Assembly (NCBI GenBank): GCA_000002435.2
Contig: CM018792.1
From: Giardia intestinalis
Taxonomy: Eukaryota
DNA length: 64,000 bases
Strand: one strand, 5' to 3'
The notes beneath the pieces were generated by a model. That model saw only the letters and a list, made by a program, of their open reading frames with translations, made no database searches and was not told where the DNA came from. This document shows positions 1-64,000 of the stretch, piece by piece (positions within the stretch are counted from its first letter, which is position 1; every line of letters begins with the position of its first letter). The position numbers and the translations under genes were made by a program.

Positions 1-1042
1 GAGCGGTGTTGGCAGCGACCTTGAAGTACGAATACTCGCAAGCTTGTCGATAAGACTTTGGCGTCGTCAGCATCTCATCATCCGTCAGTAATCGCCGCAA
101 ACAATGACTGTATGCGGAGGACCAAGGAGAGAGCAAAAGGGACCGGTCCTCGTTAGATGAGATATAAAATGTAGTGTCAATCTTGGTAGCGTCCTTCTTC
201 AGGACTATGGTTGAGTTCATAGATGATATTGTACGAGAACTAACGGATGTACTTGAGGAGGAGCTTGGCGCAGAGGAGTATGAAGATACAATACTGTTTG
301 ATGATGCGGAATACTCCATGCTACTCCGTGGTGAAGCAGGATCTGTGTGGGTTGTGCTAGTGTTGTGTGTTGGTCTTGCCTCATAGATGTCAAATGATGC
401 TGATAGCGCTCGTGAGGGCGTGTCCATCGACTCAGTAACATGATAAAGAGCAGAGTCACCGGTGCCGATGTCGTCAGTGGACTCACTCAGTTCAGTATTA
501 CTTGCAATGATATTGGGTCGAGAATTAGCAGGGTTCAATCGGTTCATAAAATCATTTATATTATCAGTAAATTCCCCGCGAGAGTCATAGAAGGAAAAGT
601 TGTCGAAACTTGACGCGTTGGGGTGCAAATAATCTGTGGTCTCTCCTGATTCGGAGCTCCAAGAAAAGTTGGTGTCGTCACGATAAATTATTGGCAGATT
701 ATATTTGCTGGTGGGAATGGTGGTAGAACCGGCTTCAAGCATGCAGAGCTGCGCTATTTCGAGATGGCCACGCATGGCTGCCTCCATAAGTGCGGTGCGA
801 CCATCGGTTGAACACAAGCCAAGATAACCCAATTTCTTAACCACGGTATCCATGTCTCCAACCCGCGCTGCTTCTCTGAGGACAGTGTCATCATTTTCAC
901 GCAAGATTGGGGTATAGAAGTGACATGGTATAGGTGTTACATCGTATGCTTCAATCAATAAATTTGCTAAGGATGTCTGTCGGAAGATAAGTGGGAGTGT
1001 CGTAGCCAGGCGCTTTCGGGTCGGTTCCGAATTAACGCTCAT
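1..1042 (-). CDS. Ankyrin-repeat protein (protein 21.1-like), 3'-partial; ATG at 1042..1040, ORF runs off the window start with no stop
   Basis: Hand translation of the reverse complement from the ATG at 1042 is stop-free for about 347 codons down to position 1. It contains an ankyrin repeat (...DGRTALMEAAMRGHLEIAQL...). Missing from the ORF track because that track lists only complete ORFs. An AT-rich divergent promoter is shared with the INO1 gene (1043-1165). Confidence 0.7.
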   Translation of the reverse strand, partial: MSVNSEPTRKRLATTLPLIFRQTSLANLLIEAYDVTPIPCHFYTPILRENDDTVLREAARVGDMDTVVKKLGYLGLCSTDGRTALMEAAMRGHLEIAQLCMLEAGSTTIPTSKYNLPIIYRDDTNFSWSSESGETTDYLHPNASSFDNFSFYDSRGEFTDNINDFMNRLNPANSRPNIIASNTELSESTDDIGTGDSALYHVTESMDTPSRALSASFDIYEARPTHNTSTTHTDPASPRSSMEYSASSNSIVSSYSSAPSSSSSTSVSSRTISSMNSTIVLKKDATKIDTTFYISSNEDRSLLLSPWSSAYSHCLRRLLTDDEMLTTPKSYRQACEYSYFKVAANTA

Positions 1043-1165
1043 CGGGGCTCAGCTTGTTTTATTTCACCTAATAATGGAAAAATAAATTGAAAGATTAGAA
1101 AAAATGCAATATAACATTGAACTGTTATTTCGGGCCTCTCAGAATATCCTTGACTGTCCTTTGCA

Positions 1166-2815
1166 ATGCTTGTTGAGTGCATCGACGTTGATGGGGTCTA
1201 TGTTGAGGCAGGGACCCGCTACGCAGCATATAATACGGCGTCCACCTCTGTTTCACGACGAGAGGGCGTTACACGTGTCGCCGCAAAGAATGAATCGTTC
1301 GTCTTCAAAACAAATATCTTGCCTCAGCGTGTCGGAGTTATGCTTGTCGGGCTCGGCGGTAGCAACGGGTCCACCCTTGTGGCCGGGCTGGTTGCCAACA
1401 AGCACAAACTTGCATGGCGTGAAAAGACAGGCTTAAAGACGGCCAACCTGCTCGGATCCGTTGTGGCCAACGCCTGCACGGCTGTCGGCGCTGTAGGTAT
1501 GTCTGCGATCGATACAGTTTACGTCCCGTTCAGGTCTTTGGCCCCATTTCCGGATCCAACAGAGATTTACTTGTCCGGGTGGGATATTTCCTCAAAAAAC
1601 CTGTACGAGGCACAAGTGGAGGCCTGTGTACTCCAGCCAGAGCTTCTTGATCAGCTGAAGCCGGACCTTGAAACACGCAAGCCCTATCCCGCAGTCTCCT
1701 ACGGCTCCTGGCTAGCGTCCACGCAGGAGGAGCGCGCAGACAACCTTGTACCGGTTGATAAGGAGACAACTTACCGCAATATAGTCGATACTCTCCGAAG
1801 CCACATTAGGGAGTTCAAGCGTATCAACGGTCTAACCAGCTCAGATGGACCCGCGCAAACCCTCGTTTTATGGACAGCTAGCACAGAGAGGTGCTGCGAC
1901 GAGGAACTCATTGTGAAGCATCTTCCCACCAAGGACAAGCTTCTGAAGGAGCTGAGTAGTGTAGTCAATCCTGACTCGTCTGAGTACTTGGCTCCATCCT
2001 TACTCTACGCAGTCGCTGCTGTGGAAGAGGGGTGCACTTATCTAAATGGGGCGCCCCAGAACACATTGGTACCCGGTCTTCAAGAGTACGCCCGCTCCCT
2101 GGGCTGCTTGCTGGCCGGTGATGACTTTAAAACGGGTCAAACGAAGTTCAAGTCCTTCCTTACCGACATGCTTGTCGGCTCTGGTCTTCGCGTGCGTGCT
2201 ATAACGTCGTATAATCATCTAGGAAACAATGACGGCCGTAATCTAAGCCAGGAAAAGCAATTCAGATCCAAGGAAATTTCAAAAACGGCTGTCATTGACG
2301 ATATCATCGACAAGGCACCGCTTCTATATTCTAGAGATCGGCAGGGACAGGTAGACCCCTCGATAGATCATACGGTGGTGATTAAGTATGTTCCGCACGT
2401 GGGTGACAGCAAGCGAGCTCTCGATGAGTACGTGAGCGACATCTTCATGAATGGCTCCAGCACTATTTCCATTTATAACACATGCGAGGACACGCTCTTA
2501 GCTGTTCCAATAATGGTTGACATGATATGCTTTGCAGCACTTTTGGCAAATGTGGAGGTTGCGCATATTGCCGAGTCGCAAGCCCCCGTTAAGTGCGTAA
2601 CTAAAGAACTAGTTTCCAAGCTAAACTTTAAGCCAGTCAACAATCTAATGCCGGTCATGTCCCTATTCTTCAAGGCACCACTTCCTCGAACAGCAGACAG
2701 GAGTGACATCGTAAATGCATTTGCGGCCCAGCGTGCCGCCATAGAGGACTTTGTGAGAGCAATAGCAGGACTCCAGCATCTCCCGCAACTTAACGTGGGT
2801 GCACTAACTATGTAG
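1166..2815 (+). CDS. INO1: myo-inositol-1-phosphate synthase (MIPS)
   Basis: Canonical MIPS motifs are present: LVGLGGSNGST (GWGGNNGST-like), LWTASTERC (LWTANTERY), NGAPQNTLVPGL (NGSPQNTFVPGL) and an exact SYNHLGNNDG. True ATG at 1166. Confidence 0.9.
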   Translation: MLVECIDVDGVYVEAGTRYAAYNTASTSVSRREGVTRVAAKNESFVFKTNILPQRVGVMLVGLGGSNGSTLVAGLVANKHKLAWREKTGLKTANLLGSVVANACTAVGAVGMSAIDTVYVPFRSLAPFPDPTEIYLSGWDISSKNLYEAQVEACVLQPELLDQLKPDLETRKPYPAVSYGSWLASTQEERADNLVPVDKETTYRNIVDTLRSHIREFKRINGLTSSDGPAQTLVLWTASTERCCDEELIVKHLPTKDKLLKELSSVVNPDSSEYLAPSLLYAVAAVEEGCTYLNGAPQNTLVPGLQEYARSLGCLLAGDDFKTGQTKFKSFLTDMLVGSGLRVRAITSYNHLGNNDGRNLSQEKQFRSKEISKTAVIDDIIDKAPLLYSRDRQGQVDPSIDHTVVIKYVPHVGDSKRALDEYVSDIFMNGSSTISIYNTCEDTLLAVPIMVDMICFAALLANVEVAHIAESQAPVKCVTKELVSKLNFKPVNNLMPVMSLFFKAPLPRTADRSDIVNAFAAQRAAIEDFVRAIAGLQHLPQLNVGALTM

Positions 2816-2873
2816 TCAGCAGATTTAGCAAGTGGTATTCCAGCCCTAATTGCTGACATTTCTGGAGTTTCTG

Positions 2874-4349
2874 TCACTGAGGGCAAAATCCTTGATACTG
2901 TATACCACTAACGGAGGTAAACGGCATATAAGTAAGTGTGTTTGATGCAGCTGGGGCCGAGTGCATGCAACCTGAGGACGGGGGCTGCATCAGGTTTAGT
3001 TGCCCGAGGTTGTTCATGAGAGCGTCAAGCTCCCTGTCTCTCGTCTCATCGTCGTACATCTCTTCCAGTAGTGCGTTTATATCGTCGTCTGGAGCATTTA
3101 CGATGGCCACGCCTTCTTCCGTTTCATATCGAGCTAGCTTGTGCTTAGAGTGTTGCTTAGTGCCCTTCCACTTGCCCGCAATGACCACTCTGAGATTTAA
3201 ATATATGTCCGAAGGAGTGATTCCGTAGGCTTGAAAGTCAAGGTTGTCCAAGCTATACACAGCCACAGAGCGCCCGGGCTTGCAAAGGGAGGAGAGATAC
3301 GTCTTGGTATGCACGGTCACCCCCTCGTACATGTCGTTTTCACGCTGGAGCTCGACATATGCAATCGGAGATCCTTGGCCCCGCTTTCCACTACTGTTTT
3401 CTTCTTCAGATACAAGCACTATTCCTTCAACTTTGTGCCGTCGATCACGAAACGCTGTGAATGGCTTTTCAAAATATTGCGCTGCCGTTAGTGACCCTGT
3501 GTTTCCCGTGAGAGGGTCAACGAAATGAATTCGAGAGTTGACCTTGCTGACGATACAAAGAGGGCCCAGACCGCCAAGCTGGTTATAGAAGCGTCGCGGC
3601 AGATACACGAGATCGTCCTTGCATAGCTGGGCAATCTCAAACATAACAGAATACTCTATGGTCGCCGTATTAGACTTTAAATCTGCAGAAATAAGCTTTT
3701 GGCTTTCAGAATGTCTTCCGGGAACAGAGTTGTGAAGAAGATCAACAAATCTACCTGCATCTGATCGTGACGTGAAGTAAAAGTCTAATCCATGGGGATA
3801 TTCCTTAATGTTACTAATGTTTAGCTTAGCTCTGTTGTGAAGGATAATCTGTTCCAGGTAAAGAAACGTGCGCTTGTGGTTAACCGTTTGTCGCACCTGA
3901 ACCCGAGTACTCCATGTGTGCTCCGTGTGAGTGTATTGACACGGTACACACAGAGTAGACACAACCGTGAAGGTACAGATGTGCTCTTGCTGTAAAACTG
4001 CGCCCTGCTGCACCTCCGCCTGAATGAGCAAGCGCACCTTGATGCGCTTTGAGTGCTCCTCCGTCCAAATGAAGCCAGCATCGACAACCCGCACATGCTG
4101 TAATCCACGTATCTTCTTGAGGCAGATTCCAAGCAGCTGTGGAGATTCTAGCTCTGCAGCAACATACTTTTCGTTCCCCACGTTGTATCTATTGCACTGG
4201 TGGCAGTGGATTAGGGTCTGCTCTGTGTCAATCCCTTTTGTTATATTTACCCGCGCACGCAGGCAGGGAAGGCACATAGAGGTGGGGTTAGGCTCAATGG
4301 GGACCCCGCAGGAGCAGCAAAGAATCCCATATGTCTGATCTGGCTCCAT
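2874..4349 (-). CDS. NMD3: 60S ribosomal subunit export adaptor NMD3
   Basis: N-terminal run of four Cys-x2-Cys zinc-binding pairs (LCCSCGVPIEPNPTSMCLPCL...CHQCNRY) followed by the NMD3 OB-like region. ATG verified at 4349. Confidence 0.85.
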   Translation of the reverse strand: MEPDQTYGILCCSCGVPIEPNPTSMCLPCLRARVNITKGIDTEQTLIHCHQCNRYNVGNEKYVAAELESPQLLGICLKKIRGLQHVRVVDAGFIWTEEHSKRIKVRLLIQAEVQQGAVLQQEHICTFTVVSTLCVPCQYTHTEHTWSTRVQVRQTVNHKRTFLYLEQIILHNRAKLNISNIKEYPHGLDFYFTSRSDAGRFVDLLHNSVPGRHSESQKLISADLKSNTATIEYSVMFEIAQLCKDDLVYLPRRFYNQLGGLGPLCIVSKVNSRIHFVDPLTGNTGSLTAAQYFEKPFTAFRDRRHKVEGIVLVSEEENSSGKRGQGSPIAYVELQRENDMYEGVTVHTKTYLSSLCKPGRSVAVYSLDNLDFQAYGITPSDIYLNLRVVIAGKWKGTKQHSKHKLARYETEEGVAIVNAPDDDINALLEEMYDDETRDRELDALMNNLGQLNLMQPPSSGCMHSAPAASNTLTYMPFTSVSGIQYQGFCPQ

Positions 4350-4426
4350 TAAATTTACATTTATTTGATACTCGAATTTGGCATTGACTCAGGGAATCAC
4401 GCAGGCAAGATGCTCCAAATTTAAAA

Positions 4427-4984
4427 TTACTTGCCCTTGGCGCTAAAGAGAATCTGCTTTAGATCGCGCACAAGTTCCCGGCGTATTTCCTTCAGGAAGC
4501 CCACTGTGATATCAGACTTTCGAGAACGGCTGAATTTGCGATTTGTCAGAATGCGAAGAAATCTAGCCATTCCATTATCCCGTGTTCCAGAAAGGTTCTC
4601 AAAGTAACGCAAATCTAACTTCTTCCAGCCAGGAATCTCTACTTGCTGTCTTTGGATTGCGGTGGCATTAGGCTCCAAAGAAGAATATTCAAAATTGGGC
4701 AATAGGAGTTTGGAGAATGCGTCCACAGAAGGCTCTGGGACGTGCATTGTTTCAATATGCTGCGACACAATGGCTCCGAGGGCGTCCATGTCTGGATCGT
4801 CGTGCAGATAGTGCATTATTTCGGTGGCTTGTTCATCCGAAATCCGTAAGGCGCGTGCTACAGGAGCCACTAGTGACATTTTAGTTAAAAAGTCGTTATG
4901 GTCTAGCTTGAAGGCCCGCATCATAAGGTAAAAGGCTGCGACTTCTGTATCTCGGAATGATCGCATGACCTCCTCAGGCTTCAT
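4427..4984 (-). CDS. Hypothetical protein (185 aa from the first ATG; the track start at 5035 is a TTG)
   Basis: Long ORF. First in-frame ATG is at 4984 (MKPEEVMRSF...). No family recognised. Confidence 0.5.
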   Translation of the reverse strand: MKPEEVMRSFRDTEVAAFYLMMRAFKLDHNDFLTKMSLVAPVARALRISDEQATEIMHYLHDDPDMDALGAIVSQHIETMHVPEPSVDAFSKLLLPNFEYSSLEPNATAIQRQQVEIPGWKKLDLRYFENLSGTRDNGMARFLRILTNRKFSRSRKSDITVGFLKEIRRELVRDLKQILFSAKGK

Positions 4985-5121
4985 TTTAAATTTGATTCTA
5001 CTGCGTGGGGATTCCTTTAATATTTGTGATTTCAAGCAGCAAAGAACCGATTCCTGAAATGCCGAGGCAGCACACTCTACCCATTTTCTGTACCTCAGGG
5101 CAATCTCTCATAAAAATTAAA

Positions 5122-5814
5122 ATGCAAGGCTTGAAGGGGGCCTATGTCCAAGAGAACAAAACCGATCGTAGTAACATAACCACTATCGTTCTTTCAGGGG
5201 TACGGCCACAATACACCATCACTATTGATCGTCGTCACGTTATCGATATACCCAACACGTACAGCGTGTGCTACTATTCCATCACGGTCTTGCCGGAGGT
5301 CAGTGATATCGGTTTGTTCAAAACTGTCTCTCTCCAAGGATCAACAATATGCAAGCTTGTCCCCGCCCTTATGGTCCCGGGATCTCTGGAGTGCGCTGTG
5401 CCCTACATCCAGAAGCTTGTAGACTTTTTCTACATATACGCTGAATATTTGACGGGCAAATCCAACCAAGACATTTTGATTGAGGCCAATCGGGTTTGCC
5501 GGGAATTTAATTTCTCGAGTTTGAAAGTGATAAACACTGTGGCTAGCCTTGCCAGGGGAATTCGTCTGATTGTACGTCCGTATCTCGCTCTGAAGAACAA
5601 TACCTATACTAGGGAAGAGGCTGGGGAGGCGTCTAACTCTTACTTGGCAAAGTACAAGAATGGGTTAGATGATGTCGTCAAAGCAGCCTCTAAAACAGGT
5701 GCAATCTTCACTCGTGGCTTTATGAGAGAGTACGTTAAGCAATACACTCACTTTCTCATCCTTTCAGTCTCGTGTGAAAAGTTTCTAAAGACTACCTCCA
5801 CCACTGCGCACTAA
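5122..5814 (+). CDS. Hypothetical protein (track start 5005 is GTG; candidate ATGs at 5059 and 5122)
   Basis: The ATG at 5122 is preceded by a classic Giardia AT-rich initiator (cataaaaattaaaATG). Long uninterrupted ORF. No family recognised. Confidence 0.5.
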   Translation: MQGLKGAYVQENKTDRSNITTIVLSGVRPQYTITIDRRHVIDIPNTYSVCYYSITVLPEVSDIGLFKTVSLQGSTICKLVPALMVPGSLECAVPYIQKLVDFFYIYAEYLTGKSNQDILIEANRVCREFNFSSLKVINTVASLARGIRLIVRPYLALKNNTYTREEAGEASNSYLAKYKNGLDDVVKAASKTGAIFTRGFMREYVKQYTHFLILSVSCEKFLKTTSTTAH

Positions 5815-5924
5815 ACGCGTCGAAGGACAAGTAAACAATATGTTGCAAAAAGTATTCACTAATTACGAACAAGCATGAGTGACTACTGTGCTTTATGTGC
5901 CCTTCGAGAAAGACTCCACTCAGC

Positions 5925-6326
5925 TTAATCTGGAAGCATCCACGACGATTTAGAGAAATCTGATATGGATGTCAAGGCAAGAGGGATTTCGTTTTCTATG
6001 TCACTTCCAACGTCATCTTCTTTATTCACGAAGCGTCTGTCCCCATGCTCTAGATACCTCTTCTGCGAAGAAGTGTAGGTCATCTGCCCTCGCTTAAAGG
6101 TTCTCCCGGACGGCTCAATTAATAATGGAATGCCGGAGGAGCCTCTCTTAGCGTGACTGTCTGTATTCATGCAATGACAGAACGCCATTGCAGCTCTCCT
6201 GGCACGCCGCCGCTTCACCTCCTTTAGAATTGCCTCGTTGTTTTCGTCGGTAAAATCTAACGAGTCGGAACATACTATCACCGCCTCCTGCTGCTTCTGG
6301 CCCTGCCTGCTTGGGTTAGTACTCAT
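5925..6326 (-). CDS. Small hypothetical protein (133 aa from the ATG at 6326)
   Basis: ORF with the first ATG at 6326 (MSTNPSRQGQK...). Basic stretch RRRARRAAMAFCHCM. No family recognised. Confidence 0.4.
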   Translation of the reverse strand: MSTNPSRQGQKQQEAVIVCSDSLDFTDENNEAILKEVKRRRARRAAMAFCHCMNTDSHAKRGSSGIPLLIEPSGRTFKRGQMTYTSSQKRYLEHGDRRFVNKEDDVGSDIENEIPLALTSISDFSKSSWMLPD

Positions 6327-6388
6327 TCCACAGGTTTGACGAACAGAACACAACTGGTTTTTATTAACACCCAGCCTTGTATTACACC

Positions 6389-9300
6389 TTAATTTACGCC
6401 AGCCCTTGCTGCAGCAAGAAAGTCCTTAAGCAGGCTGCCCAGTGCAATGCAAAAGGAATAGAATGAGGTCTGGACAGTCACTTTCTTTAAGACAATTGGG
6501 TGCATGGCACTAGTCTCGGCATCTGTCTGCGGCATGAAGCCTTTGAAAGTGAGTATCACTTTGTCATCCCTTGAGGTATGGCCATGAGCGTCATCTATAA
6601 TGTCCAATTGGCACAGCACATATGCTGGATAAGTGCTGTGACTGAGTTCGTCCTCAGAAGCACACTGAAGCAGGTCCATGTTCAGCGATGCAGCTGCTGA
6701 AGAGACTGCGCGCAATATCCTCGCAGGTTTAGTAAATAGTGTCACTAAAGGTAACCTATTTAGAAGCACAAATCCAAACTTTGTGGACACGATGGACGGT
6801 TGCATGTCGGGATACCCGCGGGATACCTCGCTCTTTGACGTCTCTTCACTCACTGGGTCTAGAAGATTTGGATACATGCGTCCCAGTCCCACTATCCCTT
6901 CATGATTTAAATCCGCGGTGAGACGAGGGGCCTCTGTCGTTTTCTGCTGGTATAGCTTTTTTTCCGCACAGTGTGGCGGAGTGTATATTACCCCTTGCTC
7001 ACCGTACATGCTCGATGCACAGGAGTCCGTATCTGGTAACACGAGTTCGGAGAGACCAGGATCTCCTGCCCGCTTCATGTGCACGCGCAGATGGATACGG
7101 GAATCATCAATAGAAAAGGAGCACTGCTCAAACAGCAGAGCCTTCAACGCTAGTATGTGTGAAAGTATCTTAGTTGCGTCTAGAAGATACATTGACTCGA
7201 CGGACCAGTCATTGTGACTATAGACACCAGATCGTGGTGTACCAGGATTAGGAATAAAGTTAAAAGTGGCACCAGCTGCTGGACAACTGCAAGCACGCCG
7301 AACAATGGGGGCTGTGCCCCCGTGCCGTCTCGATAGGTATGACCCCAGTGCCTTTTGCAGATAAATATATGGCATATCAGAGCATAAGGCCGCCCAACAG
7401 TTACAAATAGCTACTGCGAAGACGTCATACAGTTGGGGTGGAATCTTCTCGATGACAAAGTCCACCGTTAGGTAATTTGTCGCTAAGCTCGTCAGGGTTG
7501 CCCCAGCAAAGACAGGATTGCCCTTCCTACTCCTACTCCTGCTCCTGCTACACTGTTTTAAGTAAGAGCTATCGGATGCGTATTGATATCGCGCAATGAG
7601 GTCAGAAGACCCGTAGACAACGTCATTACTTATCCCAGAGTCCACTCTCTCGGCTAACCCATCAGATATATGCACATCCACCTCGTGTGCGTATAGGTAT
7701 CGGTGGAGTGATGAGATTATGAGAAAGGCGAGCTTGAAGTTGTAAGTCATTTGCACATTAGTGTAAAGAACGTAATTAACGAGTTCCATAGTGGATTGCC
7801 CACCAGTGGCGGCCCTCTCATCGGAGTAGTGAACATTGTGCGGGGAGAGAAGCGAGTACGCTTGGATAGAGCACGTCCTTGGGCTGCGCCAGCGACGATT
7901 CGACAAGGCAATCGTGTATATGGGCTGAAGATCGGCAACGAGCGCAAGGTTCTGCTCAATAAGAACTCTATCGAGAATATCAAATAGATTCCAAGACGAC
8001 CCCTTGCTGGCCAACGTGATGCTTATGTCGTGTGAAGAAAGAAGACAGTTTTGTATGCGCTTGGTGAAACCATCGAGATTGATTGTTTTGAACCTTATAA
8101 TTGAGAGGATCACCTCCAAGTTATACACGTTCAGCTCTGCAAAGCGGTGAAGACTAACCAGCAGCCTGCGCTGCTCCTTCGAGAAGACCTGCGATTGTGC
8201 CATTACACGGCTTGATATGGAATGGAAAACCACGGCACAGTTTAAGCAGTGTGTTATGTACGCTAGATACTGCGATTTCTCCCTCTTCTTTCTTGTGTAC
8301 ATCATGCTTGCTAGTTTGTGCATCTTATAGTGATTCTGGAGGCGTTCTAAGGTAATTGTGAACACCTGCATTGTTTTACAGAGGAGTAGTAGCTTTTGCG
8401 GATCCAGAATTGCTACACTTGCTATGGAAGAAAAGATGATGGAATCTGAGATCTGTGACGTATTTGTGGACGTACAGCTGGGCGAAGGACAGATATCTAA
8501 TGACACGTCACACTGTATGACGTGCACGAGGGGGCTCTGGCCCTTCCGGCACCGAGCCACTAACAATGTTACCCCAAGAGAAGACGACAGCAGGGACAGA
8601 AAAAGCTTTGGAATCACCCGGATGGTCGAGTTTGCCATTCGCGCGTATTGAAGCATGAACTGTGCCTTCGATGCTCTTTCAATAACATCAGAATAGATAG
8701 CCTCTTGGTAGCCAGCACTAATGGTGAAGCCAAAAACGAAGACCCAGTCAAAGAAGGTAGTCGAGAGAGCCTTCTCTAAATCCTCTAGGAGGGCAAAGTA
8801 GAGGCTCCGATCTTTTAACGGATCCATCAATGCAGCATTATCATCGACAGCTAAGTAGTTTAGAATCTCAAGCTCTTTAAGTCTGTACTTACGACTTGCT
8901 CCGGGGTACGGCAGCGTATTCAGTGTATTGTGAGGTAGGGGCTTGACATTTGAAAAGAAGAATGCCGGAGTGCTGATGGGGGTGCTACACGAAGAAGTTG
9001 GCGTGCTATTGAAGCTGCACTGCTGGGAGAACGGGATGGGGAATGTCACAGCCGTCTTTTGAACGTTAATGGAGACAGCAAGCTCACTGCTGGAATTCTT
9101 CTTTCTGGTCCTGTCACCAAACGGCGAAAGCGACTCGCCAGTAGAAGTGGGATACGATAAGTCATGAAGGGCTCTCTCAAGCTGTTGGTACTCTAAAAGC
9201 TTCTGGCCTGTCACAGAAAGAGAGCTGCTCTCTTCCATGGTCTGCTGGCCGATCGATGCGTGAGAGTCATCAAACGGGTCTAGAAAGTCAATGTTCATTA

Positions 9301-11671
9301 GTGGGGTCTGGAGAGAGGCCAGTTCAGAACTTTGGGAATACACATCGGTGAATTTGTGGATCAGTCGAGGTGTGACTTGAAAGGGGTGGGTCTTGATATA
9401 ATCTAAGGACCGGAGAATAGATCTTTTGCTCCGGTTCAAAGTCGCTGGAGTTACTTTCGCTGAATCTATTATTTGGTCTGTGGGGTATGGATCTGACAAG
9501 GAGCAGTCTTTGATGGCGTGAGCCAGTGACGAATTCGCGGGGCGCTTATCACGGTTACCACATTGGTGAGAAAGGCTACTATGTGAGATCCCTGACTCTT
9601 TGGTAGAAGCATCCTTCTTACAGAGAGAACTCCCATTTGCCCCCGTACTATTATAGAGATGAACGCCGTTGTGGGTGTCACCTGCACTGGAGGACGATGT
9701 GATGGCGGAAATGAGAGACCTATAGTTGATAACATGGTGAGCGGAGGTAGCACCCTGTGCAGTGGACTTACTTCTGTCTGATAGAATAACTTTACCTAGA
9801 AGAGCTCTGACGGTATTGTTGAAGAATATGGCAACCGTCTCTAACGTAGATTTTACCAAGAACAGTGAGTCCGCACACGTTAAGCAAGACTCCTGATACT
9901 CAAGAATGTGTTTGTATAGCTGTATCATGCTGCTGTCGTTAACCTCTGCTTGATAGACTCTTATAAACCGCTCTGCCTCGATAACGAAGAGGGGTATGTT
10001 GTTAGCTAAAAACGTGTGCGATGGATCTAAGATGTCTAAGTAAGTATCTGAGGTCTGTGATGAAAATATACACTGAGATTGCTGTCGCAAGCTATAGCCC
10101 CAGTTTCTGAAAAAATTAGAATAGAGCAGACACCAGAATGCTTTAAATAGTGACGCATATTTTTCTATAGTATTAGAAGCAGCGTTGGAAATGTGAGCCA
10201 TTACACCCGCTGTCTCCAGTGTTCTTAGAGCACGTGGAAGATGGGCTGTTTTAAAATCCAACTGACTAAATCCACTGAGACCATAGATAGCTCTGTGCTT
10301 TACCAGACGCTTGTGCGTATTCGTGAGAATATTGATAAAGATATGGTCTGACATCATTTTGTACTGAATGGTGATAACTATAAATCGTGAGAACGTGATA
10401 GAGCATAGCTGCATTCTAATGAAAACTGAAAGGACCGAGCGGGCACTTAGGGAGTGACGGTGATCTAAATAAAGAGAGATAACTCTTGTGATTTTCAACA
10501 CTTCAAGGATTCTGAACCAAAATCCCAAACGAACGAGGACCAACAGAGAAGATCCAGAGTAGATGGTTGCAAATAGTGAATAGAGGAACTGAACCAGTGC
10601 ATAGTCCAGTCCAAACGAGAGAAGAAACGCTACAATAACCTCCAAGTTCATACTTTGAAAAAGCACACACAGCTGCTGTGGTAATGAACAACTCTGCAGG
10701 TGAGGAGGAGCAGCCGAAGAGGCAAGTGACAGTAGGTTGGGAACAAAGAACAAAACAGCCCCTGCTAATCCTATGCTGAACAACTGTATGATAAATGTGA
10801 TAATATCATGTTGTTGTTGGTGCATCTTATGCAACAGAGACGTTAGTATGTAGATAATACGAGAACACGTCCCCCCGGTGGTACAATTGGCGGCATACCT
10901 CACGAGCCTACGCAGCACAGTTGACAGGTCAGCATAGCTAAGCCTTAACATGTGCGAAAAAGAAAAGTCAGATTGCTGGTACAGTGAGTACCCTAGATGC
11001 TGAACAAGGAGAGTGGAAATATTAAGCTCGCGCGGAAGAACGCGTCCAGACTGGCTACAAGTCAGTGCCATTGTTGCATCGAAATTCACCAGGCCACGCG
11101 TGACGCCATAATATGAGATGAGACCCATAAATGCGAAAATGCTAATTACTAACTCATCAACAGCGACAACATCTGTGCTGTGAACAGTCTGCGGAACATT
11201 GAAGAATGAAGCTAGATAGAGAGAAAGGAGACAAATAAGTGGGACGGTTTTGGTACAAAGAAGTAAAAACTGACGTAAAAAGTACGAAAAGCTAGTTGAG
11301 TGCATCTTTCTATGCATGGCATTGACGAACATTCCGATAACAGAACAAAGACAGAAGTAGGGTAGTAGCAGTACTAGAGTCAATATTAAAGAGACGATGG
11401 GATCCTGAGAGACAAAGGGTAAGATGGGCTTATTGTAACGACGAACCTTATGAAACAAGATTGCAGTGGACAATAAATCTAGATATACAAGTATTGGATT
11501 AAAAAGCTGAAAGACCATAGCGTCCACAAAGAAGAAGAAAGATAGACAGAGCACGCCGCAGCCTCGAAGCGTTAAAAAGTGACGAAGAATCAGCAAGAAA
11601 AAAAACTGCACATGCAACGAGTTGAAGTAGAAGGAAGCAATGTCACTCTTATTAAGCCGCGAGGATCTCAT
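6389..11671 (-). CDS. Large hypothetical polytopic membrane protein (1760 aa)
   Basis: ATG verified at 11671. The N-terminal ~420 aa carry roughly ten strongly hydrophobic segments, including VLVRLGFWFRILEVLKITRV with periodic basic residues. A long soluble Ser-rich C-terminal portion follows. A 5.3-kb intron-free ORF. Confidence 0.65.
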   Translation of the reverse strand: MRSSRLNKSDIASFYFNSLHVQFFFLLILRHFLTLRGCGVLCLSFFFFVDAMVFQLFNPILVYLDLLSTAILFHKVRRYNKPILPFVSQDPIVSLILTLVLLLPYFCLCSVIGMFVNAMHRKMHSTSFSYFLRQFLLLCTKTVPLICLLSLYLASFFNVPQTVHSTDVVAVDELVISIFAFMGLISYYGVTRGLVNFDATMALTCSQSGRVLPRELNISTLLVQHLGYSLYQQSDFSFSHMLRLSYADLSTVLRRLVRYAANCTTGGTCSRIIYILTSLLHKMHQQQHDIITFIIQLFSIGLAGAVLFFVPNLLSLASSAAPPHLQSCSLPQQLCVLFQSMNLEVIVAFLLSFGLDYALVQFLYSLFATIYSGSSLLVLVRLGFWFRILEVLKITRVISLYLDHRHSLSARSVLSVFIRMQLCSITFSRFIVITIQYKMMSDHIFINILTNTHKRLVKHRAIYGLSGFSQLDFKTAHLPRALRTLETAGVMAHISNAASNTIEKYASLFKAFWCLLYSNFFRNWGYSLRQQSQCIFSSQTSDTYLDILDPSHTFLANNIPLFVIEAERFIRVYQAEVNDSSMIQLYKHILEYQESCLTCADSLFLVKSTLETVAIFFNNTVRALLGKVILSDRSKSTAQGATSAHHVINYRSLISAITSSSSAGDTHNGVHLYNSTGANGSSLCKKDASTKESGISHSSLSHQCGNRDKRPANSSLAHAIKDCSLSDPYPTDQIIDSAKVTPATLNRSKRSILRSLDYIKTHPFQVTPRLIHKFTDVYSQSSELASLQTPLMNIDFLDPFDDSHASIGQQTMEESSSLSVTGQKLLEYQQLERALHDLSYPTSTGESLSPFGDRTRKKNSSSELAVSINVQKTAVTFPIPFSQQCSFNSTPTSSCSTPISTPAFFFSNVKPLPHNTLNTLPYPGASRKYRLKELEILNYLAVDDNAALMDPLKDRSLYFALLEDLEKALSTTFFDWVFVFGFTISAGYQEAIYSDVIERASKAQFMLQYARMANSTIRVIPKLFLSLLSSSLGVTLLVARCRKGQSPLVHVIQCDVSLDICPSPSCTSTNTSQISDSIIFSSIASVAILDPQKLLLLCKTMQVFTITLERLQNHYKMHKLASMMYTRKKREKSQYLAYITHCLNCAVVFHSISSRVMAQSQVFSKEQRRLLVSLHRFAELNVYNLEVILSIIRFKTINLDGFTKRIQNCLLSSHDISITLASKGSSWNLFDILDRVLIEQNLALVADLQPIYTIALSNRRWRSPRTCSIQAYSLLSPHNVHYSDERAATGGQSTMELVNYVLYTNVQMTYNFKLAFLIISSLHRYLYAHEVDVHISDGLAERVDSGISNDVVYGSSDLIARYQYASDSSYLKQCSRSRSRSRKGNPVFAGATLTSLATNYLTVDFVIEKIPPQLYDVFAVAICNCWAALCSDMPYIYLQKALGSYLSRRHGGTAPIVRRACSCPAAGATFNFIPNPGTPRSGVYSHNDWSVESMYLLDATKILSHILALKALLFEQCSFSIDDSRIHLRVHMKRAGDPGLSELVLPDTDSCASSMYGEQGVIYTPPHCAEKKLYQQKTTEAPRLTADLNHEGIVGLGRMYPNLLDPVSEETSKSEVSRGYPDMQPSIVSTKFGFVLLNRLPLVTLFTKPARILRAVSSAAASLNMDLLQCASEDELSHSTYPAYVLCQLDIIDDAHGHTSRDDKVILTFKGFMPQTDAETSAMHPIVLKKVTVQTSFYSFCIALGSLLKDFLAAARAGVN

Positions 11672-11688
11672 ATCCTCTATTCTAAATT

Positions 11689-12363
11689 CTAACTATTAGC
11701 ATCTACAGCTGAAGACACAACAACTGTAGAAAGAGAGGTTTGGGCAAGCGCTTCAACTTTCTCGAAAAGTGCTTCTAGGTGTATGCGTGCATCTGCACAA
11801 GTTGCTTCAAACCGAGAGATGTGCTGTAGAAGTGGACTCTGCCTCGTAGCGTTGACAAAGGCTTCTCGAGAAGAATGAAGGCTGATGAGCTCCTGTTTTA
11901 GTGCAGAAAGCCGCTTATTTATGCGGTACAGTAGCCCTTTTCCGTTTGAACCTCCCGTGATGACGCCCATGGTTCGCACAATCTCACGGTAAGCATAGCA
12001 TTTGGCATTTAGGCGTGCTTCAAGTTGATCATTTATGTCCCTCTGGGTCCAGAGGTGCCTTATCAGGTGCTGAGTAACCAAATCGTACCTCCTACAGAGA
12101 GACTCAATCAGAGTGTCAACGGAAGGAAGGGAGCGAGTCGTGGCATCTTCCGATGCCTTGATCATGTGCTGAAGCTCCGATGACTGCAAATAGCCATTGC
12201 GTAAAACTATATCCAAAAAAATATCAATCCTGTCAAAAAAAGTAATTTTAAGTTCTTCAGCGTCACGGTTCTGTTGAACCCGTTGGCGGACAGAATCTGG
12301 CAGGGAGTGCAGGAGTGAAGACCAAGTGAGGAGAGAGGGCTCATGCCCATGTGAGAGAGGCAT
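11689..12363 (-). CDS. Hypothetical protein (track start 12387 is TTG; first ATG at 12363)
   Basis: ORF. No family recognised. Predicted helical. Confidence 0.45.
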   Translation of the reverse strand: MPLSHGHEPSLLTWSSLLHSLPDSVRQRVQQNRDAEELKITFFDRIDIFLDIVLRNGYLQSSELQHMIKASEDATTRSLPSVDTLIESLCRRYDLVTQHLIRHLWTQRDINDQLEARLNAKCYAYREIVRTMGVITGGSNGKGLLYRINKRLSALKQELISLHSSREAFVNATRQSPLLQHISRFEATCADARIHLEALFEKVEALAQTSLSTVVVSSAVDANS

Positions 12364-12499
12364 ATCAAGCCTGTCCTCAGATGACAAATTTTTTTAACGT
12401 TAGAAAAAACTGCAACTGAAAATACGAACTACGAACTGGCCAGAAATAAAATCGCCCCATAAGATTATCTGCAGTAACAAGCATCAAAAAGAAGTAATA

Positions 12500-12784
12500 T
12501 TAACTCTGTATGTGGCTTAGCTTGACATCGAGTTCTGAGATGAGGGCTTGCTGCTTTTTAATCACTATCACGATGAGGTCTACTTGCCCTCGTATACCTT
12601 GCATACGATAAAGGTGCCGCTTAGCCCCTTCTCTGTCGTGTTTTCTGAGACAATCCTTAGCCTTTTGCTTAAGATTAGAAAGCTCGTCAACTAATTCCTT
12701 TAGTCTTTCTTTGCTATCTTTATAATTGGACTCTAGTTGATTGCGTACCTGAAGAAATTCGGTGACTCGATTCTGAGAACTCAT
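12500..12784 (-). CDS. Small coiled-coil protein (94 aa)
   Basis: ATG at 12784. Heptad-rich sequence (LKELVDELSNLKQKAKD...). Divergent partner of the 12810 gene with a 25-bp spacer. Confidence 0.45.
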   Translation of the reverse strand: MSSQNRVTEFLQVRNQLESNYKDSKERLKELVDELSNLKQKAKDCLRKHDREGAKRHLYRMQGIRGQVDLIVIVIKKQQALISELDVKLSHIQS

Positions 12785-12809
12785 CGACGGGTTTTAATTT
12801 TGCAAATAA

Positions 12810-13388
12810 ATGCTCAAGGTCGACACAATCAGGGAGGCTGAGGAAACTCTCGAAAGATTTGTGCTGCAGATGATTCAGTCCAACAAGCGCGTGGTCACGC
12901 TTTGGCTACGCGGCGTGACGTTTCATGACAAGGGCATGTATCTTGTTTCAGTGCTTCTTACAGTGCTGGTCTTGTACAGTTACACTTTCGTCCCCAATTC
13001 GCTGGGTGCGATGGCACTCACGGGAATATACTACGTTGTTCTGAGGACAAACTGGTCAAGAAGTGAGCAAATCATGAGGCTTTTTGGGGTCAATGATGGG
13101 TGCGAGATAACTGACGACGATATTAAGCGTCATCATATGCTGGCTGCAAGCGTTGGTAGGCGCTTTGGGAAAGCTTTCAAACGCGTTGTTGATGCGTACA
13201 GGGCATACTCTAAGTTTGGTCTTAATGCTGACATCGGGAAGACATATCCTATTTTTATCTTGTTAGGAAGCAGTCTGTTCACGTTTTACTTTACTTCGGT
13301 TTACCATATGGTTCTCTTTTTATCTGTTTGTACTTATCTCTGGGGTCCCATTAGCTTTTTACTTAAGGCCAGGCGCAAAACTAATTGA
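12810..13388 (+). CDS. Hypothetical membrane protein (192 aa; two paired hydrophobic hairpins, reticulon/REEP-like topology)
   Basis: ATG at 12810 preceded by ttttgcaaataaATG. Hydrophobic pairs at residues ~43-90 and ~150-185. Confidence 0.5.
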   Translation: MLKVDTIREAEETLERFVLQMIQSNKRVVTLWLRGVTFHDKGMYLVSVLLTVLVLYSYTFVPNSLGAMALTGIYYVVLRTNWSRSEQIMRLFGVNDGCEITDDDIKRHHMLAASVGRRFGKAFKRVVDAYRAYSKFGLNADIGKTYPIFILLGSSLFTFYFTSVYHMVLFLSVCTYLWGPISFLLKARRKTN

Positions 13389-13883
13389 TCTGTGGGATGT
13401 GGAGTAGTTGTGGAAGCATTTTCACTCCTTACTTGTATGTTCGTCCAACACCATAATGGTGGGTTTCTCTTAGCATAGGACGACCTACCCTTCAAAAGAT
13501 GTATAAACACGCACATTTATATGTCACCTAGGGTGTTGCTGCCTAGTCCTATCTAAAAGAAGCTCAGTGGACGCTGTCATTCAAGTGTGTATTCCGCCAT
13601 CTTCTAAATCCAATGATTCGGACATCGCTCAACTCTAAAAAAGAGCTTCTTTGCTTTGTGCACTTGCTACTTGCTCTCTGGGTCCTAGACCTTCAGAAGT
13701 TGTTAGGTTCATGTGTCCACCTTTACTTGCGAGCCCTTTCTATGCTAATTTCAAGACTCAAGAAAATATTTCTCAAGTATCCTCTTTGGGTTTAAGTGGT
13801 TTAGAGCTCTTGTTAAGCCTTGATGTCATTGCATATTTGTCATTAGACTGGGATGGGTTTGAAAGGCTGTGTGATCTTACTGA

Positions 13884-14996
13884 TTAAAAGCTCTCTAGTG
13901 GGCGCAAGTATTCGCATATCGCCTTATGGTTCTTAGATGCTGCATAATCGTATGCACTTTTGCCGTTTTTGCACTTTATTTTTGCCTCTTTGGCTGAGAG
14001 AAACTCGACAACTTCAAGGTGACCTGCAAAGGCCGCTACCATCATCGCAGTCATGCCATTTGTGTCCACGACAAGGGCTTCCCGGTCTGCCAAAATCTTA
14101 ACTATATCCACATGACCTGCGTATGCTGCATGCATGAGCGCTGTCCGCCCACGGGAGTCCTGGTACATGTCTTCAACATCGCAGAGTAGCAAAACAATCT
14201 CCAGGAAGTTTGATTGGGCTGCAATCATTAGTGCTGTCATGCCGTTGTTCGATTGTAGCCCATTTTCCACGGCTGCAAGAAGCTTTGCTGCATCTATATT
14301 GTTATCTTGGACAGCCTGCATCAACGCAGTCCACCCCAGCTTATTGCGGTTGCCAGCTTCGTGCCTGGACAGATCCTCAATAACATCGAAGTTGCCAGCC
14401 TGAACGGCGATCATGAGGGCTGTCTTGCCGTTCTCCTCTGAGATGTTGGCTTCCTCTGCACACAACAATCTCAATGCATCAAGTGCGTTACTCTTCGCTG
14501 CATACATGAGCGCAGTCCATCCCGTCTTGTCCTGGATCTTATTCTCAACCGGAAGAAGTATAGGGATTACAGAGTGAATGTTCTTCTTTGCTGCTAGCAT
14601 GAGGGCGGTGGCTCCGTCAAGGCGCTGAAGCCCCCCTTCCAGATTGACAAGTATCTTCACTGCCTCCACATTGCTGCTCATTGTGGCAATCATCAAAGCT
14701 GTACATCCATCCTTCAATCTACAACAAGGTTCTAGTTCTGCAAGTAACCGGACGATCTCTGCTGACTGAGATGCCGCGGCGATCATGAGTGCTGTTTCCA
14801 TTTTAATATTTGTGTCACCAGATTCATGAGGAGCGAGTATCTCCGCTAGCTCTCTGTTGCCCATGCGTGCTGCCTTCATCAAGGCTGTCTCTCCCAGCTC
14901 ATCCTGAGTGTGCGCATACTTGTCAATATTCATTTCTATGACCTTGGTATAGCCTTTGGCAACTGCTTGAAACCATTTAGCCGTCAGATCGGCCAT
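13884..14996 (-). CDS. Ankyrin-repeat protein (protein 21.1 family)
   Basis: Repeated G-TALM-AA-G-...-L motifs throughout. The track start at 15065 is a TTG. First ATG at 14996 with AT-rich upstream (taaatttttaattttgATG). Confidence 0.8.
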   Translation of the reverse strand: MADLTAKWFQAVAKGYTKVIEMNIDKYAHTQDELGETALMKAARMGNRELAEILAPHESGDTNIKMETALMIAAASQSAEIVRLLAELEPCCRLKDGCTALMIATMSSNVEAVKILVNLEGGLQRLDGATALMLAAKKNIHSVIPILLPVENKIQDKTGWTALMYAAKSNALDALRLLCAEEANISEENGKTALMIAVQAGNFDVIEDLSRHEAGNRNKLGWTALMQAVQDNNIDAAKLLAAVENGLQSNNGMTALMIAAQSNFLEIVLLLCDVEDMYQDSRGRTALMHAAYAGHVDIVKILADREALVVDTNGMTAMMVAAFAGHLEVVEFLSAKEAKIKCKNGKSAYDYAASKNHKAICEYLRPLESF

Positions 14997-15038
14997 CAAA
15001 ATTAAAAATTTATACAGAGCCCGAAATTCCTTATCGAA

Positions 15039-18000
15039 ATGAGCAAAGAGAAACAAGACAAACAAGGTTCTGATATTAAATCGACGGCAACTCTCCAGCT
15101 GTCGATCTCTTTTAATCTTGAGGCCTCGTTTCTTCCCTTCTCAAGTACTCTGCCAGTCCTGCAGCTCATAGTCCCAGGGGTCTCACCTATTTCCCTACCC
15201 TACTATACCATCAACGGAGAATTTCCTCCTGAGCCAGTTGCCAAAAAAGAGCCCAGTAAGAAAGAGCCTGTGCCCGTCGATCAGGGTGCTGACATCAAGT
15301 TGGTAGAGGCCATTTTCAAAGAAATAGACATACCTAATCCACTTGGGCTTGTTCAGCAGTTTTTAACTAACCCCATAAAGCTTATGCTCAGCAGTCCCCT
15401 CGCTTCAGATAAAGAAAAAGACCAAGATAAAACGTCATCGTCTCTCTTGCTTCCAGCATCTATACTTCTCGTTGATCTACCACTAAAGACTTCCTTTTGC
15501 CTCCTATCATCTACTTTACCAGATCTGCGTCTGGATGGCTTCCTCCGGCTTTCAATCTTACGAGCATCTCATGTTTCCAAGGATTCTACACAAAGATTCA
15601 TATCCTTTCTTCCCCGTGCCATTACAGAGACAACGCTAAACGTATTCGTGATTCGTATCCTCTCTTTTAAAGGTATACCCCTGGTGGGAGATCTGAACTA
15701 TCGCACAGCATTCTTTGAACCAATAAAGCTCTCTCTTACTATCTTCGGCACGACATACTACTCTGATTCAATATCACATGAGCTTTTAGGAGGAACACAG
15801 AACCAGCTAACTACGAATACAAGTCAGGGGATAAGCATGCAGTACCTGCAATCGGATGAAACAGCCGTAAACCTGTGCGTTGCAAAGGCATTTACCACCA
15901 CGGATGAAATTGCACAACTATATGCCGAACTTGCCACTACTCCGGCAACTGTTGAGCTTTTTTACAAAGCCAAACCTAAACGAGAAACCCCAGTCAACCA
16001 ACAACCCAACTCTGGAAAGGAGGCCAAAGCCACTCCTGCCACTACCACCAAGAAACTACCGTCCAAGCCCAAAGAGGACGATGAAGACACTCGAGAAGAT
16101 GATTTCTTTTCGTTCTCAGTGATAGCTGAGATCAATCTGGTTCCTCTAACCGAGGATGATAGAGTTCTTGACACAGTTGTTAGCCTCAAGCCCGTATTTA
16201 AGTATAAAATAACACAGGTTCCCGATTTGTCTAAAGTAGCTCTCCGCCACATGGAGTGCTCCTCCACCATAAATCAGGCATGTCCCATACCTCAAACTCT
16301 GGCTTTGGGATCATGGAACGATGCCAGCATTAAGGTGCAAGCCGCCACTGCTAGCCTTTTAAAGAAGAACCCTGTCATTAAAACTTCAGAACCAAGACTA
16401 GCCGAGCAGCAAAGCACTTCTATGCAACACTTTGAACGGGCATACTTCTATCTCAAACCGAATGACCTGTACATAGCGAGCATTGTTCTTTCGTATGTAG
16501 CTCAAAAGAACATTAATGCAATTAGGCTCTTCAATCCGAAACTAGCAGAACAATTTGAGCACCCGGATACTCGAGTGGGGCAGAGCGCGAAACACACGAG
16601 CGCAGAGAAAGCGATAGCAGTTACAGATAGCACATCTGTAGAAGAAATCGCTGCATCATCCGTTCTGTCCAGAGAAGATACACAGGAGTGGCTCTCCCAG
16701 TGTGCATCCTCGTTAAAAGTCTTAGCAATTAAAGACGTACGGGAAAAAATAGGCTCAACAAACACCTGCGATAGCATTAAAGCGCCCTTTATTACGGGCT
16801 GGCACTTCTCAGATCCAAGCTTTCAGCTTATATGTTTAGAAGCCCCCGCATGCTACGGTTTGATAATGCCTCTTGCGCAGAAGGTTGACAGCTTGACCAA
16901 GTTACAAGTTGATATGCCAACGGACAGCCTTATCTCTCCATGCACTAAGTGCGGTCCAAACGTCAAGTTCGATAGTAGACTTATGCCAACGTCATCTCTG
17001 CTTTTAGAGAGGTTTTGCTTTGTTAACGAGATACAGGCCCTCGCTGAGAAATCATCCTCTTGGACAGCAACCACAGCGACCGCGCAAAACAGACGCGCGC
17101 TGGCCACTATGCTGTCTCTATTCACTTCATTGAAGATTGAAGGGGAGCCTATGCATGACCTCCTGGGAAAAGTTGTAAAACGATGTTTCAGAATAGAGTA
17201 TACTCCTGTCCCAATGAATATGAGACAGATTGCTGCGCTAAAGGCATTTTTGAATGACCGTGACATTCAGAGCTTGAAGACGTGGATTGGAGGAGTTCTC
17301 CCACAGCATATGAGAACCATCAGCCTTCTTTCTTATAAAGATGGTCCTGTTGTTCCCTTGGTTAATGCACCAGATGACATGATGGCCAAAAGCGGTTCAT
17401 GGGGCGTTGGTACCAGATCTGTGTCTCAAAGGATCAGGCCTCACGGCATGTGTGATACTGTATCAATAAATATGTCAATAATGGGAACAGGCTTGGATGA
17501 GATTGCCAATTACAGTGCAACACTTGCAGCCACCGCCCACGAGGCCTCAGATCTCCTTCGTCAGAAAGATGCCCATGGAATGAAGGAACATAGGCGTGCC
17601 GCATCATCTACAGATGCTAATTTGGCGTCAAGCACTCTATTGAGCCTCACCAAACGCATGAAGTATGAACTGAATGGGGACGACGAATCTGGCCTGCATG
17701 GCAATGTACAACCTCTTAACACTAATGAGGAGCAGATTGTTAATCAAATAATGAACAACAGTCTTCTCCCAGAGCGCTCGCGGACAGCAGTTTCAGATGC
17801 TGTGGCTGGGAGGGTGAAGTTTTCGTATTCTAATCAAACACTGGGGATCAAGAACCTTCAGAGCAAGGCTAGGGACCTTATAGTAGCATCTGGCAAAGGT
17901 AAGGGTCACAAGATTCCTCTATGGGAAGGGTACCGTGACCCCAAGTTGCCGCACTTGTCTCGGTATTCAACAAGGGGCTCAAAAGAGTATGAGCTTGAAA

Positions 18001-18941
18001 AGGGCTACGTACTCACGCCCAATTTAAAGTGCAAACCCTTTGAGCACAGCGGTCAAAGTTGGCGCTCAGACATGAAGACAGCAATAGATGACTACAAGAA
18101 GGACGACCTGGCCGTGCCCTGGGACGAGGACACTGTGCAGAGGATGCTTCTAACACAGCATGTAGCCGCAGACATGAAGCCACCGGAAGGAAAGCCTGTC
18201 TTTTATACCCATTCAAAACCAATCAAATATTTTGACCAGGACAAGGAGCGCATGGGCTCAGTGATTCGCGACGATGCTGACTATAGAGAATATTTAAAGA
18301 AAAAGGAGCGGCAAGAGTGGAAGGAAAAGATAGTGGTTGATCACACGCACATTAATTTGCCTAAGGTTAACAGAACAGATACCCAGGGGCGTCTAAGGTC
18401 GAGTATCTCGCATCCAATACTACAAGATGAGCCCAGGAAATACTCACTGAAGATTGTTAATGGTTCAGGAAGCCTCAGCAAAATACCTGCTACGCTCACT
18501 CAAGAGCCATGGACAGACCCCGCCAAAGGAGACTATGCCGCGTTACTGGAAAAGTCTCGGCCAATCGGCTTGAAGAAGGCCAGTGACATTCACCCTTCGC
18601 TAGTCGAGGAGGTGGCGGCAATTGCACGAAGCAGCCGCTTGGTGTTCAAGTCTCGAGAGGAAGCAGATACCATGTCAGAGGAAGAAAAGAAGCGGCGTCG
18701 CGCAGAATTGAGGCGAGAGGCCACTGCTCAGCTGATGTTGAGGATGCGGTCACTAACACAAAAAGAATCTGAAGGGATTGACACTAATGAGCTCATCAAA
18801 ATGGCCAAGCAAATCATCAGTAAAAATGGAGAAGTGCAATATGACCTCAACCTAACACAGTTCAGTAGATATTCCGGCTTGCATGCAATAGATCTTATCG
18901 ACCGAACACCAAAAGTTATGGCTAAGCCAGTCAATTATTAA
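15039..18941 (+). CDS. Large hypothetical protein (1300 aa)
   Basis: ATG at 15039. 3.9-kb intron-free ORF with low-complexity Ser/Thr/Lys-rich stretches. No family recognised. Confidence 0.6.
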   Translation: MSKEKQDKQGSDIKSTATLQLSISFNLEASFLPFSSTLPVLQLIVPGVSPISLPYYTINGEFPPEPVAKKEPSKKEPVPVDQGADIKLVEAIFKEIDIPNPLGLVQQFLTNPIKLMLSSPLASDKEKDQDKTSSSLLLPASILLVDLPLKTSFCLLSSTLPDLRLDGFLRLSILRASHVSKDSTQRFISFLPRAITETTLNVFVIRILSFKGIPLVGDLNYRTAFFEPIKLSLTIFGTTYYSDSISHELLGGTQNQLTTNTSQGISMQYLQSDETAVNLCVAKAFTTTDEIAQLYAELATTPATVELFYKAKPKRETPVNQQPNSGKEAKATPATTTKKLPSKPKEDDEDTREDDFFSFSVIAEINLVPLTEDDRVLDTVVSLKPVFKYKITQVPDLSKVALRHMECSSTINQACPIPQTLALGSWNDASIKVQAATASLLKKNPVIKTSEPRLAEQQSTSMQHFERAYFYLKPNDLYIASIVLSYVAQKNINAIRLFNPKLAEQFEHPDTRVGQSAKHTSAEKAIAVTDSTSVEEIAASSVLSREDTQEWLSQCASSLKVLAIKDVREKIGSTNTCDSIKAPFITGWHFSDPSFQLICLEAPACYGLIMPLAQKVDSLTKLQVDMPTDSLISPCTKCGPNVKFDSRLMPTSSLLLERFCFVNEIQALAEKSSSWTATTATAQNRRALATMLSLFTSLKIEGEPMHDLLGKVVKRCFRIEYTPVPMNMRQIAALKAFLNDRDIQSLKTWIGGVLPQHMRTISLLSYKDGPVVPLVNAPDDMMAKSGSWGVGTRSVSQRIRPHGMCDTVSINMSIMGTGLDEIANYSATLAATAHEASDLLRQKDAHGMKEHRRAASSTDANLASSTLLSLTKRMKYELNGDDESGLHGNVQPLNTNEEQIVNQIMNNSLLPERSRTAVSDAVAGRVKFSYSNQTLGIKNLQSKARDLIVASGKGKGHKIPLWEGYRDPKLPHLSRYSTRGSKEYELEKGYVLTPNLKCKPFEHSGQSWRSDMKTAIDDYKKDDLAVPWDEDTVQRMLLTQHVAADMKPPEGKPVFYTHSKPIKYFDQDKERMGSVIRDDADYREYLKKKERQEWKEKIVVDHTHINLPKVNRTDTQGRLRSSISHPILQDEPRKYSLKIVNGSGSLSKIPATLTQEPWTDPAKGDYAALLEKSRPIGLKKASDIHPSLVEEVAAIARSSRLVFKSREEADTMSEEEKKRRRAELRREATAQLMLRMRSLTQKESEGIDTNELIKMAKQIISKNGEVQYDLNLTQFSRYSGLHAIDLIDRTPKVMAKPVNY

Positions 18942-21900
18942 AGGAATAACCGAAAACTCCGAAAAGAATAACATCGTTAGTGCTCTTTTTTATGGTCATA
19001 GTTTGGGCAACAATAGGCTCTGAAAGTTGGTCCAGCTGGACAACAAGTGGCTTTTTGCTGGTAATCCGTATTTCACGCTGAAGGCAATCATTTGCGGCTT
19101 TTAAAGCGCCTGGAAGCACGCACTTCTTAACAAGTTCGCTGGGAATGTATTTCAATGTTTCCTCAAAGTCTCCATCAACCCTGGCAGATGGAAGACGAAT
19201 ATATGGCTGGAGAGAGACTTCTGGTCTTAGTATTATGTCGCTCGTCTTGGCCTTTATTCCGATAAAGGTATGAAGATACTGCTCCTGAACGTACTCGTCT
19301 GAAACAGGTATCTGGCACGGTTGCTCGGGATTATGTGCAGGGACAAGGCTTGTGTTACTATTTGTTTTTGAGTGTCCGCTGAAAGTGGTAGAATTAGCTC
19401 TTTGCCTGGTCTCGCGGGTTATCTTAGCGTTGCTCCTTCTTATTGATAGTTGGATGTTCAATCGCTTGGACTTAGGTGTTTTTGTAGGGCTAGTAGCCCC
19501 CTGTGCAGAGTTAAGAGAAGGCTTGTTTTCTAAGGTTGTCCTAGCACTCTCGAGGTGTTGCAGGAGTGTCGCTTCGGGCACGGCACTTGTTCCTGTACAA
19601 GTAGCCATGTTATGAACGTCGGTGGTCGACGTGCTTATACTAGTGCATGACTGGACCTCTGATTGCGTTTTTTCCTCGGGAAACGTGCTTCTCCAACCCT
19701 TGACATTTTGGGACTCAGAGTCCTTATGCGATATCTCACAATCTTCCATCGTAGACGATTCGGCTAGTACAACAGTTGTAGGCTTTATCTGTCTAGTACC
19801 TAGGTCTATTTTTAGCTCACATGGCCTATTTTTCTTGGTAATAGAACTTTGGTTTGCAGTAGTAGAGATTGATGCCTGCTCAGTGAGTCTAGAGGAGTGT
19901 TTTGTAGATGTACTACGGCGGTGTGAAAGCTTTTCGTTTCGATCTGTCGTGGGATTCTCTTGAGCTAGCGAGGGATTTGTGTACCATTTATAGTCATCTC
20001 CAGAAGGGGATGCACAGTACTCTATTTTTGGCATTGGGATATTGCCCTGCTTGTAAAAGTGATAATACATGTAGTTGTATACGCATTTGCAGGCCTTTAA
20101 TGCACACAGAAAAGGGTTTGTAGAAGCTATCTCTATAGTACGCCAAGTGTTCAGTATGTGCAAGTTTCTGAGGGTCAATGTTTTGCCTTTTTTACTGTCC
20201 TTAATTGGAATTCCGCCAACAACTATTTGCAGTTGTACGTCTAAGAGGTTGCTAGCCTCCACATATGAATCTGATATGTATTGTCCAATAGATATAGATC
20301 CCCAGCATGTAGCTGTTCTATGCTTCTTGTCTGTGTCAATCTTGAGATTCTTATTCTTTCTATTCGCCTTCTTGGGAGTCTTTGGCTCTGTATTATGCTC
20401 TGTCAGGATGTGGCGTGACAAGAGTAAGTCCTTTGTTGCGTGATTCTCCTGAGATAGAATAGATCTGTTGCTGGCGTGCTTAATTGAGAATAAGTTCCTC
20501 CTTTCATCTACCTTTAGGGCATCTATAGATGGAGTAATTGAGGGTGTCTCTGATAGCAGCATCCGAGATATTTCTTGAAGTCTGCTTCTGTCCTCACTTG
20601 AAGGGTAGATGAGATAAAGTGGTGCGCGCAATATCCTCTCAGATGGTAGTACTTCTGTATGGACCACCATGGCAGCCAATGGAATAACGGATTGCGCTCT
20701 AAGATATGTCTTAATGGCTTGATTTATCACTAACTCGAACGTCTTTATGGATCGCAAGGTGACGCTAGAGGTTAAATCTGTCTGTGAGGGGCTGTCTATA
20801 GTAGTTGCAGCACCTGAATTCAATGTAAGTGTGAGATGTTCTTGGACTGGTGTTGACACGGTTAGTGGGCCAAATGCAAGTGAGACTGCAGTGTTCCCAT
20901 GTACAGGAGTGCCTTGGAGTCTTTTGCTATTCAATACAGTGGTGGTATGGGCACTCTGTTGAGTGGACATAGAGCCTGTAAAAAGACATAACCATGATAG
21001 CATACCGCTACAATAGCACTGGGTGATAGCTAGCCATGCTGGTGTACCGAATAGCTTTTCGTACAACGCATCCTTAGTCGATAGAATGTCATCTATAGAC
21101 CCCTTTGCGATACAGGTTACAATCTGGGCAACAAGACCCAGAGACGTAGCCCGCGCTCCGTCCTTACAGACCTCATCAAAAACTTCTGCGTGTGCAGCAG
21201 AAGGTACCGGCACGGGGTAAAGTACCATGGGGTGCAAAGTTGTCAGAGTAATATCCGCAAGGGTGGCGCATGCCCGCAATAGCTTGACACCCTTTGAAAG
21301 AACTGCTCCTAAGGGTGTTTTTTCACTGATAAACACGGACAGCTCCTCAGTGTTACTGCACGGGAAGACGTTTTGATTGTAGGAAGAGAATATCTTGTAT
21401 ATGCTTGAACTGTGAGCATCGTCAGGACTCGTTAGCAATAAAACATGAATACCCTTCTGCATAACAGATGCAATGGCCGGAATCTTATATGCATTGAGGT
21501 CCCCCGACTCAGAAATATAGATGTTCCCACCTTCCTCGATCGACGCCGGGTCAGGACCATATCCTAACTCGTCTAGAACGTTCTGTAAGGAAAGAGAATT
21601 AGCTGCACGTGTGACGCTGTGAACGTTTTGGTATCTATTGTGGTTTGACAGTTCTTCTTGAAAGACATGCCCTTCGATGTTCTTAAGGTTAAAAAGAACA
21701 GACGTCAACGATACCTTTTGGTTTTTAACTCCTTCTATGAGCAATTCTGTATTGTTATCGGTAGATGCCTGCAGCAGCTGATTCCCCTCACCAAAAGGGT
21801 TTTTGAGGCCAATATCTTCTTCAAATACAGAGGTGGTGCCCTTCCTTCCATCGCAAAATGCTGCGAACTGTTCAAAACCGCCGTCTTCAGTCTTGCAGTT

Positions 21901-23916
21901 GGAGAATAGATTGGTTAGGTGCAATGCTTTATATAAAAAGGCTAAATAAAGACCCATAAAGCGTAGTGTGTTTTCTATCTCAATGTGTGACTGTTCATTG
22001 TTGTTATAAGGCAGAGGAAAATAAAGAATGCTGTCATCACTTTGCAAACCGGACGCTATTAATGAGGGGTACTCGAGTTCGCTATTAAACAACGCGAATA
22101 CAACAGTTCTTTGAAAGAACACATTATTACGAATATCAAGGAGCTCGCAGAGCAGCTTAAAAGCCTCCGGCGACATGGTATAGGACCCCGAAGTTGGATC
22201 CCCCATAGAGCCATAAATATTAGAGCTGTAACTGAATAAACCTACATCATGTGGAGATCCCCCTTTCCCTTTTACAGGAATAAGGAGATCTGACAGCCTA
22301 TCTAAGAACGTGCCCAGAATATAGTCTAGAACTTCAGTTAGTGTCATGGCTGGATTGTTCTCTGTGCTCACGCTGGACCTATTTGATTCGCTACTGTCGT
22401 TATCTTTATCTTGATCTAGTGTCTTTTGCCTCGGTCTTTCTGTAACAAGCTCCGAGCGCTCAACGATAGTAAGATTCCCCAATGACGGGAACAAGCGCAG
22501 CGGATTCATGTCGGCCATAATCATAGTGCTCGGGAATGTTTGCATCAGGAGGTGTAGTATAGTATTGCAGTGTTGGTCTGTCTGCGTAAGGACCATGCGG
22601 ACACTCTGCTGCATTAGCATTGGCGCATCGCTCATGGACGCACACAAGGGGGCTGAGTAGGAAACACTGTTAATATCCAGAGGGAAGTTAATATACTGAG
22701 AGATCGTGTGAGAGGAAATATTATCTCGAGGAACAAAAGTCGGAGCAAAGCCGAAAATAAACAGCAGCCTCTCTATGTTTTTTGTTTTAAATGCTGACAC
22801 TATTGATAAATAGATTGTAGTCTCGCGGGCAAGATACTCTTGTTCCAGTAGTTGTGTAAGACTGGCAGGATCTATTTTTGGTATCAAAGGTGGAGCTTGA
22901 GCGCGCTGAAGAACGCTAGAAGGTAAGCTAGACTGCCGTAATGTAGTGCCTTGCAGTGCAGCCAAGGGATTAGCTCCAATATTTGTGTATGAAAGAGGGG
23001 TCGAAGAGTATGGTAGGCTAGGTGGTAAAGACAGAGCAGCTTCTGGGACATTAAGGTATGGAGATGCAGGGGCAAGTTCTGAGCCATGTGGCTTTGTATA
23101 TGCAGATAGTGTGGGCAGAATAGCCGAATGTGCACCGGAGTCGACTTGTCCTCTAAGGTGTGTACTATGCAGCGTTTCCATACCAACGTTTGGCTCAGGT
23201 TTTTCTGTAATTGCACGTTTCTCTGGCCTGCTGAATAGATCTTGCTTGGATACAGGTGAGAAGTCGATTAGCTTATCGAGTCTGACCATCAAATCCTTCG
23301 GAAACCGACTGAGAGTCTCTTGTGTAGGGTAAACAGATCTAATGGACAAAGCTAAAGTCGCTGCATGGGACTGTGCTATAGACGGGGCTCTACCTATATC
23401 TGTGATAAGGGATAGAGGAGCATAAACAGCTTGCGATGTGTCAGCTCTGATGGGTGACAACACAGCTAGATAACTCTGCCCAGGTCCCAGTAAGTAGTCG
23501 AGGTCTAGAAGAGCTTCATAAACCTTGTGCATCTTTTGCTTTCTATCGACCACTGCTAGGAATATTTTGCACTCAGAAACATTCCGGTAACAAGAGTGGG
23601 GGTACAGTAAGGAAAATAGACTCCTCATCGTGATCTGTACCTTCCTACCTTGGTCCTGTTCAATTAAACTTTCTGTTAGCGTTTCCTCTTGGACTAGCTC
23701 GGGAGAGATGACGTCTGAATAAAGTGTGGCTGTCTTCCGGGGTATCTTTACCCCGATGGATAACCCCAGCCCAGAAAAACTCCTGAGTGTCTTCGGTGAA
23801 AAGTAAATGGAGTGGACGAGAACCTGGAGAAGGCGAGGGGTGCTATCTCGCCAACTTCCCGACTTTATCTCGCGTTGAGATGAGGTGTACTCGCGGGCAT
23901 AGTTGTGCCACTGCAT
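18931..23916 (-). CDS. Large hypothetical protein (1661 aa)
   Basis: ATG at 23916. 5-kb ORF. Its 3' end overlaps the convergent 15039-18941 gene by 11 bp. Confidence 0.6.
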   Translation of the reverse strand: MQWHNYAREYTSSQREIKSGSWRDSTPRLLQVLVHSIYFSPKTLRSFSGLGLSIGVKIPRKTATLYSDVISPELVQEETLTESLIEQDQGRKVQITMRSLFSLLYPHSCYRNVSECKIFLAVVDRKQKMHKVYEALLDLDYLLGPGQSYLAVLSPIRADTSQAVYAPLSLITDIGRAPSIAQSHAATLALSIRSVYPTQETLSRFPKDLMVRLDKLIDFSPVSKQDLFSRPEKRAITEKPEPNVGMETLHSTHLRGQVDSGAHSAILPTLSAYTKPHGSELAPASPYLNVPEAALSLPPSLPYSSTPLSYTNIGANPLAALQGTTLRQSSLPSSVLQRAQAPPLIPKIDPASLTQLLEQEYLARETTIYLSIVSAFKTKNIERLLFIFGFAPTFVPRDNISSHTISQYINFPLDINSVSYSAPLCASMSDAPMLMQQSVRMVLTQTDQHCNTILHLLMQTFPSTMIMADMNPLRLFPSLGNLTIVERSELVTERPRQKTLDQDKDNDSSESNRSSVSTENNPAMTLTEVLDYILGTFLDRLSDLLIPVKGKGGSPHDVGLFSYSSNIYGSMGDPTSGSYTMSPEAFKLLCELLDIRNNVFFQRTVVFALFNSELEYPSLIASGLQSDDSILYFPLPYNNNEQSHIEIENTLRFMGLYLAFLYKALHLTNLFSNCKTEDGGFEQFAAFCDGRKGTTSVFEEDIGLKNPFGEGNQLLQASTDNNTELLIEGVKNQKVSLTSVLFNLKNIEGHVFQEELSNHNRYQNVHSVTRAANSLSLQNVLDELGYGPDPASIEEGGNIYISESGDLNAYKIPAIASVMQKGIHVLLLTSPDDAHSSSIYKIFSSYNQNVFPCSNTEELSVFISEKTPLGAVLSKGVKLLRACATLADITLTTLHPMVLYPVPVPSAAHAEVFDEVCKDGARATSLGLVAQIVTCIAKGSIDDILSTKDALYEKLFGTPAWLAITQCYCSGMLSWLCLFTGSMSTQQSAHTTTVLNSKRLQGTPVHGNTAVSLAFGPLTVSTPVQEHLTLTLNSGAATTIDSPSQTDLTSSVTLRSIKTFELVINQAIKTYLRAQSVIPLAAMVVHTEVLPSERILRAPLYLIYPSSEDRSRLQEISRMLLSETPSITPSIDALKVDERRNLFSIKHASNRSILSQENHATKDLLLSRHILTEHNTEPKTPKKANRKNKNLKIDTDKKHRTATCWGSISIGQYISDSYVEASNLLDVQLQIVVGGIPIKDSKKGKTLTLRNLHILNTWRTIEIASTNPFLCALKACKCVYNYMYYHFYKQGNIPMPKIEYCASPSGDDYKWYTNPSLAQENPTTDRNEKLSHRRSTSTKHSSRLTEQASISTTANQSSITKKNRPCELKIDLGTRQIKPTTVVLAESSTMEDCEISHKDSESQNVKGWRSTFPEEKTQSEVQSCTSISTSTTDVHNMATCTGTSAVPEATLLQHLESARTTLENKPSLNSAQGATSPTKTPKSKRLNIQLSIRRSNAKITRETRQRANSTTFSGHSKTNSNTSLVPAHNPEQPCQIPVSDEYVQEQYLHTFIGIKAKTSDIILRPEVSLQPYIRLPSARVDGDFEETLKYIPSELVKKCVLPGALKAANDCLQREIRITSKKPLVVQLDQLSEPIVAQTMTIKKSTNDVILFGVFGYSFNN

Positions 23917-24249
23917 AGTTTTTTCATAAAACTAATTTGGTCCTGAGCATGCAAAACACGTCCATCACGCCTCTATTCAAACAGATGGTCTCTGGGTTTG
24001 CACAGGATAATAGTAGCTCACTTGCTCCAATTCCTGACTCTGTGCCTGAGCCAACCACCCCGCAATTAGCATCTAGCTTTGTGGAAGTGTGCAAAAAGAC
24101 AAACATTTCTACAAGCCCGGTTCTTCCCTCAGTGGTATATCTAGATCTTTCGGACGTTCCTCAGACACCGCCTGCTTCTGATTAAGTAATTTGGAGTGAA
24201 TGTTAAATTGGCCGTCTGTCGTCCCGTCTTTAGAATTTGACTTTTTGGA

Positions 24250-26730
24250 ATGTCCGAGGAAGGCGCTTTGATGGAGCGGTTTCGAAACTCCTTGGCTAGT
24301 GGAAATTCTAAGGAGTTAACTCAGATATGCGAGGAGGCAGCGAAATCCAAGGTCTGTCTTAAGGCTCCCGAACGCATAGTCACTGAGAACGCAACGTCCA
24401 AGCCTTCTCCAGAGGAACTGAGGATCTTGTTTACTAATATTGCAGCGGGAAATTATGAGGCATGCAAGCAACAGAGCGGTGCGCTTATCTGCTCCTGGCA
24501 AGGAAGGACTCCGCTCATGTGTGCAGCGGAACATGGACATGTGGATCTAACCAAGCTATTTCTGTCTCAGCTAGGCTGTGTCTCAGGAGATATGGCAAGA
24601 CGCACTGCTCTTCAGTTGGCTTTGATAAACGGGCATTCAGCGCTCTTTGTATATTTACTCCCGGAACGCGGGATTCGTGGAATATATGGCCGCACAATGC
24701 TTCATCTAACTGCATCTATGGGGGTTTCTACGTGGCTAAACAATTTCACAGCCTATCTCGGCGAAACAGACGACGATGAAAACACAGCCTTGATGCTAGC
24801 AGCAACGAACGGTCACGCGGCATGTGTGGAGCAGCTACTTACAGAGCTAGGAGAGGTAAATACAAATGGTGACACTGCGTTGTTGCTTGCAATGAGAGCA
24901 AGAGAGCGTAGCTGTGTCAAACTGCTAGAAGGAGAAATAGGGATCGCGGGCGTAACTTCTCTAATGTATACTGCTTCCTTAGGAGATGCGTCCACGCTAT
25001 CCCAGTTTCTCAAGGAGCGAAAAGCCATCGCTCTAATGGGTCGCCAGGATAACCAAGGACGCACAGCTCTAACCTATGCTATGGAGGCAGGCATACCCAT
25101 TGATACATGTGTTCCCTTATTAGCGAAAGAAGAGAACATCCCGACGGCGGATGGCTCACTTCCCGTTCACATTGCTGTGAGACGCGGCCTCTCGGACTAT
25201 TTGAAACGTCTACGCCATCAGCTCGTGATTCCTGATAACACAGGAGACTACCCTTTATCTGTAGCTGCACGCTATTGCTGGTGTGACTCTCTTGTAGAAC
25301 TGCTTGACCTCAAAGAGAACGATGATACGGAGTCTTCACCTATTCATCTGGATCCCGTCATCTTGAGTACTGCTATAGACGCCGCTATCAAACACATATG
25401 TCGTCTCGCGCTCCCTATTCTTACTGCACATGTTATCAAGTACAACTTGCTAGGACGCGTGTCTGTGCAGAGACGCACTGGGGTCCATGTTCTATCACCA
25501 ACAGATCTAATGAAGAGTGCTGCTAAGGGTAACACGCATGGTGTTCTGGCTAATCTGCACAAGATGAACTGTATTTACGAAGATAAAACCGCTCTGATGA
25601 TAGCAGCAGCCGGCGGGCATCACGAATGCGTCAAGCTCCTACTATGCGAGTTAGGAATAGTAGGCAGCAATGAATTAACAGCTCTTGACTATGCGTGTGA
25701 ACATGGATACCTAGGATGCATAGAGCAGCTGTCTCCAGAGTATTCATTGATGTTAGGGAAACCCTTGTATCATGCGGCCATTGGAGACTATGACTGGATC
25801 AAGAGGCATATTAAATCCGTATATAGATCCACTGTCCTATTCAGAACTCCTCTTATGTGCGCCGCAGCATGTGGACAAGACAAAGTTGTGGCAGAGCTTA
25901 CTGAACAGATTGGGATGACAGATTCACTGGGCTATACTGCGCTAGGCATAGCAGCCCAACGAGATCAGATGTCAGTCATCCCTATTCTTACTGACGAGCT
26001 TTCTTTATCGCAAGCAAATGGTATGTCTGCTCTTATGGTCGCGTGTAAGTATGGGTGCTATAGCTCCGCCGAGGCGCTCTTTTCTCTTTACTATCCTAAT
26101 AATAAAGCTGATGCATTGATTGGTAACGGTACTGTACAAGCCCTTGGACATGTAAGACGTGACTCCGATGGTAAGACCGCTTTGATGTACGCCACCATAT
26201 CAAGAAAGCGCCTCCTTGTCCGCATGCTACTTGGAGTAGAGGGTGGCTTGCAAGATAATGTTGGAATGACGGCGCTTATGTATGCAGTTCGCTACGGCTG
26301 CAAGGAATGCTACGAACTTCTTATAACATGCCAGGCTGAAGTCAAGCACCGGAACAACAAAAAGGAAACAGCTCTTATATTAGCAATTAAGCATAAGCGT
26401 GATCTTGCTGTAACGTTACTTGGACCAATAGAAGGGACCGAGCGAGACAGCGCTTCAAGAACAGCACTTATTTTTGCTACCGAGAGAAATAGAAAAAGAT
26501 ATATAAGAGAGCTATGTCCGCATGGTGAAGGCTCAGTGGATGAGCACGGAAACAGTGCCCTATCTATTGCCATCAAAAACGGACTTGTCACTATAACTCG
26601 ATGTTTGGTTCACTCCTCTTTAGAGTGTGCAGTTGCAAAGAAGATCATTGCAGCTTTAGAAAATAACCCACAAAACAGCAAAATAACGGCAGACTGCTTA
26701 AGAATACTAAATGAGCACACTGATCCTTAA
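24250..26730 (+). CDS. Ankyrin-repeat protein (protein 21.1 family, 826 aa)
   Basis: ATG at 24250. Many ankyrin repeats (GRTPLMCAAEHGHVDLTKLFL, NTALMLAATNGHAACVEQLL, etc.). Confidence 0.85.
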   Translation: MSEEGALMERFRNSLASGNSKELTQICEEAAKSKVCLKAPERIVTENATSKPSPEELRILFTNIAAGNYEACKQQSGALICSWQGRTPLMCAAEHGHVDLTKLFLSQLGCVSGDMARRTALQLALINGHSALFVYLLPERGIRGIYGRTMLHLTASMGVSTWLNNFTAYLGETDDDENTALMLAATNGHAACVEQLLTELGEVNTNGDTALLLAMRARERSCVKLLEGEIGIAGVTSLMYTASLGDASTLSQFLKERKAIALMGRQDNQGRTALTYAMEAGIPIDTCVPLLAKEENIPTADGSLPVHIAVRRGLSDYLKRLRHQLVIPDNTGDYPLSVAARYCWCDSLVELLDLKENDDTESSPIHLDPVILSTAIDAAIKHICRLALPILTAHVIKYNLLGRVSVQRRTGVHVLSPTDLMKSAAKGNTHGVLANLHKMNCIYEDKTALMIAAAGGHHECVKLLLCELGIVGSNELTALDYACEHGYLGCIEQLSPEYSLMLGKPLYHAAIGDYDWIKRHIKSVYRSTVLFRTPLMCAAACGQDKVVAELTEQIGMTDSLGYTALGIAAQRDQMSVIPILTDELSLSQANGMSALMVACKYGCYSSAEALFSLYYPNNKADALIGNGTVQALGHVRRDSDGKTALMYATISRKRLLVRMLLGVEGGLQDNVGMTALMYAVRYGCKECYELLITCQAEVKHRNNKKETALILAIKHKRDLAVTLLGPIEGTERDSASRTALIFATERNRKRYIRELCPHGEGSVDEHGNSALSIAIKNGLVTITRCLVHSSLECAVAKKIIAALENNPQNSKITADCLRILNEHTDP

Positions 26731-26734
26731 GCAC

Positions 26735-27757
26735 CTACTGAAAGTGGTGACCGTGTCGATATAGTATTTGGGTAACAGCTTCCTTCACGTCTGAAAAGAC
26801 CATCATTGGCATATTTTCTGCACCCTTTTTGATATCCTTCAGGTCTCCTTCGTGTGCTTGCCCAGTGAGGACAAGAACAGACACCCACCCATCCATTTTC
26901 CTCCTGTTTGCTCCGGTAACATCTGACGTAAGGCTGTCTCCAATCATATAAATGGTTCCTGAGTTGAGCCGCTTGTGAGCTTCATTAAAGATTGGGCTAT
27001 GCGGTTTGCCCAAATAGTGAATTTCTAGATCATTCACGTTCCTGATCTGCTTGTAGACCTCGCAAGTCGAAACCAGAAGGCTTCCAAGAGTAAGTCGTGG
27101 AATAACGTAGCTTCCTCCGTATGTTATGTCTGGGTTGCCCACATAAATGGGAGGCAGCAGAGAGCCATTGGAGACATCACCCGAAACAGACCCATTTCGA
27201 AGAAGCGCTTCCAACACCACTTGCATGTCGAGATACCAAGTATTGCTATCGTTACAGAAGAAAACCTCATCCACGTGAGTGGGGAAGTCATCAGCAAAGG
27301 TGCTCACAGGGAAGTCTGCGTCGGTCACTTGGCTCTCCTTGAGCCACTGGGCATATTGACCTTCGATGTCACAGTACCCCTGAATAATCCCAGTGTTAAA
27401 GCGCCTAACAACTTGCATTGTAAAAACACAGTTCCTATGCCCGGACTTCTTTATAATTGGGAGGGACAGTTTGGCGGCTCCGACGATCAGGACAACGGTG
27501 TCCTCGGAGCGACTAGAGAGGTAGTCCAGTGCCATGCTTGCAGTATTCACGACCTGCGATGGCGCAACCTTGTACCCGAGGATATCTTCCACTTCGCGGA
27601 CAAGCAGTTCTGGAAGAACGCCGCCATTGGAAAGAAGGACGTATGGGATGCCATTCTTATCCAGTGTGTCCAGTGCCTCTCTCGCGCCGGGTATGGGATG
27701 CCTGTCTCGACGTAGAACACCGTCCATGTCTAACGCAAATGCGACGTCTGTGGGCAT
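26735..27757 (-). CDS. HAD-superfamily hydrolase, subfamily IIA (CECR5/HDHD5- or PGP-like)
   Basis: Motif I FALDMDGVL (DxDGV) near the N-terminus, a GKP motif with the conserved Lys, and motif IV GDSLTSDV. The track start (27772) is a TTG; first ATG at 27757. Confidence 0.7.
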   Translation of the reverse strand: MPTDVAFALDMDGVLRRDRHPIPGAREALDTLDKNGIPYVLLSNGGVLPELLVREVEDILGYKVAPSQVVNTASMALDYLSSRSEDTVVLIVGAAKLSLPIIKKSGHRNCVFTMQVVRRFNTGIIQGYCDIEGQYAQWLKESQVTDADFPVSTFADDFPTHVDEVFFCNDSNTWYLDMQVVLEALLRNGSVSGDVSNGSLLPPIYVGNPDITYGGSYVIPRLTLGSLLVSTCEVYKQIRNVNDLEIHYLGKPHSPIFNEAHKRLNSGTIYMIGDSLTSDVTGANRRKMDGWVSVLVLTGQAHEGDLKDIKKGAENMPMMVFSDVKEAVTQILYRHGHHFQ

Positions 27758-27829
27758 CACAAGCAGAGCCAACTTAAAATAAATGCCCTTTGGAGAAATC
27801 CTGACGTTTCCAAGGACGTCCGAACCGTT

Positions 27830-29650
27830 CTAGAAGAGCGATTTACTCCACCCGCTGGTTACTTCCAGTGCTCTTCCGGGCTGTGCTGCCGGCGGAACCC
27901 AGCAGCCCAGAGTAAACCCCTCATTTTCCTCACACGCTCCGGGACACCAGACTGCTCCATAGGCCGCCGGCCACGCTGGAGTGCCCCGAGGCGGCCCAGG
28001 AGAGTGCGTGTGCTGATAGCTTGTCCGCCAGACCCTCCTAGCAGCAGAGCGCCGTCGCGGCAGGAGAGCATGCCCCTTGCATCGGTCGGTCGGTTGCTGA
28101 GACCCCTGGTGCTCTGTCTGGAGCGGAGACTGCCCTGAGGGCCCTGTACGCTGCTCCCCTGCACCGACTGGCACAGCAGGGGGGCTGGATGCCGAGGGGC
28201 ACCTCCAGAGTCTCGGGTCTCTACAGGACAGGACACACGGCAGGGACATCTGCATGCGGGCCAGGAGTCCTGCTCGGCCCGTCCCTCGGCTGACGCCTTG
28301 GCCCCTCGGGAGCCCTGTCAGCACCACCGAAGGCAAGGACTCTCCAGGAGCGTTGGACTGGGCCCGCATGGAGTGGATGGCCCCACAGCCACTGCACGGG
28401 CCTCTCGGGCAGGGGGTCTCTCTGCCACTGCAATCTGTAGCAGCGTAAGGGTCGCCCCGTGTGCTGCCCTCTTGCCGTGGCGGGGCTTCAGGCATGCCAT
28501 CGGGACTGTCCGACGGTCACCGGTTGGGCCCTGTGTGACAGCAACAGACGAGAAGACTGTCCCACAACGACATGCCCTCGCTGGAGGACTGTCAGCAGGG
28601 CGGGGGAAGCTGTGGCCCACTGGGGGAGTGAACGATCTCAGTGGGTCCAGGCGCACTGCACTGCGGGCCCCGTCGGGCCGGTCTCTGACGGGCGCCGCGA
28701 TCACTCTGCCCGGTCTGGCAGATCACGAGGGGTCTGAGGCCGGTCTGTTGGGAGGAGAACCAGGGCCCTCGCTGATGGTCGAGCAGAGTCACCACAGGGG
28801 GGCATGAGCTCGAGTGAATGAGGGCCCTCTTAGCAGCGCGCATGTCAACCGAGCGAGGAGAACGACATGGCAGACACCAAAGGAGCCATGACCTCCTGAG
28901 CCCTCTGAGGTTTGTACTAGGCTCGCTGGGCTTATCAATCTCAGGCTCTGGTTCGCTCGAGTGAGCACTGCAAGGGTGAGAAGGGAACCTAAATGGAGAT
29001 AAGCCTCCACAAGTGGCGGACAGAGTATCTGTGATCGACACTTGCCACTGATGCTGTCTGGCAACTTGGCTTTGCAGAGGCCCATTGAGTAGGCACTCCA
29101 GGCAGTAACAACGCAATCAGCTAGCCACTGTCTTAGACTGCTCTTGGAGACCTGCAGCGAGGAAAGGCGAAGTCCCTAGAGCTTGTTGATGCAGTGCCAG
29201 AGCTTATGCTCTTCTTCGATGATCTGCTGAGGCTATCTCAAAGGTTCCAAGACTGTGGAGAGGGAAGCTTGATAGTAGGAATTCATAATCACTGCTGCTC
29301 AGGACCCCGTAGGCCCTCCTCTCCAGTCATGGCGAGCTGCTGGGCCCTGAGAACGTCGGAGGGCCTTGCCGATGTGCATGGGCGGTGGGCAAGAGGATCC
29401 CCAACGTATACAGTTCACAGGAGCTGTTTTACTACAGGCTGTCAGGCTTCTTCCCCGACATCACGAGATTTTTGAAGCAGAGGCCCGGCAGGAAGAGGGT
29501 GGTGATAAGATAGCCAGGTTTCCAGCAGTGCAACAGAGAAGACCCTTGCTCTATCAGCGACGACTCGCTTCTGTTTCCGGACACAATCGAGCATTGACTG
29601 AAGTTACTCACGGGATCCTTGGGGTGTGCTCGTAGGCAAGGGTCCTAGCA
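27830..29650. other. GC-rich island with no dominant ORF (about 1.8 kb)
   Basis: Sharp rise in GC. Only short overlapping Pro/Arg/Gly-rich ORFs in all six frames, as expected for random high-GC DNA. No ankyrin, VSP, kinase, reverse transcriptase or rRNA motifs found by eye. Confidence 0.5.
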
Positions 29651-29908
29651 GCACAACGCTGAAGGTGACTGGTAGATGGAGTGAAGAAGTCCGAAGCCCT
29701 AGTGCCCACCCTGCACTGGTGCCCAGCCGGCTACAACCCCACAATTGAAGTCATCTCTCGTTGGGCACTTGCCACACAAGGCAAGAAGGGCAGAGGGAAC
29801 CCAGGGCGTACAATCTGTGTTTGGTGCGCTATCTGGATGATCTGTAAACAATACCGTGAATCGCAAGTTTACCAGTACACGCGTTTCCTTTGTGACCATG
29901 GAATAAAA

Positions 29909-30580
29909 ATGTCGTCTACAGATGATTCGGATCACTGCTCTCAGGAGTGCGACCGTACCTTGCCTCCTACGCCCGAGAATGACACAGACGATGAGTATAT
30001 GAGTGAAGACATTCCCACCGAGTCTTCAGAGATGGATGGTGAAGATGGCATGGACGAGGACGGCGTCACTGAGCTCATGAAGGCGGCCAGACGAAACGAC
30101 GTAGATGCAGTGAAGCGCTATATTCCTCAGCAGGCGGGAATGGTGGCGAAGTTTTTCAAGGCGGGAGGCGTAAATATATATGAAGGGACAGCCCTGATGG
30201 TCGCCGCGGTGCTTGGACACGCCGAGGTGGTGAAGCTGCTGATGAAGCACGAGAGTGGAATGATGAGCAGCGATAAGCACACCGCCCTTATGTGGGCGGC
30301 AGTCAACGGTCATACTGAGGTTGTGAGGCTACTCGTGGAGGTTGAGGGCGGCATGAAGAGGAGCGAGGGCTGGACTGCTCTCGTCGGTGCAGCATCCTTT
30401 GGCCATTTGGAGTGTGTTAAATTACTGCTAGAGAAGGAGAAGGACGTAGGCGGCGAGGTTGCCCTCTACATGGCTAGTACATGGGGTAACTCCGAGGTGG
30501 TGTCTTTTCTCAAAAGTAAGGGTATTGTAGATCCATACTTACAAATGTTGTCCAGAAAGGCCGTGAGTGAACGCGCTTAA
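29909..30580 (+). CDS. Ankyrin-repeat protein (224 aa from ATG 29909; the track start 29681 is a GTG inside the GC-rich island)
   Basis: ATG 29909 is preceded by gaataaaaATG. Acidic N-terminus followed by ankyrin repeats (GTALMVAAVLGHAEVVKLLMK, HTALMWAAVNGHTEVVRLLVE, GWTALVGAASFGHLECVKLLLEKE). Confidence 0.75.
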   Translation: MSSTDDSDHCSQECDRTLPPTPENDTDDEYMSEDIPTESSEMDGEDGMDEDGVTELMKAARRNDVDAVKRYIPQQAGMVAKFFKAGGVNIYEGTALMVAAVLGHAEVVKLLMKHESGMMSSDKHTALMWAAVNGHTEVVRLLVEVEGGMKRSEGWTALVGAASFGHLECVKLLLEKEKDVGGEVALYMASTWGNSEVVSFLKSKGIVDPYLQMLSRKAVSERA

Positions 30581-30885
30581 CTGTTGATCGAGTTTGATGA
30601 TAGATCGGATTCCCCTCCAGCTGTGCAGCAAACAGACACCTCAATGAAGTGGTGGCTGTCAGTGGGGCACACAGCCACCCATTTCCTCAGAGGCCAGGGG
30701 AGCAGGCCTTCTCACCCTCGGTCAGCACTGCAATACTAGGGGTGGGTGAAACGGTCGCACAGGTGGTCTTCTCATCTCTTATGCAGAAGCCCTTCGTAAG
30801 CATTGGACCACTACAGATCTGTAGACACAAACCTCTGTGGAAACGGATCGTTTCCAAAACGGTAGATTACCAAAATAATACCAGG

Positions 30886-33131
30886 ATGGACACTTCCTCG
30901 TCTGAGCCTGCAACTGTGGCTCTCAGGGTCCCACTGTTCACCCCTAGGGAGCTTCATGAGCGGTTAGGTGATGGGCTTAATGAAAACACCATGGGGACAG
31001 TCTACTCTCTCAAGGGCTATCCAAACCTCGCTGTGCAGGAGATCCTCCTCGATGGCCTGGACAAGGGGGATCTGGACACCATCAGACTAGAGCTGGCCAC
31101 CCTTCTCGACCTCTCCCATCCGAGGGTCCTCAAGCACCACCAAGTAGTCGAGGACGAGGGCCTCATCTACGTCGTCACGGACCGGCACGACAGGACCCTC
31201 GAGCGCCTCCTCACCGAGCACAAACGAAGGAAGATCCCCGTGTCTGCCGGCGTGATCCTCTCCGTCATGAAACAGCTCGCCGCCGCCCTCGCCTATCTTC
31301 ATGGTCTCAGCGGGGTAGGTGCTAATGGGCTTGTCCACTGCGACCTCAGGCCTGCCAACGTCCTCATCAGCGCAGACGGGGAGCGCTTCGTCATCGCCGA
31401 CTTCGGCCTCTGCAGAAACACATTGTGGAGTGAGAGCACCATTGCAGGCATGGCAGTATACATGGCCCCCGAGATGCTCCTCCACAACGAGCCCAGCCCC
31501 GCCTCCGATGTGTGGAGCCTCGGGGTCATCCTCTACGAGATGGCCACTCTGAGGAGACCGGACTTCCTGAAAGGTAAAGACCCAAAAGACGTCTTCGTCG
31601 ACAGGTGGAGGCCGGACCTGAGCAGTGTCACCGATGGCTTCATAAAGAGTGTTCTGGAGAGGATATTCGTGCTGGAGCCAGAGGAAAGACTGACAGCCAG
31701 GGAGCTGCACGAGACGCTCACTGCGGCTGACATCCCAGTTGGTGAGCTGGGGGCTCAGTACGCGATGCTGAAGTACGAATGCGGATCCCTGAAGGCCGCT
31801 CTGAACAGTGCTAACGCTAGGATTGCTACTCTTGAGGCAGCCCTCGACGCCAGGTCTACTGAGATGGTGTCTCAGTCAACCGAGACTGCCTCTCTCAAGG
31901 ACGCACTTGAAGATCAGTGCAAGGAGCATCTGGCCATGATTAAGGCACTAGAGAATAGATTCACAGAATTTAGTGGTGGGATGAACACGAGTAGCTCCCA
32001 GATCAACCTCTCTGCGCTGCCTCAACTGATCCGTGCTGCACACACGAATAACATGGAGACTGTCCGGATGCTGGCTAACAAGAGGAACTACATCGGCCAG
32101 CGCGACGAGCAGGGGATGACGGCCCTCATGCACGCGGCCCAGCAGGGGCACATCGGTCCTGTCGAGCTGCTTGTTAGAAAAGAGAGGGGTCTCAAAGATA
32201 AGAGCGGTTGGACCGCGCTCATGCACGCTGCACACGGGAACCACCTTGAGGTAATTGAGATTCTCATCCCTTATGAACATAGGAAGAGGAGCAAGAATAA
32301 CCACACTGCCTTGATGATCGCCGTAAAAAAGGGCCACATAGAAGCTGCCTCCCTTCTAGTCTCATATGAGAAGAACCTGATCGACGACGAAGGCAAAACG
32401 GCCTTGGTGATTGCGGCAGAGGCAGGACATGAAGCTCTGATGGAGACCATCGACCCAACCGATGACAGGGGCGTCACGGCGCTCATGCGAGCCGTTGATA
32501 GAGGTGATATGGCAACAGCAAAAGCGCTTGTGGCTCTTCAACGAGGACGAGTGGCACATGGTGAGACGGCGCTAATGCAAGCAGTCACGTACGACAATAT
32601 AAATGGGATAAAATTATTACTGCCACATGAAAGCGGTATGCATGATAGATATGGTGCAACCGCCCTCATGAAAGCTGCCTATAAGGGTTACTTAGAGGCA
32701 GTAAAGTTATTAATAAAAAAGAAAGTGGGATGAAGGACAATTATAACAGGACTGCGCTCATGGAAGCGGCGGCTAGGAATCATTTGGAAATAGTTATAAT
32801 GTTAATAGAATATGAAGCATGCATGAGGGATAGCTTTGGGGAAACGGCCCTTATGAAGGCTGCTTCGAATGGTCATTTGGAGGTAGTTGAGCTGTTGATA
32901 GAATACGAAGCTGGTAAAAATGATGACTCTGGAGAAACAGCCCTTATGAAAGCCGCCCTCGGGGGCTATCTGAAGGTAGTCGAGCTGCTATTTGAAAGCG
33001 AGGGGTATCTAATAGACAAATCTGACAAATCCTTCTTTGGTAAGCTTGAGGCTAAGGGCTACTTTGAGATAGTATCTTTCCTTAGGGACAGCAGTAGAAC
33101 ATCTAGCACCGATGGCTACAGTTACTCTTAG
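30886..33131 (+). CDS. NEK-type kinase-ankyrin gene (NEK1 copy), split by a -1 frameshift in an A6 run at 32723-32728 (ORFs 30886-32733 and 32730-33131)
   Basis: Kinase subdomains present: HCDLRPANVLI, DFG and APE, followed by coiled coil and ankyrin repeats. Start placed at ATG 30886 by alignment with the paralogue at 60860 and the AT-rich taccaaaataataccaggATG. Adding one A in ttaataaaaaagaaagtgggATGaagg restores the expected ankyrin linker LLIKKESGMKD. Confidence 0.75.
31018..32074 (+). repeat. Segmental duplication / gene-conversion tract, copy A (pairs with 61001-62057)
   Basis: 31018-31077 identical to 61001-61060. A diverged 48-bp patch follows. Then 31126-32049 is identical to 61109-62032 (924 bp), with a single difference at 32050. 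Confidence 0.8.
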
Positions 33132-33930
33132 ATTACTTTACGGCTCACGAGTAAATCTGTCGTTCCCTCAAGAGAAGCAGAAGGCCCTGGAGAACAGGCT
33201 GGACTACGTCAGGGCCCACAAGGCCGTGGACGCAGGCCAGAGGGACGCAGACGGGAAGACGGCGCTCATGTGGGCCGCCGAGGCCGGGCACACCGCCGTC
33301 GCCCTGGAGCTGGTCGACGCAGAGGCGGGCCTGGTCTCGAACGACGGGTCCTTCGCGCTGATCGCGGCGGCAAAGAGGGGGAACCTCGAGCTGATCCAGG
33401 CCCTTTTCGAGAAGGAGGGGAGGCTGCGGGACGCCGGCAAGCTCTCCGCCCTCAACCACGCCTCCAGGGCGAAGCAGTTCGAGGCGGCCAAGGTCCTCCG
33501 GCTGAAGACCATCGAGACGATGGACGCGGCGATGCTGGAGCAGCTCCGGCAGAGGGTCGCGGCCACCTACACCGAGATGGCCAAGAAGTCGCAGCAGGCC
33601 GAGGTCAAGAGCCACAACATGGCCATCTTCCGCTCGTTCTTCGAGGCGTTCTACTCCCTCTCCTGCTCGGGGATCGACCAGGGGGCGGAGATCTCGGAGG
33701 AGCAACTGAACAAGTCCCTCGAGAAGTGCCTGGGCGAGATCCGCAAGCTCCTCAACTCGAAGAAGTACACGAAGTGCGTGAAGTGCCGCGCCAACGCCCC
33801 CAACCTGGTCTGCATGCCGTGCAAGCACTACGTCCTCTGCAAGGACTGCGGGAAGGACGTGGCCAGCGAGGTCTGTCCTGGTCTGCGAGAACCCCCTTGG
33901 CACACTAGTAGATCCTCAAGGTATCGCTAA
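33112..33930 (+). CDS. GC-rich ankyrin-repeat protein with coiled coil and a C-terminal RING-like (C3HC4-type) zinc finger that lacks its last Cys in frame
   Basis: Ankyrin repeats (DGKTALMWAAEAGHTAVALELV, FALIAAAKRGNLELIQAL). Finger: CVKCRANAPNLVCMPCKHYVLCKDCGKDVASEVCP-GLREPP. Composition switches to about 65% GC from ~33170. The start overlaps the end of the previous ORF by 20 nt in another frame. Confidence 0.55.
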   Translation: MATVTLRLLYGSRVNLSFPQEKQKALENRLDYVRAHKAVDAGQRDADGKTALMWAAEAGHTAVALELVDAEAGLVSNDGSFALIAAAKRGNLELIQALFEKEGRLRDAGKLSALNHASRAKQFEAAKVLRLKTIETMDAAMLEQLRQRVAATYTEMAKKSQQAEVKSHNMAIFRSFFEAFYSLSCSGIDQGAEISEEQLNKSLEKCLGEIRKLLNSKKYTKCVKCRANAPNLVCMPCKHYVLCKDCGKDVASEVCPGLREPPWHTSRSSRYR

Positions 33931-33937
33931 GGCATAT

Positions 33938-34381
33938 GTGGGGGTGGATGGCTGCTCAGCATGTACAGCCCCGACAGCTCTGACAACAGCTGGCATGACT
34001 GCTGCTATATGCACCTCTTGTGATAACAGTAAGAAGCCCAACAAGGGTGGCAGTGGGTGCTTCACATGTGCTATCGATGGATGCTCGCACTGCAACAGAG
34101 ACAACATGTGCGAGGCATGTAATGATGGTAAGAAGGTGAGCCCTGGGAGGAAGTCATGCGTGGATGGCTGTCCCAGCAACTCCACTGACACCGACTCTGT
34201 CTGTGTGTGCAGTGATGGGTACAGTCTAGACAGCAGTGGGGCCTCCTGTGTGTCCTCTGGCGCCAACAGGGGCGGGCTCTCCACGGGGGCCATCGCGGGG
34301 ATCTCCGTCGCCGTGGTCGTCGTCGTGGGGGGCCTCGTGGGCTTCCTCTGCTGGTGGTTCGTGTGCAGGGGGAAGGCGTGA
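33938..34381 (+). pseudogene. VSP C-terminal relic (CXXC motifs, transmembrane segment, CRGKA tail); no ATG or signal peptide
   Basis: Ends ...[17 protein letters not shown]. The track start is a GTG. The frame is open upstream into the RING-finger ORF. Confidence 0.7.
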
Positions 34382-34395
34382 CTTAGATAATAACC
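34381..34395 (+). promoter_or_regulatory. Degenerate extended VSP poly(A) signal (ACTTAGATAATAACC)
   Basis: Overlaps the TGA. One mismatch (TAGT to TAAT) against ACTYAGRTAGTRAAY. Confidence 0.5.
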
Positions 34396-34675
34396 GCATC
34401 AAGAGATGTGCTGATAGCTTCCTGGGTCCTGATTCGCCAAGCACTGGGTAGTATCTAGCCGAAGGTCTCAAAAAGAGACAGACCCGCATCAGACGAACGA
34501 TAGTACCAGAGGGAGGGAGCTAGGAGTGCCTCCATCAGAATAAGCAGGACAGCCTTGTTAAGACAGCGTAGCTAACCAGTTATTCGCCTCTGTGCAACAA
34601 TGTCATGCGAATCTTCACTTTTTTATGACATGACATACAATTTATTATTGCACTACTTGTAAAGCAATTAAAAGG

Positions 34676-36121
34676 ATGGACTCGATTGAAGAGAAAACGG
34701 CCGACTCTGTGACCTGCCGCTTTGTCACCCAGCTTCCCATAGAGCTACAAATCGACGACGATGAGTATGCCATTCCTACCATGGCGACTCGACTGGAGTT
34801 ATCTCAGCTTATTAATACCTTAATAGGGCGCCCACACCCCCTTGCCTTTGACTTCTTGGTGAATGGCTCATTTATGCATACAGCACTTGGTGACCACTTG
34901 CTCCTAAATGAGATAAGCTCCGAACAGGCCTTGACGATAGAATATATCTTGGCACAGCTTCCTCCCTCTGATAAGTACACCCTTAAAGTGAGCGACTGGG
35001 TTTCCACAATCATTCCATCGATGAATGATTACTTTACCCTGCCTAAAGACATTAAGGATGCTGCTTTAGCATCTCTGTATGATGGATCCTTGGTGCTCTT
35101 CAACTTTGCCAGCCAAGATCAGGCAGATGATTATGACAGCGCCGATGAGCTGGTTGGTACACGACACCAAGTGTGCAAGCTATTCAGCACCCCAATAAAA
35201 GCTACCTGTCTTGTGAAGATCAACGATCAAATGCACGTCGCGGCTGGCGGATATGAGGGACGGATACTATGTTCTACAATCTCCGAGACTGATGCATCAT
35301 TCACACAAGAGGTCGAATATACCAATCTGAATAGCCCCATTCTCTCTCTGGCAAGCAACACGTCACTCTCCTACATGGCGGCGGGGACAGTCGACGGTTT
35401 GGTTTATCTCTATGATATAGCAAACACGCAGCGAGCGACAGAACCGATGGTAATGCAGGTAGAGCCTAGACCTAAACGCAAGCGTATCCACGGCAATACA
35501 ATAATCAAGACAGCCACAGAGCGCCTGTCCTTTTTGTTTCACTCGGTGCAGACGTCGGAGGCCCGTGCACACGACCCTTTCACAGTTGCCACAGATATCA
35601 ATAGCGTGACCTTCAGCAATGAGCATAATAGCCCTTATATTGCAGCTGGCTGTGCGGATAACTGCATCCGGTTCTATAATATCAAAAAGAATGCCCCAGC
35701 AGGACTCATATCCACAAATTCTTCCTGCCAAGTTCTGAAGTACATGAAGAGGTCTGACGACATGCTCCTCTGTGGCTTCAATAACAAGCTACTAAGGCTC
35801 TATGACACTAGGAAGGATAAGCCACTTGTGTCAACGTTCACAGGCCACAAGTCGTCCCTAACATGCTTAGATGTTCGGGATAACATGATCATTAGTGGGT
35901 CTATAGGCGGGGATCTGTGCGTATGGGATCCTAGGTCGTCTGTCCCGCTGTGGGTTGGAGATTGCTTTTATAGGAAATTGGAGCACAAACGGGATCAATC
36001 CCGATTACTTTCATGTGCCTTTGCGGTCAATGCATTGGCTCCTGTATTCTATCATGGAGGAAGCGACCGTCAGATAACGATGCGGAAGATAACAGACCCG
36101 CTTGCCCTTTCTCGAAAGTAA
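34676..36121 (+). CDS. Ribosome-biogenesis WD40 protein, WDR12/Ytm1-like (N-terminal NLE ubiquitin-like domain plus WD40 repeats)
   Basis: The N-terminus (VTCRFVTQLP...LSQLINTLIG..PLAFDFLVNG..LTIEYI) matches the NLE domain. DWVSTI follows, and WD repeats end in ...GSIGGDLCVWD. ATG at 34676 after attaaaaggATG. Confidence 0.6.
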   Translation: MDSIEEKTADSVTCRFVTQLPIELQIDDDEYAIPTMATRLELSQLINTLIGRPHPLAFDFLVNGSFMHTALGDHLLLNEISSEQALTIEYILAQLPPSDKYTLKVSDWVSTIIPSMNDYFTLPKDIKDAALASLYDGSLVLFNFASQDQADDYDSADELVGTRHQVCKLFSTPIKATCLVKINDQMHVAAGGYEGRILCSTISETDASFTQEVEYTNLNSPILSLASNTSLSYMAAGTVDGLVYLYDIANTQRATEPMVMQVEPRPKRKRIHGNTIIKTATERLSFLFHSVQTSEARAHDPFTVATDINSVTFSNEHNSPYIAAGCADNCIRFYNIKKNAPAGLISTNSSCQVLKYMKRSDDMLLCGFNNKLLRLYDTRKDKPLVSTFTGHKSSLTCLDVRDNMIISGSIGGDLCVWDPRSSVPLWVGDCFYRKLEHKRDQSRLLSCAFAVNALAPVFYHGGSDRQITMRKITDPLALSRK

Positions 36122-36122
36122 A
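36116..36122 (+). promoter_or_regulatory. Giardia poly(A) signal AGTAAAT overlapping the WDR12 stop codon
   Basis: cgaaAGTAAATtaa matches AGTRAAY at the stop. Confidence 0.5.
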
Positions 36123-36170
36123 TTAATTGTCTAGACATCAGCCCTTCTTTTCTTAAGTCCACGAAGTGAG

Positions 36171-36181
36171 AATTAAAAATG
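36171..36181 (+). promoter_or_regulatory. AT-rich initiator AATTAAAAATG at the start of the alpha/beta hydrolase gene
   Basis: Exact Giardia-type initiator abutting the ATG at 36179. Confidence 0.5.
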
Positions 36182-37006
36182 GTACAGACGCATAGCGTTC
36201 CTTTATACCCCCACAGCAGGGCCATTTACCGGGTAGACTCTGTGGCCATAGATGTGCTAGATAGAGGCAGTCCATTCACGTTTGTCCTAGTTCATGGGCA
36301 TTGCTCGAACAAGCACGCAATCTTCTTTGATGCAATCTTTGAAAGGTCTCCCCATAATGTGGTCCGATTTGACTCTCCAGGACAAGGGGATGCACCGGGT
36401 ACATACTCCCTCTCTTATGCGGATGAGGTTGACGTTCTATCCTCAGTCCTTGATCACCTTAAAGAATACATACAGGAGTGGGGGTTAAGCCGCACGGTGC
36501 TTGTGGGCCACTCGCGGGGAGCAAATATATCTCTGTTGTACATCCAAAGGTTGGTGTTGCAGTGTCCTGAGCAGCCTGAGCTACCTTATGTCGTGGTTGT
36601 CTCGGGGCGCTTTGATCTCTCCGGAACCTTAACCAGTCAACTCACACCTGAAGAAGTTCTACAATTAGAGAACGGCCACGAATTTACAAAAGCGTTTCCA
36701 GGTTGCAGGTGTCCTCTACTAGTGACACCAGCATTCATATTGGAACGCAGGAGCATCCAACTGGGAGACGCATGCCGTGTTCTCAGTCAAACAGACAGAC
36801 TTGCAGTACTTCATGGTACAAATGATCGGGCTGTTCCTCCGCAGGAGAGCTCTCTGATGGTCCAGTTTTATTCTGAGGAAAAGAAGAGGAGCAGGCTGAG
36901 ACTTGTGGATGAGGCTACACACAACTGGAAATACAAGCTCGAAGAAGGATATCATGCTTTCTGCGGACTTATAGAGGGACTACTTGTTGCTCACAGAAAA
37001 GACTAG
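36179..37006 (+). CDS. Alpha/beta-fold serine hydrolase
   Basis: VLVHGHCSN (HG motif) and GHSRG (GxSxG nucleophile elbow), followed by the acid and His region. Confidence 0.6.
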   Translation: MVQTHSVPLYPHSRAIYRVDSVAIDVLDRGSPFTFVLVHGHCSNKHAIFFDAIFERSPHNVVRFDSPGQGDAPGTYSLSYADEVDVLSSVLDHLKEYIQEWGLSRTVLVGHSRGANISLLYIQRLVLQCPEQPELPYVVVVSGRFDLSGTLTSQLTPEEVLQLENGHEFTKAFPGCRCPLLVTPAFILERRSIQLGDACRVLSQTDRLAVLHGTNDRAVPPQESSLMVQFYSEEKKRSRLRLVDEATHNWKYKLEEGYHAFCGLIEGLLVAHRKD

Positions 37007-37383
37007 GTAATACTGGTAAATCGCCTGCGTGTCACAAAAATAATACTATCTCCCCGGATGACCAGCAAAGGAAAGAAGCGGTTGAGTGAGTGTCCGGTCT
37101 CTTCTGCGTTAATTAAAATAAGATTCATATGTTCATCAAAGCTCGCCAAAAGTCCAGTTATGGACGAGTTATTTTGCAACAGAACGCTAACACGGTCTTC
37201 CAGGCTTGTCTTTAACAGGTAAAGAGGGTTTGAAAACTCCGTGTATTCAGGCGTGACTCTATCGCCAGCTGAACCGTGAAACAGGGGCGCTTCCATATAT
37301 TCTTCATTGCTGTGATCCACATCCATTCCAGTCTTCCGGCCAGCGCCTTCTGACTGTAAGTAGGTTAGCGAGGCTCCTGACAT
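37003..37383 (-). CDS. Sm-like (LSm) protein with an N-terminal extension
   Basis: Sm1/Sm2 pattern: LLKTSLEDRVSVLLQNNSSITGLLASFDEHMNLILINAEE ... LLVIRGDSIIFV. ATG at 37383. Confidence 0.55.
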   Translation of the reverse strand: MSGASLTYLQSEGAGRKTGMDVDHSNEEYMEAPLFHGSAGDRVTPEYTEFSNPLYLLKTSLEDRVSVLLQNNSSITGLLASFDEHMNLILINAEETGHSLNRFFPLLVIRGDSIIFVTRRRFTSIT

Positions 37384-37889
37384 TGTGCTGTTATTTTATA
37401 AATTAAGGCTCTCTTGTTTCTTTGGTTTTCAAATGGGTAAGTAAATGGTCCTTCTCCGCGTGATAAGTACGCCTGTGCATTACCGGGCTTTCTCCGTGGT
37501 TTAGGCCCTTTCATGCGTTCCACTGATGCTCTTAGATAAGTTGAGGATTGGTTGAGATTAGTTGACTGTGGCGTCTTATGGATGAAAAGAGTGAACTGGT
37601 GATGCGTTCTGCTTTACGGCAGCTAGCTAGCTGCAAGTAGAGTCCTACAGAGAAAATCAGTACAAAAGATAGTACATAGTTAAGTAACCCAATCAGGATT
37701 GGAGTCTGCTCGTGGCTGGATTGCTTCTTTGCACCTCGGATCCATGGGCAAATCAAGGTCCAAGCTCACCTCTGAGACAGTTCCAATTCTTTAAAACTTA
37801 ACTTTAAAACCTAATGGTTGTAACATACAATGTGTTTTATTTACACGCTAAGAATGTCTAAGGATCACAGCATATGATGATGGTGGTGA

Positions 37890-38645
37890 TCACTTCGACT
37901 GTCGACTGCCAACAAAGCTCCCAGTAAAGCTCCCAGCAAAGCTGCCAGTAAGGCTCACTCTGAGACGTGGTGTGCCGGTAGCAGATCCAGGAGTTGCAGG
38001 ACTGGTAGTTAATGACATAGCCCTCCCGAGCTTTGTGGTTGTACTGTGGGTAAACATAACGTTGATGGTGGAAAAGAATGCACGCAAGTCTTCCATTGCC
38101 TTTTGAGGCTCCTCAGTTTCACACTCCAACTCTACCATGCGGCCCGGCCTGGGCACAATGAATATGACGTTATCTAGTTCCAGGGTATGCTTTTTATACG
38201 TGTATCTGCGTCGCATAGTTGTAAAGGAAGCAATCTTCATAAGTGCTCCTTCAATCGCGTTGTCTAAAACCGTATGAAGGTCACATACATTGTTCTTGAA
38301 AAATGATAACACTCTTTCCCCTGTCGAATCGCCCATCAGAGCGCTATAGTCCTCTTTGGAGATGTGGACCTCCTCCTCTATTGCACGAAAGACTCCTGCA
38401 GCCGTGATGCTCGACTTTGCCTTCAAGGTGGCTGTGTAAGAAATGCTTGTCGCTGTCTTCAGTTCACGAAGACGCATGGATGCCTTCTGATGGGCCAGCT
38501 CGTGAGTTGCAGTGTCAAAGTAAGTGCTTGTTAGGGTCACCGAGCCTATATATTTTGCTTGTTTGTCTAGTTCCGTGAGGACTTGTGCGTACGAATTAGG
38601 GTCGCACAGCGTGAGTTTGATCTCCTGCTCAATATTGGACGGCAT
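37890..38645 (-). CDS. CYTH-domain protein (thiamine-triphosphatase-like triphosphate tunnel enzyme)
   Basis: N-terminal EIKLTL (ExExK signature) followed by YFDT, matching the eukaryotic ThTPase layout. The track start (38657) is a TTG; first ATG at 38645. Confidence 0.55.
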   Translation of the reverse strand: MPSNIEQEIKLTLCDPNSYAQVLTELDKQAKYIGSVTLTSTYFDTATHELAHQKASMRLRELKTATSISYTATLKAKSSITAAGVFRAIEEEVHISKEDYSALMGDSTGERVLSFFKNNVCDLHTVLDNAIEGALMKIASFTTMRRRYTYKKHTLELDNVIFIVPRPGRMVELECETEEPQKAMEDLRAFFSTINVMFTHSTTTKLGRAMSLTTSPATPGSATGTPRLRVSLTGSFAGSFTGSFVGSRQSK

Positions 38646-39989
38646 ATGTCTCACCAAAGGCCTGAAATATTTGATAATTTTGCTGGCGCACAGGTCATGA
38701 CGGTTGATGGCGAACCACAGCGTGATCTAAACCAAGCTAGGAGAATAGTGCTGGAGATGAAGGAGCCACTTTGTCGAATTCCTGAGGATCTGCGCTCACT
38801 CCTATCTGTAACCATATCGGTGTATTGCATTGAAACACCAAGCGCCCTCGTTTCCACCATCATTAAGAATATGCCGCCGGAGGCTTCTATAGCGCTAGTA
38901 ACTGGCTGCAGATTCTTGGCAGTTAGAGATGGCCCTCGAGGGAAGACGGTCACCGTTCTCTCCACAGCTTTTTTGTCTGGTCTGGACGAAAGCGTGACAC
39001 AGCAATTGTTTATCCACGCAGATACGTTGCTGCTCACGCCAGAGGCTCGCTCACGCATCAGTCTCCTTCAGGACATCATCGAAGACCCGCCAACCTCCTT
39101 TGAAACAGTAGGCCATATAGCACACTACAATCTTCGAGAGGCTCACCTCCCGTATAGGTACTTCATAGGCGCCGTCACCTGTGAAAAGGAGCCTGCCATC
39201 ACCACGGTTATCACCAAGATAGACACGGTTCAATCGCAGTACCGTACATACAACTTTGAGCTGATCGGAGGAGTCCCGCGGTATGACGTGAAGCTCGTGC
39301 AAGACGGAATAACCTACTCATTTAATTACACTAAGGTTTACTGGAACTCGCGGCTCTCACATGAGCACTTGTCACTTGCTCAGCATATCAACCAGACTAT
39401 CTGTCCCAATGACCTGGTGTTAGATGGGACATGTGGGATTGGTCCTCACGCCTTACTTCTAGCTAAACGTTTCAACTTTACCAATCTCATTTGCAATGAC
39501 TTGAACCCAGATGCATACAAATCCCTTAAAATGAATGTTCGTATAAATAAAGCAGAGAATGCCATTACATGCTTCAACGAAGATGTTTCCTCCCTTCTTA
39601 GGCGATTATTGCCGGAAACTAACCTTAAGGCTGTTATTTTCAGCCTCCCAGAACTCTCTATAAATCTGTTACAGGCTATGAAGGGGGTCCCTGATATCTA
39701 CTGCTTCCTTGAATGCTTCACACGAGCCCCTCCACACCTTGCATACTATGATTTGCTGCTTCGATGCTCTGAGTCTCTGCTTGATACTAAGGTATGTACC
39801 GGTATACAGCAGGCCTTATCGGACATAGAGAAGGTTGCAGAAAATAAAGAGTTGATAGACCTGTTAATAGCATGCTATGAGACATTTGAGGTCAAGGAAA
39901 TCCGGACTGTTTCAACTAATAAATTCATGTACAGGGTGACCCTAAAGATCAATGAACAAAAGGAAACAGTAAAGGTATTGAAAAAGTGA
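38646..39989 (+). CDS. TRM5: tRNA (guanine37-N1)-methyltransferase TRM5
   Basis: Trm5 motifs: ETVGHIAHYNLRE, KVYWNSRL, LDGTCGIGPHAL (AdoMet-binding) and NDLNPDAYKSL. The track start 38583 is a TTG. First ATG at 38646; an alternative is ATG 38697. Confidence 0.85.
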   Translation: MSHQRPEIFDNFAGAQVMTVDGEPQRDLNQARRIVLEMKEPLCRIPEDLRSLLSVTISVYCIETPSALVSTIIKNMPPEASIALVTGCRFLAVRDGPRGKTVTVLSTAFLSGLDESVTQQLFIHADTLLLTPEARSRISLLQDIIEDPPTSFETVGHIAHYNLREAHLPYRYFIGAVTCEKEPAITTVITKIDTVQSQYRTYNFELIGGVPRYDVKLVQDGITYSFNYTKVYWNSRLSHEHLSLAQHINQTICPNDLVLDGTCGIGPHALLLAKRFNFTNLICNDLNPDAYKSLKMNVRINKAENAITCFNEDVSSLLRRLLPETNLKAVIFSLPELSINLLQAMKGVPDIYCFLECFTRAPPHLAYYDLLLRCSESLLDTKVCTGIQQALSDIEKVAENKELIDLLIACYETFEVKEIRTVSTNKFMYRVTLKINEQKETVKVLKK

Positions 39990-39997
39990 GACTGTCA

Positions 39998-42900
39998 TTA
40001 CTGGGGCCTTCTTTTACCGGGCATGGCAGTCTGTGGTGGAGTGGTGAGCTTACGAGTTGTGGATGGCCTGCTTGCCGTGTTGGACTTAGCACCGGTACTC
40101 GGTCGTCCTTTCTTGCCCTTGGCTCCCTTCTTGCCCTTCTTGCCTTTGGTGCTCTTAGTAGGTCGAGGAGGCGTTTCAGGAGGAGTGAGCAAAGACTCGG
40201 TCACATCATAGCCGATGGGTCTTGCAATGGTATATGTCCCCGCGGCGACAGGAGCCATGCGCTCTATCACCTGGGCCATTATGTCTGGGTTCATCGCCCC
40301 TGTTGTCCTGTTTAGGTGTCTGCTTTGATAAGCACGGTTGATGATCTGGTTGTAGCTGTTTCTGAGGAGCTCAACCAACTTCTCTGCCTTCTTATTAATT
40401 TCTTCAACCTGCTTAATCTTTTGCTGGAGCTCACCTGCCTTCGCTTCCAGATCATCTATTTCTGCTTGATGAGTTAATTCTGCCTCTGTCATTTGCTTCA
40501 TGATATTTTGGTATTCCTCGTCAGCCTTGGATACGGCGAGCACTTCTTCGGCCAAATTGGCTTGTGCATTGGTTATTTGCTGCTGTATTTGGGCTGTAAT
40601 TAACGGTATCCGCTCTGTCTGTGCTTCGGTAGATTCCACAGCAATGTGTGATGCATCTTCTGTTTGCCTTATCTTCTGCTCTAGACTGGCCTTTTGCCGG
40701 ATAAACGCGTCCACCATTTCCTCTGTAAGAGCCTGAATCGAGCGTCTATGGCTGTCAGCCTCTGCCACCGTCTGAGTCATGAAATCGAGCTCTTCCTGAA
40801 GGATGTTCAATTGCTGCGTTTCTATCTTGTGCTCTGCAATCTGCTGCCTAAGCTTAGATGGGACACTCATTGTCACTGAACGTCGATTTCGTTTGAGAAT
40901 ATCTAAAAGTTTCAATGCGCTGGCATGCGAAACCTGGTTGCCACGCATTATCACCGTGGTGAGATTCTTGTTTTCCATAAGCATCGCTATGCCTATGTCG
41001 CCACCCTTAGACCCGATAAAGTTATCTCTTAAGTTCAAGCATACTAGGCTAGGCAAATTCAAACAAGCGAATGCCAGGGCGATAAATCCCGTATCTGAAA
41101 TGTGGCAAGTGGCTAAGTCGAGCGATCGAAGGCTCTTATTTACGCGTTCAGGGTTCAATAGCCTTGGTTTAGGCCGATATAGCTTTGCGCGCTCGAAGTC
41201 TGTGTAATACGAAATCACTTCGTTCATGTCCAGCTGGTCACAAAGGAGGGCACTGGCCAAGAGAGTTGCTCCGTGGTTATCGAGCTTGTTGTACGAAAGG
41301 TTTATGTGTCTGAACTGTGGTCTTGTACTGGCCAGTTTGCAAAAGTAGGCAATCCCTTGCTCGCGGATTCCATTAGACGAAAGATTGAGAGATGTAATAT
41401 TTGAATATTTAAGGTTTTGAAGATCTACATACGGTATGTATGTGCTATCTATTCCCATGTTGACGGCCAGTTGCTCCATCTGTGAGTACAAATCGTCCAA
41501 ACTTTGAGCATCCTCATTAACCTCATGCCCCTCTTCGGGGTTATATTCGCCATGATAGAGTGGCAGTTGCTTTGTCGTTTCGTTAATACTATTCTCCGAT
41601 ATATTGACAAAATGAGAATCATCGTCAGCTGTGTGCGCGTCGTTAACCATGGGTGTCTCACTATCCCTGGCCAGCAGCTCCATTGTTCTGTCTGCCATAC
41701 TATCGATAACATCCTCAGTGTTACTCGCGCCTGCAAAGCGGACGAATTCCTGAGGCTCTTTGGTGGGTTGCCCTCTGTCCCTAGAAGGAATGGCCACCTT
41801 GGTAACTATTTTGCCGGCAGTATCTCTTATTATAACAAGCTTGTTAGGGGCATTGCGCTTACCCTCGATTATTTTGTCAAAAAAGTCTTGCATATGATCG
41901 TATTCAGCCATCTGAACGTCTTGTTCCTCAGGCTTTTGTTCATCGTGAATAACTTTTTTAAGGAAGGCGTTGAAGTGGTCCCTATCAAGGCTGACGTCGA
42001 TGAGTGGGTTGGATAGTACACCACATATAATGGACACACCATCATCACCAAGTGCGCAGTTTTCCATTGCGAGAGTCGTCAGAGACCTAGAGCAAGACAG
42101 CCCATGTGCAATTGACATGGCCCCATCCAACCCCAAGGGGTTTCCAGACAAGTACAATTCTTGTAGAACACATCTAGGATTAGCAATAATGCAAGCTACC
42201 ATCGGCGCTGTGATAAACGTCATATGATTCCGCGACAAGTCGAGCCGTAGAAGAGACCCGTTGCGCCCCAGGCCGCGCAGAACTGCCGTGACACCGGCAT
42301 TTCCAAGTCGGTTAGCAGATAGATCAAGTGCGGTGAGTGTTGTGTTAACAGCGAGCATCGCACCTATGCTTGTCGGTCCATCTATGTCCAAAGACGCTGC
42401 ACCGAAACGACGCCGAGCGGTGCTGGATCCAGCCGGCCCATCAATCCCAGCTAAACCAATAAAGTTACCATTAAGGCCCAGATACTTCAATGTGTTGTTG
42501 TACATCAGCGCTTTCGCAATCCGAGCTGCAGAAGACGAATCAACGTAGTTGTTGTGGAGAGTTCCCGAAGAAGAGAACCCTTGTCTGCGTGGAGCTGCAA
42601 AAATGTATCCGGTCGGCTTTCCAAGCTCTATAGCTTCCAAGCCAGTGCCTCCCTGCAAAATCTCTGCCAGAGCCATACAGCCCTCCGTACCAATATTGTT
42701 ACAGCCCACACAGAGGCGCTTAAATGTTGAGTGCCGCTCTGAAAACTTCAACAAAGCCATGAAGCCGGTATCTTTAAGCATATTGTCATAGGCATCAATA
42801 TATGTAATTTGGTCAGATTCTAGACGCTTCATAAGAGTGATGGCACCTGCAGGACCAATCCGTATGGAACGTACTGACATACCGTTGCCTTTACTGGACC

Positions 42901-43015
42901 GAAAGACTTTGGTCATCCAATCCAAACCCTCCCTTGATGGAAGCTCCTCATTATCACGGCATATAGACAAGTAAACATCACGTATGAAATCTTGAGTGGA
43001 CCAAATGGGCTCCAT
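39998..43015 (-). CDS. Leucine-rich-repeat (RNI-like) plus long coiled-coil protein with a Lys/Gly-rich basic tail (1005 aa)
   Basis: LxxLxLxxNxIGxxG repeats at the N-terminus, about 300 aa of coiled coil, and a C-terminal KSTKGKKGKKGAKGKKGR. ATG verified at 43015. Confidence 0.55.
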   Translation of the reverse strand: MEPIWSTQDFIRDVYLSICRDNEELPSREGLDWMTKVFRSSKGNGMSVRSIRIGPAGAITLMKRLESDQITYIDAYDNMLKDTGFMALLKFSERHSTFKRLCVGCNNIGTEGCMALAEILQGGTGLEAIELGKPTGYIFAAPRRQGFSSSGTLHNNYVDSSSAARIAKALMYNNTLKYLGLNGNFIGLAGIDGPAGSSTARRRFGAASLDIDGPTSIGAMLAVNTTLTALDLSANRLGNAGVTAVLRGLGRNGSLLRLDLSRNHMTFITAPMVACIIANPRCVLQELYLSGNPLGLDGAMSIAHGLSCSRSLTTLAMENCALGDDGVSIICGVLSNPLIDVSLDRDHFNAFLKKVIHDEQKPEEQDVQMAEYDHMQDFFDKIIEGKRNAPNKLVIIRDTAGKIVTKVAIPSRDRGQPTKEPQEFVRFAGASNTEDVIDSMADRTMELLARDSETPMVNDAHTADDDSHFVNISENSINETTKQLPLYHGEYNPEEGHEVNEDAQSLDDLYSQMEQLAVNMGIDSTYIPYVDLQNLKYSNITSLNLSSNGIREQGIAYFCKLASTRPQFRHINLSYNKLDNHGATLLASALLCDQLDMNEVISYYTDFERAKLYRPKPRLLNPERVNKSLRSLDLATCHISDTGFIALAFACLNLPSLVCLNLRDNFIGSKGGDIGIAMLMENKNLTTVIMRGNQVSHASALKLLDILKRNRRSVTMSVPSKLRQQIAEHKIETQQLNILQEELDFMTQTVAEADSHRRSIQALTEEMVDAFIRQKASLEQKIRQTEDASHIAVESTEAQTERIPLITAQIQQQITNAQANLAEEVLAVSKADEEYQNIMKQMTEAELTHQAEIDDLEAKAGELQQKIKQVEEINKKAEKLVELLRNSYNQIINRAYQSRHLNRTTGAMNPDIMAQVIERMAPVAAGTYTIARPIGYDVTESLLTPPETPPRPTKSTKGKKGKKGAKGKKGRPSTGAKSNTASRPSTTRKLTTPPQTAMPGKRRPQ

Positions 43016-43099
43016 TCCTGCAGGAAGGTGTGGGCTACGTTAGAAGGCTAGCTGAAACTAAGATTTTGATTTTTATTCTTAACCAAACGATGCCTACTT

Positions 43100-43726
43100 T
43101 TACTTCTTAAGGAACTTGACGAATCTTCCTCTTCCCTTTCCACGTTGCGCCCTGCCACCACTTGGTCCTCCTTGACGCTCTCTCTGTGGACCAACGTACG
43201 TGCGCTTTGGAATGACGGTTAACTGTTCTCCATGAAAGAGCGTCCCATGCTTTGTGGCGATGACCCGGTTAACATCCTCGATTGTCGAGCACTTGATCAC
43301 AGCTGTGCGCAGCCCGCGGAACCCGTTTCTTCCCATATGCACCGCCTGGACTGAGCAAATTGCGCCAAATTCGTTACGCAGCATCACTTCTGTAACCGTC
43401 CGGGCAATATTTGTCACAAAAACAGAAACCTTGTCCGTCTCAGTTTGGATGTATAGAGAGTCGTCGCCCTTCTCCTCTGGAAGCTCTGAGACCAAGGTAT
43501 CGAGATCTATTTCTGCTGATTGAATGTCTGCAAGCTGTAGCAACGTGTGGAGGAGGACAAAGCCATTATCGGGAAGGGTCTTGAAGTATGCATAATCAGG
43601 GTCATCTGGCTCTACTAACTGCACAGTTGATTCGTCGGGAATACTCGTGCCTTCACCCTTTACTGCGTCCTCTCCCTGGCCCTTATTCTTCTCGGCCTGT
43701 CTTTGTCGCAGTAGAGTCAAGCTCAT
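43100..43726 (-). CDS. RRM-domain RNA-binding protein with a C-terminal RGG-like tail
   Basis: RRM-like core (KVSVFVTNI ... GFRGLRTAVIKC) and a GRAQRGKGRGR tail. The track start (44038) is non-ATG and would overlap the divergent ankyrin gene. Start placed at ATG 43726 (MSLTLLRQ...). Confidence 0.45.
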   Translation of the reverse strand: MSLTLLRQRQAEKNKGQGEDAVKGEGTSIPDESTVQLVEPDDPDYAYFKTLPDNGFVLLHTLLQLADIQSAEIDLDTLVSELPEEKGDDSLYIQTETDKVSVFVTNIARTVTEVMLRNEFGAICSVQAVHMGRNGFRGLRTAVIKCSTIEDVNRVIATKHGTLFHGEQLTVIPKRTYVGPQRERQGGPSGGRAQRGKGRGRFVKFLKK

Positions 43727-43864
43727 CCGTCCTCCAGCTCGTCCCGGCTCAACGTTGCTGGACTTGTTAAGCTTTTTGCCATATGCAATGAAGTAAAATA
43801 CAACAGAGTTTGACCATAAGATGTGCGCGTAATTTGAATAATTCTGGAGTAGAAAAAATCTTCT

Positions 43865-46021
43865 ATGGTTAACGAGCTCGATTGGTGGACTGCCGTGGAG
43901 AATAGCAATGTGCCCATGCTTCTGGGAATAGTATCTGTTTACGCCGGCTGCCGCAATCATGTTGGTCAGACTGCGTTGCACATGGCTGTCCAGATGCAGA
44001 GCGTCGCCATGATCCAGGTCCTGGCTGCGCACGAACATTCACTCCTGACTCCCGACGGCCGCACCGCGCTTATGTTAGCGATTGAGGGGAAGTACCTCGA
44101 GGGTATCGATCTCCTTGTGCCGTATGAAGCTGAGTATATAACGCCTCTGGGAACCACTGCGCTGATGTATGCTGCACAGGTAGGATACGTCCCAGCTGTG
44201 GAGAGACTCCTTGGGTATAACCTGGGCCTCGTTGATAGCTCAAATCGCACCGCACTTATCTATGCTGTGGAGCACAAGAACACGGAAGCAATGAAGTTGA
44301 TCCTGTCCAAGGGAGGAGCATCGTTCATGGCGGATGCTAGGTCTGCGCTGGACATTGCAAAGAGCACAAACCAAGACCTTGCTGCCAGGATATTGACCGA
44401 TTATATTTCCAAGCATGAGTATCTCGGGCAGGAAGTCGATCAGGGACCACTTGTGCCCAACTCTGGAGACACTACTAATAGTCTCAATCGTATTACCGGT
44501 GTTATGGAAGATCTTGATGAAGTGAAGAGCATTCTTAGCGCAATTCAGAAATCTGCCAATCCTATCGATGTAGAGGCAGTGCTAGCAGAGGAGCGACGTC
44601 TTTCTAGTACTAGCCCAGATAAGGGTAGCATGAACACAACGAGCCCTCTTACAAATAGTTTTAGATACAAAGCAGATATTGTGTCTCCCGTGCGTGGCAC
44701 GTCCCAAAATAACAATGACAGTTCTTCTCTTTATCCTGCGCCCAACGGTGGCAACGATGGCCTAGATTCCATAATGCGTATCAACCCAATAGAAACTGAG
44801 ATTAACACGCTCAAAGCCAGTTTCCGGTCTATCGGCAATACTGGCAAGCCATATGTAACAAAGTCAGGCAAGCTCATTAGCACACCTTCGTCTGAACTAA
44901 ACTCGGCTGCTAACACTCCTACTGGCCCTGGGATAACTGACACCAGACGGATGAGGGGTGCTAGGGAGTCGACGGTAGGGAAACAGTCGGGCATTACTTC
45001 TTCTTTTACTCAGAGCAAGCTTGCTAGCACTACTCGTGGAGTGACGAGCATCACTGCATCGAAGCGCGCATTTTCAATCGCCCGCCAAAGGCGCCCACTG
45101 TGTTTCGGGGAGGATAATCTCGGAAAAGCCTCCGTTGTCTCCGGTATAGATCTAAACGCTACTAAGAATCACTCTTCAACGATGAAACTGGACAATAATG
45201 ACCACACTGCCCTTATGGAAGCGGCACGCCTCGGAAACGTTTCTCGCGTTAAGGAACTTATCAAATCGGAATCGGGAAGGCAAAATAAAGATGGCTATAG
45301 TGCCCTGATGTATGCCAGTATAATGGACCAGCTAGAATGTGCACAAATCCTGATTCCTTACGAGGTTGGCTTGACTACTGACAACGGTTGGACATCGCTC
45401 ATGCTTGCAGCAGAAATGGGAAACATCCGCTTGGTCAACGAGCTTTTGCCTCACGAGGCCTGCTATCAGGACCACGATGGGTATACTGCCCTTATGATAG
45501 CTGCCGAAGAGGGACATGGAGACGTGGTAAAGCTCCTCATTTCAAAGGAGGCGGGTATGAATGATAACCAGGGTGGCTCTGCACTTATGAGGGCCGCGTC
45601 CAACGGGCACTCCAACATTGTCGCACTATTGGTGCCCCACGAAGGTGGGATGCAACGTAAAGACGGATACACCGCCCTCATGAGTGCTGCGTACCATGGA
45701 CATCTGGCTTCTGCTGAGCTATTGGTTCCTGAAGAGGCTGGAATGACAATGGGTGACGGCTGGACGGCCTTGATGTGTGCTGCACAGAATGGGCACTTAG
45801 GTGTTGTCCGATGTCTAGGTTCTGAGGAAGGAATGAAGACTATCTCTGGCTGGTGCGCCGTTATGAGCGCCGCAAGCAACAACCACCGCAAAGTGGTCGA
45901 TCTGTTAGTCAATGAGGTCCCTATAAAAGATAAGTCGGGAAATGACGCACGCACCTATGCTAAGCTAAATGGTCACGACGCACTCTTTGATTACATGTCC
46001 GGGTATGAAAGAAGAAGGTAA
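43865..46021 (+). CDS. Ankyrin-repeat protein (protein 21.1 family, 718 aa)
   Basis: ATG at 43865. Long Ser/Thr-rich middle region, then about 10 ankyrin repeats. Confidence 0.85.
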   Translation: MVNELDWWTAVENSNVPMLLGIVSVYAGCRNHVGQTALHMAVQMQSVAMIQVLAAHEHSLLTPDGRTALMLAIEGKYLEGIDLLVPYEAEYITPLGTTALMYAAQVGYVPAVERLLGYNLGLVDSSNRTALIYAVEHKNTEAMKLILSKGGASFMADARSALDIAKSTNQDLAARILTDYISKHEYLGQEVDQGPLVPNSGDTTNSLNRITGVMEDLDEVKSILSAIQKSANPIDVEAVLAEERRLSSTSPDKGSMNTTSPLTNSFRYKADIVSPVRGTSQNNNDSSSLYPAPNGGNDGLDSIMRINPIETEINTLKASFRSIGNTGKPYVTKSGKLISTPSSELNSAANTPTGPGITDTRRMRGARESTVGKQSGITSSFTQSKLASTTRGVTSITASKRAFSIARQRRPLCFGEDNLGKASVVSGIDLNATKNHSSTMKLDNNDHTALMEAARLGNVSRVKELIKSESGRQNKDGYSALMYASIMDQLECAQILIPYEVGLTTDNGWTSLMLAAEMGNIRLVNELLPHEACYQDHDGYTALMIAAEEGHGDVVKLLISKEAGMNDNQGGSALMRAASNGHSNIVALLVPHEGGMQRKDGYTALMSAAYHGHLASAELLVPEEAGMTMGDGWTALMCAAQNGHLGVVRCLGSEEGMKTISGWCAVMSAASNNHRKVVDLLVNEVPIKDKSGNDARTYAKLNGHDALFDYMSGYERRR

Positions 46022-46050
46022 ATGCTTTTTATAAATTATAAAGAGAGGGC

Positions 46051-47493
46051 ATGCAGCTGGCCAGCGTCGAGGATTGGTTTAGGGCCGTATCGAACAGGGA
46101 GTACCGCCTTGTTTCCACCAACCTATTCCAGTATAAGCAGTCTCGAGACAGCAAGGGAGAGACTGCGCTTATGTGGGCGGCGCGCCACGGCGACTTGGAG
46201 CTTGTCCACATACTGGCCCCAGCCGAGCATGCAATGGTCAACAGCGAGGGCTACACATCTATTATGCTTGCGGCGGCCGGAAACCACTACGAGATATGTA
46301 AGATATTGGCTCCCTTTGAGGCTCGCGACACACTTCCAGATGGCAGGACTGCCCTTATGTTAGCAGCAGAGGCGGGCTCGCTGGAATCAGTACAGGTGTT
46401 GGTACGTTATAATAGATTCAGTTTTGACAAGCGAGGACGAACAGCATTGACAATAGCCGCGGAAAATAATCGGATTGATTGTGTTATAGAGCTCCTAGAT
46501 GGCGTTCATGGGCGATACTGCTATGATTCTAGGATGGCCTTGATCATAGCAGCCGAGAAGCATTATGAGGAGCTGGCTAAGCTTCTTGCGGATTATATTT
46601 CCGAGGCTCAACCAAATTTACTGCAGGAGCATGCGCCGGTAGGCGAAAAGGACGACTCCAATCTGCTTAGTATGGATACGTCGAACATCGTGGTGGACGT
46701 GCAGTCAGATTTTGCAGAATTAAGAAAGCTACTTAAGCTGTACAAGGAAGAGGCAGCTGCTAAGGATCTAGCGCTTCTAAATATGAACTCTCTTCTAGTG
46801 GAGGCCGATACAACAGACGCTCGCAGTGCAAACCAGTCTCTTAGCGAGGCATCTAGACTGTCAAGCTCTCTTGTCACTAGAACGGGCTTATTTGATAGTG
46901 GGGGTCCAGGCAACTCCCCTGGCTCCATTATTGGTATGGGGAGGGCTGCCAATCTTGAGAGGCTTCTACGGGACGTCCCCCAGCCTTACCAAAACGCACT
47001 CATGACCGCCTCCCTAACTCGAATGTATGAGAGCGATGACTGCATGACTGCAATGATGGGGGCAGCATACCTTGGCCACGTGGCTGTTGTGGAGGCCCTA
47101 ATGGACACTGAGGCTGCTCGCCGAAACAAGACGGGGCATACGGCTTTAATGATCGCAATTCAATATGATCACCAGAAGGTCGCTGAATTACTGATACCCC
47201 TCGAGTTTGGTATTGTCGACAATGAAGGCTGGACAGCCCTTATGCTGGCGGCCCAACGCGGGAATATCCATTTGGTGACTCAACTTATCGATCACGAAGC
47301 TGGCGCCCAAGCAAATGATGGGTGGACAGCTTTGATGAGTGCTGCGTTTAATGGACACTTAGAATGTACCCGGATTCTGGCTTCTGTCGAAGGAGGAATC
47401 GTGGACTATCATGGGAAAAGTGCATCCCAATATGCACAGGAAGCAGGCCACACTGAGATAGCCCGTCTTCTTCTGGATATGACTGGGATATGA
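46051..47493 (+). CDS. Ankyrin-repeat protein (protein 21.1 family, 480 aa)
   Basis: ATG at 46051, 29 bp after the previous stop. Ankyrin repeats at both ends. Confidence 0.85.
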   Translation: MQLASVEDWFRAVSNREYRLVSTNLFQYKQSRDSKGETALMWAARHGDLELVHILAPAEHAMVNSEGYTSIMLAAAGNHYEICKILAPFEARDTLPDGRTALMLAAEAGSLESVQVLVRYNRFSFDKRGRTALTIAAENNRIDCVIELLDGVHGRYCYDSRMALIIAAEKHYEELAKLLADYISEAQPNLLQEHAPVGEKDDSNLLSMDTSNIVVDVQSDFAELRKLLKLYKEEAAAKDLALLNMNSLLVEADTTDARSANQSLSEASRLSSSLVTRTGLFDSGGPGNSPGSIIGMGRAANLERLLRDVPQPYQNALMTASLTRMYESDDCMTAMMGAAYLGHVAVVEALMDTEAARRNKTGHTALMIAIQYDHQKVAELLIPLEFGIVDNEGWTALMLAAQRGNIHLVTQLIDHEAGAQANDGWTALMSAAFNGHLECTRILASVEGGIVDYHGKSASQYAQEAGHTEIARLLLDMTGI

Positions 47494-47516
47494 TCACCTA
47501 CTTTCTTATTCTAGTA

Positions 47517-49331
47517 CTAATATGCCTCAACGTGAACTCTATTCTCAGAGCGCATTGTACGGTATTTCTCTGCTCCCACCATGTTTTCAATCACTTTATT
47601 AGATGTATCAACCGCATCATTTGCAGGCCCGCAATAATATACACTCAAGTCCGGTCTATTCAGATCTCTCAACAATCTATCAGGAATGGATGACGAATGG
47701 ATAACGTCCCCCATACGCTTCCCTTTGTAAATGTGCAAAAATGTTCCGTGTGCTGATGTGAAGCTATCTATGTCTAAGCCCTTGCCTTGATTATCTGTCC
47801 CATCATCTCTAGTGAGGCAAAGAACTACGTTTATGACCCCATTCTCCACATCTCGACGGAGCTCCTCTAAAAGCTGCGGCTCTGCATGCGGTATGCTTAA
47901 TAAGAGTAAGTAAGGAGCTAAAGTCTCCACACCATCCATACTAGCTATGGCTGAACGGAGTTCATGATATGCACGGAATGGAGCAAAACCCGAGCCAAAT
48001 GCAACTCCAATGAGTGCCGTCTTTCCACCAAGTAACATAGTAAGCCCAGAATCGCTGAGAAATTGGTTCTGTAGTATTGCAATACGGATGGGCTCGTTAG
48101 AGATAAGAGCTCGTTGAAGATACGAGGGGCCCAAACTATTCTGGATAGAATGTCCATTTCTTGGCTTTGGATTGCCTACTAAAAGGTCCACAGTGCATAC
48201 AGTGTTAGAATCTTCATCCGGATGAGGTAAGGATGCAACACTGTAAAGTCTAGGGTCGATACGAGGACACACACGCAAAAACTTGCCCAGAGGTATCCGT
48301 AGACTGCTAAAATCCAACAGAAAATCATAGATGGTAGGCCATTGGTAAGACAGAATGTCAAATAGAACTGCGTCTTCCGTGAGATACTTTAATTTGAACT
48401 TGTCCTCTGAAGTAGTAGCATATGGGGCTAAAAACGAAATGAGGTTGTACGATGGCTTTGCATTCACGTTACATACGCGACTCAGCAAGTCAACAATCGA
48501 GATAGGATCAGCGGGAAGGTCTGGATCATGAGGGGAATCGATCTGTATAAAGGCAGTAGAGTCTATCGATGTGTCATGCAATGTAAGTACTCCCAAATCG
48601 AGCAGACGATTTATCATGGATTCCTCTATACGTGGGTATACTGCAATGTGTGCTCCTGGAACAAGCATAGGCGAAAGAGTGCTAGGAACGTGCAAATGAT
48701 AAATCCATCCAAAGCTGCTGAGCATGGTGGCAGACAATAACGTAGATTCAGTGATCCGGGGATCAAATAGAGTGTTTTCTGATAAATCGGCGAGATTTTC
48801 TTCGCCGAGTTTCCTTACCGGCACATCCAGAACATGGGAGTCAGTAGTGCCAATTGCAGTGAGAAACTTTTTAACCCAAAGCTGTAACCCTGTCTCCAAC
48901 TCTGATGTGTCTAAGTGGATGGGTTCGACAAGGGTAGGAATGCTGTGACTCTTAAACACGGCTACAGCATCTTGCGATGCTGCACAGAATTGGTGATACT
49001 TGATAGATCCTATGCCTAAAACAGCTATTCGTCTACTAGACCCCAAAAGTTGAGGATTTGCTTCGCGTTTATTGAGCCAGTGACGTGGTCCGGGTTTTGA
49101 CTGCTGCTTAAGGCTTTTCATTAAAGCGTGTGCACTCTGCGGATGCTGTCCGAGTCCATGCGTAGATGTAAGGTAGAGAAGGTCGCCCGTCGGCAAGTCT
49201 TCGAGCGTCCTGATATTCTTGACGTCATACAACTGGGTGGCTATTCCTCGTGAATCCAGAAGCGCTGCTATCTTGTGTGCTAGATTTCTGGCCGTCCCAC
49301 CCACCGTTGCATACACTATGCTCAGGGCCAT
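47517..49331 (-). CDS. NADPH-dependent diflavin oxidoreductase (cytochrome P450 reductase / NDOR1-Tah18-like; flavodoxin plus FAD/NADPH domains)
   Basis: IVYATVGGTARNLA and LTSTHGLGQHP (FMN-binding). RLYSVASLP (FAD RxYS motif). GKTALIGVAFGSGFAPFRAY (NADPH). ATG at 49331. Confidence 0.75.
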   Translation of the reverse strand: MALSIVYATVGGTARNLAHKIAALLDSRGIATQLYDVKNIRTLEDLPTGDLLYLTSTHGLGQHPQSAHALMKSLKQQSKPGPRHWLNKREANPQLLGSSRRIAVLGIGSIKYHQFCAASQDAVAVFKSHSIPTLVEPIHLDTSELETGLQLWVKKFLTAIGTTDSHVLDVPVRKLGEENLADLSENTLFDPRITESTLLSATMLSSFGWIYHLHVPSTLSPMLVPGAHIAVYPRIEESMINRLLDLGVLTLHDTSIDSTAFIQIDSPHDPDLPADPISIVDLLSRVCNVNAKPSYNLISFLAPYATTSEDKFKLKYLTEDAVLFDILSYQWPTIYDFLLDFSSLRIPLGKFLRVCPRIDPRLYSVASLPHPDEDSNTVCTVDLLVGNPKPRNGHSIQNSLGPSYLQRALISNEPIRIAILQNQFLSDSGLTMLLGGKTALIGVAFGSGFAPFRAYHELRSAIASMDGVETLAPYLLLLSIPHAEPQLLEELRRDVENGVINVVLCLTRDDGTDNQGKGLDIDSFTSAHGTFLHIYKGKRMGDVIHSSSIPDRLLRDLNRPDLSVYYCGPANDAVDTSNKVIENMVGAEKYRTMRSENRVHVEAY

Positions 49332-49350
49332 TTCAATACAGGGGTCACCA

Positions 49351-49357
49351 ATTTACT
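49351..49357 (-). promoter_or_regulatory. Poly(A) signal AGTAAAT for CTP synthase, inside the 29-bp spacer before the next gene
   Basis: On the minus strand: ...GM TGA ttAAGTAAATtgg. Confidence 0.5.
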
Positions 49358-49360
49358 TAA

Positions 49361-51223
49361 TCACATTCCCCTCTTTTTGGCTAAAGCAGCGCCAATAAGA
49401 CCTACAAACAAGGGATGAGGCTTTAGCGGCCTAGATAATAGCTCTGGATGAAATTGCACCCCCAAAAAGAAGTCCAAAGAAGGGATTTCCATGATCTCCA
49501 CTAACGAGCTCTCCGTAGAAAGTCCGCTGAACACTACCCCTGCTTCTTCGAATAGAGTCTTGTACCTGCCATTAAACTCATACCTATGCCTGTGCCGTTC
49601 ACGAATGTTCTTACACTGATAACACTTCTGCGCTAGAGTTCCGTTTAGCAAGGTACAATTGCATGCCCCTAAGCGCATGCTTCCTCCCGACCCCCGAATA
49701 AGTGTTGCCGCCAAGGGGTTTGCAGCCTTGACATCTTCTGATATGATTGTGGCTATGACGGGATTGGTGGTTTCGGGATCAAATTCGGTAGAGGTGGCGT
49801 CTTTGAGATTCAGCACATTGTTAGCAAATTCTATAGCCATGCATTGCATTCCAAGACATATTCCAAGAATGGGCTTATTATTTTGTCGACAGTATTTGAT
49901 GGCTTCAAGCTTCCCGCTAACTCCCCTGCTCCCAAATCCACCAGGAATAATGATGGCATCTACGTTTTCCAAAGTGACCGTCGCTGGAACAAAATTACTG
50001 GTCTCGGTGTGTAGTTTCTCCTCAAACTTAGCAGGCTCAGCGGATTGTGCTTTTGGTGCGGGCGTAGAAGAGGAGGCTCTGTCCGCTCCTTCACAGGTGT
50101 CGCTCACTATTGAAAGGATATCCACATAGCAGTTACTGTGAGCAGCTGCATGATGTATCGCTTCATATACCGAAATGTACGCGTCACGAAGCTCTACGTA
50201 CTTACCTACCAAGCCTATGCGGATATGTGATTTCTTATCATATTCCTTGCATGCCAGAGCATCACCTGTTGATAAAGTGGCCGGGTGAATAAATCTTTCA
50301 ACTATCTCGCTCCACTTATCAAGACTTGCTTCAGCTTCTTTCTCTGCTGTAGCCCTAATGGGTATTACGTTAAAGAGATTAAAAACAAGTGCAGGAACGT
50401 GCTTAATAAGTAATGGGAGCTGATAGATTGATTGTACGGTAAAATTTTCAATAACATGGTCCTTCGAAAGACCACAGGAATGCGCTAACTTAGCTATAGT
50501 CTCCTTTGGCAAATGGGTGTCTGTACGGCACACAAGAAAGTCTGGTTTTATGCCAACAGACAGAAGAGTCCGAACTGAGTGCTGTGTGGGCTTAGTCTTA
50601 AGTTCTTTTCCATTTGACAGTACCGGGATGTAGCTAACATGGAAGCTACAAGCATTGCATCTTCCCACATCATCAATAAGCTGGCGCATAGCCTCAAGAA
50701 ATGCCGTTGATTCCATATCACCGACAGTTCCCCCTATCTCTATTATCACAAACCGCTTTTGAGTGGAGGCCAGTGGAGCAGAATGCTTACGTTGAGGCTC
50801 TGAATTTTCTCCCGGTACGGTAGATATCAGTTCAAAGCACCGCATCCGCGCTTTGATTTCGTCAACTATCTGAGGAACTACCTGCACTGTCATGCCATTG
50901 TAGCCACCCTCACGTTCCCTCTGGATCACAGTAGAATAGATAGACCCGGTAGTGACGCTAGACAGTCTGGTGAGATTTGTATCCAAAAAACGTTCGTAGT
51001 GGCCTAAGTCCAAGTCTGTCTCTGCGCCATCGTCGGTAACAAAGACCTCACCATGCTGATATGGGGACATTAGTCCGGGATCAACGTTTATGTATGGATC
51101 GCACTTTTGCATCACAACGTCATATCCATAACTCTTGATGAGCATCCCCAATGAGGCAGCAAAGAGACCCTTTCCTATACCGGAAATAACTCCTCCGGTA
51201 ACGAAGATGTAGTACGTTTGCAT
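49361..51223 (-). CDS. URA7: CTP synthase
   Basis: N-terminus MQTYYIFVTGGVISGIGKG ... DPYINVDPGLMSPYQHGEVFVTDDGAETDLDLGHYERF. C-terminal glutamine amidotransferase LGICLGMQ. ATG at 51223. Confidence 0.95.
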   Translation of the reverse strand: MQTYYIFVTGGVISGIGKGLFAASLGMLIKSYGYDVVMQKCDPYINVDPGLMSPYQHGEVFVTDDGAETDLDLGHYERFLDTNLTRLSSVTTGSIYSTVIQREREGGYNGMTVQVVPQIVDEIKARMRCFELISTVPGENSEPQRKHSAPLASTQKRFVIIEIGGTVGDMESTAFLEAMRQLIDDVGRCNACSFHVSYIPVLSNGKELKTKPTQHSVRTLLSVGIKPDFLVCRTDTHLPKETIAKLAHSCGLSKDHVIENFTVQSIYQLPLLIKHVPALVFNLFNVIPIRATAEKEAEASLDKWSEIVERFIHPATLSTGDALACKEYDKKSHIRIGLVGKYVELRDAYISVYEAIHHAAAHSNCYVDILSIVSDTCEGADRASSSTPAPKAQSAEPAKFEEKLHTETSNFVPATVTLENVDAIIIPGGFGSRGVSGKLEAIKYCRQNNKPILGICLGMQCMAIEFANNVLNLKDATSTEFDPETTNPVIATIISEDVKAANPLAATLIRGSGGSMRLGACNCTLLNGTLAQKCYQCKNIRERHRHRYEFNGRYKTLFEEAGVVFSGLSTESSLVEIMEIPSLDFFLGVQFHPELLSRPLKPHPLFVGLIGAALAKKRGM

Positions 51224-51293
51224 GAAATAGCAATTATTTTATTCCCTTTACTCCGCAATACCATTACCTTTCAATAAGGCGTCTAACCCGGCT

Positions 51294-51460
51294 GTGAATG
51301 AGGTGAATAATCATAGGATATCATATGAGGAAAATATTGTGGTACTTACTCTTACCGCAATTGCAAAGCGTGGGAGTGTCACAGAATATCCTGATTCCAC
51401 GTATGAGAACGGTGTCACAGCTCTCATAAGAGCTGCAAATAGGGGAGAGTGGAAACAGCA
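51294..51460 (+). pseudogene. Orphan single ankyrin-repeat fragment (...YENGVTALIRAANRGEW...) with no ATG, at the edge of the second GC-rich island
   Basis: GTG-initiated ORF whose only recognisable content is one ankyrin-repeat-like unit. It dissolves into GC-rich non-coding sequence. Confidence 0.3.
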
Positions 51461-54450
51461 AGACTCCCGGCCCCCCTCCACGAAGGAGGCCAGGAGCCAG
51501 GGAGGGCTGACGCCGGAAGACAGCGGAGGCGCTTTGCATCAGCATCGCCAGGCCAACTGGGCTCTGTCAGCAGCACCAGGAACGGAGCGCCACAGGGCCA
51601 TGGTAAGGGCACGGGGTCGCGAGCATGGGAGAAGCACTCTGCCCAGCGCCTGCTTGCTTGGTAGGACCGGGCGCCAGAGGGGCATGTTGCCATCGGGGTA
51701 TCTCTGTCACTAATGCGCAGCGCATTGGAACACGTGCCTGGGGCCGCATCCCTTCGGCCGGGCAGACAGCCGCTAGGCTCGGCGTGAAGATGGAAGCCGT
51801 GATAGCGGACGCCGTCTCCCGGAGCAGCGCCCCCGCACAGAGCCGGCTATGCCGCGCTAGCTCGCTCGATAAGGGGCATGGGGGTCCCTTACGACGCCCT
51901 TCGGCATCTGCCGTGTCACAGGTACCCATGGCCACGAGCAGCACAGGGGACGCGGCTATGTGGGCAGGGTAGCGTATTCATGGAGGGGCAGCTGCTTCAC
52001 CTGTGCATGGCGGCGCCGGCCAGCACGTCTAGCTGCCCCACTGGCGACCACTCCTTCCCTGTGCTTGCCACAATGGGAGGGCACGTGCGCCCGTAGACCG
52101 GCAGATGCCGTGCTGGTCCTCTCGAGCAATATGCGCATCCTTGCGTGACATCCAGCGTGGACCAGATACCACGACCTGGGCCATCGCTACTGGCAAGGCA
52201 AGTGCTGGTTGCAGCAGGGACGCCCGCCGCCCTCCAAGATAGACCAGCGACCTGCGCACCAGCTGCTATGGGCCTAACCTGCCGGGAACCTGGATCACAG
52301 CGCACTTGTCAAGGCCGCACACTCATTTGCATACTCGCCGCTAGCGTTGGACAACTGCGAGGTGTCCGTCTCCGGCCGCGCTCGCCTTAGTGTTTGGTCC
52401 ATGGTGATACGCCTCAGCCGAGGAGGCTATCCGTACGCGGCAGTTCCCGGAGAGAAGGCAGGGGTGGCCGGCGGGCCTGGGAGATAGGATTAGCACTAGC
52501 GAGTCCAGCCATCGGCCCGGGTTGCACAAAGGACGCCTGTAGTGCCTCCCCGGCTTCTGAGCATGGAAGGGCTGTGGGGTCTGCAGATGAGACGGACGCT
52601 GCATTTTGATTTTATGTGTTTGTAGCAGCATAGTATTTATCGGGGTCTGCTCTGTCTGAAACCGAGAACATTCGCTTTCTTTCCTTATACAGGCTGGGAT
52701 CGATTGTAGAGGTGTACTGTGCAAACCGGTGGCGGTCAGCGTATCTACTATCCAAACAGATACTGCCTGCGTCCTCCTGTGGCAGACCACCACCAGGACC
52801 CAATCTACACAGCTACCCTGGGGCACCTGTCGGGCAATCATCACCTCCTGTCGAAGGATTGCTGTACGTCACACATCCTGAGTCGTCCATCGACCAGGTG
52901 GTGCCATAAGCTCTTGTCCCCTACTTGTCCACTCAATGCAGACTCTGAGCGCCGCCAGTTGCACTCACGTCTGCACTACTCATCTGGATGCCCCCCACTC
53001 TTCAAGAGCACATGCCCGCAGCCGATGCTCCGTATTACGAGAGGAGCCAGCCGGGCCACTGCGCTGTGCATAGCTCTCATGGGCGTATTGTTATGCGCGC
53101 CCAGCCTTTCCATCCATAAGTCACCACGCGGCTCTTTCCCACCGTCTCGCGTTCACACGTGTGCCGGCACCACCGAGCTTTTGTGGTCTCGAGTGGCCCT
53201 GATGCATGGAGCGCTTGCGCAAAGTCCTTCCACCACTGACCCAGGCCGACCCCTCGCAAGATCCTTAGCGGAGTTGCATCCGAGATGTGTGTCTGCGTTG
53301 CTGTCCAGGTGCATGTGCCGGCCCTGGTGCTTCTCACAAGCTTGCGAGCATCGAGCTGGCCTCTACCGAACCGTATCAGAAGTCAGCACCAGGATGTAGT
53401 CCCCTCGGTTGGGCTCTGCAGGCTCCCAGAGCTACACACCAAAAGGCCGTTTTTCTTTGGTTGTGCAGCGTGGGGAGATGCATCGAACTACCACACCCTC
53501 TCTGTGTGGCGTGTTTTACGGTGGGGGACGGGATCCCTGTGCTCACTGTCTATCTGCCCAGGGCCAGCCGCAGCCCGGGTTGACGATGACAAGCGAGCAT
53601 CACCTGGCTCCTTGTCAGCAGGTGGGAGATCCCGCCACCCTAGTGCCCACAACAAAGGGTGCCAATCACTGGCAGAAGGACAAGACACCCAGGCTCCCGT
53701 TCCTTCCACTGATGGTAGCCCACTATGAAGAGCCCTTTGCCGCCTGCACCAACAACCTCAGGCACTGTGGGTCCAAGTACTTCCATAGTGGACAGTGGTA
53801 GCACTATGATGATCTGGGATGATAGGAGTCCTAGTTCACTGGCTCAGGAGGCAGCACGCTTTGGGTGGTTCTTCCCTCTTGTCCAGATCTGGGAGGGCTG
53901 GCTGCCTTCTGAACCCCCTGGCACCTTGTTATGCGGTGGGAACTTTAGTAGTATTTAGTACACGAGATCAGAGCTATGCACACACCAGGCTAGAGAGTCT
54001 CATGGGCTTGCCTCCGTTGGTCCACGCTTCCACGGACCCGGTATCTCCTCCAGGGACCGCAAGAGAGCACAGAAGGCTGTGGCCAGGGAGCAAAAGCCCC
54101 TGGAGAGGAGATGCTAGCAGCTGTGCTACTGGAGCAGGAGGAGCATCGCTGCTCACTTAGGATTTCCTGGTTCCGCATGCACAGAGATCTCGGAGTCGGT
54201 GCCTGGCTGGGAGAGCAGGTTGTACAAGGGACGCGTTTGCTATCTAAATCTACACCTTGCCTCTGCAGAGGAAGCCAACGAATACTCCACAGCAATGTAC
54301 AAGAGTGCACCCCGACCAATCATTCCACAGGAGAGGTGCGATCTGAGCCTGGCCCTCACTGGTCCTGTTCCTACTGAAGCCAGGGGGAACTGCGCTATCA
54401 GCTGGCCTCCGGTTGGCGTGCTCCTGATTTTATTCTTTTCCATCTAATTG
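51450..54450. other. GC-rich island with no dominant ORF (about 3 kb)
   Basis: Only short overlapping ORFs on both strands. No recognisable protein or rRNA motifs. Lies between CTP synthase and the VSP gene. Confidence 0.5.
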
Positions 54451-54544
54451 ATTTATCAAAAGGTAACAGTGGTTTGTCTACAACTTCTGGATTGATTACA
54501 AGCTTAATTGAAGAGAATGATAATCGAGTGTAAGCTTAAACTTA

Positions 54545-57500
54545 ATGTTAGCAGTAATTCTTTTAGCGTGCACAACGGTTCTAGCAGGAATCGTCCCGAA
54601 AACGGCCTGCAATCCAGAGATACCCGGCTGTGCGACGTGCACAACGACTGGGAGCGAGCAGACCTGCACAAGCTGTGCGACGGGCGGAGAGAAGGTCAGG
54701 CCGGACAAGAAGGGCTGCATCCCGCAGTGCCCTCCTGACGTGAGCACAGAGAGCGGTGAGTTCTGCGAGTGCAAGAGCACGCACCAGCCCTCGCCGGACG
54801 GGCAGACGTGTGTCCCGAAGACAGGGGCCTGCAATCCAGAGATACCCGGCTGTGCGACGTGCACAACGACTGGGAGCGAGCAGACCTGCACAAGCTGTGC
54901 GACGGGCGGAGAGAAGGTCAGGCCGGACAAGAAGGGCTGCATCCCGCAGTGCCCTCCTGACGTGAGCACAGAGAGCGGTGAGTTCTGCGAGTGCAAGAGC
55001 ACGCACCAGCCCTCGCCGGACGGGCAGACGTGTGTCCCGAAGACAGGGGCCTGCAATCCAGAGATACCCGGCTGTGCGACGTGCACAACGACTGGGAGCG
55101 AGCAGACCTGCACAAGCTGTGCGACGGGCGGAGAGAAGGTCAGGCCGGACAAGAAGGGCTGCATCCCGCAGTGCCCTCCTGACGTGAGCACAGAGAGCGG
55201 TGAGTTCTGCGAGTGCAAGAGCACGCACCAGCCCTCGCCGGACGGGCAGACGTGTGTCCCGAAGACAGGGGCCTGCAATCCAGAGATACCCGGCTGTGCG
55301 ACGTGCACAACGACTGGGAGCGAGCAGACCTGCACAAGCTGTGCGACGGGCGGAGAGAAGGTCAGGCCGGACAAGAAGGGCTGCATCCCGCAGTGCCCTC
55401 CTGACGTGAGCACAGAGAGCGGTGAGTTCTGCGAGTGCAAGAGCACGCACCAGCCCTCGCCGGACGGGCAGACGTGTGTCCCGAAGACAGGGGCCTGCAA
55501 TCCAGAGATACCCGGCTGTGCGACGTGCACAACGACTGGGAGCGAGCAGACCTGCACAAGCTGTGCGACGGGCGGAGAGAAGGTCAGGCCGGACAAGAAG
55601 GGCTGCATCCCGCAGTGCCCTCCTGACGTGAGCACAGAGAGCGGTGAGTTCTGCGAGTGCAAGAGCACGCACCAGCCCTCGCCGGACGGGCAGACGTGTG
55701 TCCCGAAGACAGGGGCCTGCAATCCAGAGATACCCGGCTGTGCGACGTGCACAACGACTGGGAGCGAGCAGACCTGCACAAGCTGTGCGACGGGCGGAGA
55801 GAAGGTCAGGCCGGACAAGAAGGGCTGCATCCCGCAGTGCCCTCCTGACGTGAGCACAGAGAGCGGTGAGTTCTGCGAGTGCAAGAGCACGCACCAGCCC
55901 TCGCCGGACGGGCAGACGTGTGTCCCGAAGACAGGGGCCTGCAATCCAGAGATACCCGGCTGTGCGACGTGCACAACGACTGGGAGCGAGCAGACCTGCA
56001 CAAGCTGTGCGACGGGCGGAGAGAAGGTCAGGCCGGACAAGAAGGGCTGCATCCCGCAGTGCCCTCCTGACGTGAGCACAGAGAGCGGTGAGTTCTGCGA
56101 GTGCAAGAGCACGCACCAGCCCTCGCCGGACGGGCAGACGTGTGTCCCGAAGACAGGGGCCTGCAATCCAGAGATACCCGGCTGTGCGACGTGCACAACG
56201 ACTGGGAGCGAGCAGACCTGCACAAGCTGTGCGACGGGCGGAGAGAAGGTCAGGCCGGACAAGAAGGGCTGCATCCCGCAGTGCCCTCCTGACGTGAGCA
56301 CAGAGAGCGGTGAGTTCTGCGAGTGCAAGAGCACGCACCAGCCCTCGCCGGACGGGCAGACGTGTGTCCCGAAGACAGGGGCCTGCAATCCAGAGATACC
56401 CGGCTGTGCGACGTGCACAACGACTGGGAGCGAGCAGACCTGCACAAGCTGTGCGACGGGCGGAGAGAAGGTCAGGCCGGACAAGAAGGGCTGCATCCCG
56501 CAGTGCCCTCCTGACGTGAGCACAGAGAGCGGTGAGTTCTGCGAGTGCAAGAGCACGCACCAGCCCTCGCCGGACGGGCAGACGTGTGTCCCGAAGACAG
56601 GGGCCTGCAATCCAGAGATACCCGGCTGTGCGACGTGCACAACGACTGGGAGCGAGCAGACCTGCACAAGCTGTGCGACGGGCGGAGAGAAGGTCAGGCC
56701 GGACAAGAAGGGCTGCATCCCGCAGTGCCCTCCTGACGTGAGCACAGAGAGCGGTGAGTTCTGCGAGTGCAAGAGCACGCACCAGCCCTCGCCGGACGGG
56801 CAGACGTGTGTCCCGAAGACAGGGGCCTGCAATCCAGAGATACCCGGCTGTGCGACGTGCACAACGACTGGGAGCGAGCAGACCTGCACAAGCTGTGCGA
56901 CGGGCGGAGAGAAGGTCAGGCCGGACAAGAAGGGCTGCATCCCGCAGTGCCCTCCTGACGTGAGCACAGAGAGCGGTGAGTTCTGCGAGTGCAAGAGCAC
57001 GCACCAGCCCTCGCCGGACGGGCAGACGTGTGTCCCGAAGACAGGGGCCTGCAATCCAGAGATACCCGGCTGTGCGACGTGCACAACGACTGGGAGCGAG
57101 CAGACCTGCACAAGCTGTGCGACGGGCGGAGAGAAGGTCAGGCCGGACAAGAAGGGCTGCATCCCGCAGTGCCCTCCTGACGTGAGCACAGAGAGCGGTG
57201 AGTTCTGCGAGTGCAAGAGCACGCACCAGCCCTCGCCGGACGGGCAGACGTGTGTCCCGAAGACAGGGGCCTGCAATCCAGAGATACCCGGCTGTGCGAC
57301 GTGCACAACGACTGGGAGCGAGCAGACCTGCACAAGCTGTGCGACGGGCGGAGAGAAGGTCAGGCCGGACAAGAAGGGCTGCATCCCGCAGTGCCCTCCT
57401 GACGTGAGCACAGAGAGCGGTGAGTTCTGCGAGTGCAAGAGCACGCACCAGCCCTCGCCGGACGGGCAGACGTGTGTCCCGAAGACAGGGGCCTGCAATC

Positions 57501-60496
57501 CAGAGATACCCGGCTGTGCGACGTGCACAACGACTGGGAGCGAGCAGACCTGCACAAGCTGTGCGACGGGCGGAGAGAAGGTCAGGCCGGACAAGAAGGG
57601 CTGCATCCCGCAGTGCCCTCCTGACGTGAGCACAGAGAGCGGTGAGTTCTGCGAGTGCAAGAGCACGCACCAGCCCTCGCCGGACGGGCAGACGTGTGTC
57701 CCGAAGACAGGGGCCTGCAATCCAGAGATACCCGGCTGTGCGACGTGCACAACGACTGGGAGCGAGCAGACCTGCACAAGCTGTGCGACGGGCGGAGAGA
57801 AGGTCAGGCCGGACAAGAAGGGCTGCATCCCGCAGTGCCCTCCTGACGTGAGCACAGAGAGCGGTGAGTTCTGCGAGTGCAAGAGCACGCACCAGCCCTC
57901 GCCGGACGGGCAGACGTGTGTCCCGAAGACAGGGGCCTGCAATCCAGAGATACCCGGCTGTGCGACGTGCACAACGACTGGGAGCGAGCAGACCTGCACA
58001 AGCTGTGCGACGGGCGGAGAGAAGGTCAGGCCGGACAAGAAGGGCTGCATCCCGCAGTGCCCTCCTGACGTGAGCACAGAGAGCGGTGAGTTCTGCGAGT
58101 GCAAGAGCACGCACCAGCCCTCGCCGGACGGGCAGACGTGTGTCCCGAAGACAGGGGCCTGCAATCCAGAGATACCCGGCTGTGCGACGTGCACAACGAC
58201 TGGGAGCGAGCAGACCTGCACAAGCTGTGCGACGGGCGGAGAGAAGGTCAGGCCGGACAAGAAGGGCTGCATCCCGCAGTGCCCTCCTGACGTGAGCACA
58301 GAGAGCGGTGAGTTCTGCGAGTGCAAGAGCACGCACCAGCCCTCGCCGGACGGGCAGACGTGTGTCCCGAAGACAGGGGCCTGCAATCCAGAGATACCCG
58401 GCTGTGCGACGTGCACAACGACTGGGAGCGAGCAGACCTGCACAAGCTGTGCGACGGGCGGAGAGAAGGTCAGGCCGGACAAGAAGGGCTGCATCCCGCA
58501 GTGCCCTCCTGACGTGAGCACAGAGAGCGGTGAGTTCTGCGAGTGCAAGAGCACGCACCAGCCCTCGCCGGACGGGCAGACGTGTGTCCCGAAGACAGGG
58601 GCCTGCAATCCAGAGATACCCGGCTGTGCGACGTGCACAACGACTGGGAGCGAGCAGACCTGCACAAGCTGTGCGACGGGCGGAGAGAAGGTCAGGCCGG
58701 ACAAGAAGGGCTGCATCCCGCAGTGCCCTCCTGACGTGAGCACAGAGAGCGGTGAGTTCTGCGAGTGCAAGAGCACGCACCAGCCCTCGCCGGACGGGCA
58801 GACGTGTGTCCCGAAGACAGGGGCCTGCAATCCAGAGATACCCGGCTGTGCGACGTGCACAACGACTGGGAGCGAGCAGACCTGCACAAGCTGTGCGACG
58901 GGCGGAGAGAAGGTCAGGCCGGACAAGAAGGGCTGCATCCCGCAGTGCCCTCCTGACGTGAGCACAGAGAGCGGTGAGTTCTGCGAGTGCAAGAGCACGC
59001 ACCAGCCCTCGCCGGACGGGCAGACGTGTGTCCCGAAGACAGGGGCCTGCAATCCAGAGATACCCGGCTGTGCGACGTGCACAACGACTGGGAGCGAGCA
59101 GACCTGCACAAGCTGTGCGACGGGCGGAGAGAAGGTCAGGCCGGACAAGAAGGGCTGCATCCCGCAGTGCCCTCCTGACGTGAGCACAGAGAGCGGTGAG
59201 TTCTGCGAGTGCAAGAGCACGCACCAGCCCTCGCCGGACGGGCAGACGTGTGTCCCGAAGACAGGGGCCTGCAATCCAGAGATACCCGGCTGTGCGACGT
59301 GCACAACGACTGGGAGCGAGCAGACCTGCACAAGCTGTGCGACGGGCGGAGAGAAGGTCAGGCCGGACAAGAAGGGCTGCATCCCGCAGTGCCCTCCTGA
59401 CGTGAGCACAGAGAGCGGTGAGTTCTGCGAGTGCAAGAGCACGCACCAGCCCTCGCCGGACGGGCAGACGTGTGTCCCGAAGACAGGGGCCTGCAATCCA
59501 GAGATACCCGGCTGTGCGACGTGCACAACGACTGGGAGCGAGCAGACCTGCACAAGCTGTGCGACGGGCGGAGAGAAGGTCAGGCCGGACAAGAAGGGCT
59601 GCATCCCGCAGTGCCCTCCTGACGTGAGCACAGAGAGCGGTGAGTTCTGCGAGTGCAAGAGCACGCACCAGCCCTCGCCGGACGGGCAGACGTGTGTCCC
59701 GAAGACAGGGGCCTGCAATCCAGAGATACCCGGCTGTGCGACGTGCACAACGACTGGGAGCGAGCAGACCTGCACAAGCTGTGCGACGGGCGGAGAGAAG
59801 GTCAGGCCGGACAAGAAGGGCTGCATCCCGCAGTGCCCTCCTGACGTGAGCACAGAGAGCGGTGAGTTCTGCGAGTGCAAGAGCACGCACCAGCCCTCGC
59901 CGGACGGGCAGACGTGTGTCCCGAAGACAGGGGCCTGCAATCCAGAGATACCCGGCTGTGCGACGTGCACAACGACTGGGAGCGAGCAGACCTGCACAAG
60001 CTGTGCGACGGGCGGAGAGAAGGTCAGGCCGGACAAGAAGGGCTGCATCCCGCAGTGCCCTCCTGACGTGAGCACAGAGAGCGGTGAGTTCTGCGAGTGC
60101 AAGAGCACGCACCAGCCCTCGCCGGACGGGCAGACGTGTGTCCCGAAGACAGGGGCCTGCAATCCAGAGATACCCGGCTGTGCGACGTGCACAACGACTG
60201 GGAGCGAGCAGACCTGCACAAGCTGTGCGACGGGCGGAGAGAAGGTCAGGCCGGACAAGAAGGGCTGCATCCCGCAGTGCCCTCCTGACGTGAGCACAGA
60301 GAGCGGTGAGTTCTGCGAGTGCAAGAGCACGCACCAGCCCTCGCCGGACGGGCAGACGTGTGTCCCTTCTAACACAAACAAGAGTAGCGGCCTTTCTACC
60401 GGCGCTATTGCAGGCATTGCTGTGGCCGCTGTCATTGTCGTTGGGGGCCTCGTGGGATTCTTGTGTTGGTGGTTCCTCTGCCGGGGCAAGGCGTAG
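54545..60496 (+). CDS. Variant-specific surface protein (VSP) composed almost entirely of about 26 identical 74-aa repeats
   Basis: ATG at 54545. Signal peptide MLAVILLACTTVLAG. Each repeat is Cys-rich with CXXC motifs. A transmembrane segment and the invariant tail [17 protein letters not shown] close the protein. Extended VSP poly(A) signal lies downstream. Confidence 0.9.
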   Translation: MLAVILLACTTVLAGIVPKTACNPEIPGCATCTTTGSEQTCTSCATGGEKVRPDKKGCIPQCPPDVSTESGEFCECKSTHQPSPDGQTCVPKTGACNPEIPGCATCTTTGSEQTCTSCATGGEKVRPDKKGCIPQCPPDVSTESGEFCECKSTHQPSPDGQTCVPKTGACNPEIPGCATCTTTGSEQTCTSCATGGEKVRPDKKGCIPQCPPDVSTESGEFCECKSTHQPSPDGQTCVPKTGACNPEIPGCATCTTTGSEQTCTSCATGGEKVRPDKKGCIPQCPPDVSTESGEFCECKSTHQPSPDGQTCVPKTGACNPEIPGCATCTTTGSEQTCTSCATGGEKVRPDKKGCIPQCPPDVSTESGEFCECKSTHQPSPDGQTCVPKTGACNPEIPGCATCTTTGSEQTCTSCATGGEKVRPDKKGCIPQCPPDVSTESGEFCECKSTHQPSPDGQTCVPKTGACNPEIPGCATCTTTGSEQTCTSCATGGEKVRPDKKGCIPQCPPDVSTESGEFCECKSTHQPSPDGQTCVPKTGACNPEIPGCATCTTTGSEQTCTSCATGGEKVRPDKKGCIPQCPPDVSTESGEFCECKSTHQPSPDGQTCVPKTGACNPEIPGCATCTTTGSEQTCTSCATGGEKVRPDKKGCIPQCPPDVSTESGEFCECKSTHQPSPDGQTCVPKTGACNPEIPGCATCTTTGSEQTCTSCATGGEKVRPDKKGCIPQCPPDVSTESGEFCECKSTHQPSPDGQTCVPKTGACNPEIPGCATCTTTGSEQTCTSCATGGEKVRPDKKGCIPQCPPDVSTESGEFCECKSTHQPSPDGQTCVPKTGACNPEIPGCATCTTTGSEQTCTSCATGGEKVRPDKKGCIPQCPPDVSTESGEFCECKSTHQPSPDGQTCVPKTGACNPEIPGCATCTTTGSEQTCTSCATGGEKVRPDKKGCIPQCPPDVSTESGEFCECKSTHQPSPDGQTCVPKTGACNPEIPGCATCTTTGSEQTCTSCATGGEKVRPDKKGCIPQCPPDVSTESGEFCECKSTHQPSPDGQTCVPKTGACNPEIPGCATCTTTGSEQTCTSCATGGEKVRPDKKGCIPQCPPDVSTESGEFCECKSTHQPSPDGQTCVPKTGACNPEIPGCATCTTTGSEQTCTSCATGGEKVRPDKKGCIPQCPPDVSTESGEFCECKSTHQPSPDGQTCVPKTGACNPEIPGCATCTTTGSEQTCTSCATGGEKVRPDKKGCIPQCPPDVSTESGEFCECKSTHQPSPDGQTCVPKTGACNPEIPGCATCTTTGSEQTCTSCATGGEKVRPDKKGCIPQCPPDVSTESGEFCECKSTHQPSPDGQTCVPKTGACNPEIPGCATCTTTGSEQTCTSCATGGEKVRPDKKGCIPQCPPDVSTESGEFCECKSTHQPSPDGQTCVPKTGACNPEIPGCATCTTTGSEQTCTSCATGGEKVRPDKKGCIPQCPPDVSTESGEFCECKSTHQPSPDGQTCVPKTGACNPEIPGCATCTTTGSEQTCTSCATGGEKVRPDKKGCIPQCPPDVSTESGEFCECKSTHQPSPDGQTCVPKTGACNPEIPGCATCTTTGSEQTCTSCATGGEKVRPDKKGCIPQCPPDVSTESGEFCECKSTHQPSPDGQTCVPKTGACNPEIPGCATCTTTGSEQTCTSCATGGEKVRPDKKGCIPQCPPDVSTESGEFCECKSTHQPSPDGQTCVPKTGACNPEIPGCATCTTTGSEQTCTSCATGGEKVRPDKKGCIPQCPPDVSTESGEFCECKSTHQPSPDGQTCVPKTGACNPEIPGCATCTTTGSEQTCTSCATGGEKVRPDKKGCIPQCPPDVSTESGEFCECKSTHQPSPDGQTCVPKTGACNPEIPGCATCTTTGSEQTCTSCATGGEKVRPDKKGCIPQCPPDVSTESGEFCECKSTHQPSPDGQTCVPSNTNKSSGLSTGAIAGIAVAAVIVVGGLVGFLCWWFLCRGKA
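54605..60366 (+). repeat. Tandem array of a 222-bp unit, about 25.95 copies, apparently 100% identical
   Basis: Phase set by gcctgcaatccagagatacccggctg at 54605, 54827 and so on. The per-unit spurious ORFs in the track are all identical. The array ends where ...gtgtcccGAAGACAGG becomes gtgtcccTTCTAAC (60367). Confidence 0.9.
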
Positions 60497-60508
60497 ATTT
60501 AACTGTAC

Positions 60509-64000: not shown

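Follow-up and report, generated by a model that had tools for sequence, protein, structure and literature searches.

The GC-rich, ORF-poor island at positions 27830-29650 of the window is very probably a non-coding relic that lies at a synteny break associated with VSPs and is put together from two unrelated pieces. The window is the whole stretch of 64,000 nucleotides of Giardia intestinalis DNA that was analysed; exact protein matches assign it to the 2,761,001-bp chromosome of isolate WB, clone C6. The island was compared with orthologous loci, which were retrieved from other Giardia genomes via the protein encoded by the neighbouring HAD-like gene, and with a paralogous locus next to PRP8. 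As judged from these alignments, the left-hand piece (27890-28907) is best read as the non-coding 5' flank that normally precedes a VSP gene, which has been orphaned here.

In the current annotation, the gene-free interval between the HAD-like gene and a gene for a 223-aa ankyrin protein extends from 27758 to 29908 (2,151 bp). An earlier note on this DNA, which placed the ORF-poor island at 27830-29650, was right that the gap is real and contains no gene model, but the true interval is slightly wider. The same note put the GC content at about 62-65%. The island is indeed GC-rich (61.0% over 27830-29650; core 1-kb windows have a mean of 46.3%, an sd of 2.2% and a maximum of 54.4%), but it is composite rather than uniform, with 66.5% GC in 27890-28907 and 53-54% in the rest (53.2% in 28908-29908). 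The two halves differ in origin and are unrelated pieces. The view that intergenic distances elsewhere are 0-140 bp was too strong, as gaps of 330-880 bp are present when ORFs of at least 150 aa are considered, and two further ORF-poor stretches occur at 33931-34675 and 51224-54544. The latter, which the earlier note had singled out for comparison as a second island, is unrelated in sequence to the first. It is non-coding by periodicity (z of about 0) and is located 5' of a VSP, the ORF of which begins at 54545. The sole long ORF of the first island encodes 221 aa on the minus strand (27830-28495); its only remaining record is an old UniParc entry, which forms a singleton cluster. As had been noted, the ankyrin ORF can be lengthened upstream to a GTG start at 29681; in the annotation it begins with the ATG at 29909, which is preceded by the AT-rich sequence GGAATAAAAATG.

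To the left of the island lie a gene for an ankyrin protein (24250-26730; KAE8303727) and, on the minus strand, the HAD-like 'phosphatidyl synthase' gene (26735-27757; exact match to KAE8303728/XP_001709648), which anchors the locus on the left. Orthologues of this HAD gene carry the Pfam domains Hydrolase_6 and Hydrolase_like, and its DNA is 99.4-99.6% identical to that of isolate DH and of two further sequences, L010 and L011. The proximal upstream region of the HAD gene with its AT-rich initiator occupies 27758-27889 and shows 0 mismatches in 132 bp against the same three sequences. Within it, 27758-27832, to the end of which the homology with assemblage E (P15) extends, is ancestral intergenic DNA. 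Then follow, on the plus strand, a shortened copy of the GC-rich non-coding element from upstream of a VSP (27890-28907; approximately the first 950 of 1,397 bp), with an indel segment of about 70 bp at 28693-28762, and region B (28908-29908), the non-coding 1-kb leader of a block of ankyrin, NEK and ankyrin-RING genes on the plus strand. The first gene of this block, Ankyrin repeat protein 1 (29909-30580; 223 aa; exact match to KAE8303729), is 98.7% identical to DH and has a period-3 z of 15. It is followed by a NEK kinase-ankyrin gene (30649-33131), which is a single ORF of 822 aa with Pkinase and Ank domains in DH but frameshifted and split in WB; an exact-protein look-up of the two WB ORFs (30649-32733 and 32730-33131) gave no match. 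An ankyrin-RING gene ('Ankyrin repeat protein 2', 33112-33930; exact match to KAE8303730) ends the block. To its right are a truncated VSP pseudogene on the plus strand (33869-34381) and, as the right anchor, an NLE/WD40 ('transducin') gene on the plus strand (34676-36121; exact match to KAE8303731).

The connection of the island with VSP genes emerged from a protein search with the 221-aa ORF, in which a similar ORF was found on a contig bearing PRP8 and HSP70, i.e. at a different locus. At the PRP8 locus of isolate DH (L017; AHGT01000012.1), PRP8 ends at 16930, and a GC-rich element of 1,397 bp (17018-18414; 68.5% GC) directly abuts the ATG of a VSP gene at 18415. The context of this ATG, CTAATGTTC, corresponds to the PyAATGTT initiator that is typical of VSPs, and the encoded protein of 304 aa ends in CRGKA. 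In the deposited DH gene model, the start has been placed 125 codons too far upstream, within the GC-rich stretch. Window positions 27890-28692 and 28763-28907 align to 17018-17966 of the DH locus at 91.5-92.4% identity, and the homology to the VSP-upstream element breaks off at window position 28907. The element has the properties of a VSP 5' upstream region: it is non-coding, more than one VSP locus carries it, and at the DH PRP8 locus, although not in the window, where the VSP start is deleted, it abuts a PyAATGTT VSP gene. The earlier proposal of a decayed VSP consequently holds for the link to VSP genes, as the flank precedes a VSP at a paralogous locus, but not for the nature of the DNA, which is not decayed VSP coding sequence. 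For the island at 27830-29650, no match was obtained in tblastn searches with P15 and DH VSPs or, in six frames, with the Pfam VSP family (PF03302). A protein search with the translated 3' part of the element (18040-18414 of the DH locus) also produced no match.

Remains of a VSP gene are nevertheless present elsewhere at the locus. The truncated pseudogene retains the 169 codons of the 3' end, among them those for the transmembrane segment and CRGKA, and its stop codon is at 34379-34381. Window positions 33869-34378 correspond to residues 136-304 of the DH PRP8-locus VSP (83.5% amino acid identity), 33890-34389 matches 18841-19337 of the DH locus at 85.6% DNA identity, and the VSP homology begins at 33869-33890. 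The remnant also matches the VSP of P15. The ORF at 33782-34381 ends in ...CRGKA and lacks a signal peptide, the VSP fragment has a period-3 z of 12, and the N-terminal 135 residues of the VSP are absent from the whole window. The CXXC ectodomain, the transmembrane segment and the CRGKA end of Cys-rich VSPs were found in the 33869-34381 fragment and not in the island. Moreover, the last approximately 17 codons of the ankyrin-RING gene read VSP-derived DNA out of frame, and its product ends in ...VCPGLREPPWHTSRSSRYR in place of the ...VCPACNKPVEEFMEVFK of the paralogues. An identical ankyrin-RING/VSP junction is present in KAE8303465 (P0021). The VSP remnant lies about 5 kb to the right of the island and outside it; it explains the island and yet is no part of it.

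Based on the alignments to the element and the VSP at the DH PRP8 locus, the WB locus therefore consists of about 950 bp of the element, a replacement of 4.98 kb and the 3' 169 codons of a VSP. The replacement occupies 28908-33889 and comprises the 1-kb leader, the 223-aa ankyrin gene, the NEK-ankyrin gene and the ankyrin-RING gene. Its leader, region B, contains 7-16 stop codons per frame in WB and 8-17 in DH, and the 63 mismatches between the two isolates are split 20/19/24 by position modulo 3. Region B gave no blastx or Pfam match, and no second copy was found within the window or the fetched loci, the DH orthologue excepted. A transition-biased hypermutation of region B (55 transitions, 8 transversions) was considered and dropped, since transitions predominate in the core genes as well (26 to 1).

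Comparison with other Giardia lineages shows how this arrangement differs from that of its relatives. In three more distant lineages, whose HAD proteins are 76-79% identical to that of WB, the HAD and NLE/WD40 genes are divergent neighbours (288 bp apart in L003, 399 bp in L004 of L004-6, and 649 bp in L007 of L007-9), and the DNA between them has a GC content of 30-42%. These lineages are probably assemblage B plus two others, and as outgroups they display the ancestral state, with HAD and NLE adjacent. In assemblage E (P15), one intact VSP gene of 523 aa lies between the HAD and NLE genes. Its upstream region is AT-rich (41% GC), without similarity to the GC-rich element, and GC-rich flanks are therefore not universal among VSP genes. 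In assemblage A, represented by WB and by isolate DH with the same arrangement, the order between the anchors is the GC-rich element, the 5-kb block and the last 169 VSP codons. Because the nucleotide homology between WB and P15 ends at 27832 and restarts at 34277, the segment 27833-34276 is specific to assemblage A.

These observations are consistent with the following history, although its order, in which the insertion of a VSP unit precedes the replacement, is inferred from present-day structures only. A unit of the 1.4-kb upstream element plus a small VSP would first have been inserted or duplicated between HAD and NLE in the A/E lineage. Ectopic recombination may then have replaced about 450 bp of the element and about 135 VSP codons with the block of leader, ankyrin, NEK and ankyrin-RING genes. 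By this replacement the first part of the island would have been orphaned, and the second part would have arrived as the leader of the block. Neither flanking gene would need the island; both have an AT-rich initiator of their own no more than about 30 bp from the ATG. About 50 nt of upstream DNA has been reported to be enough for the expression of housekeeping genes (bioRxiv 10.1101/2022.03.07.483299). Lastly, repeated gene conversion between copies of the element is probably behind its high divergence; that its high GC content came from GC-biased conversion would be speculation.

The element was found in at least three genomic contexts. It is present at the HAD locus in WB, DH, L010 and L011 and at the PRP8 locus in L012 and DH (L017), and copies from the two loci are 91-96% identical. 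A PRP8-locus copy in WB, too, is suggested by three WB-like unitigs (L013, L015 and L016), which break off 117 nt after the PRP8 stop codon, where they have covered the first 29 nt of the element. The third context, P0104, has a flank without a match to either locus, whichever frame is compared. L010 (ERZ27317378) seems to keep the element uninterrupted past 28907, but this is a metagenome contig that ends inside a repeat and may be chimeric. No second copy of the island was detected within the window by self-BLAST or with an nhmmer profile of the six copies, and exact-pattern scans of JGI metagenome contigs revealed no Giardia copies.

Between WB and DH, the element is about ten times more diverged than its neighbours. 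The divergence amounts to 0.7-1.1% in the flanking core genes, 0 of 132 bp in 27758-27889, 9.0% in the GC-rich element, 6.3% in region B, 9.4% in the NEK gene and 1.2-1.3% in the two ankyrin genes. Among the six copies of the element, 44 informative sites define 16 different bipartitions, and just 3 sites separate the two loci. This mosaic pattern of variants suggests that sequence has been exchanged between the loci. One could argue from these data that the element is a module that functions in cis at VSP loci, such as an epigenetic control region or a hotspot of recombination or gene conversion, of which the orphan copy is still active. Indeed, at the DH PRP8 locus the element accompanies a VSP and directly adjoins its initiator, and upstream regions have been speculated to control vsp expression (PMC2996952). 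Moreover, the orphan copy still seems to exchange sequence, given that the divergence steps from 0/132 to 9% exactly at the left edge of the element and that its variants are mosaic between the loci. However, mosaicism requires sequence homology alone and not function. No conserved motif or structure was found in the element, and its copies tolerate many indels as well as the presence or absence of the segment of about 70 bp. In addition, the VSP of P15 at the HAD-NLE locus has an unrelated AT-rich flank, and the element is known from three contexts only, with the search with its 3' part having matched nothing. We therefore regard a functional module as unlikely. We attach a similarly small likelihood to the idea that the element might serve as a homology platform, which would target VSP loci for inter-locus gene conversion even after its own VSP has been destroyed. 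If true, this would account for the step from 0% to 9% at the edge of the element, for the mosaic patterns and possibly, through GC-biased conversion, for its GC richness, and the element would then be a cis element that helps to diversify the antigen repertoire of Giardia.

It is very doubtful that the island, rather than being relic DNA, encodes an antisense or other long non-coding RNA, or a transcript that is processed into small RNAs for VSP silencing. This possibility would be in line with the fact that the island adjoins VSP-derived sequence and that Girep-1, another VSP-linked sequence in the window, is transcribed from both strands in Giardia (PMC1950533). The searches for RNA genes, however, lent no support to the ncRNA locus that had been proposed in the earlier note. 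Rfam 15 gave nothing on the island, either at the gathering score or at E≤1, and ARAGORN identified no tRNA. No match to SSU, LSU or 5.8S rRNA was found either, and the ORF search was free of rDNA-like high-copy matches. In an RNAalifold consensus fold of the six element copies, only 1 of 267 predicted pairs is compensatory and many pairs are broken; the covariation term contributes -0.95 of -340.9 kcal/mol. Furthermore, the island is without the VSP-coding similarity that could permit antisense targeting. As for structural features, the island has neither terminal repeats nor any meaningful repeats within it, be they direct, inverted or tandem, and no canonical G-quadruplex motif occurs anywhere in the window.

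Evidence for a coding past of the island was equally absent. The period-3 z is 0.1 for the WB element (27890-28907), -0.2 for the full DH element and -1.2 for region B (28908-29908), compared with 6.7 to 35 for seven genuine coding segments including the VSP fragment. Numerous frameshifting 1-nt indels distinguish the five to six copies of the element, and no frame is open in all of them, and the lengths of the ORFs in the element are as expected for DNA of 66% GC. Six-frame translations of the island had no Pfam match at E≤1 and, therefore, none to a reverse transcriptase or a VSP. With phmmer, the 221-aa ORF retrieved from 1.84 billion representatives only copies of the same DNA and low-complexity noise, and blastx of the island against every ORF in the window and in the fetched loci returned only its own orthologues and paralogues. 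The decayed gene and the retroelement that had been put forward as candidates thus find no backing in these results. Accordingly, although there are long ORFs on both strands, CENSOR has identified transposon relics in some VSP upstream regions (bioRxiv 10.1101/2022.03.07.483299) and retroelement-derived sequences lie at some WB/P15 synteny breaks (PMC3091692), we consider it most improbable that the island is a gene or retroelement so long decayed that its coding signal has faded, be it a VSP, GilD/Genie-2 or a GC-rich gene obtained by horizontal transfer.

Relic VSP-flanking DNA, the reading that we prefer, fits well with what has been described for Giardia. A usual feature of vsp genes is 'an extended noncoding region upstream', some of them have near-identical upstream regions according to earlier work, and truncated vsp pseudogenes exist (Adam et al. 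2010, PMC2996952). The 2-kb regions upstream of VSP genes average 53.9% GC, compared with 45.2% for coding genes, and upstream sequences can be common to groups of VSPs (bioRxiv 10.1101/2022.03.07.483299). Like these 5' flanks, the element is non-coding, unusually long for Giardia, higher in GC than the genome average and common to VSP loci, with a position directly 5' of the PyAATGTT VSP start at the DH PRP8 locus. It differs from them in that its GC content of 66-68% is well above the reported average of 53.9%, and in that the copy in the window is orphaned; as its last approximately 450 bp and the 5' half of the VSP are gone, it now faces an ankyrin gene. The fragment at 33869-34381 resembles the truncated vsp pseudogenes of Adam et al. 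(2010) in retaining the 3' end with CRGKA without a signal peptide or an initiator. VSP, Protein 21.1 (ankyrin) and NEK genes are over-represented at synteny breaks between WB and P15 (Jerlstrom-Hultqvist et al. 2010, PMC3091692), and the assemblage-specific segment 27833-34276, with its ankyrin, NEK and VSP-derived sequences, likewise splits collinear core genes. Unlike for the published breaks, the breakpoints are here resolved to the base and the ancestral state is visible in three outgroup lineages. Dispersal as a repeat, possible degeneration and occurrence at some synteny breaks are also traits of the GilM, GilT and GilD (Genie) non-LTR retrotransposons. In its protein-level signals and its distribution, the element differs from these by the lack of any reverse transcriptase or endonuclease signal, the lack of coding periodicity and its presence in only about three contexts, two of which are VSP-linked. 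The island is apparently an ordinary relic of a kind that has already been described, although this particular instance seems not to have been.

For the annotation of the genome, our findings indicate that the gap at 27758-29908 was rightly left empty and that the old 221-aa ORF is spurious. The same applies to the 125 extra residues at the N-terminus of the VSP model for the DH PRP8 locus. With regard to genome evolution, the locus would show how a VSP locus was built and then destroyed: adjacent housekeeping genes acquired a VSP gene and its flank between them, and an ankyrin/NEK block then replaced the 5' half of the VSP. The mosaic structure and the raised divergence of the orphaned flank provide a small hint that VSP-flanking DNA may take part in ectopic exchange, which bears on the evolution of the antigen repertoire.

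A tandem array of 26 perfect copies of a 222-bp unit occupies window positions 54604-60366 and lies within ORFs on both strands. Since both published Girep-1 primer sequences were found inside the 222-bp unit, the array is the transcribed repeat 'Girep-1' described by Chen et al. 2007 (PMC1950533). In the current annotation, the array is part of a surface antigen (VSP) of 1,983 amino acids (KAE8303742; ORF 54545-60496 on the plus strand), and the strand opposite this ORF is also open, with an ORF that is nearly as long (54496-60435, minus strand). Just 3' of this VSP, a second stretch of the window resembles a VSP C-terminus (60547-60787). VSPs of the assemblage E isolate P15 and of isolate DH used as tblastn queries gave matches at 60547-60768 and 60673-60768, and positions 60627-60787 match the DH PRP8 locus (L017) at the DNA level. 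This stretch is probably another truncated VSP fragment.

On the other side of the Girep-1 VSP, a second ORF-poor island separates it from the CTP synthase gene (51224-54544). Its GC content is 57.5% overall and 62-67% within 51.4-52.6 kb; codon periodicity is absent from this island (z ~0), and no sequence similarity was found between it and the first, gene-free island. It looks like another extended non-coding region upstream of a VSP gene. At the edge of the window, a fragment of the large-subunit rRNA (model positions 1891-2507) occupies 63537-64000 on the plus strand, beginning 92 bp past the NEK kinase gene (60860-63445) and continuing beyond the window end. Apparently, an rDNA junction adjoins the window.

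VSP sequence also contributes to the ankyrin-RING protein, the C-terminus of which reads ...VCPGLREPPWHTSR. This ending (window 33869-33930) is VSP sequence read out of frame, and it takes the place of the RING C-terminus ...VCPACNKPVEEFMEVFK. The same chromosome of WB encodes another paralogue (KAE8303465) with this altered ending, and the ankyrin-RING/VSP junction is therefore present at two WB loci. The NEK-ankyrin gene of WB (30649-33131) is broken into two ORFs (30649-32733 and 32730-33131), where DH has a single ORF of 822 amino acids. Between WB and DH this gene diverges by 9.4%, as compared to only 1.2-1.3% for the ankyrin genes on both sides.

For the DH VSP at the PRP8 locus (L017, AHGT01000012.1), the called start is a GTG within the GC-rich non-coding element, 125 codons 5' of the real ATG at 18415, where a VSP initiator and a signal peptide are present; the wrongly included stretch is L017 18040-18414. 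A segment of ~70 bp within the element (window 28693-28762) is carried by the WB copy at the HAD locus and is missing from DH at both loci and from the HAD-locus contigs L010 and L011. The PRP8-locus metagenome contig L012 begins within this segment and holds at least its first ~24 nt, and the presence or absence of the segment does not follow locus boundaries. Short-read contigs from many samples (L010 to L016) end at the edge of the element or within it, stopping at the equivalents of 28907-28918 at the HAD locus and 57-117 nt beyond the stop codon at the PRP8 locus. In practical terms, these contig ends indicate that Giardia assemblies break at the element.

What the first reader, a model, noticed from the sequence alone, without database searches (positions are those of the whole stretch)
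31018..32074. About 1 kb of the NEK kinase core is identical between two paralogues 30 kb apart, with a mosaic conversion pattern
Positions 31126-32049 match 61109-62032 base for base (924 bp), with one difference at 32050. They are flanked by 60 identical bp (31018-31077 / 61001-61060) separated by a 48-bp patch of clustered substitutions. Downstream the two genes are only moderately similar, with different ankyrin arrays. The pattern of identical core, diverged patch, identical segment, then divergent flanks points to a gene-conversion tract between dispersed NEK paralogues rather than a simple recent duplication.
Basis: seen in the sequence. Interest (0 to 1): 0.6.

Follow-up and report, generated by a model that had tools for sequence, protein, structure and literature searches.

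The report
Gene conversion between two Giardia NEK genes
Two inactive-kinase genes 30 kb apart on a Giardia chromosome keep overwriting each other's kinase-coding core by gene conversion, also taking short pieces from a third relative; this is real but is an ordinary process in a gene family already known to change fast.

Summary
Window 31124-32049 equals 61107-62032 base for base (926 bp). A 65-bp identical block and a 46-bp patch with 19 substitutions lie upstream. The window is Giardia intestinalis WB. The genes are GL50803_32958 (A, 30886-32733) and GL50803_9870 (B, 60860-63445), both Nek-GL4 kinase-ankyrin proteins annotated as catalytically dead (K72Q).

Gene conversion is supported over recent duplication. 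Both loci exist at the same positions in the A2 isolate DH. Their unique flanks are 91-100% identical to WB over most of their length, yet the WB core differs from the DH core by about 9%. In DH the two paralogues are also 100% identical to each other, from the same left boundary, over the 391 bp available. That is concerted evolution.

The diverged patch in gene A matches a third paralogue (DH_C) at 18 of 19 sites. Two short segments inside the shared WB core also carry that third type. The pattern therefore needs several events and at least three participants.

The 2007 Sanger-based kinome table already gives the same protein sequence for both cores, which argues against an assembly artefact. 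Direction of transfer is unresolved.

The family's rapid turnover was known, and recombination among neighbouring vsp genes was known. Conversion among NEKs was not stated in the papers I read. Interest is modest.

The parts
30886..32733 (+). Gene A = GL50803_32958 (Nek-GL4). Kinase domain, coiled coil and ankyrin repeats, 615 aa from the family-typical ATG. Manning's model starts at the ATG at 30781.
   Evidence: ORF; Pfam Pkinase and Ank; first 399 aa identical to Manning Additional file 1 entry G102; the C-terminal 322 aa equal XP_001709650.1.
60860..63445 (+). Gene B = GL50803_9870 (Nek-GL4), 861 aa, with the same kinase core but a different N-terminus and a longer, different ankyrin array.
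   Evidence: ORF; Pfam; first 399 aa identical to Manning entry G101.
31124..32049 (+). Identical core, copy A (926 bp, 308 complete codons): most of the kinase domain plus the coiled coil.
   Evidence: 0 mismatches against 61107-62032; 85 sites differ from the DH orthologue.
61107..62032 (+). Identical core, copy B.
30999..31077 (+). Left end of the tract in A. The boundary lies at 30998/30999. There are 2 mismatches (31008, 31012), then 65 identical bp (31013-31077). It contains the K72Q codon CAG at 31036-31038.
   Evidence: The same boundary is seen in DH, where DH_A and DH_B become identical at B coordinate 60982.
60982..61060 (+). Left end of the tract in B.
31078..31123 (+). Diverged patch in A (19 substitutions against B), carrying the sequence type of a third paralogue.
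   Evidence: WB_A equals DH_C at 18/19 sites and MG_A at 16/19; WB_A and DH_C are identical over 31054-31122.
61061..61106 (+). The same patch in B, carrying the type shared with both DH copies.
   Evidence: WB_B = DH_A = DH_B, 100%.
31208..31295 (+). Segment inside the shared core that is identical to the third paralogue DH_C and unlike the A-locus orthologues.
   Evidence: 88-bp identical stretch with DH_C. At 7 sites (31242-31272) DH_C = WB while MG_A = DH_A. A second block of 5 such sites lies at 31526-31545.
32050..32322 (+). Right edge of the tract in A: one mismatch at 32050, a clustered patch at 32075-32090, 36 identical bp at 32091-32126, then decaying similarity.
   Evidence: Here A matches its orthologues (98.7% to MG_A, 94.8% to DH_A over 32050-32126) and B differs.
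32714..32733 (+). 1-bp deletion in WB gene A relative to DH, giving a premature stop (..KKKVG*). The orthologues run on for about 130 further residues.
   Evidence: Alignment to DH; DH and metagenome proteins; the same end is found in XP_001709650.1.
34400..51400 (.). Conserved single-copy housekeeping block between the two copies (WD40/NLE, LSM, TRM5/TYW2, CTP synthase, GiOR-1). It is retained, so the exchanges were not crossovers.
   Evidence: About 17-kb contigs in many independent read sets; 98.9% identity and the same gene order in DH; WB protein identities.
54545..60496 (+). VSP gene directly upstream of gene B (signal peptide, 26.0 perfect 222-bp repeats, CRGKA tail). It is context for the VSP-ARP-NEK cassette.
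29909..30580 (+). Ankyrin-only ORF upstream of gene A, part of the same cassette. It is also present upstream of the NEK in DH, in the metagenome contig and at the DH_C locus.

Best explanation
The two genes are old paralogues of the Giardia Nek-GL4 family. They lie in the same orientation 30 kb apart on one WB chromosome, each in a GC-rich island of variable genes (VSP, ankyrin protein, NEK). Their kinase-plus-coiled-coil region, about 1.05 kb from 30999 to about 32050 in A, is repeatedly copied from one to the other by non-crossover homologous recombination, that is, ectopic gene conversion during repair of DNA breaks. The pair therefore evolves in concert: identical within a genome, different between lineages. 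Shorter tracts of roughly 50-90 bp from other GL4 paralogues are also pasted in. Some have since been spread to both copies (31208-31295, 31526-31545). One (31078-31123) so far sits only in gene A and is the 'diverged patch'. What is shown: the identity, both loci being older than the A1/A2 split, parallel homogenisation in DH, third-paralogue tracts, and retention of the intervening block. What is inferred: the molecular mechanism (break repair or synthesis-dependent strand annealing), the order of events, and the direction of transfer, which the data leave open.
For: The 926-bp identity and its sharp edges. Permutation test: a run of 164 variable sites against a maximum of 24 in shuffles. 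None of the 308 codons differs between A and B, whereas the WB core and the DH_A core differ in 26 codons synonymously and in 42 with amino-acid changes, so the identity is not due to protein constraint. Locus A in DH: flanks 99-100% identical, core 90.8%, patch 60.4%. Locus B in DH: N-terminal 122 bp 96.7% identical to WB_B. DH_A = DH_B at 100% from the same boundary through the patch and 264 bp of core, while WB and DH differ there by 7.6%. Expected A/B differences if there had been no conversion since the split are 10-22; 0 are observed (P of 4e-5 or less). Third paralogue: 18/19 patch sites and 69- and 88-bp identical stretches with DH_C. Sites where WB and DH differ cluster in runs when polarised with the metagenome orthologue (26 runs against 41 expected, z = -3.46). 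At protein level the core's best match switches among different GL4 members. The intervening 17 kb is intact in many read sets and in DH. The same protein sequences appear in the 2007 Sanger-based kinome table. The long-read WB assembly was polished with long reads only.
Against: Only 391 bp of the tract in DH_B could be seen, because the DH contig ends inside the core. DH is an older draft, and such assemblies can mis-join repeats. The metagenome orthologue is a single assembled contig of unknown assemblage. No read-level data for WB could be examined. No WB DNA outside the window could be fetched, so the WB counterpart of DH_C (the presumed donor) was not seen. Direction of transfer is ambiguous: of the sites where WB and DH differ, the metagenome orthologue agrees with DH at 49 and with WB at 34.
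Confidence: 0.85

Rival explanations
1. A single conversion event with a discontinuous tract. One heteroduplex between A and B was repaired in patches, and the 46-bp patch is simply the part of gene A that escaped conversion.
For: The patch in WB_A resembles the metagenome orthologue of locus A (16/19 sites, 83% overall), so it could be ancestral A-locus sequence. Patchy mismatch repair is an established cause of discontinuous tracts (general knowledge).
Against: One event cannot explain why DH_A and DH_B are also identical to each other yet 7.6-9% different from WB. It also cannot explain why two segments inside the shared WB core carry the DH_C type while DH_A and the metagenome orthologue agree with each other. 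The patch is closer to DH_C (18/19 sites, 69 bp identical) than to the locus-A orthologue, so a third lineage is involved in any case.
Confidence: 0.1
2. A recent partial duplication or a chimeric gene. About 1.3 kb was copied once, recently, and the rest of the pattern is ordinary divergence.
For: Manning et al. 2011 describe GL4 pairs with over 98% identity as very recent duplicates.
Against: Both loci, with their own distinct flanks, are present in DH, so both genes predate the A1/A2 split. Homology between A and B extends, diverged, on both sides of the identical tract. A one-off copy would not produce parallel identity in DH.
Confidence: 0.03
3. An assembly or polishing artefact. The two copies really differ, and reads from one were used to build or correct the other.
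For: The 2007 annotation of gene A carried a truncated 322-aa model that begins inside the core at 31765. No full-length protein for A or B is in the protein collection searched. A 2025 re-annotation reports 31 Nek-GL4 or unclassified kinases of the 2011 catalogue missing from the new proteome. I could not inspect reads.
Against: The curated kinome table built on the 2007 Sanger assembly lists both genes with the same 399 residues as the window, including each gene's own N-terminus and patch joined to the common core. The long-read WB assembly was polished with Quiver on PacBio reads that are far longer than the tract. Sharp edges with clustered substitutions are not what mis-polishing produces. 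An independent assembly of another isolate shows the same boundary.
Confidence: 0.02

Closest known systems
Nek-GL4 subfamily of Giardia NEK kinases (Manning et al. 2011, PMC3218828)
   Same: Both genes are listed there as Nek-GL4 and as 'Dead Nek' lacking K72. The paper reports rapid gain, loss and pseudogenisation, five pairs with over 98% identity, and 'Identical KD to it's neighbor' notes for other members.
   Different: The paper reads the high identity as very recent duplication. The words 'conversion' and 'recombination' do not occur in its main text. Here the pair is shown to be old and homogenised, with tracts from a third member.
Recombination among Giardia vsp genes (Adam et al. 2010, PMC2996952; cited as segmental gene conversion in Xu et al. 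2020, PMC7641422)
   Same: Same genome and same variable islands. Mosaic sequence relationships among family members are detected by recombination tests.
   Different: That work concerns the surface-antigen genes. Kinase and ankyrin genes are not mentioned in it. Here the exchanged unit is the kinase core of cytoplasmic pseudokinases linked to VSPs.
Concerted evolution of dispersed paralogues by ectopic gene conversion in other organisms (general knowledge, e.g. globin and other duplicated gene pairs)
   Same: Paralogues are identical within a genome and diverged between lineages, tract edges are sharp, and no crossover occurs between direct repeats.
   Different: Nothing mechanistically distinctive was found here. 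The setting is an organism without demonstrated meiosis and with very low heterozygosity.

Membership tests
Giardia Nek-GL4 kinase-ankyrin family | N-terminal protein kinase domain followed by an ankyrin repeat array | tested here: met
   Pfam Pkinase (E 1e-33 and 6e-31) plus Ank families in both genes.
Giardia Nek-GL4 kinase-ankyrin family | Listed as Nek-GL4 in the curated WB kinome | tested here: met
   Exact match of 399 printed residues to GL50803_32958 and GL50803_9870, both classed Nek-GL4.
Catalytically active protein kinase | Conserved K72 (VAIK), D166 (HRD) and D184 (DFG) | tested here: not met
   Both genes have LAVQEI (K72 replaced by Q, codon CAG at 31036-31038). HCD and DFG are present. 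Manning annotates both as dead.
Interlocus (ectopic) gene conversion tract | A run of identity significantly longer than the surrounding divergence predicts | tested here: met
   164 consecutive concordant variable sites against at most 24 in 20,000 shuffles.
Interlocus (ectopic) gene conversion tract | Both loci older than the identical tract | tested here: met
   Syntenic loci A and B in DH with orthologous flanks. 0 differences observed against 10-22 expected.
Interlocus (ectopic) gene conversion tract | Paralogues more alike within a genome than orthologues between genomes | tested here: met
   WB_A = WB_B and DH_A = DH_B at 100%, with WB against DH at 92.4% over the shared 264 bp of core. 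Only 391 bp of the DH_B tract was available.
Interlocus (ectopic) gene conversion tract | Non-crossover outcome, with the intervening DNA retained | tested here: met
   The housekeeping block between the direct repeats is intact in WB, in DH and in many read-set assemblies.
Interlocus (ectopic) gene conversion tract | Identified donor and direction of transfer | tested here: inconclusive
   Outgroup polarisation is mixed, 49 against 34 sites. A third lineage (DH_C) is implicated for three short segments, but its WB counterpart could not be fetched.
Assembly collapse or cross-talk | Identity not supported by reads that span each copy | not testable with these tools
   No read data were available. 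Indirect evidence against comes from the independent 2007 protein sequences and long-read polishing.

The most novel reading that the evidence does not exclude
The Nek-GL4 pseudokinase genes that sit in VSP-ankyrin-NEK cassettes are a conversion-driven mosaic family. On this reading, many 'very recent duplicates' and 'strain-specific' GL4 genes are old loci that keep being overwritten by one another. The same ectopic recombination that shuffles vsp genes acts on their kinase neighbours at a rate high enough to homogenise a pair independently in sub-assemblages A1 and A2. This would give a direct, countable readout of mitotic homologous recombination in an organism whose sexual cycle and near-absent heterozygosity are unexplained.
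Probability: 0.45. Interest if true: 0.5.

Novelty: new member of a known kind. Interest (0 to 1): 0.33.

Why it matters
It changes how one reads this gene family. Identity between GL4 NEK genes cannot be taken as evidence of recent duplication. Counts of orthologues and of 'strain-specific' genes between Giardia isolates will also be distorted by conversion. It shows that ectopic homologous recombination is active and recent in Giardia WB and DH. That bears on the open question of how this tetraploid parasite, with no demonstrated meiosis, keeps its gene copies so uniform. The inactivating K72Q change also lies inside the exchanged segment, so conversion can spread a 'dead kinase' allele between loci. 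None of this is a new kind of mechanism.

Tried and rejected
Exact-product look-ups found nothing for gene A, gene B, the 322-aa 2007 model, the two ankyrin ORFs beside gene A, and the WB paralogue P0011. No read-set contigs of WB-type isolates could therefore be obtained across the tract, and no WB DNA outside the window.

A scan of metagenome contigs for a 50-bp conserved piece of the core found nothing.

A search with gene B's ankyrin half gave a 723-bit hit (P0089, Protein 21.1) that proved to be only a paralogue, so gene B has no entry in the protein collection.

I tried to infer the direction of transfer from the metagenome orthologue. The result is mixed (49 against 34 sites, in runs) and I do not claim a direction.

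I considered protein-level constraint as the cause of identity and rejected it, because all synonymous sites are also identical.

The antisense ORFs over the core (31087-31710 and 60959-61693, minus strand) were treated as by-products of GC-rich coding sequence and not pursued.

The supplementary tables of the 2025 kinome re-annotation are not held, so I could not confirm that these two genes are among the 31 missing from the new proteome.

Full report
**What is in the sequence.** At a fixed offset of 29983 the window matches itself perfectly from 31124 to 32049 (61107-62032), which is 926 bp. Upstream lies a 65-bp identical block (31013-31077). It is separated from the core by a 46-bp patch (31078-31123) with 19 substitutions. 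Downstream there is a second clustered patch (32075-32090, 10 substitutions), then 36 identical bases, then steadily falling similarity to about 32322. Further out the two loci are unrelated on the 5' side. On the 3' side they have ankyrin arrays that are only about 42% alike. In a four-sequence alignment the longest stretch of variable sites with no A/B difference is 164 sites, against at most 24 in 20,000 shuffles.

**Organism and genes.** The tandem-repeat ORF upstream of the second copy ends in CRGKA, the tail of a Giardia variant-specific surface protein. Three housekeeping proteins of the window are exact matches to Giardia intestinalis WB proteins (CTP synthase XP_001709668.1/KAE8303741.1, a WD40 protein, GiOR-1), on a 2.76-Mb chromosome. 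Both copies encode an N-terminal kinase domain, a coiled coil and ankyrin repeats. The curated WB kinome of Manning et al. 2011 lists them as follows:
- Gene A (window 30886-32733; Manning's model starts at 30781) is GL50803_32958.
- Gene B (60860-63445) is GL50803_9870.
- Both are classed Nek-GL4 and 'Dead Nek' because the ATP-binding lysine K72 is glutamine (LAVQ).
- The 399 residues printed for each are identical to the window.

The K72Q codon (31036-31038) lies inside the exchanged segment. Gene A is also cut short. A 1-bp deletion at about 32714 relative to the DH orthologue gives a premature stop, and the same end is present in the 2007 model XP_001709650.1.

**Not a recent duplication.** The A2 isolate DH carries both loci on one contig. 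Locus A (L012) has the same gene order. Its DNA is 99-100% identical to WB just upstream of the gene and in the C-terminal ankyrin part, but only 90.8% identical in the core (85 differing sites) and 60.4% in the patch. Locus B (L019) has the VSP and then a NEK whose first 122 coding bases are 96.7% identical to WB gene B. The contig ends 391 bp into the tract. Both genes therefore predate the A1/A2 split. If they had simply diverged since then, 10-22 differences would be expected in 926 bp; none is seen (P of 4e-5 or less). Protein constraint cannot explain this. No codon differs between A and B, while the WB and DH cores differ in 26 codons synonymously and in 42 with amino-acid changes.

**Concerted evolution.** In DH the two paralogues are 100% identical to each other from B coordinate 60982 (A coordinate 30999) through the patch and the 264 bp of core that can be seen. 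This is exactly the left boundary seen in WB. Immediately upstream they are 52% alike. Over that same stretch of core WB and DH differ by 7.6%. The paralogues are thus identical within each genome and different between genomes, with a shared boundary. That is the signature of repeated interlocus gene conversion, not of one event.

**More than two participants.** The patch sequence of WB gene B is identical to both DH copies, so WB gene A is the odd one out. WB gene A's patch matches a third GL4 paralogue, DH_C, at 18 of 19 sites, with 69 identical bases (31054-31122). DH_C lies on another DH contig, again in a VSP-ankyrin-NEK cassette. Inside the core shared by WB A and B, an 88-bp stretch (31208-31295) is identical to DH_C. 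At 7 sites there, and at 5 sites in 31526-31545, DH_C agrees with WB while DH_A agrees with the metagenome-derived orthologue of locus A (L018). When sites where WB and DH differ are polarised with that orthologue, they fall into alternating runs (26 runs against 41 expected, z = -3.46). At protein level the best match of successive 24-residue windows of the core switches among different family members. DH gene A also has stretches that look overwritten, for example 32239-32438, where WB is 89% identical to the metagenome orthologue but DH only 69-77%.

**Most likely mechanism.** The two genes are direct repeats. They bracket a block of single-copy housekeeping genes that is intact in WB, in DH and in about 17-kb contigs from many independent read sets. 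A crossover between the repeats would delete that block, so the exchanges that survive are non-crossover repair events that copy sequence from one paralogue into the other. I infer, but have not shown, the following sequence of events:
- Short tracts (roughly 50-90 bp) come in from other GL4 members.
- Longer tracts (about 1 kb) pass between A and B and spread these changes to both copies.
- The patch in WB gene A is either a recent short tract not yet spread, or a piece that escaped the last long tract.

Either way a third lineage is involved. The direction of the last long event cannot be decided from these data.

**Is it an artefact?** I could not inspect reads, and look-ups for contigs from WB-type read sets across the tract found nothing. 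Four indirect arguments count against an artefact:
- The kinome table built on the 2007 Sanger assembly joins each gene's own N-terminus and patch to the same core.
- The long-read WB assembly was polished with long reads only.
- The tract edges are sharp, with clustered substitutions.
- An independent assembly of another isolate shows the same boundary.

That the window comes from that long-read assembly is my inference from exact protein matches. Neither full-length protein is in the protein collection searched. This fits a 2025 report that 31 Nek-GL4 or unclassified kinases of the 2011 catalogue are missing from the new WB proteome.

**What is known and what is new.** The GL4 subfamily's rapid turnover, its near-identical pairs and its 'identical kinase domain to its neighbour' cases are published, but are read as recent duplication. 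'Conversion' and 'recombination' do not occur in that paper's main text. Recombination among vsp genes is established. NEK and ankyrin genes have been called possible anchoring points for rearrangement in G. muris. I found no paper among those searched that describes gene conversion among Giardia NEK genes. The finding is a clear, well-supported new example of a familiar process in a family already known to be unstable. It is useful for interpreting Giardia comparative genomics and as a marker of active mitotic recombination, but it is not surprising in kind.

Noticed in passing
window 54545-60496 (+); repeats 54604-60366: A 1983-aa VSP gene made almost entirely of 26.0 perfectly identical 222-bp (74-aa) tandem repeats between a signal peptide and the CRGKA tail. 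In the DH contig the same unit, 100% identical to WB's, appears only about once, which may be assembly collapse.
   Followed up: partly
window 54496-60489 (-) and 54581-60334 (-): Two ORFs of about 1900-2000 aa on the opposite strand of the VSP repeat array. They are most likely by-products of a stop-free periodic repeat rather than genes.
   Followed up: no
window 34073-34393 and 60597-60783: Fragments resembling the conserved 3' end of VSP genes lie downstream of the gene A island and between the VSP and gene B. The two are 88% identical to each other over 187 bp. DH has a 112-aa VSP-family ORF at the first position. Short-read contigs of many isolates end here.
   Followed up: partly
window 32714-33125: WB gene A has lost about 130 C-terminal residues through a 1-bp deletion. 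The downstream sequence is still 98-100% identical to the intact DH gene, so the truncation is recent.
   Followed up: yes
window 28000-34400 and 52000-64000: The two variable-gene islands are markedly GC-richer (0.55-0.65) than the housekeeping DNA around them (0.43-0.51).
   Followed up: no
L022 (DH contig AHGT01000055.1) 2-6036; window 29760-32073: A third locus in DH has the same order, VSP, ankyrin-only ORF, then NEK. Its ankyrin-plus-NEK part aligns to the gene A island at 78%. This suggests that a cassette, not just the kinase gene, is the duplicated unit.
   Followed up: partly
window 51095-54816: The stretch between CTP synthase and the VSP, including a 226-aa ORF (52719-53399) with no Pfam match, is only 91.6% identical between WB and DH. 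The housekeeping block next to it is 98.9% identical.
   Followed up: no
window 33112-33930 (+): An ankyrin plus RING-finger ORF (ARP-2 type) lies directly after gene A. It is 98-100% identical to DH over most of its length but differs at its C-terminal end.
   Followed up: no

Follow-up and report, generated by a model that had tools for sequence, protein, structure and literature searches.

The gene GL50803_32958 of Giardia intestinalis WB clone C6 (ATCC 50803), which encodes an ankyrin-repeat Nek-GL4 pseudokinase, is split into two open reading frames at a run of six adenines where intact alleles have seven. We consider this most likely to be a real one-nucleotide deletion in the WB lineage that has very recently truncated, or pseudogenised, the gene. 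The window analysed here, a stretch of 64,000 nucleotides, is DNA from a chromosome 4 region of this isolate. In an exact-sequence look-up, neighbours downstream of the split gene matched exactly WB C6 proteins of the 2,761,001-bp chromosome (Table 1), and the gene itself was identified by matching its N-terminal sequence in Additional file 1 of Manning et al. 2011. In the part of Table S1 of that study that holds its row (PMC3218828), GL50803_32958 is entered as G102, GK127, Nek-GL4, with orthology class 'C' (complex) and the remarks 'Dead Nek - missing K72 (K72Q)' and 'N - multiple GiardiaDB', and is given 8 Ank repeats; that row bears no pseudogene flag, and the gene is also present in the GL4 alignment of the same study. 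The closest relatives of the repaired protein in a protein database search are all Giardia Neks.

At the site of the lesion, positions 32706-32736 of the window read GTTATTAAT-AAAAAA-GAAAGTGGGATGAAGG, with exactly six A in the run, a T before it and a G after it. The upstream frame (ORF1) closes with the codons TTA ATA AAA AAG AAA GTG GGA TGA, giving LLIKKKVG and a stop. It lies in the frame of position 30649 and has two plausible ATGs, at 30886 and at 30781, the upstream one (MQKPF...) being the start chosen by Manning et al. in the section of their supplement that covers this gene (PMC3218828). The ATG of the downstream frame (ORF2) overlaps the ORF1 stop as ATGA, its translation begins MKDNYNRTALMEAAARNH, and the peptides unique to it include TALMEAAAR and NHLEIVIMLIEYEACMR. 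Relative to ORF1 this frame is -1 (= +2). The initial annotation had correctly located both the splitting of a NEK-ankyrin gene at the A6 run and the end of ORF1 at 32733, but had given the downstream frame as +1.

Addition of one A to the run joins the two frames into a single 748-aa ORF from 30886, reading ...AVKLLIKKESGMKDNYNRTALM... and, across the junction, ...EAVKLLIKKESGMKDNYNRTALMEAA..., with LLIKKESGMKDNYNR as a junction-spanning stretch of the full-length repaired protein. The linker that this produces, LLIKKESGMKDNYNRTALM, matches the other inter-repeat linkers within the same protein (LLLPHESGMHDRYGATALM and others), in agreement with the earlier proposal that one inserted A recovers the canonical linker. 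Judged from the sequence, such a restoration by a single added base is far beyond chance.

Table 1. Features of the GL50803_32958 locus and of related genes, with coordinates in the window.
Feature	Coordinates	Strand	Remarks
Truncated Nek (ORF1)	30886..32733	+	Kinase-like domain, coiled-coil region and 7 TALM-ankyrin repeats; ends LLIKKKVG*
Protein-kinase domain	30958..31710	+	Pfam Pkinase PF00069, E=5.6e-34; residues 25-275 of the protein starting at 30886
Tract 100% identical to GL50803_9870	31124..32049	+	926 bp, inside GL50803_32958; flanks sharply diverged
XP_001709650.1, 'Protein kinase [Giardia lamblia ATCC 50803]'	31765..32733	+	322 aa; exact-sequence look-up; Met at 31765
A6 homopolymer	32715..32720	+	Where one nucleotide was lost; intact alleles have A7
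A_AAA_AAG heptamer (X_XXY_YYZ)	32715..32721	+	In the ORF1 frame (codon table); created by the deletion
ORF2	32730..33131	+	Last 133 codons, left out of frame, with 3-4 ankyrin repeats and the family-conserved tail ...LLFESEGYLIDKSDKSFFGKLEAKGYFEIVSFLRDS...
Premature TGA	32731..32733	+	In the ORF1 frame; conserved linker Met codon plus next base (ATGA)
GL50803_9870 (KAE8303743/XP_001709670)	60860..63445	+	Intact paralog, 861 aa, Nek-GL4, K72Q; conversion-tract partner
KAE8303730/XP_001709652	downstream neighbour		'Ankyrin repeat protein 2'; exact protein match
KAE8303731/XP_001709656	downstream neighbour		'Transducin'; exact protein match
KAE8303732/XP_001709657	downstream neighbour		Exact protein match

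The ankyrin array of the repaired protein matches Pfam Ank_2 with E=3.9e-68, and its repeats are divided by the lesion into 7 TALM repeats in ORF1 and 3-4 in ORF2, which on its own still matches Ank_2 (E=3e-26). The kinase domain lies wholly upstream of the lesion. In GL50803_32958 the catalytic Lys of the VAIK motif is replaced (LAVQEILL, K72Q), and the domain is predicted to be inactive already, apart from the frameshift.

In the database, the repaired protein is closest to an uninterrupted protein of 822 aa, with 86% identity and a colinear alignment over 100% of its length. The gene for that protein lies on contig AHGT01000047, at a locus fully syntenic with the one in WB, the flanking genes common to both being those for a hydrolase, an Ank-RING protein, a VSP fragment, a WD40 protein, a second hydrolase, an LSM protein and a CYTH protein. 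The parent assembly, AHGT00000000, is that of isolate DH, of sub-assemblage AII (PMC9618722). At the frameshift site DH reads TTAATAAAAAAAGAAAGTGGG, that is, A7, and a second, more divergent intact allele with a 755-aa gene, found on a metagenome contig from ENA (L007), has A7 as well. Because these two intact alleles agree, the ancestral state is A7 (AAA AAA GAA, K K E), from which WB has lost one A. Between 30886 and 33131, the coding sequences of WB and DH show no indel other than the single-base gap in the A run. Most plausibly, replication slippage in the WB lineage would have removed one A from the ancestral run, after which translation would proceed through ...LLIKKKVG and end at a stop 10 nt later. 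The predicted product would end short of the final 3-4 ankyrin repeats and of the C-terminal tail that the family conserves, with 133 codons left stranded in the -1 frame.

Miscounts between A6 and A7 are a classic artefact, and the run could in principle be an error of homopolymer sequencing or assembly over a WB gene that is truly A7 and intact. Homopolymer frameshifts from PacBio data did occur in the draft of the 2020 WB genome, where they were fixed with Illumina reads, an indel being corrected if half or more of a minimum of 10 reads contradicted it, for a total of 85 corrections (Xu et al. 2020, Sci Data 7:38). Those artefacts were likewise one-nucleotide differences in homopolymer length that truncated full-length genes, but they were PacBio errors that Illumina pile-ups removed, whereas the A6 run of GL50803_32958 is also found in a Sanger-era gene model and in Illumina-derived contigs. 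Several observations bear on the length of the run: (i) The RefSeq model XP_001709650.1, which dates from the Sanger era (2007), is encoded exactly by the window and has the premature TGA as its final codon. (ii) Among 5.8 billion proteins there is no intact WB version of GL50803_32958, the best WB match being a paralog at 67%, and it follows that the 2020 annotation, made on the Illumina-corrected reference, is also without an intact gene. (iii) The run is A6 in three of three Illumina-derived contigs from Logan run assemblies (SRR3602128, SRR3602118 and SRR10662859), all unbroken through the site, a count that is ascertainment-biased since the contigs were retrieved via the separately called ORF2 product, which returns frameshifted contigs only; from 32398 onward the three otherwise match the window exactly. 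(iv) As a control, the Logan contigs checked match the window at every other homopolymer of at least six bases that they cover. The Logan data thus establish that A6 recurs across independent read sets and have no bearing on whether A7 is absent elsewhere. Since the Sanger-era model, the Illumina-corrected reference and the three Logan assemblies agree, we judge A6 to be, with good probability, a genuine genomic allele rather than a sequencing artefact, and regard a miscall as highly improbable.

A true A6 could also be the majority allele among the roughly four genome copies of a Giardia cell, at least one copy retaining A7 so that full-length protein is still made. The retrieval of Logan contigs by the ORF2 product is blind to A7 contigs, the split ORF2 is found in only 3 Logan contigs as compared with 44 blocks for a neighbouring 481-aa gene, and the threshold of at least 50% read support that Xu et al. 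set for indels would render a minority allele invisible in the reference. On the other hand, the three Logan contigs cross the site without a break, and the protein collection searched holds no WB-like intact protein or fragment. Allelic heterozygosity in WB is, moreover, very low. We therefore find it unlikely that the strain still makes the full-length protein from a retained copy, though A7 may persist as a minority allele in some of the four genome copies or in some AI isolates.

The age of the deletion can be gauged from the stranded segment. In the 402 nt that follow the shift, 6 differences separate WB from DH, 5 of them non-synonymous and 1 synonymous. When these are polarised with the L007 allele, one of the six is WB-derived (TCT to TTT, S to F, non-synonymous), a number too small to separate neutrality from constraint, and the same 402 nt of WB contain no further stop or indel. 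With a single WB-derived substitution and no new stop or indel downstream, the frameshift is evolutionarily very recent. Of the two alternatives offered by the initial annotation, a miscall is contradicted by the RefSeq model, the corrected reference and the Logan contigs, and a genuine frameshift of recent date, in one of several redundant family members, is borne out by the ancestral A7, by the sole coding indel relative to DH, by the one WB-lineage substitution downstream and by the gene's place in the pseudogene-rich GL4 subfamily. The word pseudogenisation reaches further than this evidence, as a truncated protein of 615 or 650 aa, with 7 ankyrin repeats, could be made. Retained function would account equally well for the absence of further lesions downstream.

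The likely effect of the truncation can be judged from the relatives of the gene. The C-terminal tail (LLFEKEGHLIDKSD.SFF..LEAKGY.EI.SFLRDS) is kept in all close GL4 relatives and is in the wrong frame in WB, while two paralogs (P0008 and P0012) are naturally two repeats shorter at the position of the frameshift. Since the relatives vary in their number of repeats yet all keep the tail, the comparison argues that the truncation would entail at least a partial loss of function. GL50803_32958 is probably becoming, or has already become, a pseudogene in a redundant family of fast turnover, and its function may be lost or reduced. Judging by the two shorter paralogs, loss of some repeats need not abolish activity.

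If the truncated Nek were still a working scaffold, the split might instead amount to a gene fission, with ORF2 expressed alone, either from an AT-rich stretch or by reinitiation at the ATGA overlap. ORF2 is an intact ankyrin ORF of 133 codons with an ATG start, paralogs with fewer repeats exist, and the sequence TTATTAATAAAAAAG is located 6-20 nt upstream of the ORF2 ATG. Transcription in Giardia starts at short AT-rich elements near the ATG. The ORF2 ATG, however, simply encodes the Met that is conserved in the ESGM linker, and intact alleles contain this AT-rich linker too. Nor does an ORF2 protein appear in the 2007 or the 2020 annotation, and in all close GL4 relatives the C-terminal tail stays fused to the kinase. 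The row for GL50803_32958 in the portion of Manning Table S1 that includes it is without SAGE values (PMC3218828). We consider that two separately working products are unlikely. A scan for sigma-70 promoters and terminators, which are bacterial signals and irrelevant to a eukaryote, gave no matches.

The deletion has left an in-frame slippery heptamer, A_AAA_AAG, on which the initial annotation had not remarked. A ribosome slipping by -1 on this heptamer, or an RNA polymerase adding an A in the run, could yield a fraction of full-length protein and make of the locus a regulated gene with two products. The motif has the canonical X_XXY_YYZ form and is correctly placed in frame, no more than 10 nt separate it from the 0-frame stop, the downstream ORF has so far escaped damage, and the product of a -1 slip is exactly the ancestral protein (LLIKKESGMKD), the same as that of the repair by one A. 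The heptamer A_AAA_AAG is the known -1 frameshift site of E. coli dnaX, and programmed -1 sites of this kind have, as here, the identical heptamer in frame and a 0-frame stop shortly downstream. In GL50803_32958, in contrast to such sites, the heptamer arose as a side effect of the deletion, there is no signal of a downstream stem-loop or pseudoknot, and the arrangement is not conserved in orthologs. Loss of one A from ATA AAA AAA GAA creates the heptamer automatically, so that its presence is uninformative. Stimulatory structure is lacking, as the folding energies of the 70 nt and 120 nt downstream (MFE -8.9 and -18.7 kcal/mol) have z=0.46 and 0.05 relative to dinucleotide shuffles, under a model that does not treat pseudoknots explicitly. 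The two-frame split is not shared by the DH and L007 alleles, which are continuous with A7. A run of six A is short for transcriptional slippage, and slippage without stimulation seldom exceeds the per-cent range. Even for Giardiavirus the -1 frameshifting model is disputed, with +1/-2 favoured instead (PMC8230311).

Programmed -1 frameshifting is rejected as the main explanation on account of the lack of structure, the lack of conservation and the by-product nature of the heptamer, and a regulated two-product gene has, in our estimate, very little probability. It is just as doubtful that the deletion fortuitously made a low-efficiency recoding site, by ribosome slip or Pol II stutter, from which mostly truncated Nek and a little full-length protein would be produced. 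If true, such a site would explain the undamaged 133 codons and would amount to a cellular case of -1 frameshifting, seen at its very origin, in a deep-branching eukaryote.

The annotation of GL50803_32958 has changed with each treatment of the genome, the gene having been modelled in three ways: as a 322-aa 'Protein kinase' in 2007, in 2011 as a longer 'dead Nek' to which 8 Ank repeats were assigned, and with no protein in 2020. 'Kinase, NEK-frameshift' is a product name used in GiardiaDB and may apply to this gene. The exact-sequence look-up found the ORF1 products starting at 30886 and 30991 to be absent from the collection, and the ORF2 product likewise. In a GigaScience supplement (PMC6312909) the gene is a 322-residue 'Protein_kinase', modelled on ankyrin, and in the proteome supplement of PMC3877021 a search for '32958' gave only numeric coincidences. 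The old model is fragmentary, like the '30 fragmentary gene predictions' that Manning et al. extended. The relevance of the present result is mainly to annotation, in that the correct description of the locus is a Nek-GL4 pseudokinase gene with a WB-specific one-nucleotide deletion and an intact A7 ortholog in DH. The A6/A7 difference could also act as a simple indel marker between AI (WB) and AII (DH).

A further trace of family dynamics lies within the same gene. The 926-bp tract that GL50803_32958 shares without a mismatch with its intact paralog GL50803_9870, set between diverged flanks, bears the signature of gene conversion. The orthologs of WB and DH are 86% identical overall yet 97-99% identical around and after the frameshift because of this conversion tract. 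Manning et al. 2011 (Genome Biol 12:R66, PMC3218828) described 'rampant gene duplication and pseudogenization' in GL4, the subfamily that holds 29 of the 30 kinase pseudogenes of WB and several near-identical pairs. GL50803_32958 shares with those pseudogenes the subfamily, the type of lesion (a frameshift or stop in an otherwise homologous ORF) and the setting of strain-specific gain and loss among near-identical paralogs. It differs from them in that its lesion lies in the ankyrin array, outside the curated kinase domain, and is single and very young, with an intact A7 ortholog in DH. The truncation is thus a well-documented new instance of a known phenomenon in a high-turnover family; it opens no new biological question and is of low general interest. 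Together with the 926-bp conversion tract, the frameshift shows the birth-and-death dynamics of GL4 Neks cleanly and in a form that can be dated.

A stretch of 926 bp in the split Nek gene (GL50803_32958, a GL4 ankyrin-repeat pseudokinase) is 100% identical to its paralog 30 kb downstream, GL50803_9870, whereas identity in either flank is just ~80–90%. Both GL4 Neks carry the K72Q substitution. Judged from the sequence, the shared stretch corresponds to a sharp-edged gene conversion tract between these two genes.

The true start codon of this Nek family is ambiguous, because (i) the frame is open through 30649–30885, upstream of the MDTSSS methionine; (ii) this region is retained among paralogs; (iii) the resulting N-terminal extension is included in the annotated DH isolate ortholog (P0001) and in a relative from the protein search (P0009); and (iv) Manning et al. 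(2011) chose the MQKPF start at 30781 for the split Nek.

Several assemblies of public runs (Logan contigs) differ from the window. Contig L006, from SRR13990249, has two 1-nt deletions (GGG to GG and CCC to CC, at 38599 and 39592), neither of which falls inside a long homopolymer. One changes the 5′ end of a CYTH-domain gene on the minus strand, and the other breaks a TYW2/Trm5-like gene into pieces of 338 and 103 aa. These deletions are either real variants of the SRR13990249 line or assembly errors. The 5′ ends of two other contigs, L003 (1–148) and L004 (1–98), which correspond to 32343–32397 and upstream sequence, show 8 mismatches to the window in a 55-nt span, and beyond that zone they cannot be aligned to it. 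They resemble the intact allele in a metagenome contig (L007), and probably arose where the de Bruijn graph joined them to a paralog, not from real variation.

Features of the region and their coordinates.
Feature	Coordinates	Strand	Remarks
Conversion tract, 926 bp	31124–32049 (split Nek) and ~61107–62032 (GL50803_9870)		100% identity
AT-rich linker TTATTAATAAAAAAGAAAG	32708–32729		1–22 nt upstream of the ORF2 ATG
Ank-RING gene, KAE8303730, ARP-2	33112–33930		RING finger without last CxxC
VSP tail fragment, 147 codons	33938–34381		Immediately after KAE8303730; ends CRGKA, no N-terminus
Giant ORF, 1983 codons	54496–60496	+	C-terminal domain is VSP-type (E = 3e-21 to Pfam VSP)

In Giardia, short AT-rich initiator elements are sufficient for transcription initiation. 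The linker preceding ORF2, the downstream part of the split Nek, resembles such elements, and ORF2 could therefore in principle have its own transcript.

Elsewhere, two antisense ORFs (1997 and 1917 codons) mirror the giant VSP-type ORF. One of them has a weak compositional Pfam match and nothing more; both are probably codon-composition artefacts of a cysteine-rich VSP/HCMP-like gene. A separate GC-rich stretch (27830–29650) is dense with ORFs that overlap one another, on either strand and in many frames. Here identity to DH falls to 93–97%, with an alignment break at 28692–28767, and the DH annotation has only short genes without Pfam matches.

The Ank-RING protein KAE8303730 ends in ...VCPGLREPPWHTSRSSRYR, while its paralogs end in ...VCPACNKPVEEFMEVFK. 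The DH ortholog and another WB copy share this truncated RING ending, which marks it as an old repeated unit.
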